Source: Spirochaetia bacterium (GTDB lineage: Bacteria > Spirochaetota > Spirochaetia > DSM-2461). From it: a stretch of 64,000 bases of DNA. The stretch covers positions 3,328,001-3,392,000 of the forward strand of contig OY764216.1 in assembly GCA_963668315.1 (NCBI GenBank). Reading direction: 5' to 3'. This document shows positions 1 through 64,000 of the stretch, one piece after another (position 1 is the first letter of the stretch; each line of letters begins with the position of its first letter). The notes beneath the pieces are model-generated. The model was not told the origin of the DNA. It was given only the letters and a program-made list of their open reading frames with translations, and did no database searches. A program made the translations under genes and the position numbers.

Positions 1-1178
1 GTTATTCCCTGTCCGTAGATATATTCTTCAATTTCCCGTTTCAGTTCATTTTTATTAAGTTTGCTGTGGGAGAAATCATCCAAATGGTAAAAGGGTTTAG
101 TATAATCCATCCGGTAATGTCCCAGCTGATTAAAAAGATTGTTGAGAATGCGGTCGGAAGTCTCTATGGAAATATCGCTTTTCTCCAGAGACATGATATG
201 GGAAAGATAGCGGTCGTATTTTACAAGGGTACGTGTATAAGTGATAAGAAGGATCTCTTTTTTATCCAGGCCCAGGATATCCCTATTGATTTGCTTCAGA
301 GCTTCTAAAAGAACCAGGGTCTTACCAGTACCCGCTCCCCCTTTAATCAGAAAGTCATTATTCAAATTGATGCTGTCCAGTACATCCTTCTGTTCCGGAG
401 TTAACTGTACCAGACTCCGTTCATAATCCAGCCGGGTTGTGGTGAGGAGAGTCATTTTCAGAAGATTGAGATAGTACTCTTTTACATCCTCCAGATCATT
501 CAGCCTATTTTGAGCTTCCTTCTGCTTAAGCTTCCAGTCATTTCGTTCTTTGCGCAAATCATCGATCTTCTCTTTCCTTTGCTCCGTCTGACTTTTAAGA
601 AACTCCAATTCCATATCAAGGGCAAGAATTCTCGTACTGTAATGATCGTTCTCCTTATTCAGGGAATCGTATTTTTCAAGGTCAGCCGTTAATTGCTTTC
701 GTTTTCTATTGGACATGTGAAGCTTAAACTTCGTATCCAACAGTTCCTGAGAAAGTTCAACATGGGATCGTTTATCCTTCCAGTCATCCAAATGTTCGGA
801 CAGTTCATTTAGATTTTCCGATTCAAGCCCGACGATCTGACAGAATTCAATAAAATTATATGTGGCAATCTGGACTTGCTCCAACCCGGTATCGCCGAAT
901 TCATGACGAACTTTATTGGTTATGGTACGTTGATCAGAAATACGTTTAAAGGTCTTATTGCTCGAGATCGGTTTATGGAAAGTATCAATAAGATACCGTT
1001 TATAGCCATGCAGATTATCATTAAAAGAGGCACTTAAGTGATTCGCATTAAAATCGGGATAATTTTCATTCAGATATTTTTCTATAAAGGAGTGGGTTGC
1101 CAAAACGAAGAATCCCTTGTCAGAAGCGATCATATTCGTCAGTCTTTTTACATGATTATTCCAGTCTGTATTTTCCAT
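1..1178 (-). CDS. Superfamily 1 (UvrD/Rep-like) helicase, N-terminal part; runs off the left edge
   Basis: Manually translated from ATG at 1178 (MENTDWNNHVKRL...), open to position 1. Coiled-coil stretch, then QLTPEQKD (Q-motif), Walker A GGAGTGKT and motif Ia LITYTRTL. Missing from the ORF track because the stop lies outside the window. Confidence 0.8.
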   Translation of the reverse strand, partial: MENTDWNNHVKRLTNMIASDKGFFVLATHSFIEKYLNENYPDFNANHLSASFNDNLHGYKRYLIDTFHKPISSNKTFKRISDQRTITNKVRHEFGDTGLEQVQIATYNFIEFCQIVGLESENLNELSEHLDDWKDKRSHVELSQELLDTKFKLHMSNRKRKQLTADLEKYDSLNKENDHYSTRILALDMELEFLKSQTEQRKEKIDDLRKERNDWKLKQKEAQNRLNDLEDVKEYYLNLLKMTLLTTTRLDYERSLVQLTPEQKDVLDSINLNNDFLIKGGAGTGKTLVLLEALKQINRDILGLDKKEILLITYTRTLVKYDRYLSHIMSLEKSDISIETSDRILNNLFNQLGHYRMDYTKPFYHLDDFSHSKLNKNELKREIEEYIYGQGI

Positions 1179-1264
1179 AACGTTATTCTATGGTTTCTTT
1201 GTAAGAATGACAAGGAATGAAAGAAAAAAATCAATAAACTAATGTCTATATTTAAACCAGTTTA

Positions 1265-1552
1265 TTATATCCAGTATAGGTTATATAGCTGAACCGGACG
1301 CCGGTTGAATTCGCGGTTCATCTCCTGTTCGTCCAGGCCGTCTGCCGCATGGCTCATATAACGGAGAATTAGACGGGAATGATTGCTGAATAACAGTGAA
1401 ATCCTGTTATTTTCAATAAGAAAGGAAGTCAGGTCCTTTCCCTGAATATAGTCGATATCGCGCTTGATAGTGGAACGGTCTACGTTGAATCGGCGGACCA
1501 GTTCTGACCAGCTCCATCCTTTGTTATTCTCCAGGAGAATCTCTTCAATCAT
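1265..1552 (-). pseudogene. Degraded HTH_11-type regulator fragment (WYL/DeoR-like N-terminus)
   Basis: HTH SWSELVRRFNVDRSTIKRDIDY. Upstream frame contains stops and the C-terminus is short and unrecognisable. Confidence 0.45.
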
Positions 1553-2281
1553 ATTTATTCGTTAATCTGATCACTTTGACACCTAGATTTTCTACGTCAT
1601 CCTCTTGTATAAGGAGTTTTATGGGCAAATCCAAACATAGGAGAAAAGCCCTTTCTCTGTAAATATAAACCGATGATAAAAAGTCGATTTTTGTACTTTA
1701 GAAAGAATTTATTATCATTTCTTCTAGATTTATTTTTTTCCCTTCTCTAGGGAAAAGGATTAGCCATCGGATAAATGATCAGTCCTGTTGTAGAAATTTT
1801 CATTTTTAAAAGATCATCTATAAAGAGAAAAACCGAGCCTCCTTCTGTCGTGAAAATGAATTTCAAATTTTAGCAGGGGATTTCGCAGAATCCATTGTCC
1901 CATAATATCATGCTGCATTCCGGACATATTACTCCTAGTCGTATATTTGCTGCGGAATAGACACCGTGTTAATTCAGTTAAATAATATCAATATTCATTT
2001 CCAGAGCGTTTTCCATGAAACTGGCCCTTTTTATTCTTACTATCAGCCAGATGTTTATATTAGTAATAAAACACCACATGACAAAACAATAAAAATTGTT
2101 AGGATTTATTCTAACAACCCGAAGTGCTATGATCAGGAGGTCTTTATGGTATCTATACACATAAATAATGCATCGCCTTTTCTGTTCTCAAAAGCGCAAG
2201 TCGGGACCCATCACCACTTTCCCAACGTAAATAATATTAATTAACAATTATACTAATTCTCTTTTAGTACATCCGCATAAA

Positions 2282-3582
2282 GATAGTGTACAATAGTGTC
2301 TGTAAATTAGAAATAAAGGGGGCTTGAAAAAGTTAGCCAATCAGTCTTCGATTAGTTCGACCAAAAACAAAAGAAGGCATCATGACTAACGAGGATTACT
2401 ATACCGTTTTCGATCAAATGATTGAAGAGCTCCAGGCAGATAATCGAGAAGGATTAACAAAGGTCATAAGTTCAATAATGAATTTATCTATGCGGTTAGA
2501 GCAAGAGAAGGCAATCCAAGCCAGTCATTATGAACGGAATGACGATCGCATTGGCCATAGAAACGGGTACAAAAGCAGGAAGATTCGAACTCGTGTAGGT
2601 GAGATCCCTATCGAGATTCCGCAGGTCCGTGGGATGGAATTCTATCCTGGCAGCATTGAAAAAGGGTGCCGCAGCGAAAGGGCGTTGAAAATGGCAATAG
2701 CTCAGATGTATATCCAGGGGGTATCAACTCGCAGAGTAACCAAAATTGTAGAACAGCTCTGCGGCTTCGAAGTTTCCCAATCCCAGGTTTCTGAAGCAAC
2801 CGCACTGCTGGATGAAGAGATTTCTAAGTGGCGGAATCGCCCTCTGGGAGCTTTTCGCTATCTCATTGTGGATGCGACCTATGAAAAAGCTCGTGTGGAT
2901 AGAGCTGTCGTTTCGGCAGCCGTTCTAATTGCTTATGGAGTTGATAATAAGGGAATGAGAAGGGTTCTTGGGATTTCAACAGAACTCAGCGAGGCTGATG
3001 TTCATTGGAGAAAGTTCCTCGCTGGATTGGTTGACCGAGGTTTACATGGAGTCAGAATGATAACTTCAGATGCCCATAGTGGTCTAAAATCTGCAATAGA
3101 GGCTGTTTTTCCTACGGTTCCCTGGCATCGCTGTCAGTTTCATCTCCAGCAGAATGCTTCTCATCACGTTCCCAAGAAGAGCATGGAGAAGGAGGTAGCA
3201 GAAGACATCAGAACTATTTTTAACGCACCCAATGGAGAAGAAGCGAAACGCTTTCTTTCAATGGCTGTTAAAAAATATGAGGAAACGGCGCCCGATCTGA
3301 GTAGCTGGATGGATGAGAATATCCCCGAGTCCCTTACCGTCTTCTCAATGCCAAAGGCTCATTGGCGACGGCTAAGAACTTCAAATTTGGCAGAGCGGCA
3401 GATGAAAGAAATAAAGAGGCGAACAAGGGTAGCCATGATATTTCCAAATAGGAAGTCCGTTGATCGTCTGATCGCGGCTCTGTTAATGGAAATAGATGAG
3501 CAGTGGTTTACAGGTAAAAGATATTTGAATATGGAGACTGATTAACTTTTTCTAATTTTACAGACAAAAGGGTTGCTTTATC
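2282..3582 (+). mobile_element. IS256-family element, type A copy 1 (1301 bp)
   Basis: Imperfect terminal IRs GATAGTGTACAATAGTGTCTGTAAATTAG / CTAATTTTACAGACAAAAGGGTTGCTTTATC. 8-bp target duplication CGCATAAA at 2274-2281 and 3583-3590. Confidence 0.95.
2382..3545 (+). CDS. IS256-family (mutator) transposase
   Basis: RNGY, GVSTRRV, VDATY, SDAHSGL, RCQFH, RTSNLAER motifs. Confidence 0.95.
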   Translation: MTNEDYYTVFDQMIEELQADNREGLTKVISSIMNLSMRLEQEKAIQASHYERNDDRIGHRNGYKSRKIRTRVGEIPIEIPQVRGMEFYPGSIEKGCRSERALKMAIAQMYIQGVSTRRVTKIVEQLCGFEVSQSQVSEATALLDEEISKWRNRPLGAFRYLIVDATYEKARVDRAVVSAAVLIAYGVDNKGMRRVLGISTELSEADVHWRKFLAGLVDRGLHGVRMITSDAHSGLKSAIEAVFPTVPWHRCQFHLQQNASHHVPKKSMEKEVAEDIRTIFNAPNGEEAKRFLSMAVKKYEETAPDLSSWMDENIPESLTVFSMPKAHWRRLRTSNLAERQMKEIKRRTRVAMIFPNRKSVDRLIAALLMEIDEQWFTGKRYLNMETD

Positions 3583-3816
3583 CGCATAAATGGATGTGTA
3601 GCTATAAATTCAAATCCTGGGAAGGGAATTCTCTATAGGCTCTCAGGTTTTAAGGAATATGCTATGAAGTTGTTCTGCTCTTAATTGATAAGGGAGCCGA
3701 CCCGAATTTCTTAGGGCCGAATACTGTTGAATCACACATTATCCTGACCAAAACTTCCAGATTATTCTGGAATCCAAATTATTTTAACAGCTTCCCCGAA
3801 AGGGAAGCCATAAATC

Positions 3817-4122
3817 TTAGAACGGCAAACTTAACTGTCCGTCAAAATCCGCATCAGGATCAAGAGAAAGTTCATCCCACTCCTTCTCAAGTATCTCCTC
3901 AATTACCGGTACAGAGACCTTTCCATAATAGAGAGCTCTCTCACAGGCTGCCTCCATTCTCACCGGCGAGACCTTAAACGTCAGATCCAAAAACCGACTG
4001 ACCTCTTCATATTTCTCATGGCACCACCTACCCCACAACATATAGGCTACCTGCCTGGTTTTCTCCATGAAAAGATAAGTTTCAGGAGGAGTAAAGCGAA
4101 AAAAAGTTTTCCCATTATCCAT
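3817..4122 (-). CDS. Transposon accessory protein resembling the IS21 IstA C-terminal helical region, ending in QLSLPF
   Basis: RBS AGGAGG; RMEAACERALYYG..S..VIEEILEK motif; identical in all 3 copies. Confidence 0.7.
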   Translation of the reverse strand: MDNGKTFFRFTPPETYLFMEKTRQVAYMLWGRWCHEKYEEVSRFLDLTFKVSPVRMEAACERALYYGKVSVPVIEEILEKEWDELSLDPDADFDGQLSLPF

Positions 4123-4136
4123 ACGGCTTCCTCCTG

Positions 4137-4940
4137 TTAGATGATTTCGGTCTGAGCGATGCGAACATGTTCCGCGGAAACGAGCTGACTTTTTTCTTTC
4201 GCCGCCGCCATCATAGCTCCCCTGGCGATGGTGTTAGCCCGTCTTAGAAGTCCTCCCGATGTTTGATGGATAGCAAGAATGGCTTCATCTGCGAATAGGG
4301 GCTTCTCCATCCCGGCCAGATGAAGATGATGTTCCAGGTATCCTTTCATATGCTTCAGATTCAGACTGTCCAAATGGGAGCGCCCCACGATACGCGATGC
4401 CAGGGGTTTGGCGGAAATAGCCATGAGTTTGTCTATGAGCCCGTCCTGCCCGCAGAGAATTATGGGCATAATCGGGTTTGAATCAAAATCAAACTGACAG
4501 AGAGTATGAAGCTGGTTGAAGACCTTGGACTTAAGAAGATGGGCTTCATCTATAACGAGAATGGGGACTTTTTTCTTTGAAGCAATGTCTTTTATGATAT
4601 CCCGGACATTTTTCATCGCGATAGCCAGCTGAAATGAACGGTACTCCTCCCCAAACTCCATAAGAAACTGCCGTAAAAGCTCCATCATACTGCCCGATGT
4701 AGCGACCAGCGAGATAATCTTGTACTTCCCCGGGTGGAACTTACTACACGCCAATCTCAGAGATGTGGATTTCCCGGATCCTACTTCCCCAGTGATGAGA
4801 GAGATAGCTCCCAGCTTTACGGCGTATTCAAATCTGTCCAAAAGGGGCGGTAGTCCAGGCAGCATATAGAGATCATCCAATTTGATTTTCTGAGAATAGG
4901 GCTCCTGTGTTAATCCGTAAAAATGCTTTATATCAATCAT
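4137..4940 (-). CDS. ExeA/TniB-like AAA+ transposition ATPase
   Basis: Walker A GEVGSGKS, Walker B LVIDEAH, ILCGQ sensor. Confidence 0.9.
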   Translation of the reverse strand: MIDIKHFYGLTQEPYSQKIKLDDLYMLPGLPPLLDRFEYAVKLGAISLITGEVGSGKSTSLRLACSKFHPGKYKIISLVATSGSMMELLRQFLMEFGEEYRSFQLAIAMKNVRDIIKDIASKKKVPILVIDEAHLLKSKVFNQLHTLCQFDFDSNPIMPIILCGQDGLIDKLMAISAKPLASRIVGRSHLDSLNLKHMKGYLEHHLHLAGMEKPLFADEAILAIHQTSGGLLRRANTIARGAMMAAAKEKSQLVSAEHVRIAQTEII

Positions 4941-6222
4941 CGTTTTCTTCCTCCGAGAATAGTTGTCCGCCGCTATAGGGATTGGAATTCAGATCAGCTT
5001 GAATCTCTGAACGTTTGACCTGGCTATTGATATGCACGTCCATAGGTTTAAGAAATCCTCTGGATTTATCGGCAATAAAGATTTCTACCCGGCTCATATC
5101 CGATTCATCGTAAGAGAGGTAGACCTTCTGCCCTGCCAGACCGATGGGTGCCTGGTATAGTTTTCCCTCGATACTGACCGATCTGTCATTGGTTACCGTT
5201 CTGAGCAGTCTCTTACGAAAATAATCATTCAGATTCTCCGGAGCCGATCGAAGAAGGGTTAGTGATTTCAAATAACGGTCCAGAGGTTTCTCCCGGATTG
5301 AAGAGTGTTTCCTAATATGATAATTCTCATCAATGAAAGCAGCGAGATGCCCGTTCAATTCCTCCAATGTCAGTTCTTCCGGAAGGGCTTGAAGAACCTC
5401 CATCCTGACCGTCCTGTTAAATCTTTCGATTTTCCCTTTCCCTTGAGGGCGGTAGGGCTTCGCATACGTCAGAACAATCCCCAGAGAAGCGCAACCGTAT
5501 TGAAGCTTATGGGATTTGAAATAAGCGCCGTTGTCCGTGTAGAGTTTACGGGGAAGGCCACGCTTAACCAGGGCTTTCTTCATACAGTCGATAAAATTGT
5601 CCACATTCTCCCGTAGATAGAACTGGGCATGGGGAATAAGACGGGAATGATCGTCGATGATGGCGAACATATAGGATTTTCTACGGCGGCCCTCATGAAT
5701 GACATAAGGACCGTGCATACAGTCCGATTGCCAGAGGTCATTGGGAAACTCCACTTCGAACTTCAACATATCTTCCTTCTGCTTCCTCTCCTTACCCAGT
5801 CCATGTTTTTTCAGAATTCTATAGATGGATTGGGAGGAGGCGTTGAAGTCGGGAGGAAGTACATTTCTTTGCCGGGCCAGCCTCATCAAGACGGGAACGG
5901 ATGCCTTCATAAAATCCTTTCTCAGATTAATGAAGGCCAGTTCTGTTTCCCTGTCCATAATGCGGCATCCGCCCTGGTCCCCCCGGCTTTTGGGATGCAG
6001 ACTCTCTATTTGCCGACCGCTGGATTCATACTTTCTGAGCCAACTGAGGATAGTCGCGCGGCTGATATAGGTACGGGTGGAAAAAGGGATATTCCACTCC
6101 CTAGCCGTCAATTTATCAAGGACATCCCTTTGCATACCCCAATCTTCTCTGCTCAGATCCAGTAAAGGATAGATCACAGAAAACCGGAAGGCGGCTACTT
6201 TTTCTCGTTCTTCTTTGGTCAT
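4933..6222 (-). CDS. DDE (rve) transposase with Mu-like C-terminal domain
   Basis: WQSD, IDDHSR, YTDNG, GKGKIERF; C-terminal RTVTNDRSVSIEGKLY. Confidence 0.92.
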   Translation of the reverse strand: MTKEEREKVAAFRFSVIYPLLDLSREDWGMQRDVLDKLTAREWNIPFSTRTYISRATILSWLRKYESSGRQIESLHPKSRGDQGGCRIMDRETELAFINLRKDFMKASVPVLMRLARQRNVLPPDFNASSQSIYRILKKHGLGKERKQKEDMLKFEVEFPNDLWQSDCMHGPYVIHEGRRRKSYMFAIIDDHSRLIPHAQFYLRENVDNFIDCMKKALVKRGLPRKLYTDNGAYFKSHKLQYGCASLGIVLTYAKPYRPQGKGKIERFNRTVRMEVLQALPEELTLEELNGHLAAFIDENYHIRKHSSIREKPLDRYLKSLTLLRSAPENLNDYFRKRLLRTVTNDRSVSIEGKLYQAPIGLAGQKVYLSYDESDMSRVEIFIADKSRGFLKPMDVHINSQVKRSEIQADLNSNPYSGGQLFSEEENDD

Positions 6223-6250
6223 AAAACCTCCTAAAACGTTTTATTTCCAT

Positions 6251-6739
6251 TTAAGGCGGTATTTTATTAGTTGTCACTGCAAAGCTAAGGTAGGTCATGC
6301 AGAGAGCTACCGATTTCACATCATGATTTATCGAATGTGAGGGGAAGCAGAACCGATTCTGAACGCTGTCTGAAAGGAAAAGGGAGAGATCAAAATTCAG
6401 TCCCTGAATAGCAGCTTGTTTCATCAGTCCCCGATACCAGTATTGCTGCCTTTGACGGCTGAAGGATGTGAACCAGGTATGGGATTCTAACTTATGAGAA
6501 AGGCTTCGATAAATTTCTGTAGCGGTTGATTGAAACCTGGGGAAATATGCAACAGGCCTGGCCGTATGTACCGCTCCGCACTCGGGACAGCGGAATCTTT
6601 TGAGGTAGAGTCCTTCCGGAAATTCGTCGAAATAACGCAGTACATAACCATGCCCCCAGATCCTGAAACTTTGGCAGGAAGGACATCTTCTTGGTTTCCT
6701 CCAGACATAATTCTTATGTTTCTCTTTAAGGACAGCCAA
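6251..6739 (-). CDS. Zinc-ribbon transposon accessory protein (DUF6431-like)
   Basis: CPSC..GHGY..R.....RFRCPECG..H motif; first gene of the element; start codon uncertain. Confidence 0.7.
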   Translation of the reverse strand: MAVLKEKHKNYVWRKPRRCPSCQSFRIWGHGYVLRYFDEFPEGLYLKRFRCPECGAVHTARPVAYFPRFQSTATEIYRSLSHKLESHTWFTSFSRQRQQYWYRGLMKQAAIQGLNFDLSLFLSDSVQNRFCFPSHSINHDVKSVALCMTYLSFAVTTNKIPP

Positions 6740-7487
6740 ATCCGTCCGAAAATAAATTATGATTTATGGGTTGGGATAGCCGTTCTTGCAGGAACAATAG
6801 GCTATCCCTTTTTTATCGATAATTTATTTTGTGAAAATGAAGTATAAAAATATTTTATTGTGGAATATTGATAGAATAATCTGATAGATTAATGTTGGAT
6901 TCTACAAATACGACTACCGCTTACTGGGGGCATGGGGAAGATCTTAGAATGATTCAACTACTTCTTGATGGGGGTGGCGAGCCCCATATTATTTATTATA
7001 AGAATAGTCCTGATGATTATCCTGAGACAAAAATAGATCATGTCGAATTTGACAGAACATTATATGGCTGAACTTCGGACATGGAAATGTTATTACGGAG
7101 AAATGGAGCTAAGTACTATTCAGAAATCAAAAGTGGTATTGATTGTCTCCATATATTCATGAAAGAAAATAGGGAACTTTCTATGGAAAGTATTAAGAAT
7201 AATGAGGATTTTGATAATATCAAAGATGATCCCCGTTTTGCCTCCCTTCTCAATGATTTTTTATATAATAAGTTGTTATATGGATTGATTTTTGAATAGG
7301 ATGGGAAAAAATATATGAAAATAGCTTTGCATAATCATACGAGAGGGCTCCTCATATGGTCCGCATGGGATCGGGAATAATGATGTCCCCTTAGCATTTT
7401 GCTGCGAATATAGGGGCATTTTTCGTAAATGAAGAAGTCTTTGTTGTATTGCTTGAAAGTGACTTCACCAGCAAGCTCTCAGGGCAT

Positions 7488-7534
7488 AAAAAAAGTCTTG
7501 CTCTCAAGTGTAAATCACCTGATTACAAGACTTT
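7488..7534 (-). terminator. Hairpin downstream of the tRNA fragment
   Basis: AAAGTCTTG...CAAGACTTT stem; the preceding A-run gives a U-tail on the minus strand. Confidence 0.5.
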
Positions 7535-7538
7535 AAAA

Positions 7539-7590
7539 GTCGGGCTGGCCGGATTTGAACCGGCGACCCCTTGTCCCCCAGACAAGTACT
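7539..7590 (-). tRNA. 3' fragment of tRNA-Pro(GGG), no 5' half; probable att site
   Basis: Minus strand reads CTTGT-CTGGGGG-ACAAG (anticodon GGG), GGGTC, GCCGGTTCAAATCCGGC (T-arm), CAGCCCGAC. Upstream sequence cannot form the D-arm or the 5' acceptor strand. Confidence 0.85.
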
Positions 7591-7776
7591 CCGAACTTTT
7601 CATATAGCAGTATTTATCAATTCTTGCAAATATAACGATTTACTCAATTTTGTATTGAGTAACTTTAAGCACAATATAGCAGAATATAGCAATAAAATGA
7701 AGGGTTTTTGTTACAATTTAATGTCACAGCATAAAAATTGGTACATGTTATATAATCCCTTATTTATAAGAAAATC

Positions 7777-9124
7777 GATAGCGTACAATCAAGTTCGCAA
7801 TTTTAATTATTGAAAGAAGCCATCGAATTCTCCAGAATGGTAATGCACAACTAAAACCATGGAGGAAGAAAACGATGGCTAAGGAAAATGATAATGGTAA
7901 TCTGGAAAAAATGCTACTCCAATTCATTTCGGAACCGGATCCCATTTTCAGCTTATTGAAATGGCTACTGGAAAAGCTTATGGAAATAGAAGCGGCGAAT
8001 AAAGTAGGAGCTCAAAAGGGGTCTCATTCTACGGGAAGATCCACCCATTTTTCTGGATATCGACCACGCCGATTTGATACTCGTCTTGGAACACTGTATC
8101 TCCTTGTCCCCAAGCTCAGAAAAGGCGGATATATTCCCTTCTTTGTAACAGAAAAGAAGAGATCCGAGCAAGCTCTGATTCAGGTTGTCCAGGAAGCATT
8201 TATCAACGGTGTTTCAACCAGAAAGATTGAGAAATTGGCTATGAGTCTGGGCATTGAAAATATTTCAGCCAGCCAGGTCTCTGAAATCAATAAGGGACTT
8301 GATGAACAGGTAGATGAATTCCGCTATCGATCTCTTGATTCAGAATATCCTGTCATCTGGGTTGATGCCCTCTATGAAAAGATCCGGTATAACGGAAGAG
8401 TGAGAAATATGGCTGTGATGGTTGTATCTGGTGTTAATTCACAAGGATTCAAAGAAATCCTTGCTGTTGAACCAATGCAGGAAGAATCAGAAAGCACTTA
8501 TACCGAACTGTTCAGGTCTCTTAAAGCAAGAGGATTTAAAAATGCCTGGCTCTGTGTCTCTGATGCCCATCTGGGACTTCAAGCCGCCATAAGAAAGGAA
8601 CTCATCGGTTGCTCCTGGCAACGCTGTAAAATCCATTTTATGAGGAACATCCTGTCCCATCTTCCTGCCAGGGATAAAGAAGCTGTTGCCGGCAGAATTA
8701 AGCAGATTTGGAATCAACCGAACTCCCAATCGGCCCGTGAATATGCATACCGAATTATAGAGGAATTTGAAGAACAATTTCCGAAGTCCATGACTTGTCT
8801 TGAAGACGGATTAGAAGACTCTCTTCAGTATTATGAATTCTCAGAAATAGACAGCCGGAAAACTGCTTCTACCAATCAACTGGAACGATTGAATCGGGAA
8901 ATCCGTAGACGATCTCGTGTTGTGGGAATCTTTCCCAGTATTGACTCCTACCTTAGACTAGTCTGTTGTTACCTGATTGAATACTCAGAAGACTGGGCTT
9001 CGGGAAAACGGTATATCAGTGAGAAATCGATTGATGAACAAAGAATTAAATTAGGTCAGGCTGCCTAATGGGGAATTTTGATGGCTTCTTGAAAGGAAAG
9101 TTGCGAACATGGCTGGACACTATC
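7777..9124 (+). mobile_element. IS256-family element, type B copy 1 (1348 bp), no target duplication
   Basis: Ends GATAGCGTACAATCAAGTTCGCAA / TTGCGAACATGGCTGGACACTATC; flanks AGAAAATC and TTCCCCGA differ. Confidence 0.95.
7875..9068 (+). CDS. IS256-family transposase
   Basis: GVSTRKI, WVDALY, VSDAHLGL, WQRCKIHF, STNQLERLNREIRRR. Confidence 0.95.
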   Translation: MAKENDNGNLEKMLLQFISEPDPIFSLLKWLLEKLMEIEAANKVGAQKGSHSTGRSTHFSGYRPRRFDTRLGTLYLLVPKLRKGGYIPFFVTEKKRSEQALIQVVQEAFINGVSTRKIEKLAMSLGIENISASQVSEINKGLDEQVDEFRYRSLDSEYPVIWVDALYEKIRYNGRVRNMAVMVVSGVNSQGFKEILAVEPMQEESESTYTELFRSLKARGFKNAWLCVSDAHLGLQAAIRKELIGCSWQRCKIHFMRNILSHLPARDKEAVAGRIKQIWNQPNSQSAREYAYRIIEEFEEQFPKSMTCLEDGLEDSLQYYEFSEIDSRKTASTNQLERLNREIRRRSRVVGIFPSIDSYLRLVCCYLIEYSEDWASGKRYISEKSIDEQRIKLGQAA

Positions 9125-10158
9125 TTCCCCGAACAAAGTACCAGAAGAGATTGTTAAAAGGATTATTGAGATCAGGAAGGAGCATTCCTCGTGGGGAGCG
9201 AAGAAGATTCGCTGGCGTTTGGACCAAGATGGAATTTATAATCGGATTCCCGCTCAATCAACCATTTCCATTATCCTTAAGCGAAATAATCTTATTCCGG
9301 AGAGAAAGCGTCATGTACGTGTAGAGAGGCGCTATCCTAAGTTTATAGCCAATGATTGTAATGAAATCTGGAGTGCTGATTACAAGGGAGAATTCAAAAC
9401 CAAGGATAATAAATATTGCTACCCTTTGACTATCTGCGATACCTTCAGTCGCTACATCATTAAGATAAAAGGCCTCTCCCGGCCCAATTATGAGCAGTCT
9501 CAGCCAGTTTTTGAAACTGTCTTTAAAGAATATGGACTCCCTGAACAGTTGCATACCGACAATGGTTCCCCCTTTGCCAACGTCCGTGCCCTGGGGCGTT
9601 ATACGCAATTCTCAGTCTGGCTGATGGAATTAGGAATCCTTCCCGTGTTCAGTGATCCTGCTTCCCCGCAGCAAAATGGAAAACATGAAAGGATGCACCG
9701 GATATTGAAAGCAGAAGCCTGTAAAGAGCCCGGAATCAGTCTTCGAAGTCAGCAGATAAAGTTTAACAAGTTTGCCAGGGAATACAATACAGAGCGACCT
9801 CATGAGTCTCTGGGGATGGTAACGCCTTCTTCAGTTTATGCGAGGTCCAAACGTCCTTATCCTAAGAAAATAGAGCCTTGGGTCTATCCTGCAGAGTATA
9901 AAGTAAGGAATATCTGCAAGAATGGAATTATTAGGGTAGGTAAGGATGACCGTATCTTTGTGGGTACAGCTTTCAAGGAAAAACAACTTGGTTTTGAAGA
10001 TATTGGAGAAGGGATTTACAGGGTTTGGTTTAGAGAATTTCTGCTTGGCTATTTAAATGAACATGAGCTCAAAATCTATGATATACTAGAATATGATTAC
10101 ATCAAAAGGGTGTAAGTGAAGTGGGTAGATATTTGAACACTATGTGATGTTCAATACA
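9125..10158 (+). pseudogene. 5'-truncated IS481-family element
   Basis: Frame open from 9126 (SPNKVPEEIVKRII..WGAKKI) to 10115 with WSADYKG, HTDNG, PQQNGKHER. N-terminal HTH removed at the IS256 end. Probable right end ..TTCAATACA. Confidence 0.85.
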
Positions 10159-10390
10159 TCAGGGTACATACGAGATATCTACAAAAATACTTGATTAATA
10201 GTTTTTTAGTACAGTGTAAGATTTTATGTCGATTTAAAAAAATTCACTTAGATGAAAGTACGTAATGTAGATGAAATAGAAAATGAATTCTTTAAAAGAT
10301 AAATTTGCGATGTAATATTTAAAGAAAAATGCTATAATTTCTCTAAAATAAAAATAAGAAGAAATTTGAGTAAGAATATAAGGCAACATT

Positions 10391-11179
10391 TTGAAAAGAA
10401 ATATTATTACAGTCATTAAAATATTATCATTTATTATAGTATGGTCAGTTTTTGTTGTAATTATGCCAGAAATGCCAACAAAAAACTCTGCAATTATAAG
10501 ATTGTGGTATGAAATATTCCCACTTTTTTCGACAATTGTAATTACGGTAATTTTCTTAATAATTATTGAAAGAAATAAGCTACATGTAGTAATTTTTAAT
10601 AATTTTATTAAGAATGTTAGTTTAGGTATAATTGTAGGAATAGTATGGTTAGCAATACCATTTTTTATATTATTAGTCACGAATAATATTAACTATGCTA
10701 GTAAAATAAATATTGATTATTTTGCTATATGGGTTCTTGCATGTTTTATAAATGTTGTAATGCAAGAACTGTTGGTAAGAGGTTATATCTACCAAATATT
10801 AAAAACTCAATATAATTGGATAATTGCTATTATTGTCACAACATTAATATTTACCGCTTTGCATGGAGGAGCAATTAATGCAGGTGTTATACCAATATTA
10901 AATGTTATAACTATGAGTGTGATGGCAACATTGTTGATGGAATTAACCGGTACATTATCAGCAACAATTGTAAGTCATTTTGTTTGGAATTTTATAGGCT
11001 CAATAATTTTAGGACAAGTAAGCTTAGCAGACGATTATCCAAAAATGATAAAATTTACATCAAAAAATAATATTTTGACTGGTTGGGATTATGGGCTAGA
11101 AGGTAGTTTATTAGTGACAATAATGAATGTAATCTTGATTATGATTTTTTCTATGGCTATTTATAAGAAAAACAGATAA
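10391..11179 (+). CDS. CPBP/Abi (CAAX protease-like) membrane protein, cassette 1
   Basis: Multi-TM; QELLVRG (EExxxR variant), FTALH, SHFVWN motifs. Confidence 0.85.
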   Translation: MKRNIITVIKILSFIIVWSVFVVIMPEMPTKNSAIIRLWYEIFPLFSTIVITVIFLIIIERNKLHVVIFNNFIKNVSLGIIVGIVWLAIPFFILLVTNNINYASKINIDYFAIWVLACFINVVMQELLVRGYIYQILKTQYNWIIAIIVTTLIFTALHGGAINAGVIPILNVITMSVMATLLMELTGTLSATIVSHFVWNFIGSIILGQVSLADDYPKMIKFTSKNNILTGWDYGLEGSLLVTIMNVILIMIFSMAIYKKNR

Positions 11180-11312
11180 AACATTAATAGTTAAAGAGAT
11201 AATAGCGATTAATAAAAAAATGAAAGAAAATCCCAATGGAAGTGAAGCTTGAGGTATCGTAACAACAGAAGAAGTCAATAATAGAGGAAATGAAGAATAA
11301 GAAAAGAGTTCT

Positions 11313-11408
11313 TGATAACAAAGTTTTGCAGCAGTCTTGGCTATGTCACGATTTTTGCAAAGCAAAAATAGCGCCAAATACGCCAAGCAGCTGAAAACGG
11401 CGTTATAT
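11313..11408 (+). repeat. attC site 1
   Basis: TGATAAC-AAAGTTTTGCAGC...GCTGAAAACGGC-GTTATAT with inner ATTTTTGC/GCAAAAAT stem. Confidence 0.85.
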
Positions 11409-11456
11409 AGTTAACGGAATGAAAAAGATAATTTTGATCGAGTAAGGAGATGAATA

Positions 11457-12089
11457 ATGGAACTAGAAAGAGATACACTTACTAGACTAATTCAGTACTT
11501 AAAAGATCATGGCTATCCTGAAGATAGTTTTGCTGTAGAGTATCAAGTCGGTCGCTATCGAGCAGATTTGGTTATTATCGATCCAAAAACTAAAATACCT
11601 CTTATAATATTTGAAATTAAATCTCAGAAAAATAAAAACACTATTGATTTCGGAAAGAATCAACTCACAAAGTTGTCCTCAAACATTAAAGGTGATATAC
11701 CACTTTACCTAGTCTTTCCAAAAAATGAAGAACCATACTTTGAAATAGAGAAAATTGTCATTAAAGATGACAATATTGCAATTGAGAAAGATGTCCCAAT
11801 AACATCTCTGCAATATAAATATCAACGTAATTCGAGGATATCTGAAAAAACGAATGAAAAAGAAAATGATAAAGTAGAAGCAATAGATAAATTATCAATA
11901 GTATGTTGGATTCTAGGATCATTTGTTTTAATTCTGGCAATTGTTAATAAATTTACTCAATTCAATCTTGAAGCTACAGACATTAGTTTATTAGGTGTAT
12001 CAATTGGACTTTTCATAATTCCATTTGCCAGCAAGATAAAAATTCTTGGCATGGAGTTTGAAAGGTTAAAAAAGGATAAGAATGAATAA
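11457..12089 (+). CDS. HsdR-N-like PD-(D/E)xK domain + 2 C-terminal TM helices (cassette 2, gene 1)
   Basis: GYPEDSFAVEY..RADLVI..IFEIK; two hydrophobic helices then KIKILGMEFE; RBS AAGGAG. Confidence 0.75.
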   Translation: MELERDTLTRLIQYLKDHGYPEDSFAVEYQVGRYRADLVIIDPKTKIPLIIFEIKSQKNKNTIDFGKNQLTKLSSNIKGDIPLYLVFPKNEEPYFEIEKIVIKDDNIAIEKDVPITSLQYKYQRNSRISEKTNEKENDKVEAIDKLSIVCWILGSFVLILAIVNKFTQFNLEATDISLLGVSIGLFIIPFASKIKILGMEFERLKKDKNE

Positions 12090-12352
12090 TGATATTAACA
12101 AAAAATGATTATTATGATTTAGAAAAATTTTTTCTTGAATATAAAAGTAATGAATATTATTACATGGATATAGATCCTATTAACTATTTTGGAGAAAAAC
12201 CATATTTACTTTTCCCAAGTCATTTCTGCGAATGTAGAAAGCTTCTCTTTGACGAATATTTATGGAATATAGAATATGATTGGGAAAAAGATGATGATAA
12301 TACAATTTTTGAAGAGACTAAAACATATAAGAAGATTAAGAAGGCAATTATT

Positions 12353-13700
12353 GATAGTGTCCAGCCATGTTCGCAACTTTCCTTTCAAGAAGCCATCAAA
12401 ATTCCCCATTAGGCAGCCTGACCTAATTTAATTCTTTGTTCATCAATCGATTTCTCACTGATATACCGTTTTCCCGAAGCCCAGTCTTCTGAGTATTCAA
12501 TCAGGTAACAACAGACTAGTCTAAGGTAGGAGTCAATACTGGGAAAGATTCCCACAACACGAGATCGTCTACGGATTTCCCGATTCAATCGTTCCAGTTG
12601 ATTGGTAGAAGCAGTTTTCCGGCTGTCTATTTCTGAGAATTCATAATACTGAAGAGAGTCTTCTAATCCGTCTTCAAGACAAGTCATGGACTTCGGAAAT
12701 TGTTCTTCAAATTCCTCTATAATTCGGTATGCATATTCACGGGCCGATTGGGAGTTCGGTTGATTCCAAATCTGCTTAATTCTGCCGGCAACAGCTTCTT
12801 TATCCCTGGCAGGAAGATGGGACAGGATGTTCCTCATAAAATGGATTTTACAGCGTTGCCAGGAGCAACCGATGAGTTCCTTTCTTATGGCGGCTTGAAG
12901 TCCCAGATGGGCATCAGAGACACAGAGCCAGGCATTTTTAAATCCTCTTGCTTTAAGAGACCTGAACAGTTCGGTATAAGTGCTTTCTGATTCTTCCTGC
13001 ATTGGTTCAACAGCAAGGATTTCTTTGAATCCTTGTGAATTAACACCAGATACAACCATCACAGCCATATTTCTCACTCTTCCGTTATACCGGATCTTTT
13101 CATAGAGGGCATCAACCCAGATGACAGGATATTCTGAATCAAGAGATCGATAGCGGAATTCATCTACCTGTTCATCAAGTCCCTTATTGATTTCAGAGAC
13201 CTGGCTGGCTGAAATATTTTCAATGCCCAGACTCATAGCCAATTTCTCAATCTTTCTGGTTGAAACACCGTTGATAAATGCTTCCTGGACAACCTGAATC
13301 AGAGCTTGCTCGGATCTCTTCTTTTCTGTTACAAAGAAGGGAATATATCCGCCTTTTCTGAGCTTGGGGACAAGGAGATACAGTGTTCCAAGACGAGTAT
13401 CAAATCGGCGTGGTCGATATCCAGAAAAATGGGTGGATCTTCCCGTAGAATGAGACCCCTTTTGAGCTCCTACTTTATTCGCCGCTTCTATTTCCATAAG
13501 CTTTTCCAGTAGCCATTTCAATAAGCTGAAAATGGGATCCGGTTCCGAAATGAATTGGAGTAGCATTTTTTCCAGATTACCATTATCATTTTCCTTAGCC
13601 ATCGTTTTCTTCCTCCATGGTTTTAGTTGTGCATTACCATTCTGGAGAATTCGATGGCTTCTTTCAATAATTAAAATTGCGAACTTGATTGTACGCTATC
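12353..13700 (-). mobile_element. IS256-family element, type B copy 2
   Basis: Same ends and length as copy 1; 8-bp duplication CAATTATT at 12345-12352 and 13701-13708. Confidence 0.95.
12409..13602 (-). CDS. IS256-family transposase
   Basis: Protein identical to 7875..9068. Confidence 0.95.
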   Translation of the reverse strand: MAKENDNGNLEKMLLQFISEPDPIFSLLKWLLEKLMEIEAANKVGAQKGSHSTGRSTHFSGYRPRRFDTRLGTLYLLVPKLRKGGYIPFFVTEKKRSEQALIQVVQEAFINGVSTRKIEKLAMSLGIENISASQVSEINKGLDEQVDEFRYRSLDSEYPVIWVDALYEKIRYNGRVRNMAVMVVSGVNSQGFKEILAVEPMQEESESTYTELFRSLKARGFKNAWLCVSDAHLGLQAAIRKELIGCSWQRCKIHFMRNILSHLPARDKEAVAGRIKQIWNQPNSQSAREYAYRIIEEFEEQFPKSMTCLEDGLEDSLQYYEFSEIDSRKTASTNQLERLNREIRRRSRVVGIFPSIDSYLRLVCCYLIEYSEDWASGKRYISEKSIDEQRIKLGQAA

Positions 13701-14421
13701 CAATTATTGATACAGATATTTTTATAGAATCAATAGGTGTATCAGAAAAAAAAGATTTTATGAATCGTGATATTGAGTATGCATTCCAAAATTCAAGAAC
13801 CGGTTCATGGTATTGGCTCGATGGTATTCAAAATGATGAATTACTTCTTCATGGATATGATTCTAGAAGAATTGAACTTGAAGAAATTCTATCATCAATA
13901 TCAAAGAATATTAAAAATCCAGATTCTAATGCTAACTCAATTATTTATCCAAGATCTTATATTGATCTAAATTATCGAATTATTAATAATTACAAGGAAT
14001 GTACCGAAAAAACACTTTTAGATCTCCATAACGGAAAGAAATCACTATTAGATCTAAATCCATTTGAGTTTGAAGATATTATCGCAGAACTATTAGAAAA
14101 TATTGGTCTAGAAATTTTCAAAACACCCAAAACAAATGATGGAGGCAGAGATCTAGTAGCTAGAGGAGAAATTGCTCCAGGATTTCCAGTCAATATTGCA
14201 GTTGAAGTGAAAAGAAAACCTATCGTTAATATTGGTGATTTAAGAAGTGCATTATATGCAAATAGAAATTTTCCGAAACTTATGTTTGTAACTGCTGGTC
14301 AATTTTCTGCTGGTATATATAAAAGCAGAGAATTAGAAGAAAATTTTTATAGGTTAGATCTAAGAGATGGAATAGCAATTTCTCAATTAATTAGTGGGTA
14401 CTTTGGAGATAAAAAATAACT

Positions 14422-14529
14422 ATATAACAATGAATTGAAGTTGAATTTCCTATGTCATAAATCCTGCTTTTCTGCTGCGCAGGCAGGATTTTCGCCATTT
14501 ACGGAAATCAACTTAATTCGGCGTTCTAA
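14422..14529 (+). repeat. attC site 2
   Basis: AACTATATAAC complements GTTATATAGTT at 11402; GAATTGAAGTTGA / TCAACTTAATTC stem; R' GTTCTAA. Confidence 0.9.
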
Positions 14530-14612
14530 AGACAAAAAATCATTATCGAAGAGATAAAAGAAGTAAGACAGATAGTAGAAATCATTTTGACCTGATCGAA
14601 TGATGATGGAGT

Positions 14613-15395
14613 TTGGAAATGAGTGTCATCGTTGAGAAAGAATATATAAAAGAAATTCCAATTATAAAAGTATTTAATTCACACTCTATTAAACCATTAC
14701 CAGTAATTCTTATGTTACATGGAGCAACCGGGAGAAAAGAGGATAATCTAGATAGAGCAAAGTGGTTTGCGAATGAAGGTTTTTTTATTGTATTGTTCGA
14801 TGCTTATGAGCATGGAGAATTAAAGTCAAATAACAGAAACGAGATTGAAGATATTGAAAAAATATTTAAATTATATTTAGAAACATCTAAATATATAACA
14901 ACTATAATAAATTATTTTATGACACAAAATAGTATTGGTGATTTTAGAAAAGTAGGATTAATTGGTTTTTCAATGGGAGCACATACTGTTTACTATCATA
15001 TTTTAAAAGAACGACATAGTAATATAAAAATTGCTATAGCAGTGATAGGTTCACCGGTATGGCGAAGTTTTGTAAAACGTTTTGTTTCTATGATTATAAA
15101 TCTAAAAACATCTTATAATGATATTATTATCAAAGAAAAAGAAGAAAAAATTTCAGAAATCCAACCAATAAAGTTTATCGATAATATTCAGGAATTACCA
15201 TTAATAATGCTCAATGGTGAGTTAGATGATAAAATACCAATACAAGAAATTGAAGATTCATATAATAAATTGAAACTGAGATATAGAGAAAAAAGTAAAA
15301 TTGAGTATATAAAATATAAAAACACAGGTCATAAAGTTACAGATAATATGATAGAAACTGCATTGAATAGGTTTAAAAAGTATTTATTTATATAG
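14613..15395 (+). CDS. Alpha/beta hydrolase (esterase), cassette 3
   Basis: LHG, GFSMG nucleophile, NGELDD, GH catalytic His. Confidence 0.88.
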   Translation: MEMSVIVEKEYIKEIPIIKVFNSHSIKPLPVILMLHGATGRKEDNLDRAKWFANEGFFIVLFDAYEHGELKSNNRNEIEDIEKIFKLYLETSKYITTIINYFMTQNSIGDFRKVGLIGFSMGAHTVYYHILKERHSNIKIAIAVIGSPVWRSFVKRFVSMIINLKTSYNDIIIKEKEEKISEIQPIKFIDNIQELPLIMLNGELDDKIPIQEIEDSYNKLKLRYREKSKIEYIKYKNTGHKVTDNMIETALNRFKKYLFI

Positions 15396-15449
15396 TGATA
15401 TTGAATTAAAGATTTACCATAGCTGTGGAGCAATGGCATGATAAATGCT

Positions 15450-15558
15450 TTAGAACAAGCTTTTGAAGTTGTCAAATCTTTTTGTCATGTAAATTGCTTT
15501 TCGCAATTTACACGCCAAACCCTACGGGTCAGCTTTGCAACTTAAAAGGGCGTTAGCC
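15450..15558 (+). repeat. attC site 3
   Basis: CTTTAGAAC complements GTTCTAAAG; CTTTTGAAGTTG / CAACTTAAAAG stem; R' GTTAGCC. Confidence 0.9.
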
Positions 15559-15575
15559 AGACAGTAAAAGGAAGG

Positions 15576-16673
15576 GTGAAATTAATGATGAATGAGGATA
15601 TAATTCTAATTCCCAATTTTCCATTCTCGAAAAAATATATTGATCAAATTATTTCAATCCTAAATTATCATGATCCATTTGTAATATTAGCAATTGATGA
15701 CGAAGCAAAAAAATACTCTATTTTTCATAACGCCTACACAAAAGATGTATTAGAATATAATTTTATTGCTCATATCGATCGAAATATAATTACCTATGCT
15801 TTTCAATTCATAAAATCTGAAAACAGAACGATCAAACAACAACAACTTGCTCTATCTTGTTTTCTATACTTAAATTTGCTTGAAGCAAAATATGAATTAT
15901 CTCAACCTGTATTAGAATTATTACATAGTACAGAGAATGCTAATAGAACGAAAAATGAAATTATATCATGGAATCAATTTATCGATTTTCTGCACTCGGA
16001 TAATATTAAGTATATTCTTGATTTCATTTTTGAAGGTATAAATAAATTACCTAAATTAAGTGAAATAACAGATAAAGAAAAGCTACAAATTAAGCAATTA
16101 GATATTTCTGATATTGAACCGCCCATAAGTTGGTATTCTGCCTATATTCATTTATTGAAACTATCAATTATTCAAAAAGAGAATAAAGGATCAATCGAAA
16201 GTATAAGTGAATATTTTAATTGGATAATTACAGAATATAAATCTGATGCTTCTTGTATATATTTTTCGTTTATATTCTTCTCGAATAAACATGAATATAA
16301 AAAAATATATAATGAGAAAACTAGAATTATGAATTTGGCTTGGGATCTTTCACACGTTACAAATTGGTTTCGAGATTCTATTAAACATATAAATGATGAA
16401 AAGATTATTGATATTCTTGTTACTCATGATGGAATGTTGAAGGATATTGCAAATCTCTTATCAGAAGAGTGTAAAATATCAGCAAATGCAGGACGAAAGA
16501 AATGTAAATTTTTGGAATTATACTATTCAAGAAATGATGTAGATAGAATAAATGAATTGTATAATTCCTATGTAAATAATTTAAAATCTGACAATCGAAC
16601 CCCAAAAACCATTAATGATATTGAACAAAAGAAAGGTATAATTGCAGATTTAGAATTAGAGTTATTTGGATAA
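15576..16673 (+). CDS. Hypothetical protein with PIN-like acidic motifs, cassette 4
   Basis: IDRNII, NLAWD and LVTHD are spaced as in PIN-like nucleases; the ORF fills the cassette. Confidence 0.6.
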   Translation: MKLMMNEDIILIPNFPFSKKYIDQIISILNYHDPFVILAIDDEAKKYSIFHNAYTKDVLEYNFIAHIDRNIITYAFQFIKSENRTIKQQQLALSCFLYLNLLEAKYELSQPVLELLHSTENANRTKNEIISWNQFIDFLHSDNIKYILDFIFEGINKLPKLSEITDKEKLQIKQLDISDIEPPISWYSAYIHLLKLSIIQKENKGSIESISEYFNWIITEYKSDASCIYFSFIFFSNKHEYKKIYNEKTRIMNLAWDLSHVTNWFRDSIKHINDEKIIDILVTHDGMLKDIANLLSEECKISANAGRKKCKFLELYYSRNDVDRINELYNSYVNNLKSDNRTPKTINDIEQKKGIIADLELELFG

Positions 16674-16683
16674 TTTATTGGCT

Positions 16684-16792
16684 GGCTAACAAGCTTTTGA
16701 AGTTGTCAAATCTTGTTGTCATGTAAATTGCTATTCGCAATTTACACGCCAACCCCTTCGGGACAGCTTTGCAACTTAAAAGGGCGTTATAC
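16684..16792 (+). repeat. attC site 4 (near-identical to site 3)
   Basis: CTGGCTAAC complements GTTAGCCAG; R' GTTATAC. Confidence 0.9.
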
Positions 16793-16911
16793 GAATTCTT
16801 GAATAATATACGAACATATTCTAATGAAAAAAAGATAAAAAAAATTCCAAGAAAGAAAAATGAAAAAATAAGATAAAAACAAAGAATAGAAGAAAAAAAA
16901 GGCAAGAATCA

Positions 16912-16940
16912 TTGACTTACACAATCCAATGTGTGAAAAT
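16912..16940 (+). promoter_or_regulatory. Putative vapBC promoter/operator
   Basis: TTGACT-17bp-GAAAAT with an ACACA/TGTGT inverted repeat in the spacer. Confidence 0.5.
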
Positions 16941-16964
16941 GTAAATATAAAGGAGCAAATATCT

Positions 16965-17165
16965 ATGGCAACGAATTTAGCAATTGAAGATGAGCTTCTA
17001 ATCGAAGCTCAAAAAATAGCAGGATTTAGAACAAAAAAAGAAACTGTAAATTCTGCCCTAAAAGAATTTATTGAAAGAAGAAAACAGATTGAAATAGTCG
17101 ATCTATTTGGATCAATAGACTATGAAGAAGATTATGATTATAAATCTGAACGAAATAGAAAATGA
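16965..17165 (+). CDS. vapB: VapB-type antitoxin, cassette 5
   Basis: MATNLAIEDELL..A....G..TKKETVN.AL.EFI; RBS AAGGAG precedes ATG 16965. Confidence 0.88.
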   Translation: MATNLAIEDELLIEAQKIAGFRTKKETVNSALKEFIERRKQIEIVDLFGSIDYEEDYDYKSERNRK

Positions 17166-17587
17166 ATATATTAGTTGATACTTCAGTTTGGTCCCTTGCA
17201 TTTAGGAAAAAGACTTTAACAAATGAAGAAAATAAAATAGTCAATGAATTAAAAGAATTAATATTTGAGAAAAGAGTTCAAATCATAGGCCCAATTCGTC
17301 AAGAATTATTGTCCGGGATTAAAAATCCTATGACTTTTGAAATATTGAAAAATAAAATGCATGCTTTTGAAGATGAAATCCTAGAATCATATGATTATGA
17401 AAAAGCAGCAGAAATCAATAATTTATGTAGAAGTAAAGGAATTCAAGGTTCTCATATTGATTATTTGATAGCATCAGCAGCGATAAATAGAAATATTGCA
17501 ATATTTACAACAGACAAAGATTTCAATAATTATTCTTCCGTAATAGAAATGAAACTTCATTCAATAAGAAAAGAAATAGAAGAATAA
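17162..17587 (+). CDS. vapC: VapC PIN-domain toxin
   Basis: LVDTSVW, QELLSG, IDYLIA, FTTDKDF; ATGA overlap with the antitoxin. Confidence 0.92.
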   Translation: MNILVDTSVWSLAFRKKTLTNEENKIVNELKELIFEKRVQIIGPIRQELLSGIKNPMTFEILKNKMHAFEDEILESYDYEKAAEINNLCRSKGIQGSHIDYLIASAAINRNIAIFTTDKDFNNYSSVIEMKLHSIRKEIEE

Positions 17588-17619
17588 AGAAAGACCATTT
17601 AAAGAAAAAAAAGAAAATC

Positions 17620-17717
17620 GTATAACAATGAATTGGAGCCGAATTGCCTATGTCACATTTCTTGCTATTCGCAAGAAATCCGCCATGGACGGCAATCAGC
17701 TCAATTCGGCGTTCTAT
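17620..17717 (+). repeat. attC site 5
   Basis: TCGTATAAC complements GTTATACGA; GAATTGGAGC / GCTCAATTC stem; R' GTTCTAT. Confidence 0.9.
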
Positions 17718-18174
17718 AGACTAGGGTATGTTCATTTATCATCCTTGTAAAATTGGTCTTTGACATGCATTCAGTTTTCTGCCTCCGGGTGGGAGAATAA
17801 TTTTGGGCTTTAAACCCCAGTGGGAGAATCGCGTTGGAGAACTCAGGGCCCCCCCGGAGGGAGATCCTCTCTGGTTTTTTTTCATAGTATTCTGTGCTGT
17901 CTACGCGACCCTGGGGAAAGAATAGAAATATGGAATTTAACCCCAGGGATGAAGAATGTGGAACGAACCTCCGGTGGAAGATTATTTTTTGGTTTTTTTT
18001 CTTTGTATTTCCTTATACTGGGGGTATGATTAATTGCTTCAGCTGCAGCAAAGGGATGGGCAATAATGGTGTTATATTGAAAACAGTATAATTCTATTAA
18101 AGTTGTAGATTTGCTGTATTCAATACTACATTCGTCTGCTATCCATTTTAATGAAACCATTTTCGGAGATTAAT

Positions 18175-18675
18175 ATGAAACGTGTAATTATTATCTTATT
18201 TGTAAGTTTAATCTTATCAAATTTATTCTCAGAAGAAATTGTCACGTTAAATGATGGAAGAAAAATCATTGTCTATGATGATCATACCTGGATTGAATAC
18301 TCAGATAATAATCTATCAATTGAAGATATAGTAAATAAAAATAAACAATATTTACGTTCAGATATTTCTGCTTCACAAGATGAGGTTTCAGTTGCTTGTG
18401 AGATGTATGAGCAAGGATGGACATATACAATGCCAAGACCGAAAAGTGCCAAAGCAGCTTGGGGTGTTTCAGATGGACGAACAACTTGGTATAACGGTTG
18501 GTGGTATAATTCAAAAACAAATTTATACTCGGATTCAACACCAGAAAAATCATCAAGTGGACTTTTCTTAGGAGATGGGCAAAATAGCTCACATACATGG
18601 CGTAATGGGGGGGCACCTAGACGACCAGATATTTTTATGTTCTTGCTCTCTAGCTCAGGTGGTCCACGCTTTTAG
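18175..18675 (+). CDS. Secreted protein with DUF3157-like N-terminus (cassette 6)
   Basis: Signal peptide MKRVIIILFVSLILSNLFS then EIVTLNDGRKIIVYDDHTW; RBS GGAG before ATG 18175. Confidence 0.7.
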   Translation: MKRVIIILFVSLILSNLFSEEIVTLNDGRKIIVYDDHTWIEYSDNNLSIEDIVNKNKQYLRSDISASQDEVSVACEMYEQGWTYTMPRPKSAKAAWGVSDGRTTWYNGWWYNSKTNLYSDSTPEKSSSGLFLGDGQNSSHTWRNGGAPRRPDIFMFLLSSSGGPRF

Positions 18676-18703
18676 ATAATTATCATAATGTTTGAGGTAA
18701 GCA

Positions 18704-19507
18704 ATGATAACGCGAAAAAGAATCTTTAAGATAATTGAAAAAGCAGAGAATAATGATATCGCAAGCAAGATATTTGATATTTCCATTATCATCTTAATTG
18801 TACTAAATGTTTTTGCAATAATTTTACAATCATTCAAAGATATCGCAGATTCCTATTATGGCTTGTTTAGATTCTTTGAAATATTCTCGGTTATAATTTT
18901 TTCTATAGAAATTTTATTAAGAATAATTACTTGTGACTTAAAGTTCCCGGAAAAAAGATGGTTTCTTTCATTCATTAAATATTCTTTCTCATTCATGGCT
19001 ATAATTGATCTGTTGGCTATTTTACCGTTTTATCTTCCTATCTTAATTCCGATTGATCTAAGGTTTTTAAGAGTATTACGATTAACGAGAATCCTTCGAA
19101 TATTAAAAGTCAATCGATATAGTAAATCCTTAGATTTGATTGGAAAAGTATTATATAAAAAGAAATATGAATTATTAGTCACAATTTTCATAACATCAAT
19201 TCTGTTATTGTTAGCTTCATCGATGATGTATTATTTAGAAAATGATGCCCAGCCTGATTCATTTCCCAATATCATCGCATCATTTTGGTGGGCAATTGCT
19301 ACCCTTACGACTGTAGGATATGGTGATGTTTATCCCATTACTATTCTTGGTAAAATAACTAGCGGTATTATAGCATTGTTAGGAATTGGACTAGTTGCTC
19401 TGCCTACAGGTATAATAAGTTCTGGTTTCATGGAGATAATTTCAGAAGAAAAAGAAAAGGATAATGATTATAAGTATTGTCCTGATTGTGGACGAAGATT
19501 GGATTAA
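18704..19507 (+). CDS. Voltage-gated-type potassium channel (cassette 6)
   Basis: S4 RFLRVLRLTRILRILK, filter TTVGYGD, C-terminal CPDCG. Confidence 0.93.
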   Translation: MITRKRIFKIIEKAENNDIASKIFDISIIILIVLNVFAIILQSFKDIADSYYGLFRFFEIFSVIIFSIEILLRIITCDLKFPEKRWFLSFIKYSFSFMAIIDLLAILPFYLPILIPIDLRFLRVLRLTRILRILKVNRYSKSLDLIGKVLYKKKYELLVTIFITSILLLLASSMMYYLENDAQPDSFPNIIASFWWAIATLTTVGYGDVYPITILGKITSGIIALLGIGLVALPTGIISSGFMEIISEEKEKDNDYKYCPDCGRRLD

Positions 19508-19512
19508 TAGCT

Positions 19513-19618
19513 ATAGAACAAAGTTTTGCTACTGTCAATTTTTCTGGCACGTATTTTGTTTTCACAAAATAAGCGCCAGCCCTTCGGGACAAAATTGCAG
19601 CAGAAAACGGCGTTATAT
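19513..19618 (+). repeat. attC site 6
   Basis: CTATAGAAC complements GTTCTATAG; GTTTTGCT / AGAAAAC stem; R' GTTATAT. Confidence 0.88.
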
Positions 19619-19635
19619 GTATTAAGGAGTTTTAA

Positions 19636-20370
19636 GTGAACCCAATTGCAAGAAATGCGATGAATAAAACACTGTATAAATACTTAAGTGCAGAAAATGC
19701 TCTGAAAACATTAGAAACCCTTAAAATAAAAATAACAAAACCTAAAGAATTAAATGATCCATATGAAATAGTACCATCATTATCAAATGTCTCAGAAAAA
19801 TTAAAAAAAATACTTATAGACCTTACAAGTGAGATGAAAAAAAGGACAGCAATTTACTGCCTGTCTGGAAATGAATTAAATAACTTAATGTGGGCACATT
19901 ATGCGAACAATTATTCAGGTATTTGTATTGGATTTAATTCAAAATTGCTAGAAAAAATTAATTTATATGAAGTGATATATGATGTTAGTCGGCCGACAAT
20001 CGATGAAAAAATCATTCAAAATAGAATAAGAGATGAAGCTATGAAGTACATTTTGAAATTAATGCTTACAAAAAGTTATAAATGGAAAGATGAAAAAGAA
20101 TTTCGTTTTCTTTTTGATTTAGATGAAGAAGAAATCACAAGAACTATTATTTTAGAAAAGATTAATATTATATGTATTAATGAGATTATAATAGGACCTC
20201 GAATTAGTATAGACGATCTTAAAGAATTAAAATCCATATTAGAAAAACCAATTTTTTCCCATATAGAAGTTTATGGGCTAGAATTCTTTGATAATACTTC
20301 ATATGAATTAAAAAAATATCAAATACTCCTAAATGATTTAATTAATTATAAAAATAAACTTGATATATAA
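19636..20370 (+). CDS. DUF2971-domain protein (cassette 7)
   Basis: LYKY, LNDPYE, LMWAHYANNYSGICIGF, KSYKWKDEKEFR motifs. Confidence 0.85.
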   Translation: MNPIARNAMNKTLYKYLSAENALKTLETLKIKITKPKELNDPYEIVPSLSNVSEKLKKILIDLTSEMKKRTAIYCLSGNELNNLMWAHYANNYSGICIGFNSKLLEKINLYEVIYDVSRPTIDEKIIQNRIRDEAMKYILKLMLTKSYKWKDEKEFRFLFDLDEEEITRTIILEKINIICINEIIIGPRISIDDLKELKSILEKPIFSHIEVYGLEFFDNTSYELKKYQILLNDLINYKNKLDI

Positions 20371-21238
20371 TAAAGAGGTTTTAGATATTATGAATAATCA
20401 AAGAAATACGTTGAAAAATCTTTTTTCTAGTCTAATTGGAGTAATACGCTCTTTATATAAATTGTATCCTTTTTTTGTTTTAACAATTTTAATTATTGGT
20501 TTTTATTTCACTTTAGGAATTTCAAGGACAAATGTATATACAGCATTTTCTATTGTTATCATTCTTTTTGTATCAATATTAATATATGCAAGTTCAAAAA
20601 GGTTCGGAGAAGCTTCATTATCATTAGCAGCTGGTATTTTATCTGTCTTTTCAATTAATTGGAATCCTAAATTATTTATTGCTTTTTCAATCACTTGGCT
20701 TTGCTTTGCATGCTTTTCTATCATGATTGCATCAATTAGGATTGCATCCGAGGTTGAAAATATTATGAGAATGACAGCAATAAAAATTGATTCTAATAAT
20801 TACAAAAAGGTTGAAAAAAAATTAGAACAAATAAGGAAAAATAAAGCAAATTTGCTTGTTAGCCCAATCGAAGCATGCCGAGCTCAATTAATTCTTGCTT
20901 ATAATAATATTCCAATTTCTTCTTTTTCTACAGCAATGAATAGAATTGAACAGCTAAAGGTAATTACAGGATTAGAATATAAAATATGCACAAACTTTGT
21001 AATTGATCTTTTGAATTTATCAAAAGAAATATTGATTTTTAATCAATGTTTTGACAAATTCTTTATTCTCATAAGAGATTCACCATATGTTCCAAATGAA
21101 ATGTTTGTATTTATAAAAAGAACAAAATATTATGTTTTAAGCGGAGATTACACGTTGGATGAATATTTAAAAAAACTAAAAGATAAATTGATAAAAGGTT
21201 TTAATCTTGATGAACTAGAGAGAACATTAATGGATTAA
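20360..21238 (+). CDS. Membrane protein, ~4 N-terminal TM helices plus soluble C-domain (cassette 7)
   Basis: Hydrophobic N-terminal half; overlaps the DUF2971 gene; true start may be ATG 20390. Confidence 0.7.
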   Translation: MIYNKEVLDIMNNQRNTLKNLFSSLIGVIRSLYKLYPFFVLTILIIGFYFTLGISRTNVYTAFSIVIILFVSILIYASSKRFGEASLSLAAGILSVFSINWNPKLFIAFSITWLCFACFSIMIASIRIASEVENIMRMTAIKIDSNNYKKVEKKLEQIRKNKANLLVSPIEACRAQLILAYNNIPISSFSTAMNRIEQLKVITGLEYKICTNFVIDLLNLSKEILIFNQCFDKFFILIRDSPYVPNEMFVFIKRTKYYVLSGDYTLDEYLKKLKDKLIKGFNLDELERTLMD

Positions 21239-21245
21239 TGAATAC

Positions 21246-21343
21246 ATATAACAAAGTCTTGAAGCGGAATTAGCCACTTGTCACAGAAACTGCTTGCGCA
21301 TTTTCTGCGCCAATTGTCTAATCAGCTTAAGACGACGTTATAC
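21246..21343 (+). repeat. attC site 7
   Basis: AATACATATAAC complements GTTATATGTATT; GTCTTGAAGC / GCTTAAGAC stem; R' GTTATAC. Confidence 0.9.
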
Positions 21344-21358
21344 GGATAAGGGGTAAAT

Positions 21359-21982
21359 GTGGAATTAGAAATGGAAACAACAAATAGATTTATCGACTAT
21401 TTAATAATGCATGGATATCCCGAATCAAGTATTGCGGTTGAATATGAAATAGGAAAAAACACTCGTGTAGATATAGCCATATTAGATACAAAGACTAATC
21501 TCCCAATTCAACTTTTTGAGCTAAAGTCGAGAAAAAACCAACAAATGATTGAAATGGGAAAGAGACAAATTTCTAAATATAAACAGTTATTAGGAAATAA
21601 AAATATTCCTACATATCTAGTCTTTCCTGAATCTATAAAGCCATATTTTTCAATTCTAGATATTAGTGATACAGAAAATGAAAATACAATGTCTTCATTA
21701 AATTATAAAGGTCAAAAGAATTCCCGAATTGCTGAAGAAGTAAGAGAGATAAAGCATAAAAAAGAGCGGACTATAGATAATTTTAAAATTATATGTTGGA
21801 TTCTAGCAGTAATTGTTTTATTTATAGCGTTATTAAATAAATATTGTTCTTTTAATATTTCTGCAATTGATTTAACATTGCTTGGTTTAATTATTGGTTT
21901 AGTATTGATTCCCTTTGCAAGTAAACTAAAAATACTGGGAGTTGAATTTGAAAGACTAACTGAAACAGAAATTAAAGGTTAG
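21359..21982 (+). CDS. HsdR-N-like + 2 TM protein, paralog of 11457..12089 (cassette 8)
   Basis: HGYPESSIAVEY..RVDIAI..LFELKS; CWILA..; IPFASKLKILGVEFERL. Confidence 0.75.
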   Translation: MELEMETTNRFIDYLIMHGYPESSIAVEYEIGKNTRVDIAILDTKTNLPIQLFELKSRKNQQMIEMGKRQISKYKQLLGNKNIPTYLVFPESIKPYFSILDISDTENENTMSSLNYKGQKNSRIAEEVREIKHKKERTIDNFKIICWILAVIVLFIALLNKYCSFNISAIDLTLLGLIIGLVLIPFASKLKILGVEFERLTETEIKG

Positions 21983-21983
21983 A

Positions 21984-22030
21984 ATGAAAGAAAAAACTTG
22001 TTTTATAATAATGCCTATTACAACTCCAGA
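21984..22030 (+). pseudogene. Truncated second gene of cassette 8
   Basis: MKEKTCFIIMPITTP cut by the IS256 end. CFxIMP is a typical start of nucleoside-deoxyribosyltransferase/TIR-like proteins. Confidence 0.55.
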
Positions 22031-23378
22031 GATAGTGTCCAGCCATGTTCGCAACTTTCCTTTCAAGAAGCCATCAAAATTCCCCATTAGGCAGCCTGAC
22101 CTAATTTAATTCTTTGTTCATCAATCGATTTCTCACTGATATACCGTTTTCCCGAAGCCCAGTCTTCTGAGTATTCAATCAGGTAACAACAGACTAGTCT
22201 AAGGTAGGAGTCAATACTGGGAAAGATTCCCACAACACGAGATCGTCTACGGATTTCCCGATTCAATCGTTCCAGTTGATTGGTAGAAGCAGTTTTCCGG
22301 CTGTCTATTTCTGAGAATTCATAATACTGAAGAGAGTCTTCTAATCCGTCTTCAAGACAAGTCATGGACTTCGGAAATTGTTCTTCAAATTCCTCTATAA
22401 TTCGGTATGCATATTCACGGGCCGATTGGGAGTTCGGTTGATTCCAAATCTGCTTAATTCTGCCGGCAACAGCTTCTTTATCCCTGGCAGGAAGATGGGA
22501 CAGGATGTTCCTCATAAAATGGATTTTACAGCGTTGCCAGGAGCAACCGATGAGTTCCTTTCTTATGGCGGCTTGAAGTCCCAGATGGGCATCAGAGACA
22601 CAGAGCCAGGCATTTTTAAATCCTCTTGCTTTAAGAGACCTGAACAGTTCGGTATAAGTGCTTTCTGATTCTTCCTGCATTGGTTCAACAGCAAGGATTT
22701 CTTTGAATCCTTGTGAATTAACACCAGATACAACCATCACAGCCATATTTCTCACTCTTCCGTTATACCGGATCTTTTCATAGAGGGCATCAACCCAGAT
22801 GACAGGATATTCTGAATCAAGAGATCGATAGCGGAATTCATCTACCTGTTCATCAAGTCCCTTATTGATTTCAGAGACCTGGCTGGCTGAAATATTTTCA
22901 ATGCCCAGACTCATAGCCAATTTCTCAATCTTTCTGGTTGAAACACCGTTGATAAATGCTTCCTGGACAACCTGAATCAGAGCTTGCTCGGATCTCTTCT
23001 TTTCTGTTACAAAGAAGGGAATATATCCGCCTTTTCTGAGCTTGGGGACAAGGAGATACAGTGTTCCAAGACGAGTATCAAATCGGCGTGGTCGATATCC
23101 AGAAAAATGGGTGGATCTTCCCGTAGAATGAGACCCCTTTTGAGCTCCTACTTTATTCGCCGCTTCTATTTCCATAAGCTTTTCCAGTAGCCATTTCAAT
23201 AAGCTGAAAATGGGATCCGGTTCCGAAATGAATTGGAGTAGCATTTTTTCCAGATTACCATTATCATTTTCCTTAGCCATCGTTTTCTTCCTCCATGGTT
23301 TTAGTTGTGCATTACCATTCTGGAGAATTCGATGGCTTCTTTCAATAATTAAAATTGCGAACTTGATTGTACGCTATC
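22031..23378 (-). mobile_element. IS256-family element, type B copy 3, no target duplication
   Basis: Same ends and length; flanks ACTCCAGA and CATAAAGA differ. Confidence 0.95.
22087..23280 (-). CDS. IS256-family transposase
   Basis: Protein identical to 7875..9068. Confidence 0.95.
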   Translation of the reverse strand: MAKENDNGNLEKMLLQFISEPDPIFSLLKWLLEKLMEIEAANKVGAQKGSHSTGRSTHFSGYRPRRFDTRLGTLYLLVPKLRKGGYIPFFVTEKKRSEQALIQVVQEAFINGVSTRKIEKLAMSLGIENISASQVSEINKGLDEQVDEFRYRSLDSEYPVIWVDALYEKIRYNGRVRNMAVMVVSGVNSQGFKEILAVEPMQEESESTYTELFRSLKARGFKNAWLCVSDAHLGLQAAIRKELIGCSWQRCKIHFMRNILSHLPARDKEAVAGRIKQIWNQPNSQSAREYAYRIIEEFEEQFPKSMTCLEDGLEDSLQYYEFSEIDSRKTASTNQLERLNREIRRRSRVVGIFPSIDSYLRLVCCYLIEYSEDWASGKRYISEKSIDEQRIKLGQAA

Positions 23379-23797
23379 CATAAAGAGCCAGAGCATCCTT
23401 CAATGCTTCCATACAGAAATCGGCATCCAGCGTTGTTGAGAGCCTCCAGGAGAGCACTTTACGGCTATACACATCCAGGATAGCAACAAGGTAGGCAAAT
23501 CCCGTTTCCAACTTCAGGTAGGTGATATCGGAAACCCAAACCTGGTTGGGATATCTGATCTTTTTCTTCCGCAGCAAGTAGGGATAGACAGGGTGTTCCT
23601 TGTTGGGGATTGATGTGTATTTCTTAGGGCTTAAGGCTTTTAAACCCAAATCATTCATCAAACGCCTCATCCGTTTCGCCGATGTATTTCTGAAGCCCTC
23701 ATCGTTGTTGAATCACACATTATCCTGACCAAAACTTCCAGATTATTCTGGAATCCAAATTATTTTAACAGCTTCCCCGAAAGGGAAGCCATAAATC

Positions 23798-24103
23798 TTA
23801 GAACGGCAAACTTAACTGTCCGTCAAAATCCGCATCAGGATCAAGAGAAAGTTCATCCCACTCCTTCTCAAGTATCTCCTCAATTACCGGTACAGAGACC
23901 TTTCCATAATAGAGAGCTCTCTCACAGGCTGCCTCCATTCTCACCGGCGAGACCTTAAACGTCAGATCCAAAAACCGACTGACCTCTTCATATTTCTCAT
24001 GGCACCACCTACCCCACAACATATAGGCTACCTGCCTGGTTTTCTCCATGAAAAGATAAGTTTCAGGAGGAGTAAAGCGAAAAAAAGTTTTCCCATTATC
24101 CAT
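23798..24103 (-). CDS. Transposon accessory protein (QLSLPF end)
   Basis: Identical to 3817..4122. Confidence 0.7.
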   Translation of the reverse strand: MDNGKTFFRFTPPETYLFMEKTRQVAYMLWGRWCHEKYEEVSRFLDLTFKVSPVRMEAACERALYYGKVSVPVIEEILEKEWDELSLDPDADFDGQLSLPF

Positions 24104-24117
24104 ACGGCTTCCTCCTG

Positions 24118-24921
24118 TTAGATGATTTCGGTCTGAGCGATGCGAACATGTTCCGCGGAAACGAGCTGACTTTTTTCTTTCGCCGCCGCCATCATAGCTC
24201 CCCTGGCGATGGTGTTAGCCCGTCTTAGAAGTCCTCCCGATGTTTGATGGATAGCAAGAATGGCTTCATCTGCGAATAGGGGCTTCTCCATCCCGGCCAG
24301 ATGAAGATGATGTTCCAGGTATCCTTTCATATGCTTCAGATTCAGACTGTCCAAATGGGAGCGCCCCACGATACGCGATGCCAGGGGTTTGGCGGAAATA
24401 GCCATGAGTTTGTCTATGAGCCCGTCCTGCCCGCAGAGAATTATGGGCATAATCGGGTTTGAATCAAAATCAAACTGACAGAGAGTATGAAGCTGGTTGA
24501 AGACCTTGGACTTAAGAAGATGGGCTTCATCTATAACGAGAATGGGGACTTTTTTCTTTGAAGCAATGTCTTTTATGATATCCCGGACATTTTTCATCGC
24601 GATAGCCAGCTGAAATGAACGGTACTCCTCCCCAAACTCCATAAGAAACTGCCGTAAAAGCTCCATCATACTGCCCGATGTAGCGACCAGCGAGATAATC
24701 TTGTACTTCCCCGGGTGGAACTTACTACACGCCAATCTCAGAGATGTGGATTTCCCGGATCCTACTTCCCCAGTGATGAGAGAGATAGCTCCCAGCTTTA
24801 CGGCGTATTCAAATCTGTCCAAAAGGGGCGGTAGTCCAGGCAGCATATAGAGATCATCCAATTTGATTTTCTGAGAATAGGGCTCCTGTGTTAATCCGTA
24901 AAAATGCTTTATATCAATCAT
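24118..24921 (-). CDS. AAA+ transposition ATPase
   Basis: Identical to 4137..4940. Confidence 0.9.
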   Translation of the reverse strand: MIDIKHFYGLTQEPYSQKIKLDDLYMLPGLPPLLDRFEYAVKLGAISLITGEVGSGKSTSLRLACSKFHPGKYKIISLVATSGSMMELLRQFLMEFGEEYRSFQLAIAMKNVRDIIKDIASKKKVPILVIDEAHLLKSKVFNQLHTLCQFDFDSNPIMPIILCGQDGLIDKLMAISAKPLASRIVGRSHLDSLNLKHMKGYLEHHLHLAGMEKPLFADEAILAIHQTSGGLLRRANTIARGAMMAAAKEKSQLVSAEHVRIAQTEII

Positions 24922-26203
24922 CGTTTTCTTCCTCCGAGAATAGTTGTCCGCCGCTATAGGGATTGGAATTCAGATCAGCTTGAATCTCTGAACGTTTGAC
25001 CTGGCTATTGATATGCACGTCCATAGGTTTAAGAAATCCTCTGGATTTATCGGCAATAAAGATTTCTACCCGGCTCATATCCGATTCATCGTAAGAGAGG
25101 TAGACCTTCTGCCCTGCCAGACCGATGGGTGCCTGGTATAGTTTTCCCTCGATACTGACCGATCTGTCATTGGTTACCGTTCTGAGCAGTCTCTTACGAA
25201 AATAATCATTCAGATTCTCCGGAGCCGATCGAAGAAGGGTTAGTGATTTCAAATAACGGTCCAGAGGTTTCTCCCGGATTGAAGAGTGTTTCCTAATATG
25301 ATAATTCTCATCAATGAAAGCAGCGAGATGCCCGTTCAATTCCTCCAATGTCAGTTCTTCCGGAAGGGCTTGAAGAACCTCCATCCTGACCGTCCTGTTA
25401 AATCTTTCGATTTTCCCTTTCCCTTGAGGGCGGTAGGGCTTCGCATACGTCAGAACAATCCCCAGAGAAGCGCAACCGTATTGAAGCTTATGGGATTTGA
25501 AATAAGCGCCGTTGTCCGTGTAGAGTTTACGGGGAAGGCCACGCTTAACCAGGGCTTTCTTCATACAGTCGATAAAATTGTCCACATTCTCCCGTAGATA
25601 GAACTGGGCATGGGGAATAAGACGGGAATGATCGTCGATGATGGCGAACATATAGGATTTTCTACGGCGGCCCTCATGAATGACATAAGGACCGTGCATA
25701 CAGTCCGATTGCCAGAGGTCATTGGGAAACTCCACTTCGAACTTCAACATATCTTCCTTCTGCTTCCTCTCCTTACCCAGTCCATGTTTTTTCAGAATTC
25801 TATAGATGGATTGGGAGGAGGCGTTGAAGTCGGGAGGAAGTACATTTCTTTGCCGGGCCAGCCTCATCAAGACGGGAACGGATGCCTTCATAAAATCCTT
25901 TCTCAGATTAATGAAGGCCAGTTCTGTTTCCCTGTCCATAATGCGGCATCCGCCCTGGTCCCCCCGGCTTTTGGGATGCAGACTCTCTATTTGCCGACCG
26001 CTGGATTCATACTTTCTGAGCCAACTGAGGATAGTCGCGCGGCTGATATAGGTACGGGTGGAAAAAGGGATATTCCACTCCCTAGCCGTCAATTTATCAA
26101 GGACATCCCTTTGCATACCCCAATCTTCTCTGCTCAGATCCAGTAAAGGATAGATCACAGAAAACCGGAAGGCGGCTACTTTTTCTCGTTCTTCTTTGGT
26201 CAT
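24914..26203 (-). CDS. DDE transposase
   Basis: Identical to 4933..6222. Confidence 0.92.
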   Translation of the reverse strand: MTKEEREKVAAFRFSVIYPLLDLSREDWGMQRDVLDKLTAREWNIPFSTRTYISRATILSWLRKYESSGRQIESLHPKSRGDQGGCRIMDRETELAFINLRKDFMKASVPVLMRLARQRNVLPPDFNASSQSIYRILKKHGLGKERKQKEDMLKFEVEFPNDLWQSDCMHGPYVIHEGRRRKSYMFAIIDDHSRLIPHAQFYLRENVDNFIDCMKKALVKRGLPRKLYTDNGAYFKSHKLQYGCASLGIVLTYAKPYRPQGKGKIERFNRTVRMEVLQALPEELTLEELNGHLAAFIDENYHIRKHSSIREKPLDRYLKSLTLLRSAPENLNDYFRKRLLRTVTNDRSVSIEGKLYQAPIGLAGQKVYLSYDESDMSRVEIFIADKSRGFLKPMDVHINSQVKRSEIQADLNSNPYSGGQLFSEEENDD

Positions 26204-26231
26204 AAAACCTCCTAAAACGTTTTATTTCCAT

Positions 26232-26720
26232 TTAAGGCGGTATTTTATTAGTTGTCACTGCAAAGCTAAGGTAGGTCATGCAGAGAGCTACCGATTTCAC
26301 ATCATGATTTATCGAATGTGAGGGGAAGCAGAACCGATTCTGAACGCTGTCTGAAAGGAAAAGGGAGAGATCAAAATTCAGTCCCTGAATAGCAGCTTGT
26401 TTCATCAGTCCCCGATACCAGTATTGCTGCCTTTGACGGCTGAAGGATGTGAACCAGGTATGGGATTCTAACTTATGAGAAAGGCTTCGATAAATTTCTG
26501 TAGCGGTTGATTGAAACCTGGGGAAATATGCAACAGGCCTGGCCGTATGTACCGCTCCGCACTCGGGACAGCGGAATCTTTTGAGGTAGAGTCCTTCCGG
26601 AAATTCGTCGAAATAACGCAGTACATAACCATGCCCCCAGATCCTGAAACTTTGGCAGGAAGGACATCTTCTTGGTTTCCTCCAGACATAATTCTTATGT
26701 TTCTCTTTAAGGACAGCCAA
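26232..26720 (-). CDS. Zinc-ribbon accessory protein (DUF6431-like)
   Basis: Identical to 6251..6739. Confidence 0.7.
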   Translation of the reverse strand: MAVLKEKHKNYVWRKPRRCPSCQSFRIWGHGYVLRYFDEFPEGLYLKRFRCPECGAVHTARPVAYFPRFQSTATEIYRSLSHKLESHTWFTSFSRQRQQYWYRGLMKQAAIQGLNFDLSLFLSDSVQNRFCFPSHSINHDVKSVALCMTYLSFAVTTNKIPP

Positions 26721-26990
26721 ATCCGTCCGAAAATAAATTATGATTTATGGGTTGGGATAGCCGTTCTTGCAGGAACAATAGGCTATCCCTTTTTTATCGA
26801 TAATTTATTTTGTGAAAATGAAGTATAAAAATATTTTATTGTGGAATATTGATAGAATAATCTGATAGATTAATGTTGGATTCTACAATCGTAGAGTTCT
26901 CGCCACATTCTACGGTATCCATAAAAGGGAATCTCAAGAAACTTCTTTTTCAATGCGATCTTTTCTTCAACATCCTCCCTTCTTTCTGGT

Positions 26991-28290
26991 GATAGAGCAA
27001 CCCCTTTGTCTGTAAAATCAAAAAAGTTAATCAGTCTCCATATTTAAATACCGCTTACCTGTGAACCATTGTTCATCTATTTCCATTAACAGAGCGGAAA
27101 CCAATCTATCGACAGATTCCTTATTTGGAAATATCATAGCCACCTTCGTTCTTCTTTTAATTTCCCTCATCTGACGTTCTGCCAGATTTGAAGTCCTTAA
27201 CCTTCTCCAATGTGACTTTGGCATTTTAAAGATCGTGAGTGCTTCAGGAACATTCTGATCCATCCAACTGCTTAGTTCTGGCGCAGTTTTCTCATACTTC
27301 TTCACCGCCATAGAAAGAAAACGGTTAGCCTCCTCTCCATTGGGAGCGTTAAAAATGGTTCTTATATCCTCCGCGACCTCTTTATCCATACTTTTCTTTG
27401 GCACATGATGTCCCGCATTCTGTTGCAGATGGAACTGGCACCGCTGCCAGGGAACTGTTGGAAAAACCGATTCTATTGCTGATCTCAGGCCGCTATGAGC
27501 ATCGGAAGTTATCATCTTCACGCCATGGAGCCCCCGATCTACCAGACCGGAAAGAAAACCTCTCCAGTGTACATCGGCCTCACTGAGTTCTGTAGAAATA
27601 CCCAATACTCGTCTCATCCCATTATTATCAACACCATAGGCAATTAGAACGGCTGCAGAAACAACAGTTCTATTCACTCGAGCCTTCTCATAAGTGGCGT
27701 CAACGACAAGATAAGGAAAAGCTCCCAGAGGACGATTACGCCATTTGGTGATCTCTTCATCAAGGAGAGCTGCCGCTTCTGAAACCTGGGATTGGGAAAC
27801 TTCGAAGCCGCAGAGCTGTTCTACAATTTTGGTTACTCTGCGAGTTGATACCCCCTGGATATACATCTGAGCTATTGCCATTTTCAACGCCCTTTCGCTG
27901 CGGCACCCTTTTTCAATGCTGCCAGGATAGAATTCCATCCCACGGACCTGCGGAATCTCGATAGGGATCTCACCTACACGAGTTCGAATCTTCCTGCTTT
28001 TGTACCCGTTTCTATGGCCAATGCGATCGTCATTCCGTTCATAATGACTGGCTTGGATTGCCTTCTCTTGCTCTAACCGCATAGATAAATTCATTATTGA
28101 ACTTATGACCTTTGTTAATCCTTCTCTATTATCTGCCTGGAGGTCTTCAATCATTTGATCGAAAACGGTATAGTAATCCTCGTTAGTCATGATGCCTTCT
28201 TTTGTTTTTGGTCGAACTAATCGAAGACTGATTGGCTAACTTTTTCAAGCCCCCTTTATTTCTAATTTACAGACACTATTGTACACTATC
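26991..28290 (-). mobile_element. IS256-family element, type A copy 2 (1300 bp)
   Basis: Same left IR as 2282; flanks TTTCTGGT / TATCTGGT (7 of 8 match). Confidence 0.93.
27027..28190 (-). CDS. IS256-family transposase
   Basis: Close paralog of 2382..3545. Confidence 0.95.
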   Translation of the reverse strand: MTNEDYYTVFDQMIEDLQADNREGLTKVISSIMNLSMRLEQEKAIQASHYERNDDRIGHRNGYKSRKIRTRVGEIPIEIPQVRGMEFYPGSIEKGCRSERALKMAIAQMYIQGVSTRRVTKIVEQLCGFEVSQSQVSEAAALLDEEITKWRNRPLGAFPYLVVDATYEKARVNRTVVSAAVLIAYGVDNNGMRRVLGISTELSEADVHWRGFLSGLVDRGLHGVKMITSDAHSGLRSAIESVFPTVPWQRCQFHLQQNAGHHVPKKSMDKEVAEDIRTIFNAPNGEEANRFLSMAVKKYEKTAPELSSWMDQNVPEALTIFKMPKSHWRRLRTSNLAERQMREIKRRTKVAMIFPNKESVDRLVSALLMEIDEQWFTGKRYLNMETD

Positions 28291-28380
28291 TATCTGGTTT
28301 AGGATTATAGTAATAAGAAGATCTGCTGATCTTCAGTAATTGGCATTGCCGAGATAGCGATATTTTCGGCTCATTCGGAT

Positions 28381-28686
28381 CTAGGGTTCGTACTCCTTTC
28401 CATGCAGTTGTTTGTACTTTTTTTTTAACCACTCGTTTTCGTATTTCTCTTTGCCAAGCTGCTTATAGAGCTCCTGTTCCCTTTTCTTCATTTCCTCCAT
28501 CTCTTTATCCTTTTTATTTTTCCGGACGAAGAGAGAACTGGCATTTTCCAGGAGCTGCTTTTTCCAGGCACTGATCTGATTAGGATGAACTTCATATTCT
28601 TCAGCCAGTTCCTGTAAGGTCTTTTCTTCCTTGATCGCTTCCAGAGCTACCTTTGCCTTAAACTCATCATCAAATTTTCTTCTCAT
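28381..28686 (-). CDS. IS3-family OrfA
   Basis: [41 protein letters not shown]. Confidence 0.92.
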
Positions 28687-28770
28687 GCTATTCCTCGCTT
28701 TCTATGATATCATAAAGCAAGGATTACACCTTAATTTTAAATCAGAATTGTCTGAATCTTGGGCTCATCA

Positions 28771-29943
28771 TACTCAGGGAAGCAAAGCTTCAGTAAGCTC
28801 TGTAGGGATTTCAACATTGCCCGTACCACCGGCTATCATTATGTTGAGAAATACAAGAAATGGGGAATGGAAGGGCTGGCCAATCGCTCTACCAGGCCCC
28901 ATACCTCGCCGACGCAAACTCCCCAGCAAATAGTCGATAGAATCATCCAATTAAGAACAACAGGCCATACGAAAGGCTGGGGAGGGAAGAAGATTCTCTG
29001 GCAGCTTGAGCAGGATGGAGTGTATAAAGATTTGCCTGCCGTTTCTACCATAAATCTCATCCTCCGACGAAACGATCTTATACCGGAAAGGAAAAAAAGA
29101 AGTCGGGTGGAACCACGAAGACCGATCTTCGATCCCCATGAACCTAATGAAGTCTGGAGTGCCGATTTTAAGGGTCAGTTCAGATTGAAGAATGGAGAGG
29201 TCTGTTATCCCTTGACCATATGCGATAGCAAAACACGAATGATACTTGCGATAAAAGGACTCCGTAAACCCGATTTTGAGGGAACTAGAGCTGCTTTCAG
29301 ACGTGTATTCAAAGAGTATGGACTTCCCAAGCAGTTGCATACAGACAATGGAACACCCTTTGGAAACATCAGAGCAATAGGTCGTTTGACCAGGTTTGGA
29401 GTCTGGCTCATGGATCTTGGAATAGAGCCGATTTTCTCTGATCCGGGTCACCCAGAACAGAACGGAAGGCATGAGAGAATGCATCGGGATCTTAAGTCTG
29501 CCGCCTGTCGTAATCCCAGTAAGAACCTTCAATCGCAGCAGGTCCGGTTTAATAACTTCAAGAAGAATTACAACGAGAATCGTCCCCATGAATCCTTGAA
29601 TATGAGCACTCCCGCTCAGGTGTTTAGCAAATCTAAGATAACTTACAAGGATAAAATTGATGAATGGCTTTATGCCAAAACCTATATGGTAAAGTATATT
29701 TGTGGTAACGGAATCATCCGGGTTGGTAAGGATGGAGCTATCTTTGTCAGATCGGCTTTGAAAGGGAAAAAAGTTGGATTGGAACCGCTGGGGAATGAAA
29801 TTTACAGACTCTATTACCGTGATTTTCTTTTGAGATATATAGATTGGAATAATTATAAGGCGTATGATATTAATGACAGAAGCTATGGATCAGAACTGTA
29901 TACCAAGTCCTAATCTATCTGTAGGGGAAGTCTCGTTTGCACA
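28771..29943 (+). pseudogene. 5'-truncated IS481-family element (target of the IS3 insertion)
   Basis: HTH LCRDFNIARTTGY, WSADFKG, HTDNG, PEQNGRHER; stop at 29913. Native start replaced by the IS3 end. Confidence 0.85.
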
Positions 29944-30231
29944 GGAAGAAAAACTTTAATTAATTCGTATTTTTCATGAAGAAATTATTATAATGGACTA
30001 AGCAGAGATGGACAACAATCAACTTGATTTTTCATACTATAAAAAAAAATGTACGTTGACAAAACAATAAATTTAATTTAAATAGATATTGATATCTATT
30101 GATTTAGAAGTTAATAATATATTCCATGAAAACAATCCTTTATTAATTTCATTTAGACAATCTGAAGATATTTTTATTCTCTAATTAATCAATGAAAAAC
30201 ATTGATAATATAGTTTTAAGGAGCTTTTTCA

Positions 30232-33200
30232 ATGCTTTTAGAAAAGGTGCATGTAATATTGTCTAAATTAAAAAGTTTAAATTTCTTAATAGTTATTCTG
30301 GTTTCATTTTTTATTTTAAATTTCTCAATTTATGGAGATACAAAATTTATTAGAGGATTTAAATTGCTTGGTCCACTGTATGAGGATCAAAATAGTGATA
30401 TAATTTATATATCCGATCAGAAATATGATGATGGTGAAGTTATTAAGGACTCATTTAAATTTTCATATGCTTATCCCGAAGATGATTGGTGGGAGAATTA
30501 TTGTTATTTAGTTTATAAAGATAATGATGAAGATGGAAAATTTAATGGAGTAGTAGACGTATTTGGATTAGTCGGTAATAAACCTTCAATTGTATTGAAA
30601 GATGAAATAGCAAAGAGTCCAGATGAAGTTATCAGTTTAGTTTCTGTTGATGGTAGTATATGGTATAACCGTAAACTACGAAATAGAGGTAGAAATCACT
30701 CTGCTTCATTAAGTTTGGCAGATTTTAATAAGCAGAATAATAAAGATAATATTTCAATTATTTTTGCAACATATAAATGTACTAGGGATAGTGAACTAAA
30801 TTATATTTCTGATTATGGTTTTTGCTATCAAATCCTTTTTGATGGTGAGTCAGAACTTAAACCCATTCCGAAAATGATATACGATTATAAACCTCCAGTT
30901 ATATCAAATGTATCTTTTTATGATCTAGAAGGACATAATGATAATTCAATTGATAGAGTTTATGCCACAAATAAAAACATGAAGTTGCAATGGACTGCTG
31001 AAGATAGTTATGTTCCAGTTGTCGATTTTACGGTTCAATATAAAACCATAGGTTCTACTAATTGGAATTCTCTCAATACCATTGAAGATTTTATAACTGG
31101 ATTATGTAAGGTAACTTGTGGATGTGCAATTAACTTGGATAATTTACCTGATATAGTTGATGCCGGTGGTGCAGAATTTAAGATAACCGCTTTTGATTAT
31201 TTTGGTAATAAATCTTCATCTATAACTGATGTTATGTATATTGATAAGACTTGGCCAATTATAAGTGAAGAAAATCATAATAATAATTATTCAATCTCTG
31301 GTAATCCTCATGACTTACGATTTAAAACGAATCGTTATTTTACCGTTGTCGATAATGAGAGCGGAATTATAAATGTTCAATGCACACTTGATTATGAAGA
31401 TGTACAATTATCAGATGTTGTATATGAACCAACTGAAGTAAACGGGAATAAGTATAAGTTTACTTATGATAATTTAGTTCCTAATAAGACCTTTAAATTG
31501 AAAATTGAGGCAATAGACAATTATGGAAACGATTCCGTTTATATCACAAATGTATTTGGAGTACCGACTGTACCATATATTTCTAGTAGTACATTGTCAT
31601 GGAACGGAGAAAAATTTATTTTGAGTGGAAATATCCTTTCAAGCGATAAAGGAGAAGAATTAATTGACAGGTTGTCACTTCGTTCAAAGAACAGTCAGAA
31701 TATAATTTATACATTTCCTAAGGATGATGATGGGCACTTCACTAATGATAGCTTTTCAATCCCTATTTCTTTTGATATATCATCCTATTTGCATGGTTTT
31801 TTTGAATTTGATTTAGCCACTACAGTGAATTCAATAAATAAAACATTTATCGATTCATATCAAACTGATGGTCCAATTCCCAATCGTACCCCAGATAAGA
31901 ATTCCGATAATATTTCTTCACTCATTTTTAATAATACAGATAAAGATCTGATTTATTATTCTATCGATAATAATCCAGATTTATATAGTACCCGCTGGCA
32001 ATTATCTAATGAAGGAGTTAAAGCAAAATACTTAAGTCTTGGAACTGAATTATTTCAAGATATGTTTATCAACCCTGATAGTCTGTGCTTTGAAGCATTC
32101 CATGATCTAGATGGTGATGAAGTAAATTTCACTCTTGTTTCAGATTGGCAAGGAAATGAGACAGAACCTTTTGCACTAGGAATTATAACAGAAACGAATG
32201 AGTCAGATTTCTCAAAATCATATCTTCTCCCTCTTCGTTTTTATATGGATACAACATCTCCTCAGTTTAGTGATGTGTTAATCGAAGGAGATGATTTGTA
32301 TGTCTCAAATCAACAACCTGAAAGTATTACTCTTAAGGGTGTTCAGGAAAACTTATCTGGGATACGTCAGATACACTGTTCTCTTTTCTGCGATAATATT
32401 TCTTTAGAAGAGGCTGTAATCACAACGAATATCGCTTTGAATGAGAATAATATTTCATTTCCTTGGCCTTTTAGTCATTCCTTCCCTGAAACAGTTGAGA
32501 AAGAATTTACGCTCCGGTGTTCCATTATGGACGGAGTTGGTCTTTATTCTAATCCCCGTGAAACTGCTTTTATCATAGATAGAAATATCCCTGATATATC
32601 CCAATTGGATAGGACAATATCAGTTGATTCAAACAAATTAATTTATGCTATCTATGATTTAGTAGATAATTCAATTTCCATTGATTACTCTAGGTCTATA
32701 GATGTTTCGGATCATTTCGGCCTAAATTCTTGCTTAATTTCTCCAAATTTTTCTTATGATGAGAATTCAGATATTCAATCGGTAACCCAGATTGTTAATG
32801 AAGACACCATAAAAATTATATTATCCGAAAATTATATTGCTAATAATGCGATACCTCTTAACTTGCTTTTTAAAGATGAATCAGGAAACGAAATCTCTGA
32901 TACATTCTTTGTTTATACTCCTGCAGAAGTTATCTTAGATGATATTAGAGTGTTGAGAACTATTAGCCAGAAATATTCAGCTTTTGATAGTTCTAAGGGT
33001 ATACACCTTTTTCTCGAGAGGAATCCCGAAAAGAATCTAGTAAATTGGTCTTCTTTAGAGATTCAGAGAAGGTCCAGAGATGGAGTTTGGTTCAATCCTT
33101 TTAGCGATAGGTTAAACCCTAAGTACGGTTATTCCGATCGAACAGTTGATAGTCATGGAGAATACCAATATAAGCTTGCCCCCGTAAATGCTTCAGGATA

Positions 33201-36200
33201 TGTTAATACAGAAGGTAGTTTAATTATCCCTGATGATGAAAGTAATAATTTATATTATAAAGTCGGTAACTATATTCCCCTGACGGAGATTGTCGAAAAC
33301 AGCTATACTTCCCGATTGGGAAAAGCCTTTATGGGACCTCTGCCGAGTATCAGCTTCAGTTATGAAAGCTATGACAGGGACGGGGACACTTTAGCAACTC
33401 GATTCATCGTGAGAAACGAGAATACTGATACCATTATTAGTGAAGCGAACGGCTCTGGGCCTCTCTTAGTTATCTCTCTTCCGGGCGAGGAGAAACATTT
33501 TACCGTCAGTGGTGGAGACTTTGATTTTACGGACGGGGTCGATTATCAGCTTGTCCTGAGAACGGAAGACCGTTGGACGGAGGAGGGGAATCCCGATGCT
33601 GTACCCGGCGATGCCTTCGAAGTCATTCAAGATATCCAGTATGATTCGTCCGGTCCCGAACTTGTGCACGATTATATGATCGTAAATGATCGCCGGAAAG
33701 AATGGGGTATGACTCAGCTGAAAGCAAAGGCTCGTGATCTGGGTGTCGGACTCAAAAAAATCTGGGCTGTGTTTACCGGTACGGATGGTGCAAACAAATT
33801 GCTTGATGATAGTAGCGTGACCGTTGGGGATGATGGTAGCACCGATGATAAGGAATATACTTTTGAGATCCCCGAAGGGTTGGGGGCTATCTCTCTCTTC
33901 GGTTCGGACAGATTAGGGAATGAATCCACCCTGAGTTCTGATATCCTGGTTCAGAATGATGAAACAGCTCCTCTTTGGAAGTCTTTATCTCTTGATGATA
34001 CGAGCGCTTCAGGTACCTTCATATCCGGGACCCCCAATGTTAGGGTCAAACTCGAAATTGAAGATGATCTGAGCGGTTTGGACTCCTATACATTTGAATA
34101 TATTCCCTCCGATGACTCTGATCCCATCATTATAACTAAGAAAATCAATAACCATGAAGCATTAAGTCATGTACTAACCTGTGCTCCCAATCGGGGGGAC
34201 ATCGTTGAGGGAATCGAGTACGGATTGTCCCTTACCCTTTATGATCAGGGAGGGAATGCCAGTTTAAAGAGGGTATTGGATAAAAAAATCCTCTTTGATC
34301 TTACCTCTCCTGAATTGACTTTTAATTCCTGGGATTTGGAAAAGTTCGGTGATTTTTATGTCTCCAATATCAGCACAGTCGCTTTTCCCAATCTTACAAT
34401 AGATAATGACTCCGAAGAGAGTGTTTCTTTGGTTTATGAGTTGATTGATGAGAACGGAAATGTCGTTGAACAGTCCGGGAAAATCCATTTTGACATACAG
34501 GGCTATTATCGTTTGAGAATTATAGTCGTCGATATGGCTGGATTGGAAAGCGAAATGGAGCTTCCTGTCCTTTATGACAATCAGGCTCCAACAGATATTT
34601 TGCTTGATGGTTTATGCAATAACAACGGTTACCAGCCTTTGCAGACCGCAGCGATTTCTTTGGCGGCTACTGACAACTACTCCGACGTAAAAGAGTTCGA
34701 TTTAAAGATCAGTGAAGGAACTACGATACTTTTTCAGGATGAGTTGACTTCTTCAGATGCCCTATCCTATGCCCTGATAATTCCTGAAACGGAAGCCGAC
34801 ACTCTTTCTCTTTCCATTACCGCAACTGATGGAGCCGGTAATGTATCTGCTCCCATGGAGAAATCCTTTTCTGTAGCCCCTTCGACAAACCTTCTTGCTA
34901 TTGAGGCACCCCTTTATATTGGTGAGAGAAAGAGTCTTTCCCTTTTCTGGGATTATCTGGGTGACGATGAGATCAGCCACTACAAAGTAGAACTATTCGG
35001 CAACTCCGGTTTTAGTGATTCACCTATTGTTACGAGGGAAGTCCCGACTGAATATATAACCATCTCTGAATCGGAGATGGGGAATCTTTCCGGTTGTGAA
35101 TGGTTATACCTGAGGATTCAGCCGATTAACTCGGACGGATTGTCCCTCGCGGCAACGGTATCTCACCGGATTACCGTTGATCTTGAGAAGCCGGTCATTG
35201 AACGAATTGTCTTTCCCCAAATGATCCGACCTGACAATCTAACTGTTGAATGGAGCGTCTCTGACGATTCACCTCTCAAACCTATTCAGGTTTCTCTGGA
35301 AGAGGTGAGAACCGAAAATGGTAATGTCACCTTTGACTCTCTGGGTTGGTTTGAACTTACAAACACGAAAATGACGGAATCCCGTGACATTTCAGAGCTA
35401 CTTAGTAATCTGGATCAGGACATTCCTGCCGAAGCACTCCGCATCAGAATCCTTGCTATGGACCGGGCAGGCAATTTCTCCGACCGAGTGTCCGGCCTCA
35501 TTCCTATCGATTACACCCCGGCTCCCTCCTATGAGATTCTCGATCAGGGGGATTACATCAATCCAAAGAAGAATGATCTCACTTTCCAGTGGACCTGGGC
35601 TCAAATAGATCCAGAATCAGGGGAAGAAGGATATTATTACCAACTTTCTGCAAATGGTTCCATCGCCCCTGACGGTTGGTCTTATACGACATCGAGGGAA
35701 GTGACATTTCATAAAGATGAATATTCCTATACAGAAGGAGTCGAACTTTTCCTCCTGGTCAAGAGAGACACTATAACGGGACAGGAAAGCATTATGTACA
35801 GCAACGGCATTATTCCCGATACTTCTGCCCCGGTTATTACAGAAGTTCTACTCACTACAGATGAGGAAGGAAATAACGAGTTGAACGATCTTTATTATAC
35901 CGGTGATAGGGATATTTACCTGAAGGTAGATGCAGAGGAGATAGAGTCGGTAGTGACGTCCTATTCGGCAAGAGCCGGATTCCATGATATTGCGACGTTC
36001 TCTCCTCTAGAACAATTCTCATCCCATACCTCAAATATTCTTCGGAAGATACTTCCCGTACCAGAAGAAGATGAAAAGAACAGAGCCATAAGTTATGAAG
36101 TTCAGGCCTACAACGGAGTTGCGCTGGCTTCTCTGCCTTCCTATTCGCGGGGGATACTCTTTAATCCGACTTCTCCGATACTGGATGATGTGCTTTTCAC

Positions 36201-38343
36201 CTATGAGGATGGCACCGCTTATGTGACTTGGTCCGTAGCCCATACTCTACCTTTGGAGCAGCAGATTATTTCCATACATCGGGAAAACGGTGCTGTGATC
36301 AGCTCTCGTATTTTAGATGAAGAGAAAGACGGGAAAAGAACTCTTTCTTTGGAAGGCCTCTCTTTAGGTGATGGTAAATACTATGCTTCTGTAAAAATCA
36401 TCGATAAAGCGGAGAAGGTCAAGGTGCAGAACTCCCCGATGCTTACATTGGACAAAACGGTTCCAACCATCGTGAATCTAAATTATGACAAATTTGTTTA
36501 TGATCGTCTCCGGGCCGAATTCTCATCCAATGAGCCTCTTTCCGAAATACGGTTGGAGATGACGTCCGGAGGGGAAACTCTCTTGGAAGAAGGTCGGGTT
36601 TTTTCAAGTCCCGTATCCTCCTGGCGTTATGAGTTTGATTTGATGACTCTTCCCCTCTGGGCAGAAATGCAAACATGGGGCAGCCGCTTCATTACCTTAC
36701 GAATTTCCGCAAAGGATATGATGGGCAACTGGTGCGACTGGAAAGAGTGTCAAATCGTTTTCGATAACTCCGGACCCTCCGCTCCCGTTGTCTCCCGGGA
36801 CAATTCGCTCATGTGGGGAGCCACATCGGTAACAATGGAACAGCCTCTTGTGGGGGATCAGGTTAAAGTGGAAGATATCTACCTGACATCCCAGGATAAT
36901 GATTCACCCATCGTTGGTTACCAATGGGCCGTTGTGTCTTCGAACCAGAACGAACCATCCGAATCGGAGTGGTCGCCTCTGAGAAATCTGGGAGAAGATT
37001 CCCATATTCTGAATACAGGAGCTGTGAGACTGGATGGGCTCTTCTTAAGTGACAACCAGGCCTTCCATCTGGCCGTTCGAACCCGTAATAAGGCCGGGTT
37101 GTACTCTCCGACTGGGTATTCGGAGCTTTTGATCGCCGATCTCAAGGCTCCCGAATTTATCCTTTCTTCTTCGGAACATCTAACAGTAGATAATGACGGC
37201 GATGAACCGGTCTATGTTTACCAGGGGGAGGGGCAGATAAGTGTTGAGCTGATAGATGAAACCTGTCCCTATGTTATACAGACTCTGACAATTCTTGATC
37301 CGGTGAATCAGATCGCCTATGAAAATGAAACAGGACTTGATAGAGCCGAAGGACCGAATTATGTTTCTGCGTTTAAATTTGATCCTACCGTGACTGGAGT
37401 TCACCGTTTGCAGATTACATTAGAGGACCTTTTCGGAAGAAAGGAGACGAAGAGCCTTCTCATACGGAGTAATCCGCCTCCCTTACTGCAGATTCCGGAA
37501 AATCTGACGGCCCGTCCGGGGGAGCCGTTTGCCCTGTCCTACCAATCCTGGGTGACATCCCTCGAGAGTATCGTTGATATTAGGGTGGAAGGAAGCTCGT
37601 TATCCGCCCCCCTATCGGCCGGTTGGGATGAGGACATCATCCTGCCCGGCATGGTCCATAGCGAGCCGGATGGGCAGGAGACTGTTTTTGCATATACCAT
37701 AACCTATACGGATCAGCTGGGAATCTCCGCTTCAGGAACTTTTAATGTAACCCTGAGGAATAGTTCGGAAGGGACTTTGCTGGTTGATGAAGTCTGGTCA
37801 GGAACGCACTACCTGACTGGAGTCGTCACCATACCTGAAGGGCGAAGCCTCACTATCATGCCCGGGACGAGGGTGCTTTCCCAGGCGGGGGATATCTTTG
37901 GACATGATCAGGCGTTGATCCTGGAATCGGGAGGAATCCTAGCCGTGGGAGTCGGAGCCGAGTTTGATTCGGCATTCGACGGGGAATCATGGGCCGGCAT
38001 AACGGCTCAGAACGGTTTGACTCTCGAAGGGGTATCCATCAGCCATGCACAAAGGGGACTCGTACTTCTCCCCGGGTCTTATACGGTTAGCCTGAAAGAT
38101 TGTACTTTCTCTGATAATACAGTGGGCGTACATGCTTTGAATGACGCCGTTTGGATGGAAAACAGCGCTTTTGAGAATAATCTTCACTATGGGGTGAAAG
38201 AGGATAACGGAGTAAATCCTGTGATGATAGGTAACTTCTTCAGGAATAACGGATTCGATTACTACGATATTGATCTGGCTGCCATCGGGGCATCTCTGAT
38301 TGATACCCTGAATACAGACAATGCGGGAAATACGGGAGAGTAA
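30232..38343 (+). CDS. Giant exported protein with tandem Ig/Fn3-like repeats and a C-terminal right-handed beta-helix
   Basis: N-terminal hydrophobic signal; many D-x-[TS]-x-P linkers and A-x-D-x-x-GN turns; C-terminal WSGTHYLTGVVTIPEG..LTIMPGT..WAGI..FSDNTVGV. Confidence 0.85.
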   Translation: MLLEKVHVILSKLKSLNFLIVILVSFFILNFSIYGDTKFIRGFKLLGPLYEDQNSDIIYISDQKYDDGEVIKDSFKFSYAYPEDDWWENYCYLVYKDNDEDGKFNGVVDVFGLVGNKPSIVLKDEIAKSPDEVISLVSVDGSIWYNRKLRNRGRNHSASLSLADFNKQNNKDNISIIFATYKCTRDSELNYISDYGFCYQILFDGESELKPIPKMIYDYKPPVISNVSFYDLEGHNDNSIDRVYATNKNMKLQWTAEDSYVPVVDFTVQYKTIGSTNWNSLNTIEDFITGLCKVTCGCAINLDNLPDIVDAGGAEFKITAFDYFGNKSSSITDVMYIDKTWPIISEENHNNNYSISGNPHDLRFKTNRYFTVVDNESGIINVQCTLDYEDVQLSDVVYEPTEVNGNKYKFTYDNLVPNKTFKLKIEAIDNYGNDSVYITNVFGVPTVPYISSSTLSWNGEKFILSGNILSSDKGEELIDRLSLRSKNSQNIIYTFPKDDDGHFTNDSFSIPISFDISSYLHGFFEFDLATTVNSINKTFIDSYQTDGPIPNRTPDKNSDNISSLIFNNTDKDLIYYSIDNNPDLYSTRWQLSNEGVKAKYLSLGTELFQDMFINPDSLCFEAFHDLDGDEVNFTLVSDWQGNETEPFALGIITETNESDFSKSYLLPLRFYMDTTSPQFSDVLIEGDDLYVSNQQPESITLKGVQENLSGIRQIHCSLFCDNISLEEAVITTNIALNENNISFPWPFSHSFPETVEKEFTLRCSIMDGVGLYSNPRETAFIIDRNIPDISQLDRTISVDSNKLIYAIYDLVDNSISIDYSRSIDVSDHFGLNSCLISPNFSYDENSDIQSVTQIVNEDTIKIILSENYIANNAIPLNLLFKDESGNEISDTFFVYTPAEVILDDIRVLRTISQKYSAFDSSKGIHLFLERNPEKNLVNWSSLEIQRRSRDGVWFNPFSDRLNPKYGYSDRTVDSHGEYQYKLAPVNASGYVNTEGSLIIPDDESNNLYYKVGNYIPLTEIVENSYTSRLGKAFMGPLPSISFSYESYDRDGDTLATRFIVRNENTDTIISEANGSGPLLVISLPGEEKHFTVSGGDFDFTDGVDYQLVLRTEDRWTEEGNPDAVPGDAFEVIQDIQYDSSGPELVHDYMIVNDRRKEWGMTQLKAKARDLGVGLKKIWAVFTGTDGANKLLDDSSVTVGDDGSTDDKEYTFEIPEGLGAISLFGSDRLGNESTLSSDILVQNDETAPLWKSLSLDDTSASGTFISGTPNVRVKLEIEDDLSGLDSYTFEYIPSDDSDPIIITKKINNHEALSHVLTCAPNRGDIVEGIEYGLSLTLYDQGGNASLKRVLDKKILFDLTSPELTFNSWDLEKFGDFYVSNISTVAFPNLTIDNDSEESVSLVYELIDENGNVVEQSGKIHFDIQGYYRLRIIVVDMAGLESEMELPVLYDNQAPTDILLDGLCNNNGYQPLQTAAISLAATDNYSDVKEFDLKISEGTTILFQDELTSSDALSYALIIPETEADTLSLSITATDGAGNVSAPMEKSFSVAPSTNLLAIEAPLYIGERKSLSLFWDYLGDDEISHYKVELFGNSGFSDSPIVTREVPTEYITISESEMGNLSGCEWLYLRIQPINSDGLSLAATVSHRITVDLEKPVIERIVFPQMIRPDNLTVEWSVSDDSPLKPIQVSLEEVRTENGNVTFDSLGWFELTNTKMTESRDISELLSNLDQDIPAEALRIRILAMDRAGNFSDRVSGLIPIDYTPAPSYEILDQGDYINPKKNDLTFQWTWAQIDPESGEEGYYYQLSANGSIAPDGWSYTTSREVTFHKDEYSYTEGVELFLLVKRDTITGQESIMYSNGIIPDTSAPVITEVLLTTDEEGNNELNDLYYTGDRDIYLKVDAEEIESVVTSYSARAGFHDIATFSPLEQFSSHTSNILRKILPVPEEDEKNRAISYEVQAYNGVALASLPSYSRGILFNPTSPILDDVLFTYEDGTAYVTWSVAHTLPLEQQIISIHRENGAVISSRILDEEKDGKRTLSLEGLSLGDGKYYASVKIIDKAEKVKVQNSPMLTLDKTVPTIVNLNYDKFVYDRLRAEFSSNEPLSEIRLEMTSGGETLLEEGRVFSSPVSSWRYEFDLMTLPLWAEMQTWGSRFITLRISAKDMMGNWCDWKECQIVFDNSGPSAPVVSRDNSLMWGATSVTMEQPLVGDQVKVEDIYLTSQDNDSPIVGYQWAVVSSNQNEPSESEWSPLRNLGEDSHILNTGAVRLDGLFLSDNQAFHLAVRTRNKAGLYSPTGYSELLIADLKAPEFILSSSEHLTVDNDGDEPVYVYQGEGQISVELIDETCPYVIQTLTILDPVNQIAYENETGLDRAEGPNYVSAFKFDPTVTGVHRLQITLEDLFGRKETKSLLIRSNPPPLLQIPENLTARPGEPFALSYQSWVTSLESIVDIRVEGSSLSAPLSAGWDEDIILPGMVHSEPDGQETVFAYTITYTDQLGISASGTFNVTLRNSSEGTLLVDEVWSGTHYLTGVVTIPEGRSLTIMPGTRVLSQAGDIFGHDQALILESGGILAVGVGAEFDSAFDGESWAGITAQNGLTLEGVSISHAQRGLVLLPGSYTVSLKDCTFSDNTVGVHALNDAVWMENSAFENNLHYGVKEDNGVNPVMIGNFFRNNGFDYYDIDLAAIGASLIDTLNTDNAGNTGE

Positions 38344-38347
38344 CAGC

Positions 38348-41300
38348 ATGAATAAGCACATCGTAAAACTGGCAAGTATTATATCTTTCGGTCTCTTCTC
38401 CCTGAATCTTTCTGCACAGAATCTGCCTCAGAATATTCTAGATACGTTGAACAATCAGGCAAACCTTGGTGTCGCCCGGTTATCGGACATGGAGTATTCC
38501 CCCAATATCCAGATCGGGCATCCCGCCGAATATCTTCTCGATGGAAATAGTGATACCTGGTACGGCCTGACGAATATGGCTTCCCAGGGATGGGTGCGTC
38601 TTGTCTTTGAAGAGGAAGTCTACCTGGAAGGTATCAGGGTGAATGGTATCATTCCTGATGATGTCCTTATTAGTCTTGAGACGACAAGAGATATGGAAAG
38701 CGTAACGTTTCCCGCAGGATACATTGTAGATGCCGGTACGGATTATCTGCTGGACCTTTCGAGGGAACGGCTTATTTCAGATAACGTCCTTATCAGGATA
38801 AGCGGATCGGATCTGTCAAAGATTCAGATTAATGAGATAGAACTCATAACAAGGCCTGAGAACGGGGAATTACATAAAAAAGATCTCGTTCCCCGTGAAA
38901 TGACATACTCTAAGAAAGAACTGAATGATAATTACACCATGGTCGACGGTAAAATCGGTACGGTCTGGCATAATCAGAATCGGGGATTCGGCAGTATGAT
39001 CTACTGGCTTTATCAGAATGTTATCCAGGGGCAATTCCACAGCAACGATAAATGGAGAAAGGTCGATGAGATTATCTACGATGTGACCAATCCCGGTTAT
39101 ATGGAAACCTTAAAGTTTTACCTCACCGATTCGGCAAGCGGAACATTAAAACTTGATATCCTTACCGGTGAGGAATGGCAGCCGGTGGGGAATTATCAGT
39201 TAAGCGGCATGCAGGGCTGGCAAAACCTTTCCCTTGAGGAATATGGAGAGATAGGCGCTCTTAAGCTCACCATGGAAGATCCGAGTAAGCCCTGGCAACC
39301 GGGGAATTATGGTGGGATCGGAGAGATTGAGTTATGGGGACGGACCAATCCGGAGAGACTCTACTTAAAGGACTTGATCTCTCCCGCTGCTCCCTACGGA
39401 AATCATGATGCGCTTTTCTCTCTTCCCGATTACGGGACTAGGGATTTCTCCTTTGAAATCGTCACCGCCGGTGCTAATGTCGAGGCACCTCAGGTGTTTC
39501 TGAACGGATATAACCTGAACGATGTCCGGTGTCAGGAGTATGACGGTTTTGACGTCTGGGAAGTTGATGCGCCGGATCATCTCCTGAAGGAAATTGACAA
39601 CAGTCTTAAGCTTGAGCCCTCTTTTGATACAAGAATCCTTTCCGCGCATCTTATCTCTCCCGAAAACAGAGGGCTTCTCATCTCTGAAGGCTCGCTCTCT
39701 GATGGGAGACGCTATTCCGGTCGGGCCACATCAGTCGATCCCATGCTGATTGAGCTTCTCGACGGTCAGGCTGAAATGGAGGAGATCATACTCTACTTTA
39801 ATGAACAGGCACCGGGAAATCTTTATATTCAGGATGGAGGAACAGATCATTATCTTAATCCTATAACGGATTCCAACGGAGAACGCTCCTATGGGGGACG
39901 CGAGTTCCTTGAAAAACTGGGACTTGACGGTTTGTTTGATCTTCAGGAAATCGAAGTTAAGGGTTCACGGAATCAGATAGTGAATCCCTATATTGAGTTG
40001 CTCTTTCCCTTGCAGGATGTCGAATTGCCCCAGCATGTTACCTATCACTACAAAGTCATAGGTATTACCGATGTCCCCGATGGAGAAATCACAGTGAACG
40101 GCATCCCCGCGCAAGTGAGGGATAATTTCTTTTGGGTGGAGATGCGGGACCTTAACATCCGCGAAGCGGGTGAGAACCTTATTGAGGCAAAAGTCAAACA
40201 TCCCAACGGTAACGAAGCTGTTGATAAAGCTTTGATTCATATTGAATCGGATAGCAATAATATTACCATAGATCAGGAGGACCGTCTCTATACAACCATC
40301 GACCCCACATTCCGGATCAGCGGTCGGATCAGCGGTTATGAAAGAGATCTCAGAATTAACGGAGTTCCCCTATCGGTTCCCAATCACCGTCGTTTCTCCT
40401 ATGATTTCCCTTTGGACATGGGTCTTAACCTCATAGAGATAGAATTAATGTCTCTTGACGGGGATCGTGTTCTTGTCAGACAGATGAGGCAGGCTTATCG
40501 CCAGGAGGCGGAACCGAGCCTTTCCATAATCTTTCCGACAGACAGCAGCATGACGAACAAAGATTTCATAGACGTAAGTGGAACTGTCTCTCCCTGGGGG
40601 CTCGAGTCTTTAACCGTTAACGGTTTTGATGCGGCAATAAATAACGGTACCTTTTTCCTGGACTCTTTGCCATTGGATGATGTCATCAAACCTATTCGTG
40701 TTCAGGCCACCTATGAGACTGGCGTGGTTGTGGAGAAAACTGTATGGGTAGAGAAGGATCAGCAGGCTCCCGTCATCTCCGATGTTGCTCCAGCTCCCGG
40801 GACTATGGTTGGTGATTCCCATGTGGAAATTACCGGTACCGTTTCTGAAGAGAACGATGTAACCGTTTTTGTTAATGGAATCGTCGCCCCCGTGACGGGT
40901 AACTGGTTTTCCTTAGTTGTCCCCTTGCCTCTGGGGGGGAATAATGAGATTCGAATAAGCGCTCAGGATGAAGCAGGGAATCATACTGATTGGCCCGTCT
41001 TTATGATTTACAAAGATATTTTCGGACCCTTACCCTTTGATGTAACCGTTACTCCGGCTACCTGGACAAACGATAGACGGCCCGTGATAGAATTTCAGAC
41101 CACCGATGCGGATATCGGTCTGAGAGACTACGCCGTTAGTGTAAACGGGGGGGATTTTGTGACTCAGGAGAGTCCCAATATGCTTCCCTACCTTCCCGAT
41201 GGGAAAATTGAAATAACCGTCAGGGCCTATGACCTTTTCGGCAACTGGACCGATTCCACGGCTTATGCCTTTATTGACACTACCCCGCCGGATGAACCGG

Positions 41301-44300
41301 AGAACTTCCGTGTCGTTCCCGGAAAGGATCGTGTCCTTCTTCGCTGGGAAGAAACCGATGAGGAAACCCAGGCTTATGTTATTGGTCAGGTGGGATCTGA
41401 AGAGGCCATTACTGTCACCCGGGACGATTTTCTTTCCCAGGAGGAAGGTGTTCTTTTCTTTGAGAAAGCCATAGAAAGACTTGAACCCGGACAAACTTAT
41501 GAGTTCTACATAAAAGCTGTGGATTGGGCGGGAAACGTCGGTCGTACTTATGTAAAATCAATCACTACCTCGGAAGTGACGGTTGACCTGGAGAGTAATG
41601 GAACAAGCCTGCTCGAATATGACGGCTTGGTTCTGTATATCCCGCAAGGCTCCCTTCCCGATGTGGTTGATAAGGTTCTCATGCGAGAAATTGAGGACGA
41701 AATAATTTCTGATCAAAGCGTCTTTCCTCTCGTTTCTCCCATATACTCATTTTCTGTTGGCAACGATGAAGGTGAAGAGGAGGACCATGTTGTCTTTGAT
41801 AAGCCCTATGTCGGCCAGATTACCTATAAAGAATCTCCCGACTGGGGTGATATCTCCGAACAGCGTCTGGCTGTCTATTATTACGATGATGAATGGTGCC
41901 GGTGGTTTATCACGGATCAGAATATAGTTGATCCGGAAACAAATACGATAACTTTCATGACCGATCACTTCACGGATTTTTCGGTGCAGCCGACGTCCCA
42001 GGATGAGATTGAATATAATCAGTTAAAGGGGATTGAGTATCCCCTTACCAGTGAGAGCATAACCCATACCCCCATTTCCGTCTCCGCACAGGGAGGAGGG
42101 GCCAGCACGGCCATGACGGAATTTTCTCTTCCCGGGAAAAATGGCCTTGATCTCGTTTTGAGGCGAACCTACAGTTCAACGGTGGCTGATTCGGATTGTG
42201 CAAACCTTCCCATGAATTCCATAGGTCTTAGCGATACGGCTTATTTGGAAACCAGTAATACTGAACTTTCAGTGAATCCCATAACAGGATTGATTCAGGA
42301 AACACCAACAAGTTCGGCTGAAAATAATGCCCGACAGGTCCTCGATGAGTATTTATCGAATTCTACGGAGTTGATCAAAAGCTGGAGTAGTTCCTTACAT
42401 CGACAGGCGATGTATAAGCGGGGAGAATTATCCTATGCTCTGGGACAAGGGTGGCGGCTTGACTTTCCCTATGTTCGTTTCCAGAATGCTAGTGTAAATA
42501 TTTACATACCAGAGTATGGTTTTATCTCTACTGAAGAACTGAAAAGAGTAGGAAAAAATAATACTGGTAACATTACTTATACTGACTCTCTTGAAGGAAA
42601 ATGTGAAGTTACTCTGATAAGAAAAAAAATAACTAATACCGAATCTAATTCTCAACACTCGACCCGGTATAAACTAACAAACATACATGTCTATACCAAA
42701 GATGGTAAACATTATGAATTCCTGAATACGGGACAGATTTCCCAAATCTCCGATCAGTATAAGATAGGTGAGGAAAAGGCTAATCAGATAAGTTTTAAAT
42801 ATAATGATGAAGATCTTACCTTAAGACGCATTGTTGATACGATGGACCGATCCATATTCTTTACCTATTATGACGAAGAAGAGTATTCTAAATTTCTTCC
42901 TGTTATCAAACACATCGCTGTCTTTGATAAAATCCAAGCTCCCGATTCAGACGTTTTAATCCTGACCAATGAGCAGGCGGAAAATTCCGACTTCTTTGTA
43001 ACCTACAATTATGATATTGATCAGGAAGATAGTGCCGGACTACCCTTGCTGTTAAATTCTGAGGATGTTCAAGGTAGAATATGGTCATATGAGTACGGAG
43101 AGATGTACTTAAAATCTAAGTATAAAAATGATTCTATGAAAGATAATGACGGTAAACAGATATCCTTCTATCCCAACAAGACAAAAAGCCGCTTTATCTA
43201 TCCCTTGATTAGTATGGAAGGACCCGGAATCGGTCATGAAAGGATTTCCTATGGTAAAGCGTGGACTGTTGATGAAAATGGATTTTCAAGTCTTAACATA
43301 GAAAACAGTTATAGAGCTATCGGCAATAAATACGAATTAATGGACAGTACGGAAATCCTGGCTGTTCATAAAGTGGAGACATTAGATGAAACAGGATATA
43401 TCCAAAAAACAACTGATTATAGTTACAGTATAGATAAAGAGGGATGGATAAGGCAGACTACTAAAATAGATGGTCGTCTTAAAGAAATTTTTAATTTTTC
43501 ACAGATAAAGTTCAAAATAGATCAGCCTAATACATCTTCTTTATTTGGTTTAATTCGTCATACAAATATCTTTGATATAAAAAACGTAATGCAGACGAGC
43601 AAGAAAACATATCTCCCAAGAAATGAGGACTATGTTCTCACTCAACAGAAAAGTACGGCCTATTATACCTATCAAAGACTCCCCAGAACGGAAACCACCA
43701 TCTATGGCCCCAATCTTGATTCTCCTTCCCTGAAAACAAGCTATACATACGATGGATGGGGCAATCCCACCGAGATCGTGACAGAGGAGATGAATAAATA
43801 TTATACAAGCAAGGAAATGGTATACAATTGGTATTCCCAAGACCAGGAAGATCCGGAAGGGCTTACCAAAACGGATTCTCCCGAAGAAGTGGGGAGTTCT
43901 GAACTCAATGGCAGGATTAGGGACAGATTGCTACGCAGTTACAGATCCGTAACAACGACTGGTGAAGTCGAACGGGTTGAACTGCCTGAGGAAAGGGTTT
44001 ACCAATATAACGCGGAAGGCAGTTTGATTGCCCAGGCGGAGAGGATTGGCCGCGATTTGGTATCGGCTGGAAATCCAAAATGGTCAATAACCCTCTATGG
44101 GTATAATGATCACGGTGAATTGATTAAGATAACGAACCCAAGGGAGCATATAACCAAGATAGATTATGATTATTCTCATGGAGACTATGATCTTGTTACA
44201 ACGGAGGAATTGAACGTTCCTGACGAAATGGGAAATGAAGCCCTGAGAACCTCTTATGTACAGAAGGATAAGTTGTGCGGTTGGGTGACAAAAGAAATTC

Positions 44301-47300
44301 GGGCCGATGGTCTGGAAATCACATATGAAAGAGATAACCTGGGACGAATTGTAAAGCTCATAAAGCCGAAAGACGATGAAGAGATGGAGAACCCCGTTAT
44401 CCATGTCGATTATGACGACCAGGCCATGGCAGTCAAGCAGATAGATCCTCATAAGAATTATAATTTGTATTCTTTCAATGATCGGGGAGAATTAATCGAT
44501 ATAAGTAAGTATAACAAGAGTGATGAGAAACTACAGAAGACTTCTCTTGAACAGGATTATTTCGGCAACATATCCCAGGTAACTATCCATAAGGAAAATG
44601 GGCAAAGTAAAATCCTTAATTATTCCTATGACGGTCTGGGGCGGATAACTAATGAGAACTATAGGGAGGAAGGCCAGGAGCGTAACGTTGCTTACTCCTA
44701 TTATCCCGAGAACAATACCACCGTCAGGATAGATGAAAATAAGAATAAGCGGATCAACTATGAGGCCAGACCGGGGCTTGTTCTTGAAACGGATGAACTC
44801 TCCGAAAGTAATTACCTATTAAGAACCGTGCGAAACTATTATAATGTACGTGGGGATCTGCTCGTTTCCATAGACGGGGAAGGGAATCGAACGGAGTATT
44901 TCTATGACAGACAGGGAAACCTATACAAAACCCTTACTCCCGAAGCGACATTCTATCCTGACGGTGAAACATCTGTAACCAGCCGGATAGTCAGCAGCAA
45001 AGAGTACAATGTCCTTGGATTGGTTTCCGAAGAGAGAACAAATCTGCTTGATGGCACATTAGTTAACAGGAAAACCTATGAGTATGACAATCTAGGCCGT
45101 CTCAGCGAAGAAATCGTGTACTATTCAAACGAAGAAGCCTCCATTGAGCATTACTATGACGATCTTGACAGAGAGGTGAGAACCGTTGATGCAAGGGACA
45201 AGGAATGGAGGAAAGAGTATACCGTCCGAGGTATGATCGAGAAAGAGATCAGCCCCGCTCCTCTGGAGAATGTTACATCTTATACATATGACCTTAAGGA
45301 CAGACTTAAAACTATAACTGACGCTCGGGAAAACAGTGACCGTTATGAAGATTACAATGGGACACTGACTTACATCTATGATGAACTTGACAGACTCATT
45401 AAGGGTGAACTACCTACCCGTGCTGGGGAGGACAATAGAAATATCGTTTTTGAATATGACAGGGAAGGAAATCTCCGTTCCCGAACCGAACCTGACGGGG
45501 GTGTGACGACATATACCTACACGGAACAGAATCGGGTTAAGACGGAAACCGTAAAAGATGATTTGGCGGATGCTCCCGTTTCCTATACCACAGAATACAA
45601 ATACGATCCCGTAGGAAATCTGATTGAGAAAACGCTTCCCGATAATGTCATCGAAATATACCATTATGATGATCTGTATCGTAAGATACAGGACGAACTC
45701 CCGGAAGGCGTTAAAATCAGTTATGCCTACGATGATAATGACAACCTCAGGAAAGTCGTAAACGGAAGAGGATTTGAGCAATTCTATAGCTACGACAGTT
45801 TGAATCGCCCCATTCTTTATACTGACGAAACGGGAGAGAATTGGGTCACCGGGTACAATGCCCTCGGTAATGTGACTCGAACAATCGATCCCAATGATGT
45901 CTTGAGACGTAATCTTTTTGATGAAAGGGGGAGCTTGATCAAGGAATTCGACGGGAGAGGTCTGACGCGATCATACACTTATGACGCTATGGGAAATCTG
46001 GATAATATGACAGACGCCCGGGGAACAATAATTGATTATACGTATCGTGAGGATAACCTCCCCGTTCAGGTGGATTATATGAATGGCTTATCAACCAGAA
46101 CTCTCAATTATGAATACGATGAAGAAGGGGCACTCATCAGGGCTACCGACAACGGAATAGTGACAGAGTATAATAACTTCGATGGCTACAGGCCCGATCC
46201 GATGGGAAAGATAACCCGTAGAACGACTACCGGATATAATGATGTCTCCTACTACTATGACAAAATGGACAGGATGACCAGTCTCACAAATGGGACAGAC
46301 AGCACAATCAGTTACGAATACAATAGGGTAGGGCAGCTTAAGGCAATTCCCGGATTTATGAGCAGCATAAATTATGATGACCGCGGAAGGATGGTCGGCT
46401 ATACCTTGGATAACGGTCTTTCCATGGGCCGATCCTACGACGACAAATCCCGTTTAGAATATTTAAGCTATTCCCACAACAATCTTTCTCTCAAGAATTA
46501 CCAGTACAGTTGGGACAAGACTGATAACCTGATTGAGGAGAATGGCACTATCTATGCCTATGATGCACGGGACAGACTGGCTATGGCCATGTTCAGCATG
46601 GAAATGGATAATCAGAAAGAGACGGAAGTCGATCTTGACGATTACGGTAATACGAATTATTTCAGTAAAGCAGAGAACGATGTTATCGGGACCGGTACTC
46701 TTGAAGAGGTCGATCCCACACTATCTGATGAATTCCGCTTGGATTGGGGAGCCCGTTCTCTGGGTGTGGATATGGGGTATCCTTATTATGTGGGTAAGAT
46801 CGTCTTGAATGTAACTGATGGTATTTCCAGCAGGATATCTGAAGACACTGTCGTTCTCTATACCGCCATGAGTAATCGAAATGGTGCCTATGTTGAATGT
46901 CCTGTAAGCGATTACTTCGTAGAGTTGGAAGACGGTGTTGGCACTATCACTCTTACCCTAAAAAATCCTGTCGTGGCCCGATATGTAAAGATCAATAGTC
47001 TCTTTAATGAAAGAGACTCTACGTATAAAGCTTTCGATAACTCAACTCTTGGGTTAGATGACATTAAGCCGTTGACAGTGTATAAACTGGAAGGAGGAGC
47101 TCACAACGAATTCTATGTATATGATGACAAAGGGAACCGTACCCGTAAAACCCTTATGGAAACAACCATGGAAACATCAGTATACATTTACTATGACAAC
47201 AGCGACTGGTTGATGGCTGACGGTACCTATGGTTATAAGTATGATGAAAACGGGAATCTGATAGAAAAGGGAACGAATTATATCGTATCCGACGATAGTG

Positions 47301-48643
47301 TTACCATCGCACGTAGCGGTGAATGCTGGGTTTACACTTATGATCTCCGTAACCGACTGGAGAAGGTGGAGATCTGGGATGAAACAAGTCAAGCCTTGAC
47401 GACACGGGCTAGCTACGTTTATGATACTGACGGTTACCGGATTGAAAAACGAATAGGTGAAGGAACAGACGAAGTTATTACTAATTATGTCTTTGATTTA
47501 TCCGGAAACATGATTGAGGAGACAGAGAACGGGGTATCTACCCAGTATGTGTTTATGGGCAATTCTCACATCGCTAAAATCAATAATAATGGTACTCATG
47601 AATATTTCGGAACGAACCATCTGGGGAGTACAACGCTTCTCATAGCTCAGGATGGAACTCCGATCATCAATGATGAAACGAATCCTTTCGGCGACCATGA
47701 GAATAAGAATATCTTTTATACAGGAAAGCAGTGGGATGAAGACGCTCAGCTGTATTACTTCAATGCAAGGTGGTATGATGCGGATACGGGGAGATTTATC
47801 ACAGAGGATCCGGTAAGGGACGGCCTATTGTGGTATGCCTATGCCAATAATAACCCCATGAAGTTTACTGATCCGACGGGAATGAGGTTATCCGATCCGA
47901 GTGGTCCTCTAGATGATCATGATAGGGGTGTAAATACGAATCCGGGCTCTTCCAAGAAGGCAGAGAGCAGCTCTGGGAGTGGTTCAAATTATTTTGGTTC
48001 GGGTTCAAAACCTGGAACTAATACCGGTAATGACGATCACGATTCAAAAGTCCCCATGTCTACTCCGCAAGAATATGATGTAATTCCCAAAATCCAGACA
48101 GTGAATACAGGGAATATAATAACTGATGTTCTCCTAGGGGGATTGGCTGGGTTATTTAACACAGCGTCAACTGCAATCAATATGGTCCCCAATACCTTTG
48201 GTGCAGTTGATAGAGGACTTACAATTGTTGACGATGCCATTCCCGATGAGTATTCATTGACAGGAATGGGGCTTAAAGAGGATTTAATTGCAGCAGGTGT
48301 TGCATCTATGGTTCTTGCTCCTGAGTTAGCTCTTGCTAAAACAAATACTCGCTTGTTACTTGGCAAGGGGGAGATTCCTGGAGCATACCTTGGGACAAAA
48401 GCTCCTAAACAAGTTACTCCAGGAACTAGAACATTAAATGGGCAATATGTAAATGATAGAGGTAGAGTAGAACCTTGGACAGCACATTATGATGAATATG
48501 GTCGGAATATAGCTCGAACTGATTTTAATGCAGGAAACAAGACTCAAGGAATTCCAGATACTCATTATCACACTTATGAATGGGGGCCAGGAAAGACTCC
48601 GTTAGAAACAGGAAGCCATATACCAGGAGAATATAAACCATGA
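38348..48643 (+). CDS. Giant Rhs/YD-repeat polymorphic toxin with signal peptide and Ig/Fn3/discoidin-like domains; C-terminal Ntox24-like predicted RNase
   Basis: MNKHIVKLASIISFGLFSLNLSA signal; YD repeats; core YTGKQWD..LYYFNARWYD..GRFITEDP..PMKFTDPTG; tip HYDEYGRNIARTDF..PDTHYH. The ORF track start (38321) is probably 9 codons too early. Confidence 0.92.
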   Translation: MNKHIVKLASIISFGLFSLNLSAQNLPQNILDTLNNQANLGVARLSDMEYSPNIQIGHPAEYLLDGNSDTWYGLTNMASQGWVRLVFEEEVYLEGIRVNGIIPDDVLISLETTRDMESVTFPAGYIVDAGTDYLLDLSRERLISDNVLIRISGSDLSKIQINEIELITRPENGELHKKDLVPREMTYSKKELNDNYTMVDGKIGTVWHNQNRGFGSMIYWLYQNVIQGQFHSNDKWRKVDEIIYDVTNPGYMETLKFYLTDSASGTLKLDILTGEEWQPVGNYQLSGMQGWQNLSLEEYGEIGALKLTMEDPSKPWQPGNYGGIGEIELWGRTNPERLYLKDLISPAAPYGNHDALFSLPDYGTRDFSFEIVTAGANVEAPQVFLNGYNLNDVRCQEYDGFDVWEVDAPDHLLKEIDNSLKLEPSFDTRILSAHLISPENRGLLISEGSLSDGRRYSGRATSVDPMLIELLDGQAEMEEIILYFNEQAPGNLYIQDGGTDHYLNPITDSNGERSYGGREFLEKLGLDGLFDLQEIEVKGSRNQIVNPYIELLFPLQDVELPQHVTYHYKVIGITDVPDGEITVNGIPAQVRDNFFWVEMRDLNIREAGENLIEAKVKHPNGNEAVDKALIHIESDSNNITIDQEDRLYTTIDPTFRISGRISGYERDLRINGVPLSVPNHRRFSYDFPLDMGLNLIEIELMSLDGDRVLVRQMRQAYRQEAEPSLSIIFPTDSSMTNKDFIDVSGTVSPWGLESLTVNGFDAAINNGTFFLDSLPLDDVIKPIRVQATYETGVVVEKTVWVEKDQQAPVISDVAPAPGTMVGDSHVEITGTVSEENDVTVFVNGIVAPVTGNWFSLVVPLPLGGNNEIRISAQDEAGNHTDWPVFMIYKDIFGPLPFDVTVTPATWTNDRRPVIEFQTTDADIGLRDYAVSVNGGDFVTQESPNMLPYLPDGKIEITVRAYDLFGNWTDSTAYAFIDTTPPDEPENFRVVPGKDRVLLRWEETDEETQAYVIGQVGSEEAITVTRDDFLSQEEGVLFFEKAIERLEPGQTYEFYIKAVDWAGNVGRTYVKSITTSEVTVDLESNGTSLLEYDGLVLYIPQGSLPDVVDKVLMREIEDEIISDQSVFPLVSPIYSFSVGNDEGEEEDHVVFDKPYVGQITYKESPDWGDISEQRLAVYYYDDEWCRWFITDQNIVDPETNTITFMTDHFTDFSVQPTSQDEIEYNQLKGIEYPLTSESITHTPISVSAQGGGASTAMTEFSLPGKNGLDLVLRRTYSSTVADSDCANLPMNSIGLSDTAYLETSNTELSVNPITGLIQETPTSSAENNARQVLDEYLSNSTELIKSWSSSLHRQAMYKRGELSYALGQGWRLDFPYVRFQNASVNIYIPEYGFISTEELKRVGKNNTGNITYTDSLEGKCEVTLIRKKITNTESNSQHSTRYKLTNIHVYTKDGKHYEFLNTGQISQISDQYKIGEEKANQISFKYNDEDLTLRRIVDTMDRSIFFTYYDEEEYSKFLPVIKHIAVFDKIQAPDSDVLILTNEQAENSDFFVTYNYDIDQEDSAGLPLLLNSEDVQGRIWSYEYGEMYLKSKYKNDSMKDNDGKQISFYPNKTKSRFIYPLISMEGPGIGHERISYGKAWTVDENGFSSLNIENSYRAIGNKYELMDSTEILAVHKVETLDETGYIQKTTDYSYSIDKEGWIRQTTKIDGRLKEIFNFSQIKFKIDQPNTSSLFGLIRHTNIFDIKNVMQTSKKTYLPRNEDYVLTQQKSTAYYTYQRLPRTETTIYGPNLDSPSLKTSYTYDGWGNPTEIVTEEMNKYYTSKEMVYNWYSQDQEDPEGLTKTDSPEEVGSSELNGRIRDRLLRSYRSVTTTGEVERVELPEERVYQYNAEGSLIAQAERIGRDLVSAGNPKWSITLYGYNDHGELIKITNPREHITKIDYDYSHGDYDLVTTEELNVPDEMGNEALRTSYVQKDKLCGWVTKEIRADGLEITYERDNLGRIVKLIKPKDDEEMENPVIHVDYDDQAMAVKQIDPHKNYNLYSFNDRGELIDISKYNKSDEKLQKTSLEQDYFGNISQVTIHKENGQSKILNYSYDGLGRITNENYREEGQERNVAYSYYPENNTTVRIDENKNKRINYEARPGLVLETDELSESNYLLRTVRNYYNVRGDLLVSIDGEGNRTEYFYDRQGNLYKTLTPEATFYPDGETSVTSRIVSSKEYNVLGLVSEERTNLLDGTLVNRKTYEYDNLGRLSEEIVYYSNEEASIEHYYDDLDREVRTVDARDKEWRKEYTVRGMIEKEISPAPLENVTSYTYDLKDRLKTITDARENSDRYEDYNGTLTYIYDELDRLIKGELPTRAGEDNRNIVFEYDREGNLRSRTEPDGGVTTYTYTEQNRVKTETVKDDLADAPVSYTTEYKYDPVGNLIEKTLPDNVIEIYHYDDLYRKIQDELPEGVKISYAYDDNDNLRKVVNGRGFEQFYSYDSLNRPILYTDETGENWVTGYNALGNVTRTIDPNDVLRRNLFDERGSLIKEFDGRGLTRSYTYDAMGNLDNMTDARGTIIDYTYREDNLPVQVDYMNGLSTRTLNYEYDEEGALIRATDNGIVTEYNNFDGYRPDPMGKITRRTTTGYNDVSYYYDKMDRMTSLTNGTDSTISYEYNRVGQLKAIPGFMSSINYDDRGRMVGYTLDNGLSMGRSYDDKSRLEYLSYSHNNLSLKNYQYSWDKTDNLIEENGTIYAYDARDRLAMAMFSMEMDNQKETEVDLDDYGNTNYFSKAENDVIGTGTLEEVDPTLSDEFRLDWGARSLGVDMGYPYYVGKIVLNVTDGISSRISEDTVVLYTAMSNRNGAYVECPVSDYFVELEDGVGTITLTLKNPVVARYVKINSLFNERDSTYKAFDNSTLGLDDIKPLTVYKLEGGAHNEFYVYDDKGNRTRKTLMETTMETSVYIYYDNSDWLMADGTYGYKYDENGNLIEKGTNYIVSDDSVTIARSGECWVYTYDLRNRLEKVEIWDETSQALTTRASYVYDTDGYRIEKRIGEGTDEVITNYVFDLSGNMIEETENGVSTQYVFMGNSHIAKINNNGTHEYFGTNHLGSTTLLIAQDGTPIINDETNPFGDHENKNIFYTGKQWDEDAQLYYFNARWYDADTGRFITEDPVRDGLLWYAYANNNPMKFTDPTGMRLSDPSGPLDDHDRGVNTNPGSSKKAESSSGSGSNYFGSGSKPGTNTGNDDHDSKVPMSTPQEYDVIPKIQTVNTGNIITDVLLGGLAGLFNTASTAINMVPNTFGAVDRGLTIVDDAIPDEYSLTGMGLKEDLIAAGVASMVLAPELALAKTNTRLLLGKGEIPGAYLGTKAPKQVTPGTRTLNGQYVNDRGRVEPWTAHYDEYGRNIARTDFNAGNKTQGIPDTHYHTYEWGPGKTPLETGSHIPGEYKP
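47819..47880 (+). repeat. Rhs core/tip junction, direct repeat copy 1
   Basis: 60 of 62 nt identical to 59604-59665. Confidence 0.95.
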
Positions 48644-48972
48644 TAATAGACGAAATACAGAGAAAAAATAAATCTTATTCTTATATTCAGAATTTTTCAT
48701 TAACCCGAAAAATAGATGATGAAGGTGCTACTCCATATGTACTCGATTTAGCACTATGTGAATTTCCAAATTATGGAGACACACTTCTACATCTCCAGTT
48801 CAGCGGTGTTCTTGATATAAAAATAGATACTCTTGATGGTCTGTACAATGTTATTTTGAGTATTGATGATATTTCCGCAAATCAAATGGAAGGAATAAAC
48901 TATCGCGTGGTTGATGTTTCAGGAAATAATCTTTCATTTTTATGTCGGGAAATTGAAATTATTCATAAGTAA
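48640..48972 (+). CDS. Putative cognate immunity protein
   Basis: Small acidic ORF overlapping the toxin stop (ATGA). Confidence 0.75.
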   Translation: MIIDEIQRKNKSYSYIQNFSLTRKIDDEGATPYVLDLALCEFPNYGDTLLHLQFSGVLDIKIDTLDGLYNVILSIDDISANQMEGINYRVVDVSGNNLSFLCREIEIIHK

Positions 48973-49058
48973 TTGTAACGAATTCGGTCAAAGGATGATT
49001 AAGGTTCGCATCTGGCGGCGGCTCTCCTCCGGTTCACCGATTCTAATGACGATTAAAT

Positions 49059-49087
49059 GGCCGTCCTATTCGTGGGGCGGCTTTTTT
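49059..49087 (+). terminator. Intrinsic terminator
   Basis: GCCGTCC-loop-GGGCGGC followed by T6. Confidence 0.7.
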
Positions 49088-49308
49088 GTATAATCAACTG
49101 ATGACCCGATTAAAACTTCGGTGTAGGAAAAGAGCATTTCTCTCCCGTATAGCAATCATTCATGCACGACTCTTTCCTCCTAAGCCCTACGTTGAAGAGC
49201 GTTGGGTAAATAGGCGTGGAGAGCTCGTAGAGAAGTATATTCAACCCTGCACGACCTGGCCGGTGTTTACGGCAAAGGGGTGCATCCGAAAAGTGGAGGA
49301 GCAATTCG

Positions 49309-49476
49309 ATGAGAAAAACTAAAACCGAACGTCTTATAGCTCATTATGAAAAGCAGAAGCGAGGTGCACGTAAACGAACCCTGATTCGCACCTTTGAGCA
49401 GGACGGGAAGACCTATGAGGAATATCAAGTATCTCGCTGGCCATATCCATATAGGGAGACCGTTGAAGTAAGATAG
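49309..49476 (+). CDS. Small basic hypothetical protein (55 aa)
   Basis: RBS GGAGGAG; MRKTKTERLIAHYEKQKRG...EVR*. Confidence 0.5.
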   Translation: MRKTKTERLIAHYEKQKRGARKRTLIRTFEQDGKTYEEYQVSRWPYPYRETVEVR

Positions 49477-49590
49477 GGGGTACGGTAAATTTCCTGAGAG
49501 CTCCGACCGGAGGGCCGGTTTTGCGTGTGCTGACCCGGAGCGACTATAATACAGAAACTGACCTTAAGGAGTTTCATGTGAACGCCATAT

Positions 49591-49622
49591 GACCGCCCTT
49601 CGATTCGTTGGGCGGTCTTTTT
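49591..49622 (+). terminator. Intrinsic terminator
   Basis: GACCGCCC-loop-GGGCGGTC followed by T5. Confidence 0.7.
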
Positions 49623-49662
49623 GTATACCAGCCTTGTATGTCTTCGGGGCTGGTGCAGGAAA

Positions 49663-49920
49663 TCATCTATATACTATTGCATCTCCATATTTTCTTTCCA
49701 AATCGGCTACGAGCCTGTCATAATCATAAAAGCCTTTATTACGCAGTACGCGCGTCATAATCGTTGATACTGCGCCCTTACTAAGATGCTCTACTTCCAT
49801 GGCTGATGCTGTGGCATAAACGAGTTCTGTAACAGCATCAACGTCTTTCCTTGACCATTCATCGCTGATGTATTGGCGGAAAGCTTTTTCTAAATCATTA
49901 TTCATACGAATCTCCTCCAA
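49663..49920 (-). CDS. Hypothetical protein divergent from rep
   Basis: GGAGGAG RBS before the internal ATG (MNNDLEKAF). Confidence 0.55.
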   Translation of the reverse strand: MEEIRMNNDLEKAFRQYISDEWSRKDVDAVTELVYATASAMEVEHLSKGAVSTIMTRVLRNKGFYDYDRLVADLERKYGDAIVYR

Positions 49921-50073
49921 ATAGGTTCAATACTAATAGTGGGTAAACTGTAACAGAGTAATCCCAGCCTCCTATAACAGTGCAAAGTATTTTATTTTAC
50001 TTTTTTTCTGAAAATATGCTCTTTTCCAGTAAATACAAGTAGAGACATATGAAATATCTCTGGAGGTTAATTC

Positions 50074-51126
50074 ATGAATTTGTGGTATGAGCAGTCTCTA
50101 ACTGGACCAAATACACAGAAGATTTACACGTTCTATGATGTGGAACATCGAGTTCCTTTGAATGAGATTGTCAGGGTGAAAGAGTACAAGGAATCACGGC
50201 CAATTTCGGTAGAGAAGGACTATGCTCCTCAATACGGCCTGATGAATCCGAATACAAAACGATTTGTAAATATGATCTGCGTAGACGTGGACTCGGAGGA
50301 ATATTGGGAAAACCTACATTGGTCAAATTACCCAGAAGAAAATGCCATGTGCTTGAACCCTAAAAAGAAAAGCTTTCATGTCTTCTATCGTCTGAAAGAC
50401 CCTGTCTATATTTCAGGCAATAGGAGTGCAGCTGAGAAGAAGCTGGAATTAACAGTGAAGGGCCTGGATCGGACTCTTTGGGGGGATAAGGCATATAACC
50501 ACCAGTTTGCTAAAAATCCTTATTCCGGTGAACATGAAGTGTATCTTTGTGGTGATCCTACACTGACCTACACTCTGGATGAATTGTTGGATCATGTTCC
50601 TGATAAAATATTGGATGAGATTCTTGAAGAACATCAGAAGCGCTACTTGAAGAATGATGTCGAGAATGAGTATTTTCCAATACAGGGAGAGAGACATAAA
50701 TGGCTATTCGATGAAGCTCGTAAGACCCTCTATCAGGATTGGATTAGGTTTAGCCATCTACAAAAAGAACACCTATGGATAGAGCATTGTCTGGAAGTAA
50801 CTCAGCAGATTCATGATAGTGAGCTAGAGAATACTCCTCTACCTTATTCAGAGATAAAGGGTATAGCTTATGATATTAACAAATTCATACAAAAGATATT
50901 TACAACTAAGAGTCAGTATGTGAAACGAACCCATACCTCTGAGATTCAACGAGAACGGGGGCAGAGAGGAGGTGCCAAATCAGGAGAGGTGAGAGGTCAG
51001 TCGGCTAAGGAAAAGCAAGCACTGGTCCTTCTGTACCGTCAGGAGTATCCTGACGCTTCTATTCGGGATATTGTTGAGGCTACCGGATTCTCCAAGTCAG
51101 CTATCCAGAGATATCTGAAAGGATAA
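50074..51126 (+). CDS. ColE2/pAL5000-type plasmid replicase (Replicase + PriCT-1 + HTH)
   Basis: VDVD, NP..SFHVFYRL..PV, GD.AY...AKNP, GERH..LF, PLPYSEIKGIA, SEIQRERGQRGG and terminal HTH. Confidence 0.85.
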   Translation: MNLWYEQSLTGPNTQKIYTFYDVEHRVPLNEIVRVKEYKESRPISVEKDYAPQYGLMNPNTKRFVNMICVDVDSEEYWENLHWSNYPEENAMCLNPKKKSFHVFYRLKDPVYISGNRSAAEKKLELTVKGLDRTLWGDKAYNHQFAKNPYSGEHEVYLCGDPTLTYTLDELLDHVPDKILDEILEEHQKRYLKNDVENEYFPIQGERHKWLFDEARKTLYQDWIRFSHLQKEHLWIEHCLEVTQQIHDSELENTPLPYSEIKGIAYDINKFIQKIFTTKSQYVKRTHTSEIQRERGQRGGAKSGEVRGQSAKEKQALVLLYRQEYPDASIRDIVEATGFSKSAIQRYLKG

Positions 51127-51227
51127 GCTTGGTGTTGTTGAATCACACATTATCCTGACCAAAACTTCCAGATTATTCTGGAATCCAAATTATTTTAACA
51201 GCTTCCCCGAAAGGGAAGCCATAAATC

Positions 51228-51533
51228 TTAGAACGGCAAACTTAACTGTCCGTCAAAATCCGCATCAGGATCAAGAGAAAGTTCATCCCACTCCTTCTCA
51301 AGTATCTCCTCAATTACCGGTACAGAGACCTTTCCATAATAGAGAGCTCTCTCACAGGCTGCCTCCATTCTCACCGGCGAGACCTTAAACGTCAGATCCA
51401 AAAACCGACTGACCTCTTCATATTTCTCATGGCACCACCTACCCCACAACATATAGGCTACCTGCCTGGTTTTCTCCATGAAAAGATAAGTTTCAGGAGG
51501 AGTAAAGCGAAAAAAAGTTTTCCCATTATCCAT
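51228..51533 (-). CDS. Transposon accessory protein (QLSLPF end)
   Basis: Identical to 3817..4122. Confidence 0.7.
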   Translation of the reverse strand: MDNGKTFFRFTPPETYLFMEKTRQVAYMLWGRWCHEKYEEVSRFLDLTFKVSPVRMEAACERALYYGKVSVPVIEEILEKEWDELSLDPDADFDGQLSLPF

Positions 51534-51547
51534 ACGGCTTCCTCCTG

Positions 51548-52351
51548 TTAGATGATTTCGGTCTGAGCGATGCGAACATGTTCCGCGGAAACGAGCTGAC
51601 TTTTTTCTTTCGCCGCCGCCATCATAGCTCCCCTGGCGATGGTGTTAGCCCGTCTTAGAAGTCCTCCCGATGTTTGATGGATAGCAAGAATGGCTTCATC
51701 TGCGAATAGGGGCTTCTCCATCCCGGCCAGATGAAGATGATGTTCCAGGTATCCTTTCATATGCTTCAGATTCAGACTGTCCAAATGGGAGCGCCCCACG
51801 ATACGCGATGCCAGGGGTTTGGCGGAAATAGCCATGAGTTTGTCTATGAGCCCGTCCTGCCCGCAGAGAATTATGGGCATAATCGGGTTTGAATCAAAAT
51901 CAAACTGACAGAGAGTATGAAGCTGGTTGAAGACCTTGGACTTAAGAAGATGGGCTTCATCTATAACGAGAATGGGGACTTTTTTCTTTGAAGCAATGTC
52001 TTTTATGATATCCCGGACATTTTTCATCGCGATAGCCAGCTGAAATGAACGGTACTCCTCCCCAAACTCCATAAGAAACTGCCGTAAAAGCTCCATCATA
52101 CTGCCCGATGTAGCGACCAGCGAGATAATCTTGTACTTCCCCGGGTGGAACTTACTACACGCCAATCTCAGAGATGTGGATTTCCCGGATCCTACTTCCC
52201 CAGTGATGAGAGAGATAGCTCCCAGCTTTACGGCGTATTCAAATCTGTCCAAAAGGGGCGGTAGTCCAGGCAGCATATAGAGATCATCCAATTTGATTTT
52301 CTGAGAATAGGGCTCCTGTGTTAATCCGTAAAAATGCTTTATATCAATCAT
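51548..52351 (-). CDS. AAA+ transposition ATPase
   Basis: Identical to 4137..4940. Confidence 0.9.
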   Translation of the reverse strand: MIDIKHFYGLTQEPYSQKIKLDDLYMLPGLPPLLDRFEYAVKLGAISLITGEVGSGKSTSLRLACSKFHPGKYKIISLVATSGSMMELLRQFLMEFGEEYRSFQLAIAMKNVRDIIKDIASKKKVPILVIDEAHLLKSKVFNQLHTLCQFDFDSNPIMPIILCGQDGLIDKLMAISAKPLASRIVGRSHLDSLNLKHMKGYLEHHLHLAGMEKPLFADEAILAIHQTSGGLLRRANTIARGAMMAAAKEKSQLVSAEHVRIAQTEII

Positions 52352-53633
52352 CGTTTTCTTCCTCCGAGAATAGTTGTCCGCCGCTATAGGGATTGGAATT
52401 CAGATCAGCTTGAATCTCTGAACGTTTGACCTGGCTATTGATATGCACGTCCATAGGTTTAAGAAATCCTCTGGATTTATCGGCAATAAAGATTTCTACC
52501 CGGCTCATATCCGATTCATCGTAAGAGAGGTAGACCTTCTGCCCTGCCAGACCGATGGGTGCCTGGTATAGTTTTCCCTCGATACTGACCGATCTGTCAT
52601 TGGTTACCGTTCTGAGCAGTCTCTTACGAAAATAATCATTCAGATTCTCCGGAGCCGATCGAAGAAGGGTTAGTGATTTCAAATAACGGTCCAGAGGTTT
52701 CTCCCGGATTGAAGAGTGTTTCCTAATATGATAATTCTCATCAATGAAAGCAGCGAGATGCCCGTTCAATTCCTCCAATGTCAGTTCTTCCGGAAGGGCT
52801 TGAAGAACCTCCATCCTGACCGTCCTGTTAAATCTTTCGATTTTCCCTTTCCCTTGAGGGCGGTAGGGCTTCGCATACGTCAGAACAATCCCCAGAGAAG
52901 CGCAACCGTATTGAAGCTTATGGGATTTGAAATAAGCGCCGTTGTCCGTGTAGAGTTTACGGGGAAGGCCACGCTTAACCAGGGCTTTCTTCATACAGTC
53001 GATAAAATTGTCCACATTCTCCCGTAGATAGAACTGGGCATGGGGAATAAGACGGGAATGATCGTCGATGATGGCGAACATATAGGATTTTCTACGGCGG
53101 CCCTCATGAATGACATAAGGACCGTGCATACAGTCCGATTGCCAGAGGTCATTGGGAAACTCCACTTCGAACTTCAACATATCTTCCTTCTGCTTCCTCT
53201 CCTTACCCAGTCCATGTTTTTTCAGAATTCTATAGATGGATTGGGAGGAGGCGTTGAAGTCGGGAGGAAGTACATTTCTTTGCCGGGCCAGCCTCATCAA
53301 GACGGGAACGGATGCCTTCATAAAATCCTTTCTCAGATTAATGAAGGCCAGTTCTGTTTCCCTGTCCATAATGCGGCATCCGCCCTGGTCCCCCCGGCTT
53401 TTGGGATGCAGACTCTCTATTTGCCGACCGCTGGATTCATACTTTCTGAGCCAACTGAGGATAGTCGCGCGGCTGATATAGGTACGGGTGGAAAAAGGGA
53501 TATTCCACTCCCTAGCCGTCAATTTATCAAGGACATCCCTTTGCATACCCCAATCTTCTCTGCTCAGATCCAGTAAAGGATAGATCACAGAAAACCGGAA
53601 GGCGGCTACTTTTTCTCGTTCTTCTTTGGTCAT
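52344..53633 (-). CDS. DDE transposase
   Basis: Identical to 4933..6222. Confidence 0.92.
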   Translation of the reverse strand: MTKEEREKVAAFRFSVIYPLLDLSREDWGMQRDVLDKLTAREWNIPFSTRTYISRATILSWLRKYESSGRQIESLHPKSRGDQGGCRIMDRETELAFINLRKDFMKASVPVLMRLARQRNVLPPDFNASSQSIYRILKKHGLGKERKQKEDMLKFEVEFPNDLWQSDCMHGPYVIHEGRRRKSYMFAIIDDHSRLIPHAQFYLRENVDNFIDCMKKALVKRGLPRKLYTDNGAYFKSHKLQYGCASLGIVLTYAKPYRPQGKGKIERFNRTVRMEVLQALPEELTLEELNGHLAAFIDENYHIRKHSSIREKPLDRYLKSLTLLRSAPENLNDYFRKRLLRTVTNDRSVSIEGKLYQAPIGLAGQKVYLSYDESDMSRVEIFIADKSRGFLKPMDVHINSQVKRSEIQADLNSNPYSGGQLFSEEENDD

Positions 53634-53661
53634 AAAACCTCCTAAAACGTTTTATTTCCAT

Positions 53662-54150
53662 TTAAGGCGGTATTTTATTAGTTGTCACTGCAAAGCTAAG
53701 GTAGGTCATGCAGAGAGCTACCGATTTCACATCATGATTTATCGAATGTGAGGGGAAGCAGAACCGATTCTGAACGCTGTCTGAAAGGAAAAGGGAGAGA
53801 TCAAAATTCAGTCCCTGAATAGCAGCTTGTTTCATCAGTCCCCGATACCAGTATTGCTGCCTTTGACGGCTGAAGGATGTGAACCAGGTATGGGATTCTA
53901 ACTTATGAGAAAGGCTTCGATAAATTTCTGTAGCGGTTGATTGAAACCTGGGGAAATATGCAACAGGCCTGGCCGTATGTACCGCTCCGCACTCGGGACA
54001 GCGGAATCTTTTGAGGTAGAGTCCTTCCGGAAATTCGTCGAAATAACGCAGTACATAACCATGCCCCCAGATCCTGAAACTTTGGCAGGAAGGACATCTT
54101 CTTGGTTTCCTCCAGACATAATTCTTATGTTTCTCTTTAAGGACAGCCAA
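53662..54150 (-). CDS. Zinc-ribbon accessory protein (DUF6431-like)
   Basis: Identical to 6251..6739. Confidence 0.7.
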   Translation of the reverse strand: MAVLKEKHKNYVWRKPRRCPSCQSFRIWGHGYVLRYFDEFPEGLYLKRFRCPECGAVHTARPVAYFPRFQSTATEIYRSLSHKLESHTWFTSFSRQRQQYWYRGLMKQAAIQGLNFDLSLFLSDSVQNRFCFPSHSINHDVKSVALCMTYLSFAVTTNKIPP

Positions 54151-54317
54151 ATCCGTCCGAAAATAAATTATGATTTATGGGTTGGGATAGCCGTTCTTGC
54201 AGGAACAATAGGCTATCCCTTTTTTATCGATAATTTATTTTGTGAAAATGAAGTATAAAAATATTTTATTGTGGAATATTGATAGAATAATCTGATAGAT
54301 TAATGTTGGATTCTACA

Positions 54318-54880
54318 ACGGTCAGATCATCATCGAGGAGGTTTCTCCGACCCTATCCATCTTTACCGGGGATATCCGTCTTTCCCTTCTGGAGAAGAAT
54401 CTTTTAGGGGAGATTGATGCACACCTGCACATTAAAGAACTACTGGAGCAAGAGCGGTTTCAGGAATATTCCTATATCCTGATCGATACTCCGCCTTCTC
54501 TGGGAGTCCTGACTCTTAATGCTTTGACAGCTGCCCACCACCTTATCATTCCCATAGCCTGTAAACTCTATTCCCTCCAGGGAACCAATGACCTCATGAA
54601 TACCGTCAGCAAGGTTCGGAAGACTCTCAATCCTGATCTGAACCTCCTCGGGGTTCTGATAGGTCAGTATGACCGGGTACCGGTTATTTCCCGGGAGATA
54701 CGGGAGGAAGTGGAACGTTCCTTCGGTGATCTGGTATTCCCTGTGGTTATCAGCAAGAGTATCCGGGTCGAGGAGGCTATAGCCCAGAAGAAGGGTGTGG
54801 TGGAACTTCCTATCAAAGACCGGATCAAAAAGGAGATTGAAGATGCTGCTCAGGAGCTGATCCGCAGGAGCTCTCTATGA
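54318..54880 (+). pseudogene. parA: 5'-truncated ParA/Soj
   Basis: Reads GQIIIEEVSPTLSIFTGDIRLSLLEKNLLGEID..IDTPPSLG from the transposon end and aligns to 63039..63779. The first ~59 codons, including Walker A, are missing. Confidence 0.88.
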
Positions 54881-57573
54881 GTAGACGACTCAATGGATCA
54901 ACTCTTCAGGTCAGTGGCTTTCTCGATGAGTTCGAGAAGGACCAGGTCAAACGTGATGTAGACATCGTTTCACTTTTCTCGTCCTTTGGGGTGAGTTTGG
55001 AAAAGCGTGGCGACTCCTATATGGGACTGTGCCCCTTTCATGATGACACCAACCCCTCACTATCTGTAGACCAGGAGAGAGGTCTCTTCCACTGTTTTGG
55101 CTGTGGAGCTTCGGGAGATATTTTTGATGTGGTCATGAAGCTCAGGGGACTGGACTTCAAAGAGGCATTGGCCTACCTGAAGAACGGTACCGCTTTGGAA
55201 TCTCCTCCTGTTCCCCAAAATCCTCCAAGGCCTCTACCGGCACCCGAAACGGAACCGGAGGAAGAGACTCTTCCTAATGATATCAAGCTGAATACAGTCT
55301 GTGAGCATTACCATACCCAGCTTTCCAAGTTCCCCGAAGCAGTGGAATATCTGGAAAGCCGGGGACTACTTAACTGGGAACTTTTGAACCGACTGAACAT
55401 TGGCTATGCTCCGGGGAATCTTCGGGAGATAGTGGGTGACCGACAGTATAAGATGCTCAAGGATTCCGGTGTCTTCACTGATAAGAACCAGGAAGCTTTT
55501 ACCGGTTGTATCACCTTTCCGCTTTCCGATGAGTCCGGTAAAGTTGTTGGTCTCTATGGTCGAAAAATCTCTTCCAGCGGCAGAGTCAAACACCTGTACC
55601 TCAAGGGGCCCCATAGAGGACTTTTCAATGGGAAAGCGTTTACAGCTTACCCGGAGCAGATCATCCTCACAGAGAGCGTTATAGACGCCCTCTCCCTAAT
55701 GGTAATGGGGATTCCGAACGTTGTCCCGATCTACGGCACTAATGGGGTAACCAGTGACCACGCTGATGCAATCAAGGAAGTTAGGACAAAAGAGATTGTT
55801 CTGGCTCTTGATAATGATGAGGCTGGAAGAATGGCTTCTGCTGAGTTAAAGGAGAAGCTTCTTACCTCCGGTGTATCTGTCCGTGAAGTCTTTCCTCCTG
55901 AACCGCACAAAGACTGGAATGATGCACTGCACGAAGGGTTTTGTGCAGAGCAGTTTTCCTCACTTTGGCAGGGCGCTATCGTGACCCAGCCGTCCCAGGC
56001 ATCCCAATCAGAGGGAGCATCCCTCCAGGTTGAAGAACGGGAGGGAAGCTATTATTTTTCCCTGGGGAATATCGACTACCGTATATCAGGAGTTAAAGAA
56101 GGGTTCATCTCTTCCCTGAAGATAACCTTGAGAGCTAAGAAGGAGGAGCAGAAATTCATCGATAAAACAGACCTCTATTCAGCTCGGAGTCGTACCTCAT
56201 TGGCTATGGCACTATCTCGGGAACTCCAGGAGGAGTCTGGCCGAATAGAGAAGGACCTGATGATCATCCTGGAGTGGCTGGAAGCGGACCGTGACAGAAA
56301 GCTCTCTGGGATTGAGGAAACTGTGCAGAAGCACCTCACGGCTCAGGAGGAGATTCTGGGAATGGCTCTCCTGACAGCTCCTGATCTTTTCGATAGGATT
56401 GAAGAGGACCTGTCTTCCCTCGGATATGTTGGAGAGTCGGTAAACAAGATACTCATGTATCTGGCTGCTTCCTCCCGGAGGATGAAGGACCCAATCTCAG
56501 TGATCGTTATCTCCCAGTCTGCTGCCGGTAAGAGTTACCTTATCGACACTGTAAAGAAGCTGATTCCTGCTGATGAGGTTATTTCCCTGACCAGTCTTTC
56601 CGACCAGGCATTGAACTACTTACCTGAGGAAGCACTCCTGCACAAGTTCCTTGTTATGGGGGAGGCGGTGCATTCTGATATCGTTGATCATCAGCTGAGA
56701 GAGATGCTTTCCGGTCATGAACTATCTCGATTGGTAACTTCCAAGGATGAGAAGACCGGGCGGATGATGAGTAAGCTTATCCGTAAAAAAGTCATCGTCT
56801 CTGCCGTGATGAGTTCTACCAGTAACGATATCAACCCGGAGAATGCTTCCCGGTGTTTCGTTATCAATACCGATGAGACGGAGAATCAAACCAGAGCTAT
56901 CCATAAACTCCAGAGACAGAAGTACACCTTGGAGCGGTACCGTAAGAAGGAGACGGAAGTCCCGAAGATCATAGAGCAGCACCTGGCCGCCCAGAGGCTT
57001 CTACAGGATCGAATCATAGTAAACCCTTTAGCTGAGTATCTGGACTTCCCGGCCACACAGATGAGGGCCAGGCGGGACCATGAGCGCTTTATGGACCTGA
57101 TTGCTTCAGTGTGCTTTCTGAGGCAATTCCAGAAGGAGGAGAAGACCGATGGAGAGCAGACGTTTATCGAAGTGGACCTGACCGACTACTCGCTGGCATA
57201 TCGCATCATGACCGCAGTTCTTCCCGCTACATTAAGCAACTTCCCCAAGAGTGCACAGCTCCTCTTTGACTATGTTTCTCAGTTGCTAAAGGATAAAGCG
57301 GAACGGGAGAACCTCTCCCTTAATGAAGTTGCTGTCACTCAGAGGGAGATCAGGGAAGAGACCGGGTTATCCCATGACATAGTCAAACGGAACATGAGGC
57401 TCCTGTGTGAGTATGAGTATGTGCAAGTCAAACGGAAGAACTATGGTGGTTCCTGGCGTTATTATCTTCCCCATGGGGATTCTCTGAATATTCTGGACCT
57501 GTCGGCCATCCCGTCCCCTGAAGCCATGGAGCAACTAATCCGGGGTACCGGGGCAGAACCGGGGCAAGAATAA
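54877..57573 (+). CDS. CHC2 zinc-finger/Toprim primase fused to a P-loop ATPase/helicase and C-terminal wHTH
   Basis: CPFHDD..HCFGC; TESVIDALS, ALDND, KDWND; SQSAAGKS; TQREIREETGLSHDIVKRNMRLL. Confidence 0.9.
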   Translation: MSRRLNGSTLQVSGFLDEFEKDQVKRDVDIVSLFSSFGVSLEKRGDSYMGLCPFHDDTNPSLSVDQERGLFHCFGCGASGDIFDVVMKLRGLDFKEALAYLKNGTALESPPVPQNPPRPLPAPETEPEEETLPNDIKLNTVCEHYHTQLSKFPEAVEYLESRGLLNWELLNRLNIGYAPGNLREIVGDRQYKMLKDSGVFTDKNQEAFTGCITFPLSDESGKVVGLYGRKISSSGRVKHLYLKGPHRGLFNGKAFTAYPEQIILTESVIDALSLMVMGIPNVVPIYGTNGVTSDHADAIKEVRTKEIVLALDNDEAGRMASAELKEKLLTSGVSVREVFPPEPHKDWNDALHEGFCAEQFSSLWQGAIVTQPSQASQSEGASLQVEEREGSYYFSLGNIDYRISGVKEGFISSLKITLRAKKEEQKFIDKTDLYSARSRTSLAMALSRELQEESGRIEKDLMIILEWLEADRDRKLSGIEETVQKHLTAQEEILGMALLTAPDLFDRIEEDLSSLGYVGESVNKILMYLAASSRRMKDPISVIVISQSAAGKSYLIDTVKKLIPADEVISLTSLSDQALNYLPEEALLHKFLVMGEAVHSDIVDHQLREMLSGHELSRLVTSKDEKTGRMMSKLIRKKVIVSAVMSSTSNDINPENASRCFVINTDETENQTRAIHKLQRQKYTLERYRKKETEVPKIIEQHLAAQRLLQDRIIVNPLAEYLDFPATQMRARRDHERFMDLIASVCFLRQFQKEEKTDGEQTFIEVDLTDYSLAYRIMTAVLPATLSNFPKSAQLLFDYVSQLLKDKAERENLSLNEVAVTQREIREETGLSHDIVKRNMRLLCEYEYVQVKRKNYGGSWRYYLPHGDSLNILDLSAIPSPEAMEQLIRGTGAEPGQE

Positions 57574-57688
57574 TAATCTCAAACAAATCGTTTCAAATAA
57601 AGTATTTAGAGCAAACCGGGGCAACCGGGGTATCGCGAAAGCTAAGTAATATCTCCTTGCCCTGTATTTAATTACAAGAAACCGGGGC
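57539..57688 (+). repeat. Six WCCGGGGY direct repeats with AT-rich spacers (putative iteron origin)
   Basis: Copies at 57539, 57547, 57558, 57615, 57624 and 57681. Confidence 0.7.
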
Positions 57689-57718
57689 GTAAATCCCGGA
57701 AAGGGTAAGGCAAAGCAT

Positions 57719-58621
57719 ATGGAAAAGTTATTGAAAGAGTATGAGACCAATCTGAAATCCAGAGAAATTAGAAGCTGGAAAGACTTCATCGCTCAGATCA
57801 GGCTCTTCATAAAATGGTGTAGTGAAGAGAACATTGAACCTTTGGAAGTAACAGAGGATGAAGCTCAGGACTGGATCATCTCTATGGTGGAAGGGAATCC
57901 TCCTCTGAACAGAAAGACCATCAATCGGAAGCTGGGAATTGTAAAAGGGTTCTATCGGTTCCTCGAAAGACAGGGAGCTATCGCTCAAACTCCTTTCTAC
58001 TACCAGAAGCCCTTAAAGACTGGAAGAACACTTCCTAAGTCTGTTCCCAATCCTACCGATCTGGACCTTCTTATCAAGAACTTCAGTATCTTTTCCCAGA
58101 GTGATCGTATGCTCAAAACCATGATCGAGATACTCTATGGAAGCGGACTACGGATCAGTGAGGTGGTGGCTCTGAGGTTGGAGGATATCCACGGGGAATC
58201 CCAGACCCTGACCATCCATGAGAAGAAGACGGGAAAAGTAAGGGAAGCTCCTGCAACTTATGCTTCCATACAAGCTATCAGAACTTACCTCGATGATATT
58301 CGTCCTCGCATCATGAATGCTTCAGAACTATCGGAGACCTTCCTCTTCCCTCAACAGGGCGATACCACTATTCGGTGCAAGATGAACCGGAGATTGAAGC
58401 GGGAGTGTATGAGGTTAGGTTTACCGGTGCTCACAAGCCATTCCTTCCGCCATGCAGCTGCTACCCATATGCTCAAAGCCGGGGCTGGGATCAGGCTGGT
58501 CCAGAGCTTTCTGGCACATGAGAACATTGCTTCCACAGAAGTTTATACCCATCTCGTGAAGGAAGACCTGAAAGACCTTATCCATAATCTCCATCCCAGA
58601 GAACAGAGGAGAGCTTTATGA
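57719..58621 (+). CDS. Tyrosine recombinase, XerC/D-like #1
   Basis: GLRISE, HSFRH, LAHENIASTEVY; complete catalytic set. Confidence 0.93.
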   Translation: MEKLLKEYETNLKSREIRSWKDFIAQIRLFIKWCSEENIEPLEVTEDEAQDWIISMVEGNPPLNRKTINRKLGIVKGFYRFLERQGAIAQTPFYYQKPLKTGRTLPKSVPNPTDLDLLIKNFSIFSQSDRMLKTMIEILYGSGLRISEVVALRLEDIHGESQTLTIHEKKTGKVREAPATYASIQAIRTYLDDIRPRIMNASELSETFLFPQQGDTTIRCKMNRRLKRECMRLGLPVLTSHSFRHAAATHMLKAGAGIRLVQSFLAHENIASTEVYTHLVKEDLKDLIHNLHPREQRRAL

Positions 58622-59526
58622 ACTATACGGAACTACTCAGAAATAGCTTGAAGGCCAGAGGGCTCTCTGAGGCTACCATCAGAAGGAAGCTCCAGGAGTG
58701 GAAGCGGTTCTCTGAATATCTTGCCAATCATAACCGGGATATCCGTGATGTGGATGCTTCCTTTCTGGAGAGGTACATCCTCTACATGAAATCAGGTGAG
58801 TATTCGGGAAGCACTCAGAACACAGCCAGGGCCCTCCTTAAAGACCTTTTCGAATTACTCCATAGAAAGTCCCTTATTCTAACAAATCCCTTCTCGGCAG
58901 CTCAGATCGTTATCTCCGAGAAGGGGGGAGCCAAGGCTGTACTGTCCAAGGAACAGGTAGTGGACTTTCTGGAAGTCATCGAACCTATCTCCGGGTATGC
59001 GATCCGTGACAGAGTCATGTTCGAACTTCTCTATGTTACCGCCATGCGGAGTCAGGAACTGGTGAATTTGGATGTTGAGCATCTGGACCTCAAGTCCAAG
59101 GAAGTCTTTATAGCCATGGGGAAAAATCGTAAGGATAGAATCGTTCCCCTGGGGGATACGGCACTGTCCTTTCTGAACCTCTGGCTCAAGAGAGCGAGAA
59201 AATGGTTTACCCTGGAAGAGTCTGGTGCACTGTTTGTTAACGATACAGGAGGTAGGCTTTCTACCTCTACTGTTCGTATGCGGTTCAAGCATTGGTTGAA
59301 GGAGGCTGGCCTCCAGAATAAGGGGTTTACACCTCATTCTCTGAGACATAGCTGTGCCACTCATCTGCTTGAAAATGGTGCTGATATCCGGTATGTCCAG
59401 GAACTTCTGGGGCATGATTCCATTGAGACCACTGCTGATTATACCCGAGATATTGTCAAGGATATCAAGCGTATTCACCGCTCCTATCATCCTCGGGAGA
59501 ATGAGATATTTCCCGAAGACCTTTAA
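58618..59526 (+). CDS. Tyrosine recombinase, XerC/D-like #2
   Basis: AMRSQE, GKNRKDR, HSLRH, LGHDSIETTADY; ATGA overlap with #1. Confidence 0.93.
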   Translation: MNYTELLRNSLKARGLSEATIRRKLQEWKRFSEYLANHNRDIRDVDASFLERYILYMKSGEYSGSTQNTARALLKDLFELLHRKSLILTNPFSAAQIVISEKGGAKAVLSKEQVVDFLEVIEPISGYAIRDRVMFELLYVTAMRSQELVNLDVEHLDLKSKEVFIAMGKNRKDRIVPLGDTALSFLNLWLKRARKWFTLEESGALFVNDTGGRLSTSTVRMRFKHWLKEAGLQNKGFTPHSLRHSCATHLLENGADIRYVQELLGHDSIETTADYTRDIVKDIKRIHRSYHPRENEIFPEDL

Positions 59527-59603
59527 CCTTTTAGGAAATAACTGTATACTTCTACTGGTTCTTTGAAATAGGTGAGTAGTCCGTAGAGGAGGCTTACTGC
59601 GAA

Positions 59604-60476
59604 GACGGCCTATTGTGGTATGCCTATGCCAACAATAACCCAATGAAGTTTACTGATCCGACGGGGATGATGAGTGATTCTGCAGCTTTAGCTGCTGCTG
59701 AAGAAGATAGAGACATTGCTGATTCGGATAGTGAATATGGACATACCATGCCCACAAGAAGAGAAAGACGACAACAAAAGAGAGAAGCAAAACACACCTT
59801 AAAAGAGAATGAAAAGCAATATTGGAAAATTTATGAGGATATTGTCAGAATGAGGGAAAAAATCTTTAATTTCGAACCGGGACAGGGCGATATGGATGTT
59901 GCTCTTGATCAATTAAAAGAGCTTCTTTCTGAATATAGTGATCTTCAAATAGCGTCTGCTCTTGATACAATGATTCGAAGTAATGATATTTTTTATGCTC
60001 CTGAAAATTTCAGTGGAGTTCAATATATAAATTATAGTCTCACTGGGATGTTACTCATGAGTGGTTCCGCTGATTATGGTTTTGCCGCTGAATTTAATCA
60101 AGGAAAACTAGTTCAAGCATCACCTTTCGTAGCAGTTAACGGGGGATTTGTAACTAATTTTGGTGTTGACCTTACTGCAAATTTTGGAGTAATGAAGAAT
60201 GCAACTCTGAACGATTTCTTTGGCTGGGGTAATAGTATTTCAGCTAGTGCTAGCCCTGTTCTTGGTATAATTGGGTTATCTGGAGGATTTACAAATATAG
60301 GAAATGATAATTATGCTCAAGATAATATCTATGATGGAGAACTCTATGGATATGAGAAACCTACGAGAAAGTTTTTCAATTCAATTGGGTACTCCGCCAT
60401 TCCTATGGATTTTAGTGTTATGACTGGATATACCTCACAAACAGGAATTGATATATTTGGATTAGGATTGGAATAG
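59604..60476 (+). other. Orphan Rhs C-terminal toxin module (junction repeat copy 2 + 269-aa tip), no clear start
   Basis: DGLLWYAYANNNPMKFTDPTG identical to the main Rhs, then unrelated sequence; in-frame TAG a few codons upstream. Confidence 0.88.
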
Positions 60477-60728
60477 ATGATATTTAAAATTGCATTGAGT
60501 ATAATTTATCGGATAATAATTTTCACACTCATAATGATTCTCTATTCTAAGAACATTCGAAGTTATTTAAAGTCTCAAAATCTTGAATCCAATTCAGATA
60601 TGTTTAGTAGAAGACAGCTAAAAGATATGATGCTTTATTTTAGAATAAAAAAAAGCGTCTTTAACGCAGGAGGAGTTAGTCTTCTTTTATATTTCTTTTT
60701 TTGCTTTGGACCTGAAATATTTTACTAA
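60477..60728 (+). CDS. Putative membrane immunity protein (2 TM)
   Basis: Starts immediately after the orphan tip's stop; two hydrophobic segments. Confidence 0.7.
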   Translation: MIFKIALSIIYRIIIFTLIMILYSKNIRSYLKSQNLESNSDMFSRRQLKDMMLYFRIKKSVFNAGGVSLLLYFFFCFGPEIFY

Positions 60729-61083
60729 TTGTGGGACGCGTAGTTTTTTCCTAAAATTCTGTTCAAGGTTATTTCTTATTTGATTGCTGATAGCTGAATC
60801 GGTTCGGCAATTATTCCGAAGCTGCTTTCCTGTACTGCTCAGGAATCTGTACATGGTCTGGGAGCAGGTCGAAGAGGTTTCTTTCCTGAATCAGCTCCCA
60901 GGGGATATCATCCTGCTTGAACCATCGCTCCGCATGCCAAAGGTAGACAGAAGCAATGCCTCTGTCTACCGCCGGGGCTGGTCACAAACCGATCCGGTTT
61001 GCTGCTCGCCCATGCATCCTGGGCAATCACAGCGCTACGACCCGGTACGGCCTGAGTTCACCGTTGGCCAGGACGGCCAATGG

Positions 61084-61166
61084 CACATAATACGAAGCTA
61101 AACGAAAGGCGGAGGCCAGGACGGCTGGAGCCGACCCGAAGGGTTTCGATTAGCGTGGATTATGTG
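61084..61166. other. Long imperfect hairpin with dif-like arms
   Basis: CACATAAT/ATTATGTG, GCTAA/TTAGC and CGAAA/TTTCG nested complementary blocks. Confidence 0.65.
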
Positions 61167-61298
61167 TGGGACAGGCGCAGGGGCGATTGTCCCGTCAGCG
61201 GGGAGAATGGGGAAACTAACGAGACCGTTGAACCTGAACCGTCCTATGGTCCGGTCAGGTTAACGGGGTTGTTAGTTTTTTTTACCCTGATCATATAA

Positions 61299-61327
61299 TT
61301 GCATAAATGTAGTTACAATGATATAAT
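61299..61327 (+). promoter_or_regulatory. brnTA sigma70 promoter with TGTA-GT-TACA operator
   Basis: TTGCAT-17bp-TATAAT; ATG 6 nt downstream, no RBS. Confidence 0.7.
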
Positions 61328-61333
61328 TATAGT

Positions 61334-61621
61334 ATGCTCTTTGAATGGGATGAAGAAAAAGATAAAATCAACCAGCGGAAACACGGATTGTCATTCAAAG
61401 ATGCCCGGTATGTATTCGCCGATCCCTATGCGGTGACCCGTGACGACGATACGGATGATGAACACCGTCAGCAGATCATGGGGCATATCGGCGGCACCCT
61501 GCTTATTTTGGCAGTCTATACGATGCGGACGAAGCAGGGTGATGAAGTAGTTAGAATAATCTCCGCCCGAAAAGCGACGGCGGCGGAAAGGAGGAAGTAT
61601 GAAGCAGGAAAATGGTTTTAG
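61334..61621 (+). CDS. brnT: BrnT toxin
   Basis: FEWDEEK...NQRKHGLSF.DA..VF.DP...RIISARKAT..ER..YE. Confidence 0.93.
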   Translation: MLFEWDEEKDKINQRKHGLSFKDARYVFADPYAVTRDDDTDDEHRQQIMGHIGGTLLILAVYTMRTKQGDEVVRIISARKATAAERRKYEAGKWF

Positions 61622-61889
61622 TGCTATGGACGAAGAGACAAAGGCAAGGCTGGCCGCTCTTGCCGACTTACCTGACTCTGAGATAGATACGAGCGATATC
61701 AAGGAATGGACCGATGAAGATTTCTCCCAGGCGGTTCCCTTTCATAATATCTATAAGCCCAAGAAGGAGCAGATAACGACCCGGATCGATTCGGATATCC
61801 TACTATGGCTCAAGAGTCATGGGAAGGGTTACCAGACGCTTCTGAATGATCTTCTGAGAAAGGAGATGATGATGGAGTGTAAGCGATAG
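61599..61889 (+). CDS. brnA: BrnA antitoxin
   Basis: IDTSDI.E..KP.KEQITTRIDSDIL.WLKS.GKGYQT..N..LR. Confidence 0.92.
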   Translation: MKQENGFSAMDEETKARLAALADLPDSEIDTSDIKEWTDEDFSQAVPFHNIYKPKKEQITTRIDSDILLWLKSHGKGYQTLLNDLLRKEMMMECKR

Positions 61890-61903
61890 TGTAAAATACT
61901 CTG

Positions 61904-62275
61904 TTAGGAGTTTGCTCTAATAAGGTCATCCAGTGTTTTGAGGATGGCCTTTTTTTTGGCTTCCGGAAGGGCTTCAATCTCTTTCATTCGTCGCATATAG
62001 CGCAAAGGTAATTCTTTTCTATAAGAAATATCGGAAAGGCCTAAAAGTTCGTCAGATGAAACCTGAAGGGCAATTGAGAATCCTTTTATCATTTCATCGT
62101 TAAGATGCAATCTTCCTCTTTCATAGTCGGTTACGAGTTTTTGACTGATGCCTATGATCTCTGCTAATTGTATCTGAGTTAATCCTCGCAGTTTTCTGAG
62201 AGTAGAGATTCTTTTCCCTATACTTATCTCGGGAGATTCATTTGAAAGAAGTTTAGTTTTCGCTACTTGTGGCAT
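61904..62275 (-). CDS. Xre-family HTH repressor
   Basis: RISTLRKLRGLTQIQLAEIIGISQ..VTDYERG; divergent from the replication operon. Confidence 0.9.
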   Translation of the reverse strand: MPQVAKTKLLSNESPEISIGKRISTLRKLRGLTQIQLAEIIGISQKLVTDYERGRLHLNDEMIKGFSIALQVSSDELLGLSDISYRKELPLRYMRRMKEIEALPEAKKKAILKTLDDLIRANS

Positions 62276-62297
62276 CTAGTCATAGTATATAATCTTA

Positions 62298-62326
62298 TTG
62301 ACGAATATACCATAATGGTATATAAT
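62298..62326 (+). promoter_or_regulatory. Near-consensus sigma70 promoter overlapped by a perfect 19-bp palindrome (putative Xre operator)
   Basis: TTGACG-17bp-TATAAT; ATATACCAT-A-ATGGTATAT at 62305-62323. Confidence 0.8.
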
Positions 62327-62503
62327 AGAGGCTAGTAATATACTTGACACGGTTTCGTTGAAATCGTAAAAAGCCCTGATTCTACAGTTTGGCGACCGGA
62401 ATCAGGGCTGACAAAAAAACACAGAGGAGGAATCCTCCATGCTCTTTTATTTTACCCGAAATCCTTTCCCCGGTCAAAAGGTTCCTCCTCAAAAGGAGTC
62501 CCT

Positions 62504-62776
62504 ATGGACCAACTATCCACCTGTGACCTGTACGAGGCGGGTTACTACCTTCTGAACCGCTGCACCCTCGAAGGTGTGGAGACCACCGAACTTGACGGAA
62601 AGCTCAGCTGCCGGCTGATTCTGGCCGGTGAAAACACCGGGGAGCTGCAGACCCTCTACTTCCACAACAAAGCCCAGGTTAACCTCTTTGACTTCCGCCG
62701 GATGTACTCCCACTTGAACAAGGTTCTTTACGAAGCGAAGAAAGTCTACAAGAAAGAGAAGGGGGTACAGGCATGA
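62504..62776 (+). CDS. Small hypothetical protein (DUF5659-like)
   Basis: RBS AAGGAG; TCDLYEAGYYLL motif; first gene of a coupled operon. Confidence 0.7.
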   Translation: MDQLSTCDLYEAGYYLLNRCTLEGVETTELDGKLSCRLILAGENTGELQTLYFHNKAQVNLFDFRRMYSHLNKVLYEAKKVYKKEKGVQA

Positions 62777-63042
62777 ACAACCCCGAAAACGACCGCCTGG
62801 TGACCTCCAACCTGGCCGAAGTCTGTTACCTTCTGGAAAACCACCATCGTCTGACCGGCGCGGAACTGGTCATGGGGAACATGGGAGCCGAGGAGATGCT
62901 TTTCACCCTTGAGGGAGAGAATATTCTGGTTTCCCGCCGTCTCTTCATGGGGGACACACGCGTCCGCCTGTCCAAGATACCCGCCACGCTGGATACAATC
63001 AGTGACTTTCTCTGGAAGCAGGTAGAGGAGGCGGAGCTATGA
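62773..63042 (+). CDS. Small hypothetical protein, probable distant paralog of the previous gene
   Basis: TSNLAEVCYLL..L.G.E parallels TCDLYEAGYYL..LEGVE; ATGA overlaps at both ends. Confidence 0.7.
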   Translation: MNNPENDRLVTSNLAEVCYLLENHHRLTGAELVMGNMGAEEMLFTLEGENILVSRRLFMGDTRVRLSKIPATLDTISDFLWKQVEEAEL

Positions 63043-63779
63043 AAATTGTTTTCTCCAACCAAAAAGGCGGTGTAGGCAAGACCACCAGCTGCCGGGAACT
63101 GGGTATCTCCCTTTCTCTCCAGGGCAAGAAAGTCCTCCTTGTCGATACGGACCCCCAGGGCAACCTCTCCAAGAGCCTGGCGTACAATGAAACAGGACTC
63201 TACGACGCGTTGACAGACGGTATGGTTATCATAGAGCCTATTTCGGAAACTCTCTCCCTTCTTTCCGGAGACATCCGCCTATCCCTCCTGGAAAAGAATC
63301 TTTTAGGTGAGATCGATGCTTACCAGCAACTCTCAGAGTTGTTTGAACTGGACTGCTTCCAGAAGTTCGACTTCATCCTGATAGACACTCCGCCGTCTTT
63401 GGGAATCCTGACTCTGAACGCCCTGGTCGCCTCGGACGCTCTGGTGATCCCTGTGAGCTGTAGAATGTACTCCCTTCAAGGGACTAACGACCTGATGAAC
63501 ACGGTGAGCAAGGTTCGGAAGAACCTGAACCCCGACCTGAAACTCCTCGGTGTCCTTATCAATGCCTTTGACCGGGTTCCGGTAATCATGAGGGAGATAA
63601 AGGAGGAGATAGAAAAGGCCTTTGGGGAAGCGGTCTTCTCCCAGGTGATCAGCAAGAGCGTTCGGGTGGAAGAAGCTATCGCCGGTAAGAAGGGAATTCT
63701 GGAACTCTCTACCCGTGATCGTATCAAGGAGGAGATTCAATTTTTGACCATGGAGCTGATTTCTCGGAGCCGTCTATGA
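63039..63779 (+). CDS. parA: ParA/Soj ATPase
   Basis: NQKGGVGKTT, DTDPQGN, IDTPPSLG. Confidence 0.93.
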   Translation: MKIVFSNQKGGVGKTTSCRELGISLSLQGKKVLLVDTDPQGNLSKSLAYNETGLYDALTDGMVIIEPISETLSLLSGDIRLSLLEKNLLGEIDAYQQLSELFELDCFQKFDFILIDTPPSLGILTLNALVASDALVIPVSCRMYSLQGTNDLMNTVSKVRKNLNPDLKLLGVLINAFDRVPVIMREIKEEIEKAFGEAVFSQVISKSVRVEEAIAGKKGILELSTRDRIKEEIQFLTMELISRSRL

Positions 63780-64000
63780 GCGCCCGCCTAAAAGAATCGA
63801 CTCTGAACGTGGGAGGCTTCCTTGATGAGTTCGAGAAGGACCAGGTCAAACGAGACGTGGATATCCTTTCCCTGTTCTCCTCCTTCGGGGTGAAGCTGGA
63901 AAGGAAGGGTAACAGTTATATGGGACTCTGTCCTTTCCATGATGACAAGAATCCCTCCCTTTCGGTGGACAAGGCCAAGGGCCTCTTTCACTGTTTCGGC
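63776..64000 (+). CDS. Second CHC2 primase-helicase, N-terminal part; runs off the right edge
   Basis: MSARLKESTLNVGGFLDEFEKDQVKRDVDI..GLCPFHDDKNPSLSVD..FHCFG; paralog of 54877. Confidence 0.9.
   Translation, partial: MSARLKESTLNVGGFLDEFEKDQVKRDVDILSLFSSFGVKLERKGNSYMGLCPFHDDKNPSLSVDKAKGLFHCFG

Follow-up and report, generated by a model that had tools for sequence, protein, structure and literature searches.

Near the right-hand end of the window, that is, the whole stretch of 64,000 nucleotides of a Spirochaetia genome analysed here, two short arms, CACATAAT and ATTATGTG, lie 67 nt apart, and the question they raise is what kind of site or molecule they belong to. Their letters, CATAA...TTATG, resemble the inner arms of dif, and the first-pass annotation had named them XerC-like and XerD-like, joined by nested pairing blocks and inner hairpins into a folded single strand on which a pair of Xer-like recombinases might act. 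The sequence confirms the positions of the arms (61084–61091 and 61159–61166, with GGCACATAAT at 61082–61091), their distance, and the nested blocks and inner hairpins between them. The arms close a covarying fold, formed by one strand, which is located beside Rhs cassettes and plasmid-like modules and has no match in Rfam. The helix formed by the arms closes this conserved, strand-specific element, which, according to the reading tentatively preferred here, may well be a structured RNA and not a split dif.

The element and its surroundings

The genes around the arms are given below in window coordinates.

57719–59526, + strand: two overlapping Xer-like tyrosine recombinase genes, 300 and 302 aa (Pfam Phage_integrase, 7.8e-33 and 4.5e-49)
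59604–59670, + strand: 67-bp repeat at the rhs core/toxin junction, with copies in the same genome
59613–60476, + strand: orphan Rhs C-terminal toxin, 287 aa, beginning WYAYANNNPMKFTDPTGM and sharing the repeat with the rhs gene
60477–60728, + strand: 83-aa hydrophobic ORF, by its position a putative immunity protein
61334–61889, + strand: brnT/brnA type II toxin-antitoxin pair, which starts the next plasmid-like module
61904–62275, − strand: Xre HTH gene
63039–63779: ParA gene, with the primase gene from 63776

The first 67 bp of the 287-aa ORF recur, 93–96% identical, in the 3440-aa rhs-type gene of the window and before three other cassettes, so that the ORF can be taken as an orphan Rhs C-terminal toxin, the toxin part of which has no Pfam match. 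Copies of the junction repeat are found at genome positions 3375819 (the main rhs gene) and 3396485 (94–96%), at 3432926 (93%) and, in weaker form, at 3429804. Upstream of the toxin ORF are situated a truncated ParA, an 898-aa DnaG-type primase and the two recombinases; the downstream order is brnTA, Xre HTH, two small ORFs, ParA, primase, a second recombinase pair and the next rhs junction. A module with a primase of this type (≈ 900 aa, CHC2/Toprim), often accompanied by a type II toxin-antitoxin pair, lies between Rhs cassettes in at least three spirochaete genera; the arrangement HTH/small ORFs/ParA/primase/YR1/YR2 recurs between the rhs cassettes of genomes G010 and G130, with parts on contigs of G019 and G008 (module loci: window 54524–59526 and 61334–64000; L023:1–4305; L057:3600–10330; L083:10977–15620; L058:139–6438; L059:386–4591). 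Judged by its genes, the module is probably an integrative plasmid carrying toxin cargo. Homologues of the primase (30–34% identity) reside on true plasmids, and NZ_CP072857.1 (L185), an enterobacterial plasmid of 11.3 kb, carries relatives of the primase and recombinase; its annotated genes include xerC, HTH genes, a RelE/DinJ pair and small pairs for a nuclease and its immunity protein, with no replication gene besides the primase homologue. On the Ralstonia megaplasmid NC_003296.1 (L186:9159–13815), a related recombinase is encoded ≈ 1.9 kb after the end of an Rhs gene. With such distant relatives on both plasmids, the link between Rhs genes and recombinases may be widespread. A search of plasmid DNA returned a single match, to xerD, which is irrelevant here.

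The window also holds three IS21-like units (429-aa and 267-aa ORFs; 3817–6739, 23798–26720 and 51228–54150), one of which truncates the ParA of the first module, and three copies of a 397-aa transposase ORF (7875–9068, 12409–13602 and 22087–23280). The DNA between the cassettes around the element is a mosaic of repeats. In the second rhs array of the same genome, the inter-cassette regions (genome 3430990–3431400 and 3432500–3432870; L024/L025) contain ≈ 400 nt conserved with the DNA upstream of the element (window 60909–61021), and the element itself is absent.

The element is composed as follows.

61060–61172, + strand: folded element, whole, 113 nt, in the order H1, P1, P2, three-way junction (P3, P4)
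61061–61083, + strand: H1, 9-bp hairpin CCGTTGGCC-AGGAC-GGCCAATGG, abutting the 5′ arm of P1 and predicted in RNA and DNA folds
61084–61091, + strand: P1 5′ arm, CACATAAT, pairing with 61159–61166
61097–61105, + strand: P2 5′ strand, GCTAA-A-CGA, pairing with 61146–61154
61108–61132, + strand: P3, with a GGC/GCC base (3 bp), a 3×3 GGA/GGA internal loop and the hairpin GGCC-AGGAC-GGCT (61114–61126)
61133–61145, + strand: P4, GACCC-GAA-GGGTT, 18–30 nt longer in other copies, as a variable hairpin
61146–61154, + strand: P2 3′ strand, TCG-A-TTAGC, pairing with 61097–61105
61159–61166, + strand: P1 3′ arm, ATTATGTG, pairing with 61084–61091
61168–61193, + strand: hairpin H3, GGGACAGGCGCAGGGGCGATTGTCCC, predicted in the RNA fold
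61216–61283, + strand: terminator-like long imperfect hairpin (61216–61275) followed by T8 (61276–61283), read from the sequence and conserved

The top of H1, GGCC-AGGAC-GGCC, is a near repeat of the P3 hairpin. The long hairpin was not flagged by the terminator scan because its stem exceeds the limits of that scan; the T run behind it is present in the window and missing in copy 2 of this genome and in G003:C185, and in G001:C36 a copy of the long hairpin stands by itself 3′ of an ORF. H3 is complete only in both copies of the window's genome and in G003:C185, with its 5′ part alone in G003:C94.

The first-pass annotation had proposed folding both strands, and both fold far better than chance, as RNA and as DNA. 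With RNA parameters, 141 nt of the + strand reach −64.5 kcal/mol (z −5.13; none of 200 shuffles did as well) and the − strand −55.8 (z −4.93); with DNA parameters, 113 nt reach −29.0 (z −6.51) on the + strand and −24.3 (z −5.20) on the − strand. The minimum-energy RNA fold contains P3 and P4, the helices supported by covariation, while the DNA-parameter fold retains only H1, P1 and P2.

Distribution, covariation and the dif likeness

The equivalent region of the first unit had been described as missing and comparison as impossible, which holds for the window but not for the genome: a second copy lies 11.9 kb downstream, with 76% identity over window 61065–61278, and ten more occur in five other genomes. 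A covariance model, first made from five copies and then rebuilt from eleven, recovers 12 full copies in 6 of ≈ 185 spirochaete genomes searched. Within the family, which is here the whole order, 5 of 38 genomes have full copies, namely the window's genome and all three other species of genus g1 and the single genome of genus g6, against none of 33 in four other genera; in the sample of the class, 2 of 151 genomes are positive, the window's own and G130 from another family, in which 1 of 7 genomes has the element. Outside these twelve stand a variant with a plain hairpin in place of the junction (G001:C36) and a truncated copy (G003:C114). Two scans of public collections gave no new lineage: a junction-core pattern hit 21 metagenome loci, none of which matches the covariance model, and an H1 pattern hit 98 genome stretches, of which 80 were fetched and 3 were true copies, all on contigs already found, the remaining 77 matching H1 at most (≤25.6 bits). 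Rfam release 15 has no match at the gathering threshold in the 64-kb window, and at E ≤ 10 only chance-level matches in 60400–61500 and in a G003 copy. Window 49490–49535, GCTCCGACCGGAGGGCCGGTTTTGCG, resembles P3/P4 of G003:C94 with 14 identical nt; it is not scored by the covariance model and may, from this likeness, be what is left of the first unit's copy.

Covariation, another proposed check, is pronounced. Among 11 copies, 94.1% of 406 cells pair, as against 28.6–43.5% when the 3′ partners are slid by 1–3 columns, and both sides have changed in 19 of 37 pairs; none of 500 shuffles attains any of five measures. For nine copies the figures are 94.0% and 15 of 37. The alignment was fitted to the covariance model and thus favours structure, yet every helix contributes: covariation is found in all seven, including the 3-bp helices inside the junction. 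In H1 both sides have changed in 5 of 9 pairs, with 97% of cells paired and one G·U kept in 10 of 11 copies, and its sequence is nearly identical in G130 despite the different family. P1 shows change on both sides in 3 of 8 pairs (96.6% of cells paired) and P2 in 6 of 8, while the base helix of P3 swaps between GGC/GCC, GCC/GGC and GGAG/CUCC, and P4 keeps a G·U pair in 9 of 11 copies. The P4 extensions, which lie outside the model, differ wholly among the three G130 copies, each being a perfect hairpin, and in G008 the extension is capped with GAAA. Compensatory change extends to copies that have no plasmid backbone nearby, the GGAG/CUCC helix being that of G003:C94. Departures exist as well: the mismatch position of P2 is a 1×1 A·A in the window, a C–G pair in G002 and a bulged A in G001:C18, with no constant bulge, and in copy 2 of the window's genome the pairing of P2 is lost. 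An internal loop of 4–6 × 4–6 nt separates P1 from P2 in 11 of 11 copies. A lack of positional or structural conservation, which the first-pass annotation had named, along with absent recombinase binding, as refuting the folded site, is not what was found; the fold is conserved in position and structure and is strand-specific.

The letters conserved best across three genera are the junction core AAGG, GCC-A(N)GGA(N)-GGC, CGACCC and GGGUU, and the sequence of P1 drifts. The apical loop of P3 contains GGA in 11 of 11 copies and that of H1 in 6 of 11. CsrA-binding RNAs of the CsrB/RsmZ type expose several GGA motifs in loops. The total GGA count is not above that of shuffles (fractions 0.05–0.97), and since all five genomes checked have CsrA genes, the presence of CsrA does not discriminate. 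As to the strand, nine copies hold 26 G·U cells versus 6 A·C cells, and therefore the + strand is the folding strand; G·T is the mildest mismatch in folded DNA, so that this asymmetry alone cannot separate RNA from single-stranded DNA.

The same comparison bears on the dif likeness. A split dif would have the arms as XerC and XerD halves joined by folding, like CTX-phi attP(+), for which the letters of the arms and the recombinase genes 1.5 kb upstream speak. Across the copies, P1 reads as follows.

Genus g1: 5′ arm CACAUAAU, 3′ arm AUUAUGUG
Copy 2 of the window's genome: 5′ arm UAUAUAAU, 3′ arm AUUAUGUG, unchanged
G008: 5′ arm CACUUAAU, 3′ arm AUUAAGUG, pair CACTTAAT/ATTAAGTG
G130: 5′ arm CGCUCAAU or CGCCCAAU, 3′ arm AUUGGGCG, pair CGCTCAAT/ATTGGGCG

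Thus P1 changes with compensation in G008 and G130, and the dif-like arms do not survive as a conserved feature: the likeness is confined to P1 and is lost in these two genomes, the pairing alone being kept, with the inner triplets AAU/AUU nearly invariant (9–11 of 11 copies). On folding, the arms pair into one 8-bp helix and present no succession of XerC arm, spacer and XerD arm; since they are paired to one another, two adjacent half-sites for recombinases cannot be presented. Nor does helix P2 next to them (TTTCGATTAGC) look like a dif arm. Two 11-bp arms around a 6-bp spacer, the layout of the double-stranded 28-bp dif, are not seen either, the arms measuring 8 bp and lying 67 nt apart here and 85–99 nt apart in G001, G008 and G130 (67–100 nt overall). 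Taken together with the distribution of the recombinases discussed below, a split dif is very unlikely.

Two other readings of the arm sequences were tried and dropped. H1 and the 5′ arm of P1 can be written as a sigma-70 promoter, TTGGCC-16-CATAAT (61064–61091); the reading was rejected because its −10 hexamer is not kept in G008 and G130 and because a transcript starting downstream of the −10 could not form the covarying P1. At this promoter-like position of H1/P1, copy 2 of the window's genome has a perfect TATAAT. The motif of the 3′ arm was also followed as a repeat at the left ends of cassettes, with GGGTATG upstream of four and GTATATG upstream of two; it was not retained as a cassette end, because in the cassettes of this genome it lies inside a longer homologous region, and the 8-mer GGGACAGG is common (660 per genome).

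Cassette boundaries and the possible roles of the element

Rhs-derived coding sequence is found within 1.5 kb of 7 of the 12 copies. Of the other five, two are cut off at contig ends, two (G008:C419 and C270) have no recognised neighbour, and the fifth, copy 2 of the window's genome, is separated from the last cassette by 2.6 kb with an IS3 element in between, and ends the island against a type II secretion operon. The order Rhs cassette, element, type II toxin-antitoxin pair with an RNase toxin, and Xre HTH is found in three lineages, the toxin being BrnT in the window, YafQ in G008:C310 and YoeB in G130. The element shares the strand of the nearest rhs-derived ORF in 3 copies and is opposite to it in 4. 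An ORF on the same strand is located directly upstream in 7 of 12 (both copies of the window's genome, G003:C185, G003:C94, G001:C18, G008:C310 and G130a) and is a recognised immunity or TA-toxin gene in 5 of those 7. Two of the G130 copies lack any upstream gene on their own strand. In front of H1, no promoter conserved among the copies compared was seen.

For the structured RNA preferred here, one may envisage that the element is transcribed as the tail of an operon running into it. In the window and G003 this would be the toxin/immunity cassette, in G008 and G130 a toxin-antitoxin operon with YafQ or YoeB. Folded into a defined shape, the junction would then bind a protein through its conserved loops, the candidates being the invariant N-GGA-N loop of P3 and its look-alike on H1, with the result that the message would be stabilised or regulated; the window's transcript would end at about 61283, at the long hairpin and U8. 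An RNA is favoured because conservation is centred on the junction, because the short junction helices covary, and because the RNA fold recovers P3 and P4 but the DNA fold does not; the two fixed G·U pairs, the GAAA cap, the structured state of lone copies and the upstream same-strand ORF of 7 of 12 copies argue in the same direction, and the long hairpin with T8 behind the element lends further support. Against an RNA count the missing conserved promoter, the mixed orientation and the two G130 copies without an upstream gene, as well as the GGA count, which is not enriched, and the mildness of G·T mismatches in DNA. Moreover, each copy is found at the boundary of a mobile unit, and a step in sequencing depth starts at the edge of the 3′ arm of P1, which a DNA site explains more directly.

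This step was seen in three runs of one sample, which are not independent. In all three, contigs break at the node 61159–61188 and at genome 3396340–3396369, and the 7.2-kb stretch between the breaks has ≈ 1.7 times the flanking depth, its left edge being the first base of the 3′ arm of P1. The depths of run X1 are:

54300–61188: 195
7.2 kb between the breaks, from window 61159 to genome 3396369 (L044:1159–8369): 354–388
After the second break: 218–232

The contigs of X1 and X3 share the break node 61159–61188, with depth 195 to its left versus 354–388 to its right, and among the contigs of the three runs nothing ≥85% alike was found on 61104–61158. A simple circle of the 7.2-kb stretch is excluded, as it would not branch at the observed nodes, and so is a recombinant of copy 2 and copy 1, as an unbroken contig of 29.8 kb runs through copy 2. 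An identical edge in depth would result from homologous exchange that stopped at the block conserved best.

A structure-specific recombination or boundary site, active as folded single-stranded DNA in the manner of attC, is possible by analogy and ranks not far behind the RNA. P1 would serve as R box, the internal loop as spacer, P2 as L box and the branched top as variable terminal structure; exchange at G|ATT, catalysed by the element's Xer-like pair or by another tyrosine recombinase in trans, would transfer cassettes among plasmid-like elements, rhs arrays and secondary sites on the chromosome. Every copy of the element marks the edge of a unit, and in three lineages this edge separates a cassette from a TA-HTH-primase-recombinase module; the raised depth of the 7.2-kb stretch sets in precisely at 61159. 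Two lone cassettes of G003, each ≈ 2 kb long and made up of core-end repeat, toxin, immunity and element, end with the element, and the genes on either side of them are direct neighbours in the window's genome. The similarity between copies stops 0–30 nt past the 3′ arm of P1 in G002, G003:C94, G001:C18 and G008. The AAU/AUU triplets of P1 are placed like the AAC/GTT of attC, the top of which can be branched according to PMC2727003, and the folding strand is the lagging-strand template here (GC-skew origin ≈ 0.76 Mb, terminus ≈ 3.58 Mb); mixed orientation and the lack of a conserved promoter would likewise be in keeping with a DNA site. On the other hand, the top is the most conserved part here and the least conserved in attC, a 3-bp junction helix is weak in DNA, and the DNA fold lacks P3 and P4. 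The element accompanies only part of the cassettes: at least 5 cassette junctions in the window's genome stand against 2 copies, neither of which is in its second rhs array, and the array of G130 has the element at 2 of ≈ 5 boundaries. The depth step loses weight where the circle and the recombinant are excluded and homologous exchange would leave the same edge. In G002:C433 (L013), tandem heptamer repeats (TCATTCG and CGTAACC runs) follow directly 3′ of the 3′ arm.

The recombinases, too, count against such a site. Their scores on the NCBIfam XerC/XerD models (172–213 bits) stay below the cut-offs of 330–335, and on integron-integrase models they reach 49–116 bits, against cut-offs of 265 and 435 (89–116 against 265 in two split stretches). 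Recombinase pair and element do not co-occur: G001, G002 and G003 (80–96% complete) have the element and no close homologue of YR2, the best matches showing 32–39% identity, and G010 and G019 have YR2 at 50–51% identity and no element even with filters off. Nor did the covariance model find a diverged copy beside the related recombinase modules of G010, G019, G008:C108 and the Lonsdalea plasmid. The last recombinase gene of the module always ends 85–115 nt before an rhs core/toxin junction (1.4 kb in G010), which points to this junction as the more likely site of the pair. In G010 (L057:10330–10470), three GTGCAAGTA repeats directly follow the second recombinase gene; by their position these could be binding sites. 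The earlier idea of a true recombination or resolution site is thus supported in part, by the reality of the fold, the mobile-unit boundary and the depth step at the 3′ arm, and finds no support in the likeness to dif or in the assignment to the Xer pair.

Two further explanations concern the modules and the mosaic around the element. It might serve the replication of the plasmid-like element, as an initiation site on a folded single strand that the DnaG-type primase reads, given that it adjoins modules encoding this ≈ 900-aa enzyme, homologues of which are found on true plasmids, including the 11.3-kb one whose annotation has no other replication gene. Such a role is unlikely, as the structure persists in lone copies that have no primase close by, and the model finds no match in the related modules of G010, of G019 and of the Lonsdalea plasmid. 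Alternatively, it might have no function of its own, being a palindrome-rich remnant or small selfish repeat whose edges are hot spots of homologous exchange. The lost P2 pairing of copy 2, the plain hairpin of G001:C36, the truncation of G003:C114 and the repeat mosaic between the cassettes fit this picture, which is nevertheless improbable in view of the double changes in 19 of 37 pairs across three genera, the invariant loop and junction residues, and the three G130 copies, which keep the hairpin despite complete turnover of its sequence.

Relation to known systems

The closest layout is that of attC, described by Bouvier et al. (2009, PMC2727003) as a strand-specific imperfect hairpin of 57–142 nt, formed by the folded bottom strand at the end of a gene cassette, with exchange at the inner end of the outer arm on the 3′ side and a top that can be branched. 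The element shares the outer helix with inner triplets, the unpaired spacer, the second helix and the branchable top, and its depth step falls at the position of the attC exchange point. It differs in that its triplets are AAU/AUU where the R″ and R′ boxes at the two ends of attC have conserved AAC/GTT, a motif not found at the ends of the element, and in that its top is the most conserved part, with only the P4 extension variable, whereas attC is poorly conserved in sequence and its top is the most variable. In place of the two or three extrahelical bases on the 5′ arm of attC, the P2 of the element shows the changing mismatch, pair or bulge described above. Furthermore, integrons have an integrase (IntI) with attI next to the array and one site per cassette; here there is not one element per cassette and no integron integrase, and the strand that folds is, for the cassettes of the window and G003, the sense strand. 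By analogy, an integron-like system might move the Rhs cassettes, the element being the equivalent of attC, cut at G|ATT on one strand, while cassettes hop between plasmids with ParA, primase and Xer pair, rhs arrays and secondary chromosomal sites; this extension is rather doubtful, and if true it would amount to a second, independently evolved system of structure-specific cassette recombination, dedicated to polymorphic toxins. More generally, a folded-DNA site would make this only the second known cassette system that uses structure and not sequence.

For CTX-phi, the forked hairpin of attP(+), by which the element exploits XerCD, was reportedly described by Val et al. in 2005; the folded stem comprises a full XerC arm, the central region and a XerD arm matching the dif of the host. 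Both cases have inverted half-sites tens of nucleotides apart that fold on one strand of a mobile element with Xer recombinases. In the present case, however, the dif-like letters make up one 8-bp helix and covary away elsewhere, and the recombinases are the element's own; a stem of the CTX-phi type is not seen, P1 alone being dif-like and P2 not, and the sequence of P1 is not conserved.

Displacement arrays of Rhs C-terminal regions are said to have been reported by Jackson in 2009 and Koskiniemi in 2014, and the acquisition, displacement and reuse of orphan Rhs toxin tips are usually ascribed to plain homologous recombination. The locus resembles such arrays in that orphan toxin/immunity cassettes sharing a core-end repeat come after a complete rhs gene, and integrase-like genes that adjoin rhs loci were proposed as capture agents by Steele et al. 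(2017, PMC5727410), without a test in the part of that article at hand. It differs in its structured element, which does not figure in the available text of PMC5727410, and in its integrases, a tandem Xer-like pair on a ParA/primase/TA module between the cassettes. The rAID arrays of Bacteroidales (PMC12247911, in the accessible portion) likewise combine a tyrosine recombinase, a co-oriented array of toxin-related cassettes and conserved intergenic motifs; they consist of immunity genes only, belong to another phylum, and have no primase/ParA module and no motifs described there as folded. Among the papers listed by a literature search, none on a folded element at the ends of Rhs cassettes came up.

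What the locus offers is a well-supported, uncatalogued structured element tied to cassette boundaries, together with a plasmid-like vehicle between cassettes in at least three spirochaete genera and a sharp edge in copy number inside the element. With the structured RNA preferred here, the nearest relatives in kind are orphan structured RNA motifs of the Rfam type, with which the element shares a covariation-supported fold of several stems, a narrow taxonomic range and the lack of an assigned function, and from which it departs in matching no family of Rfam 15 and in its orientation to neighbouring genes, which is not fixed; if it is an RNA, it would be a new motif linked to the expression of toxin/immunity or toxin-antitoxin genes.
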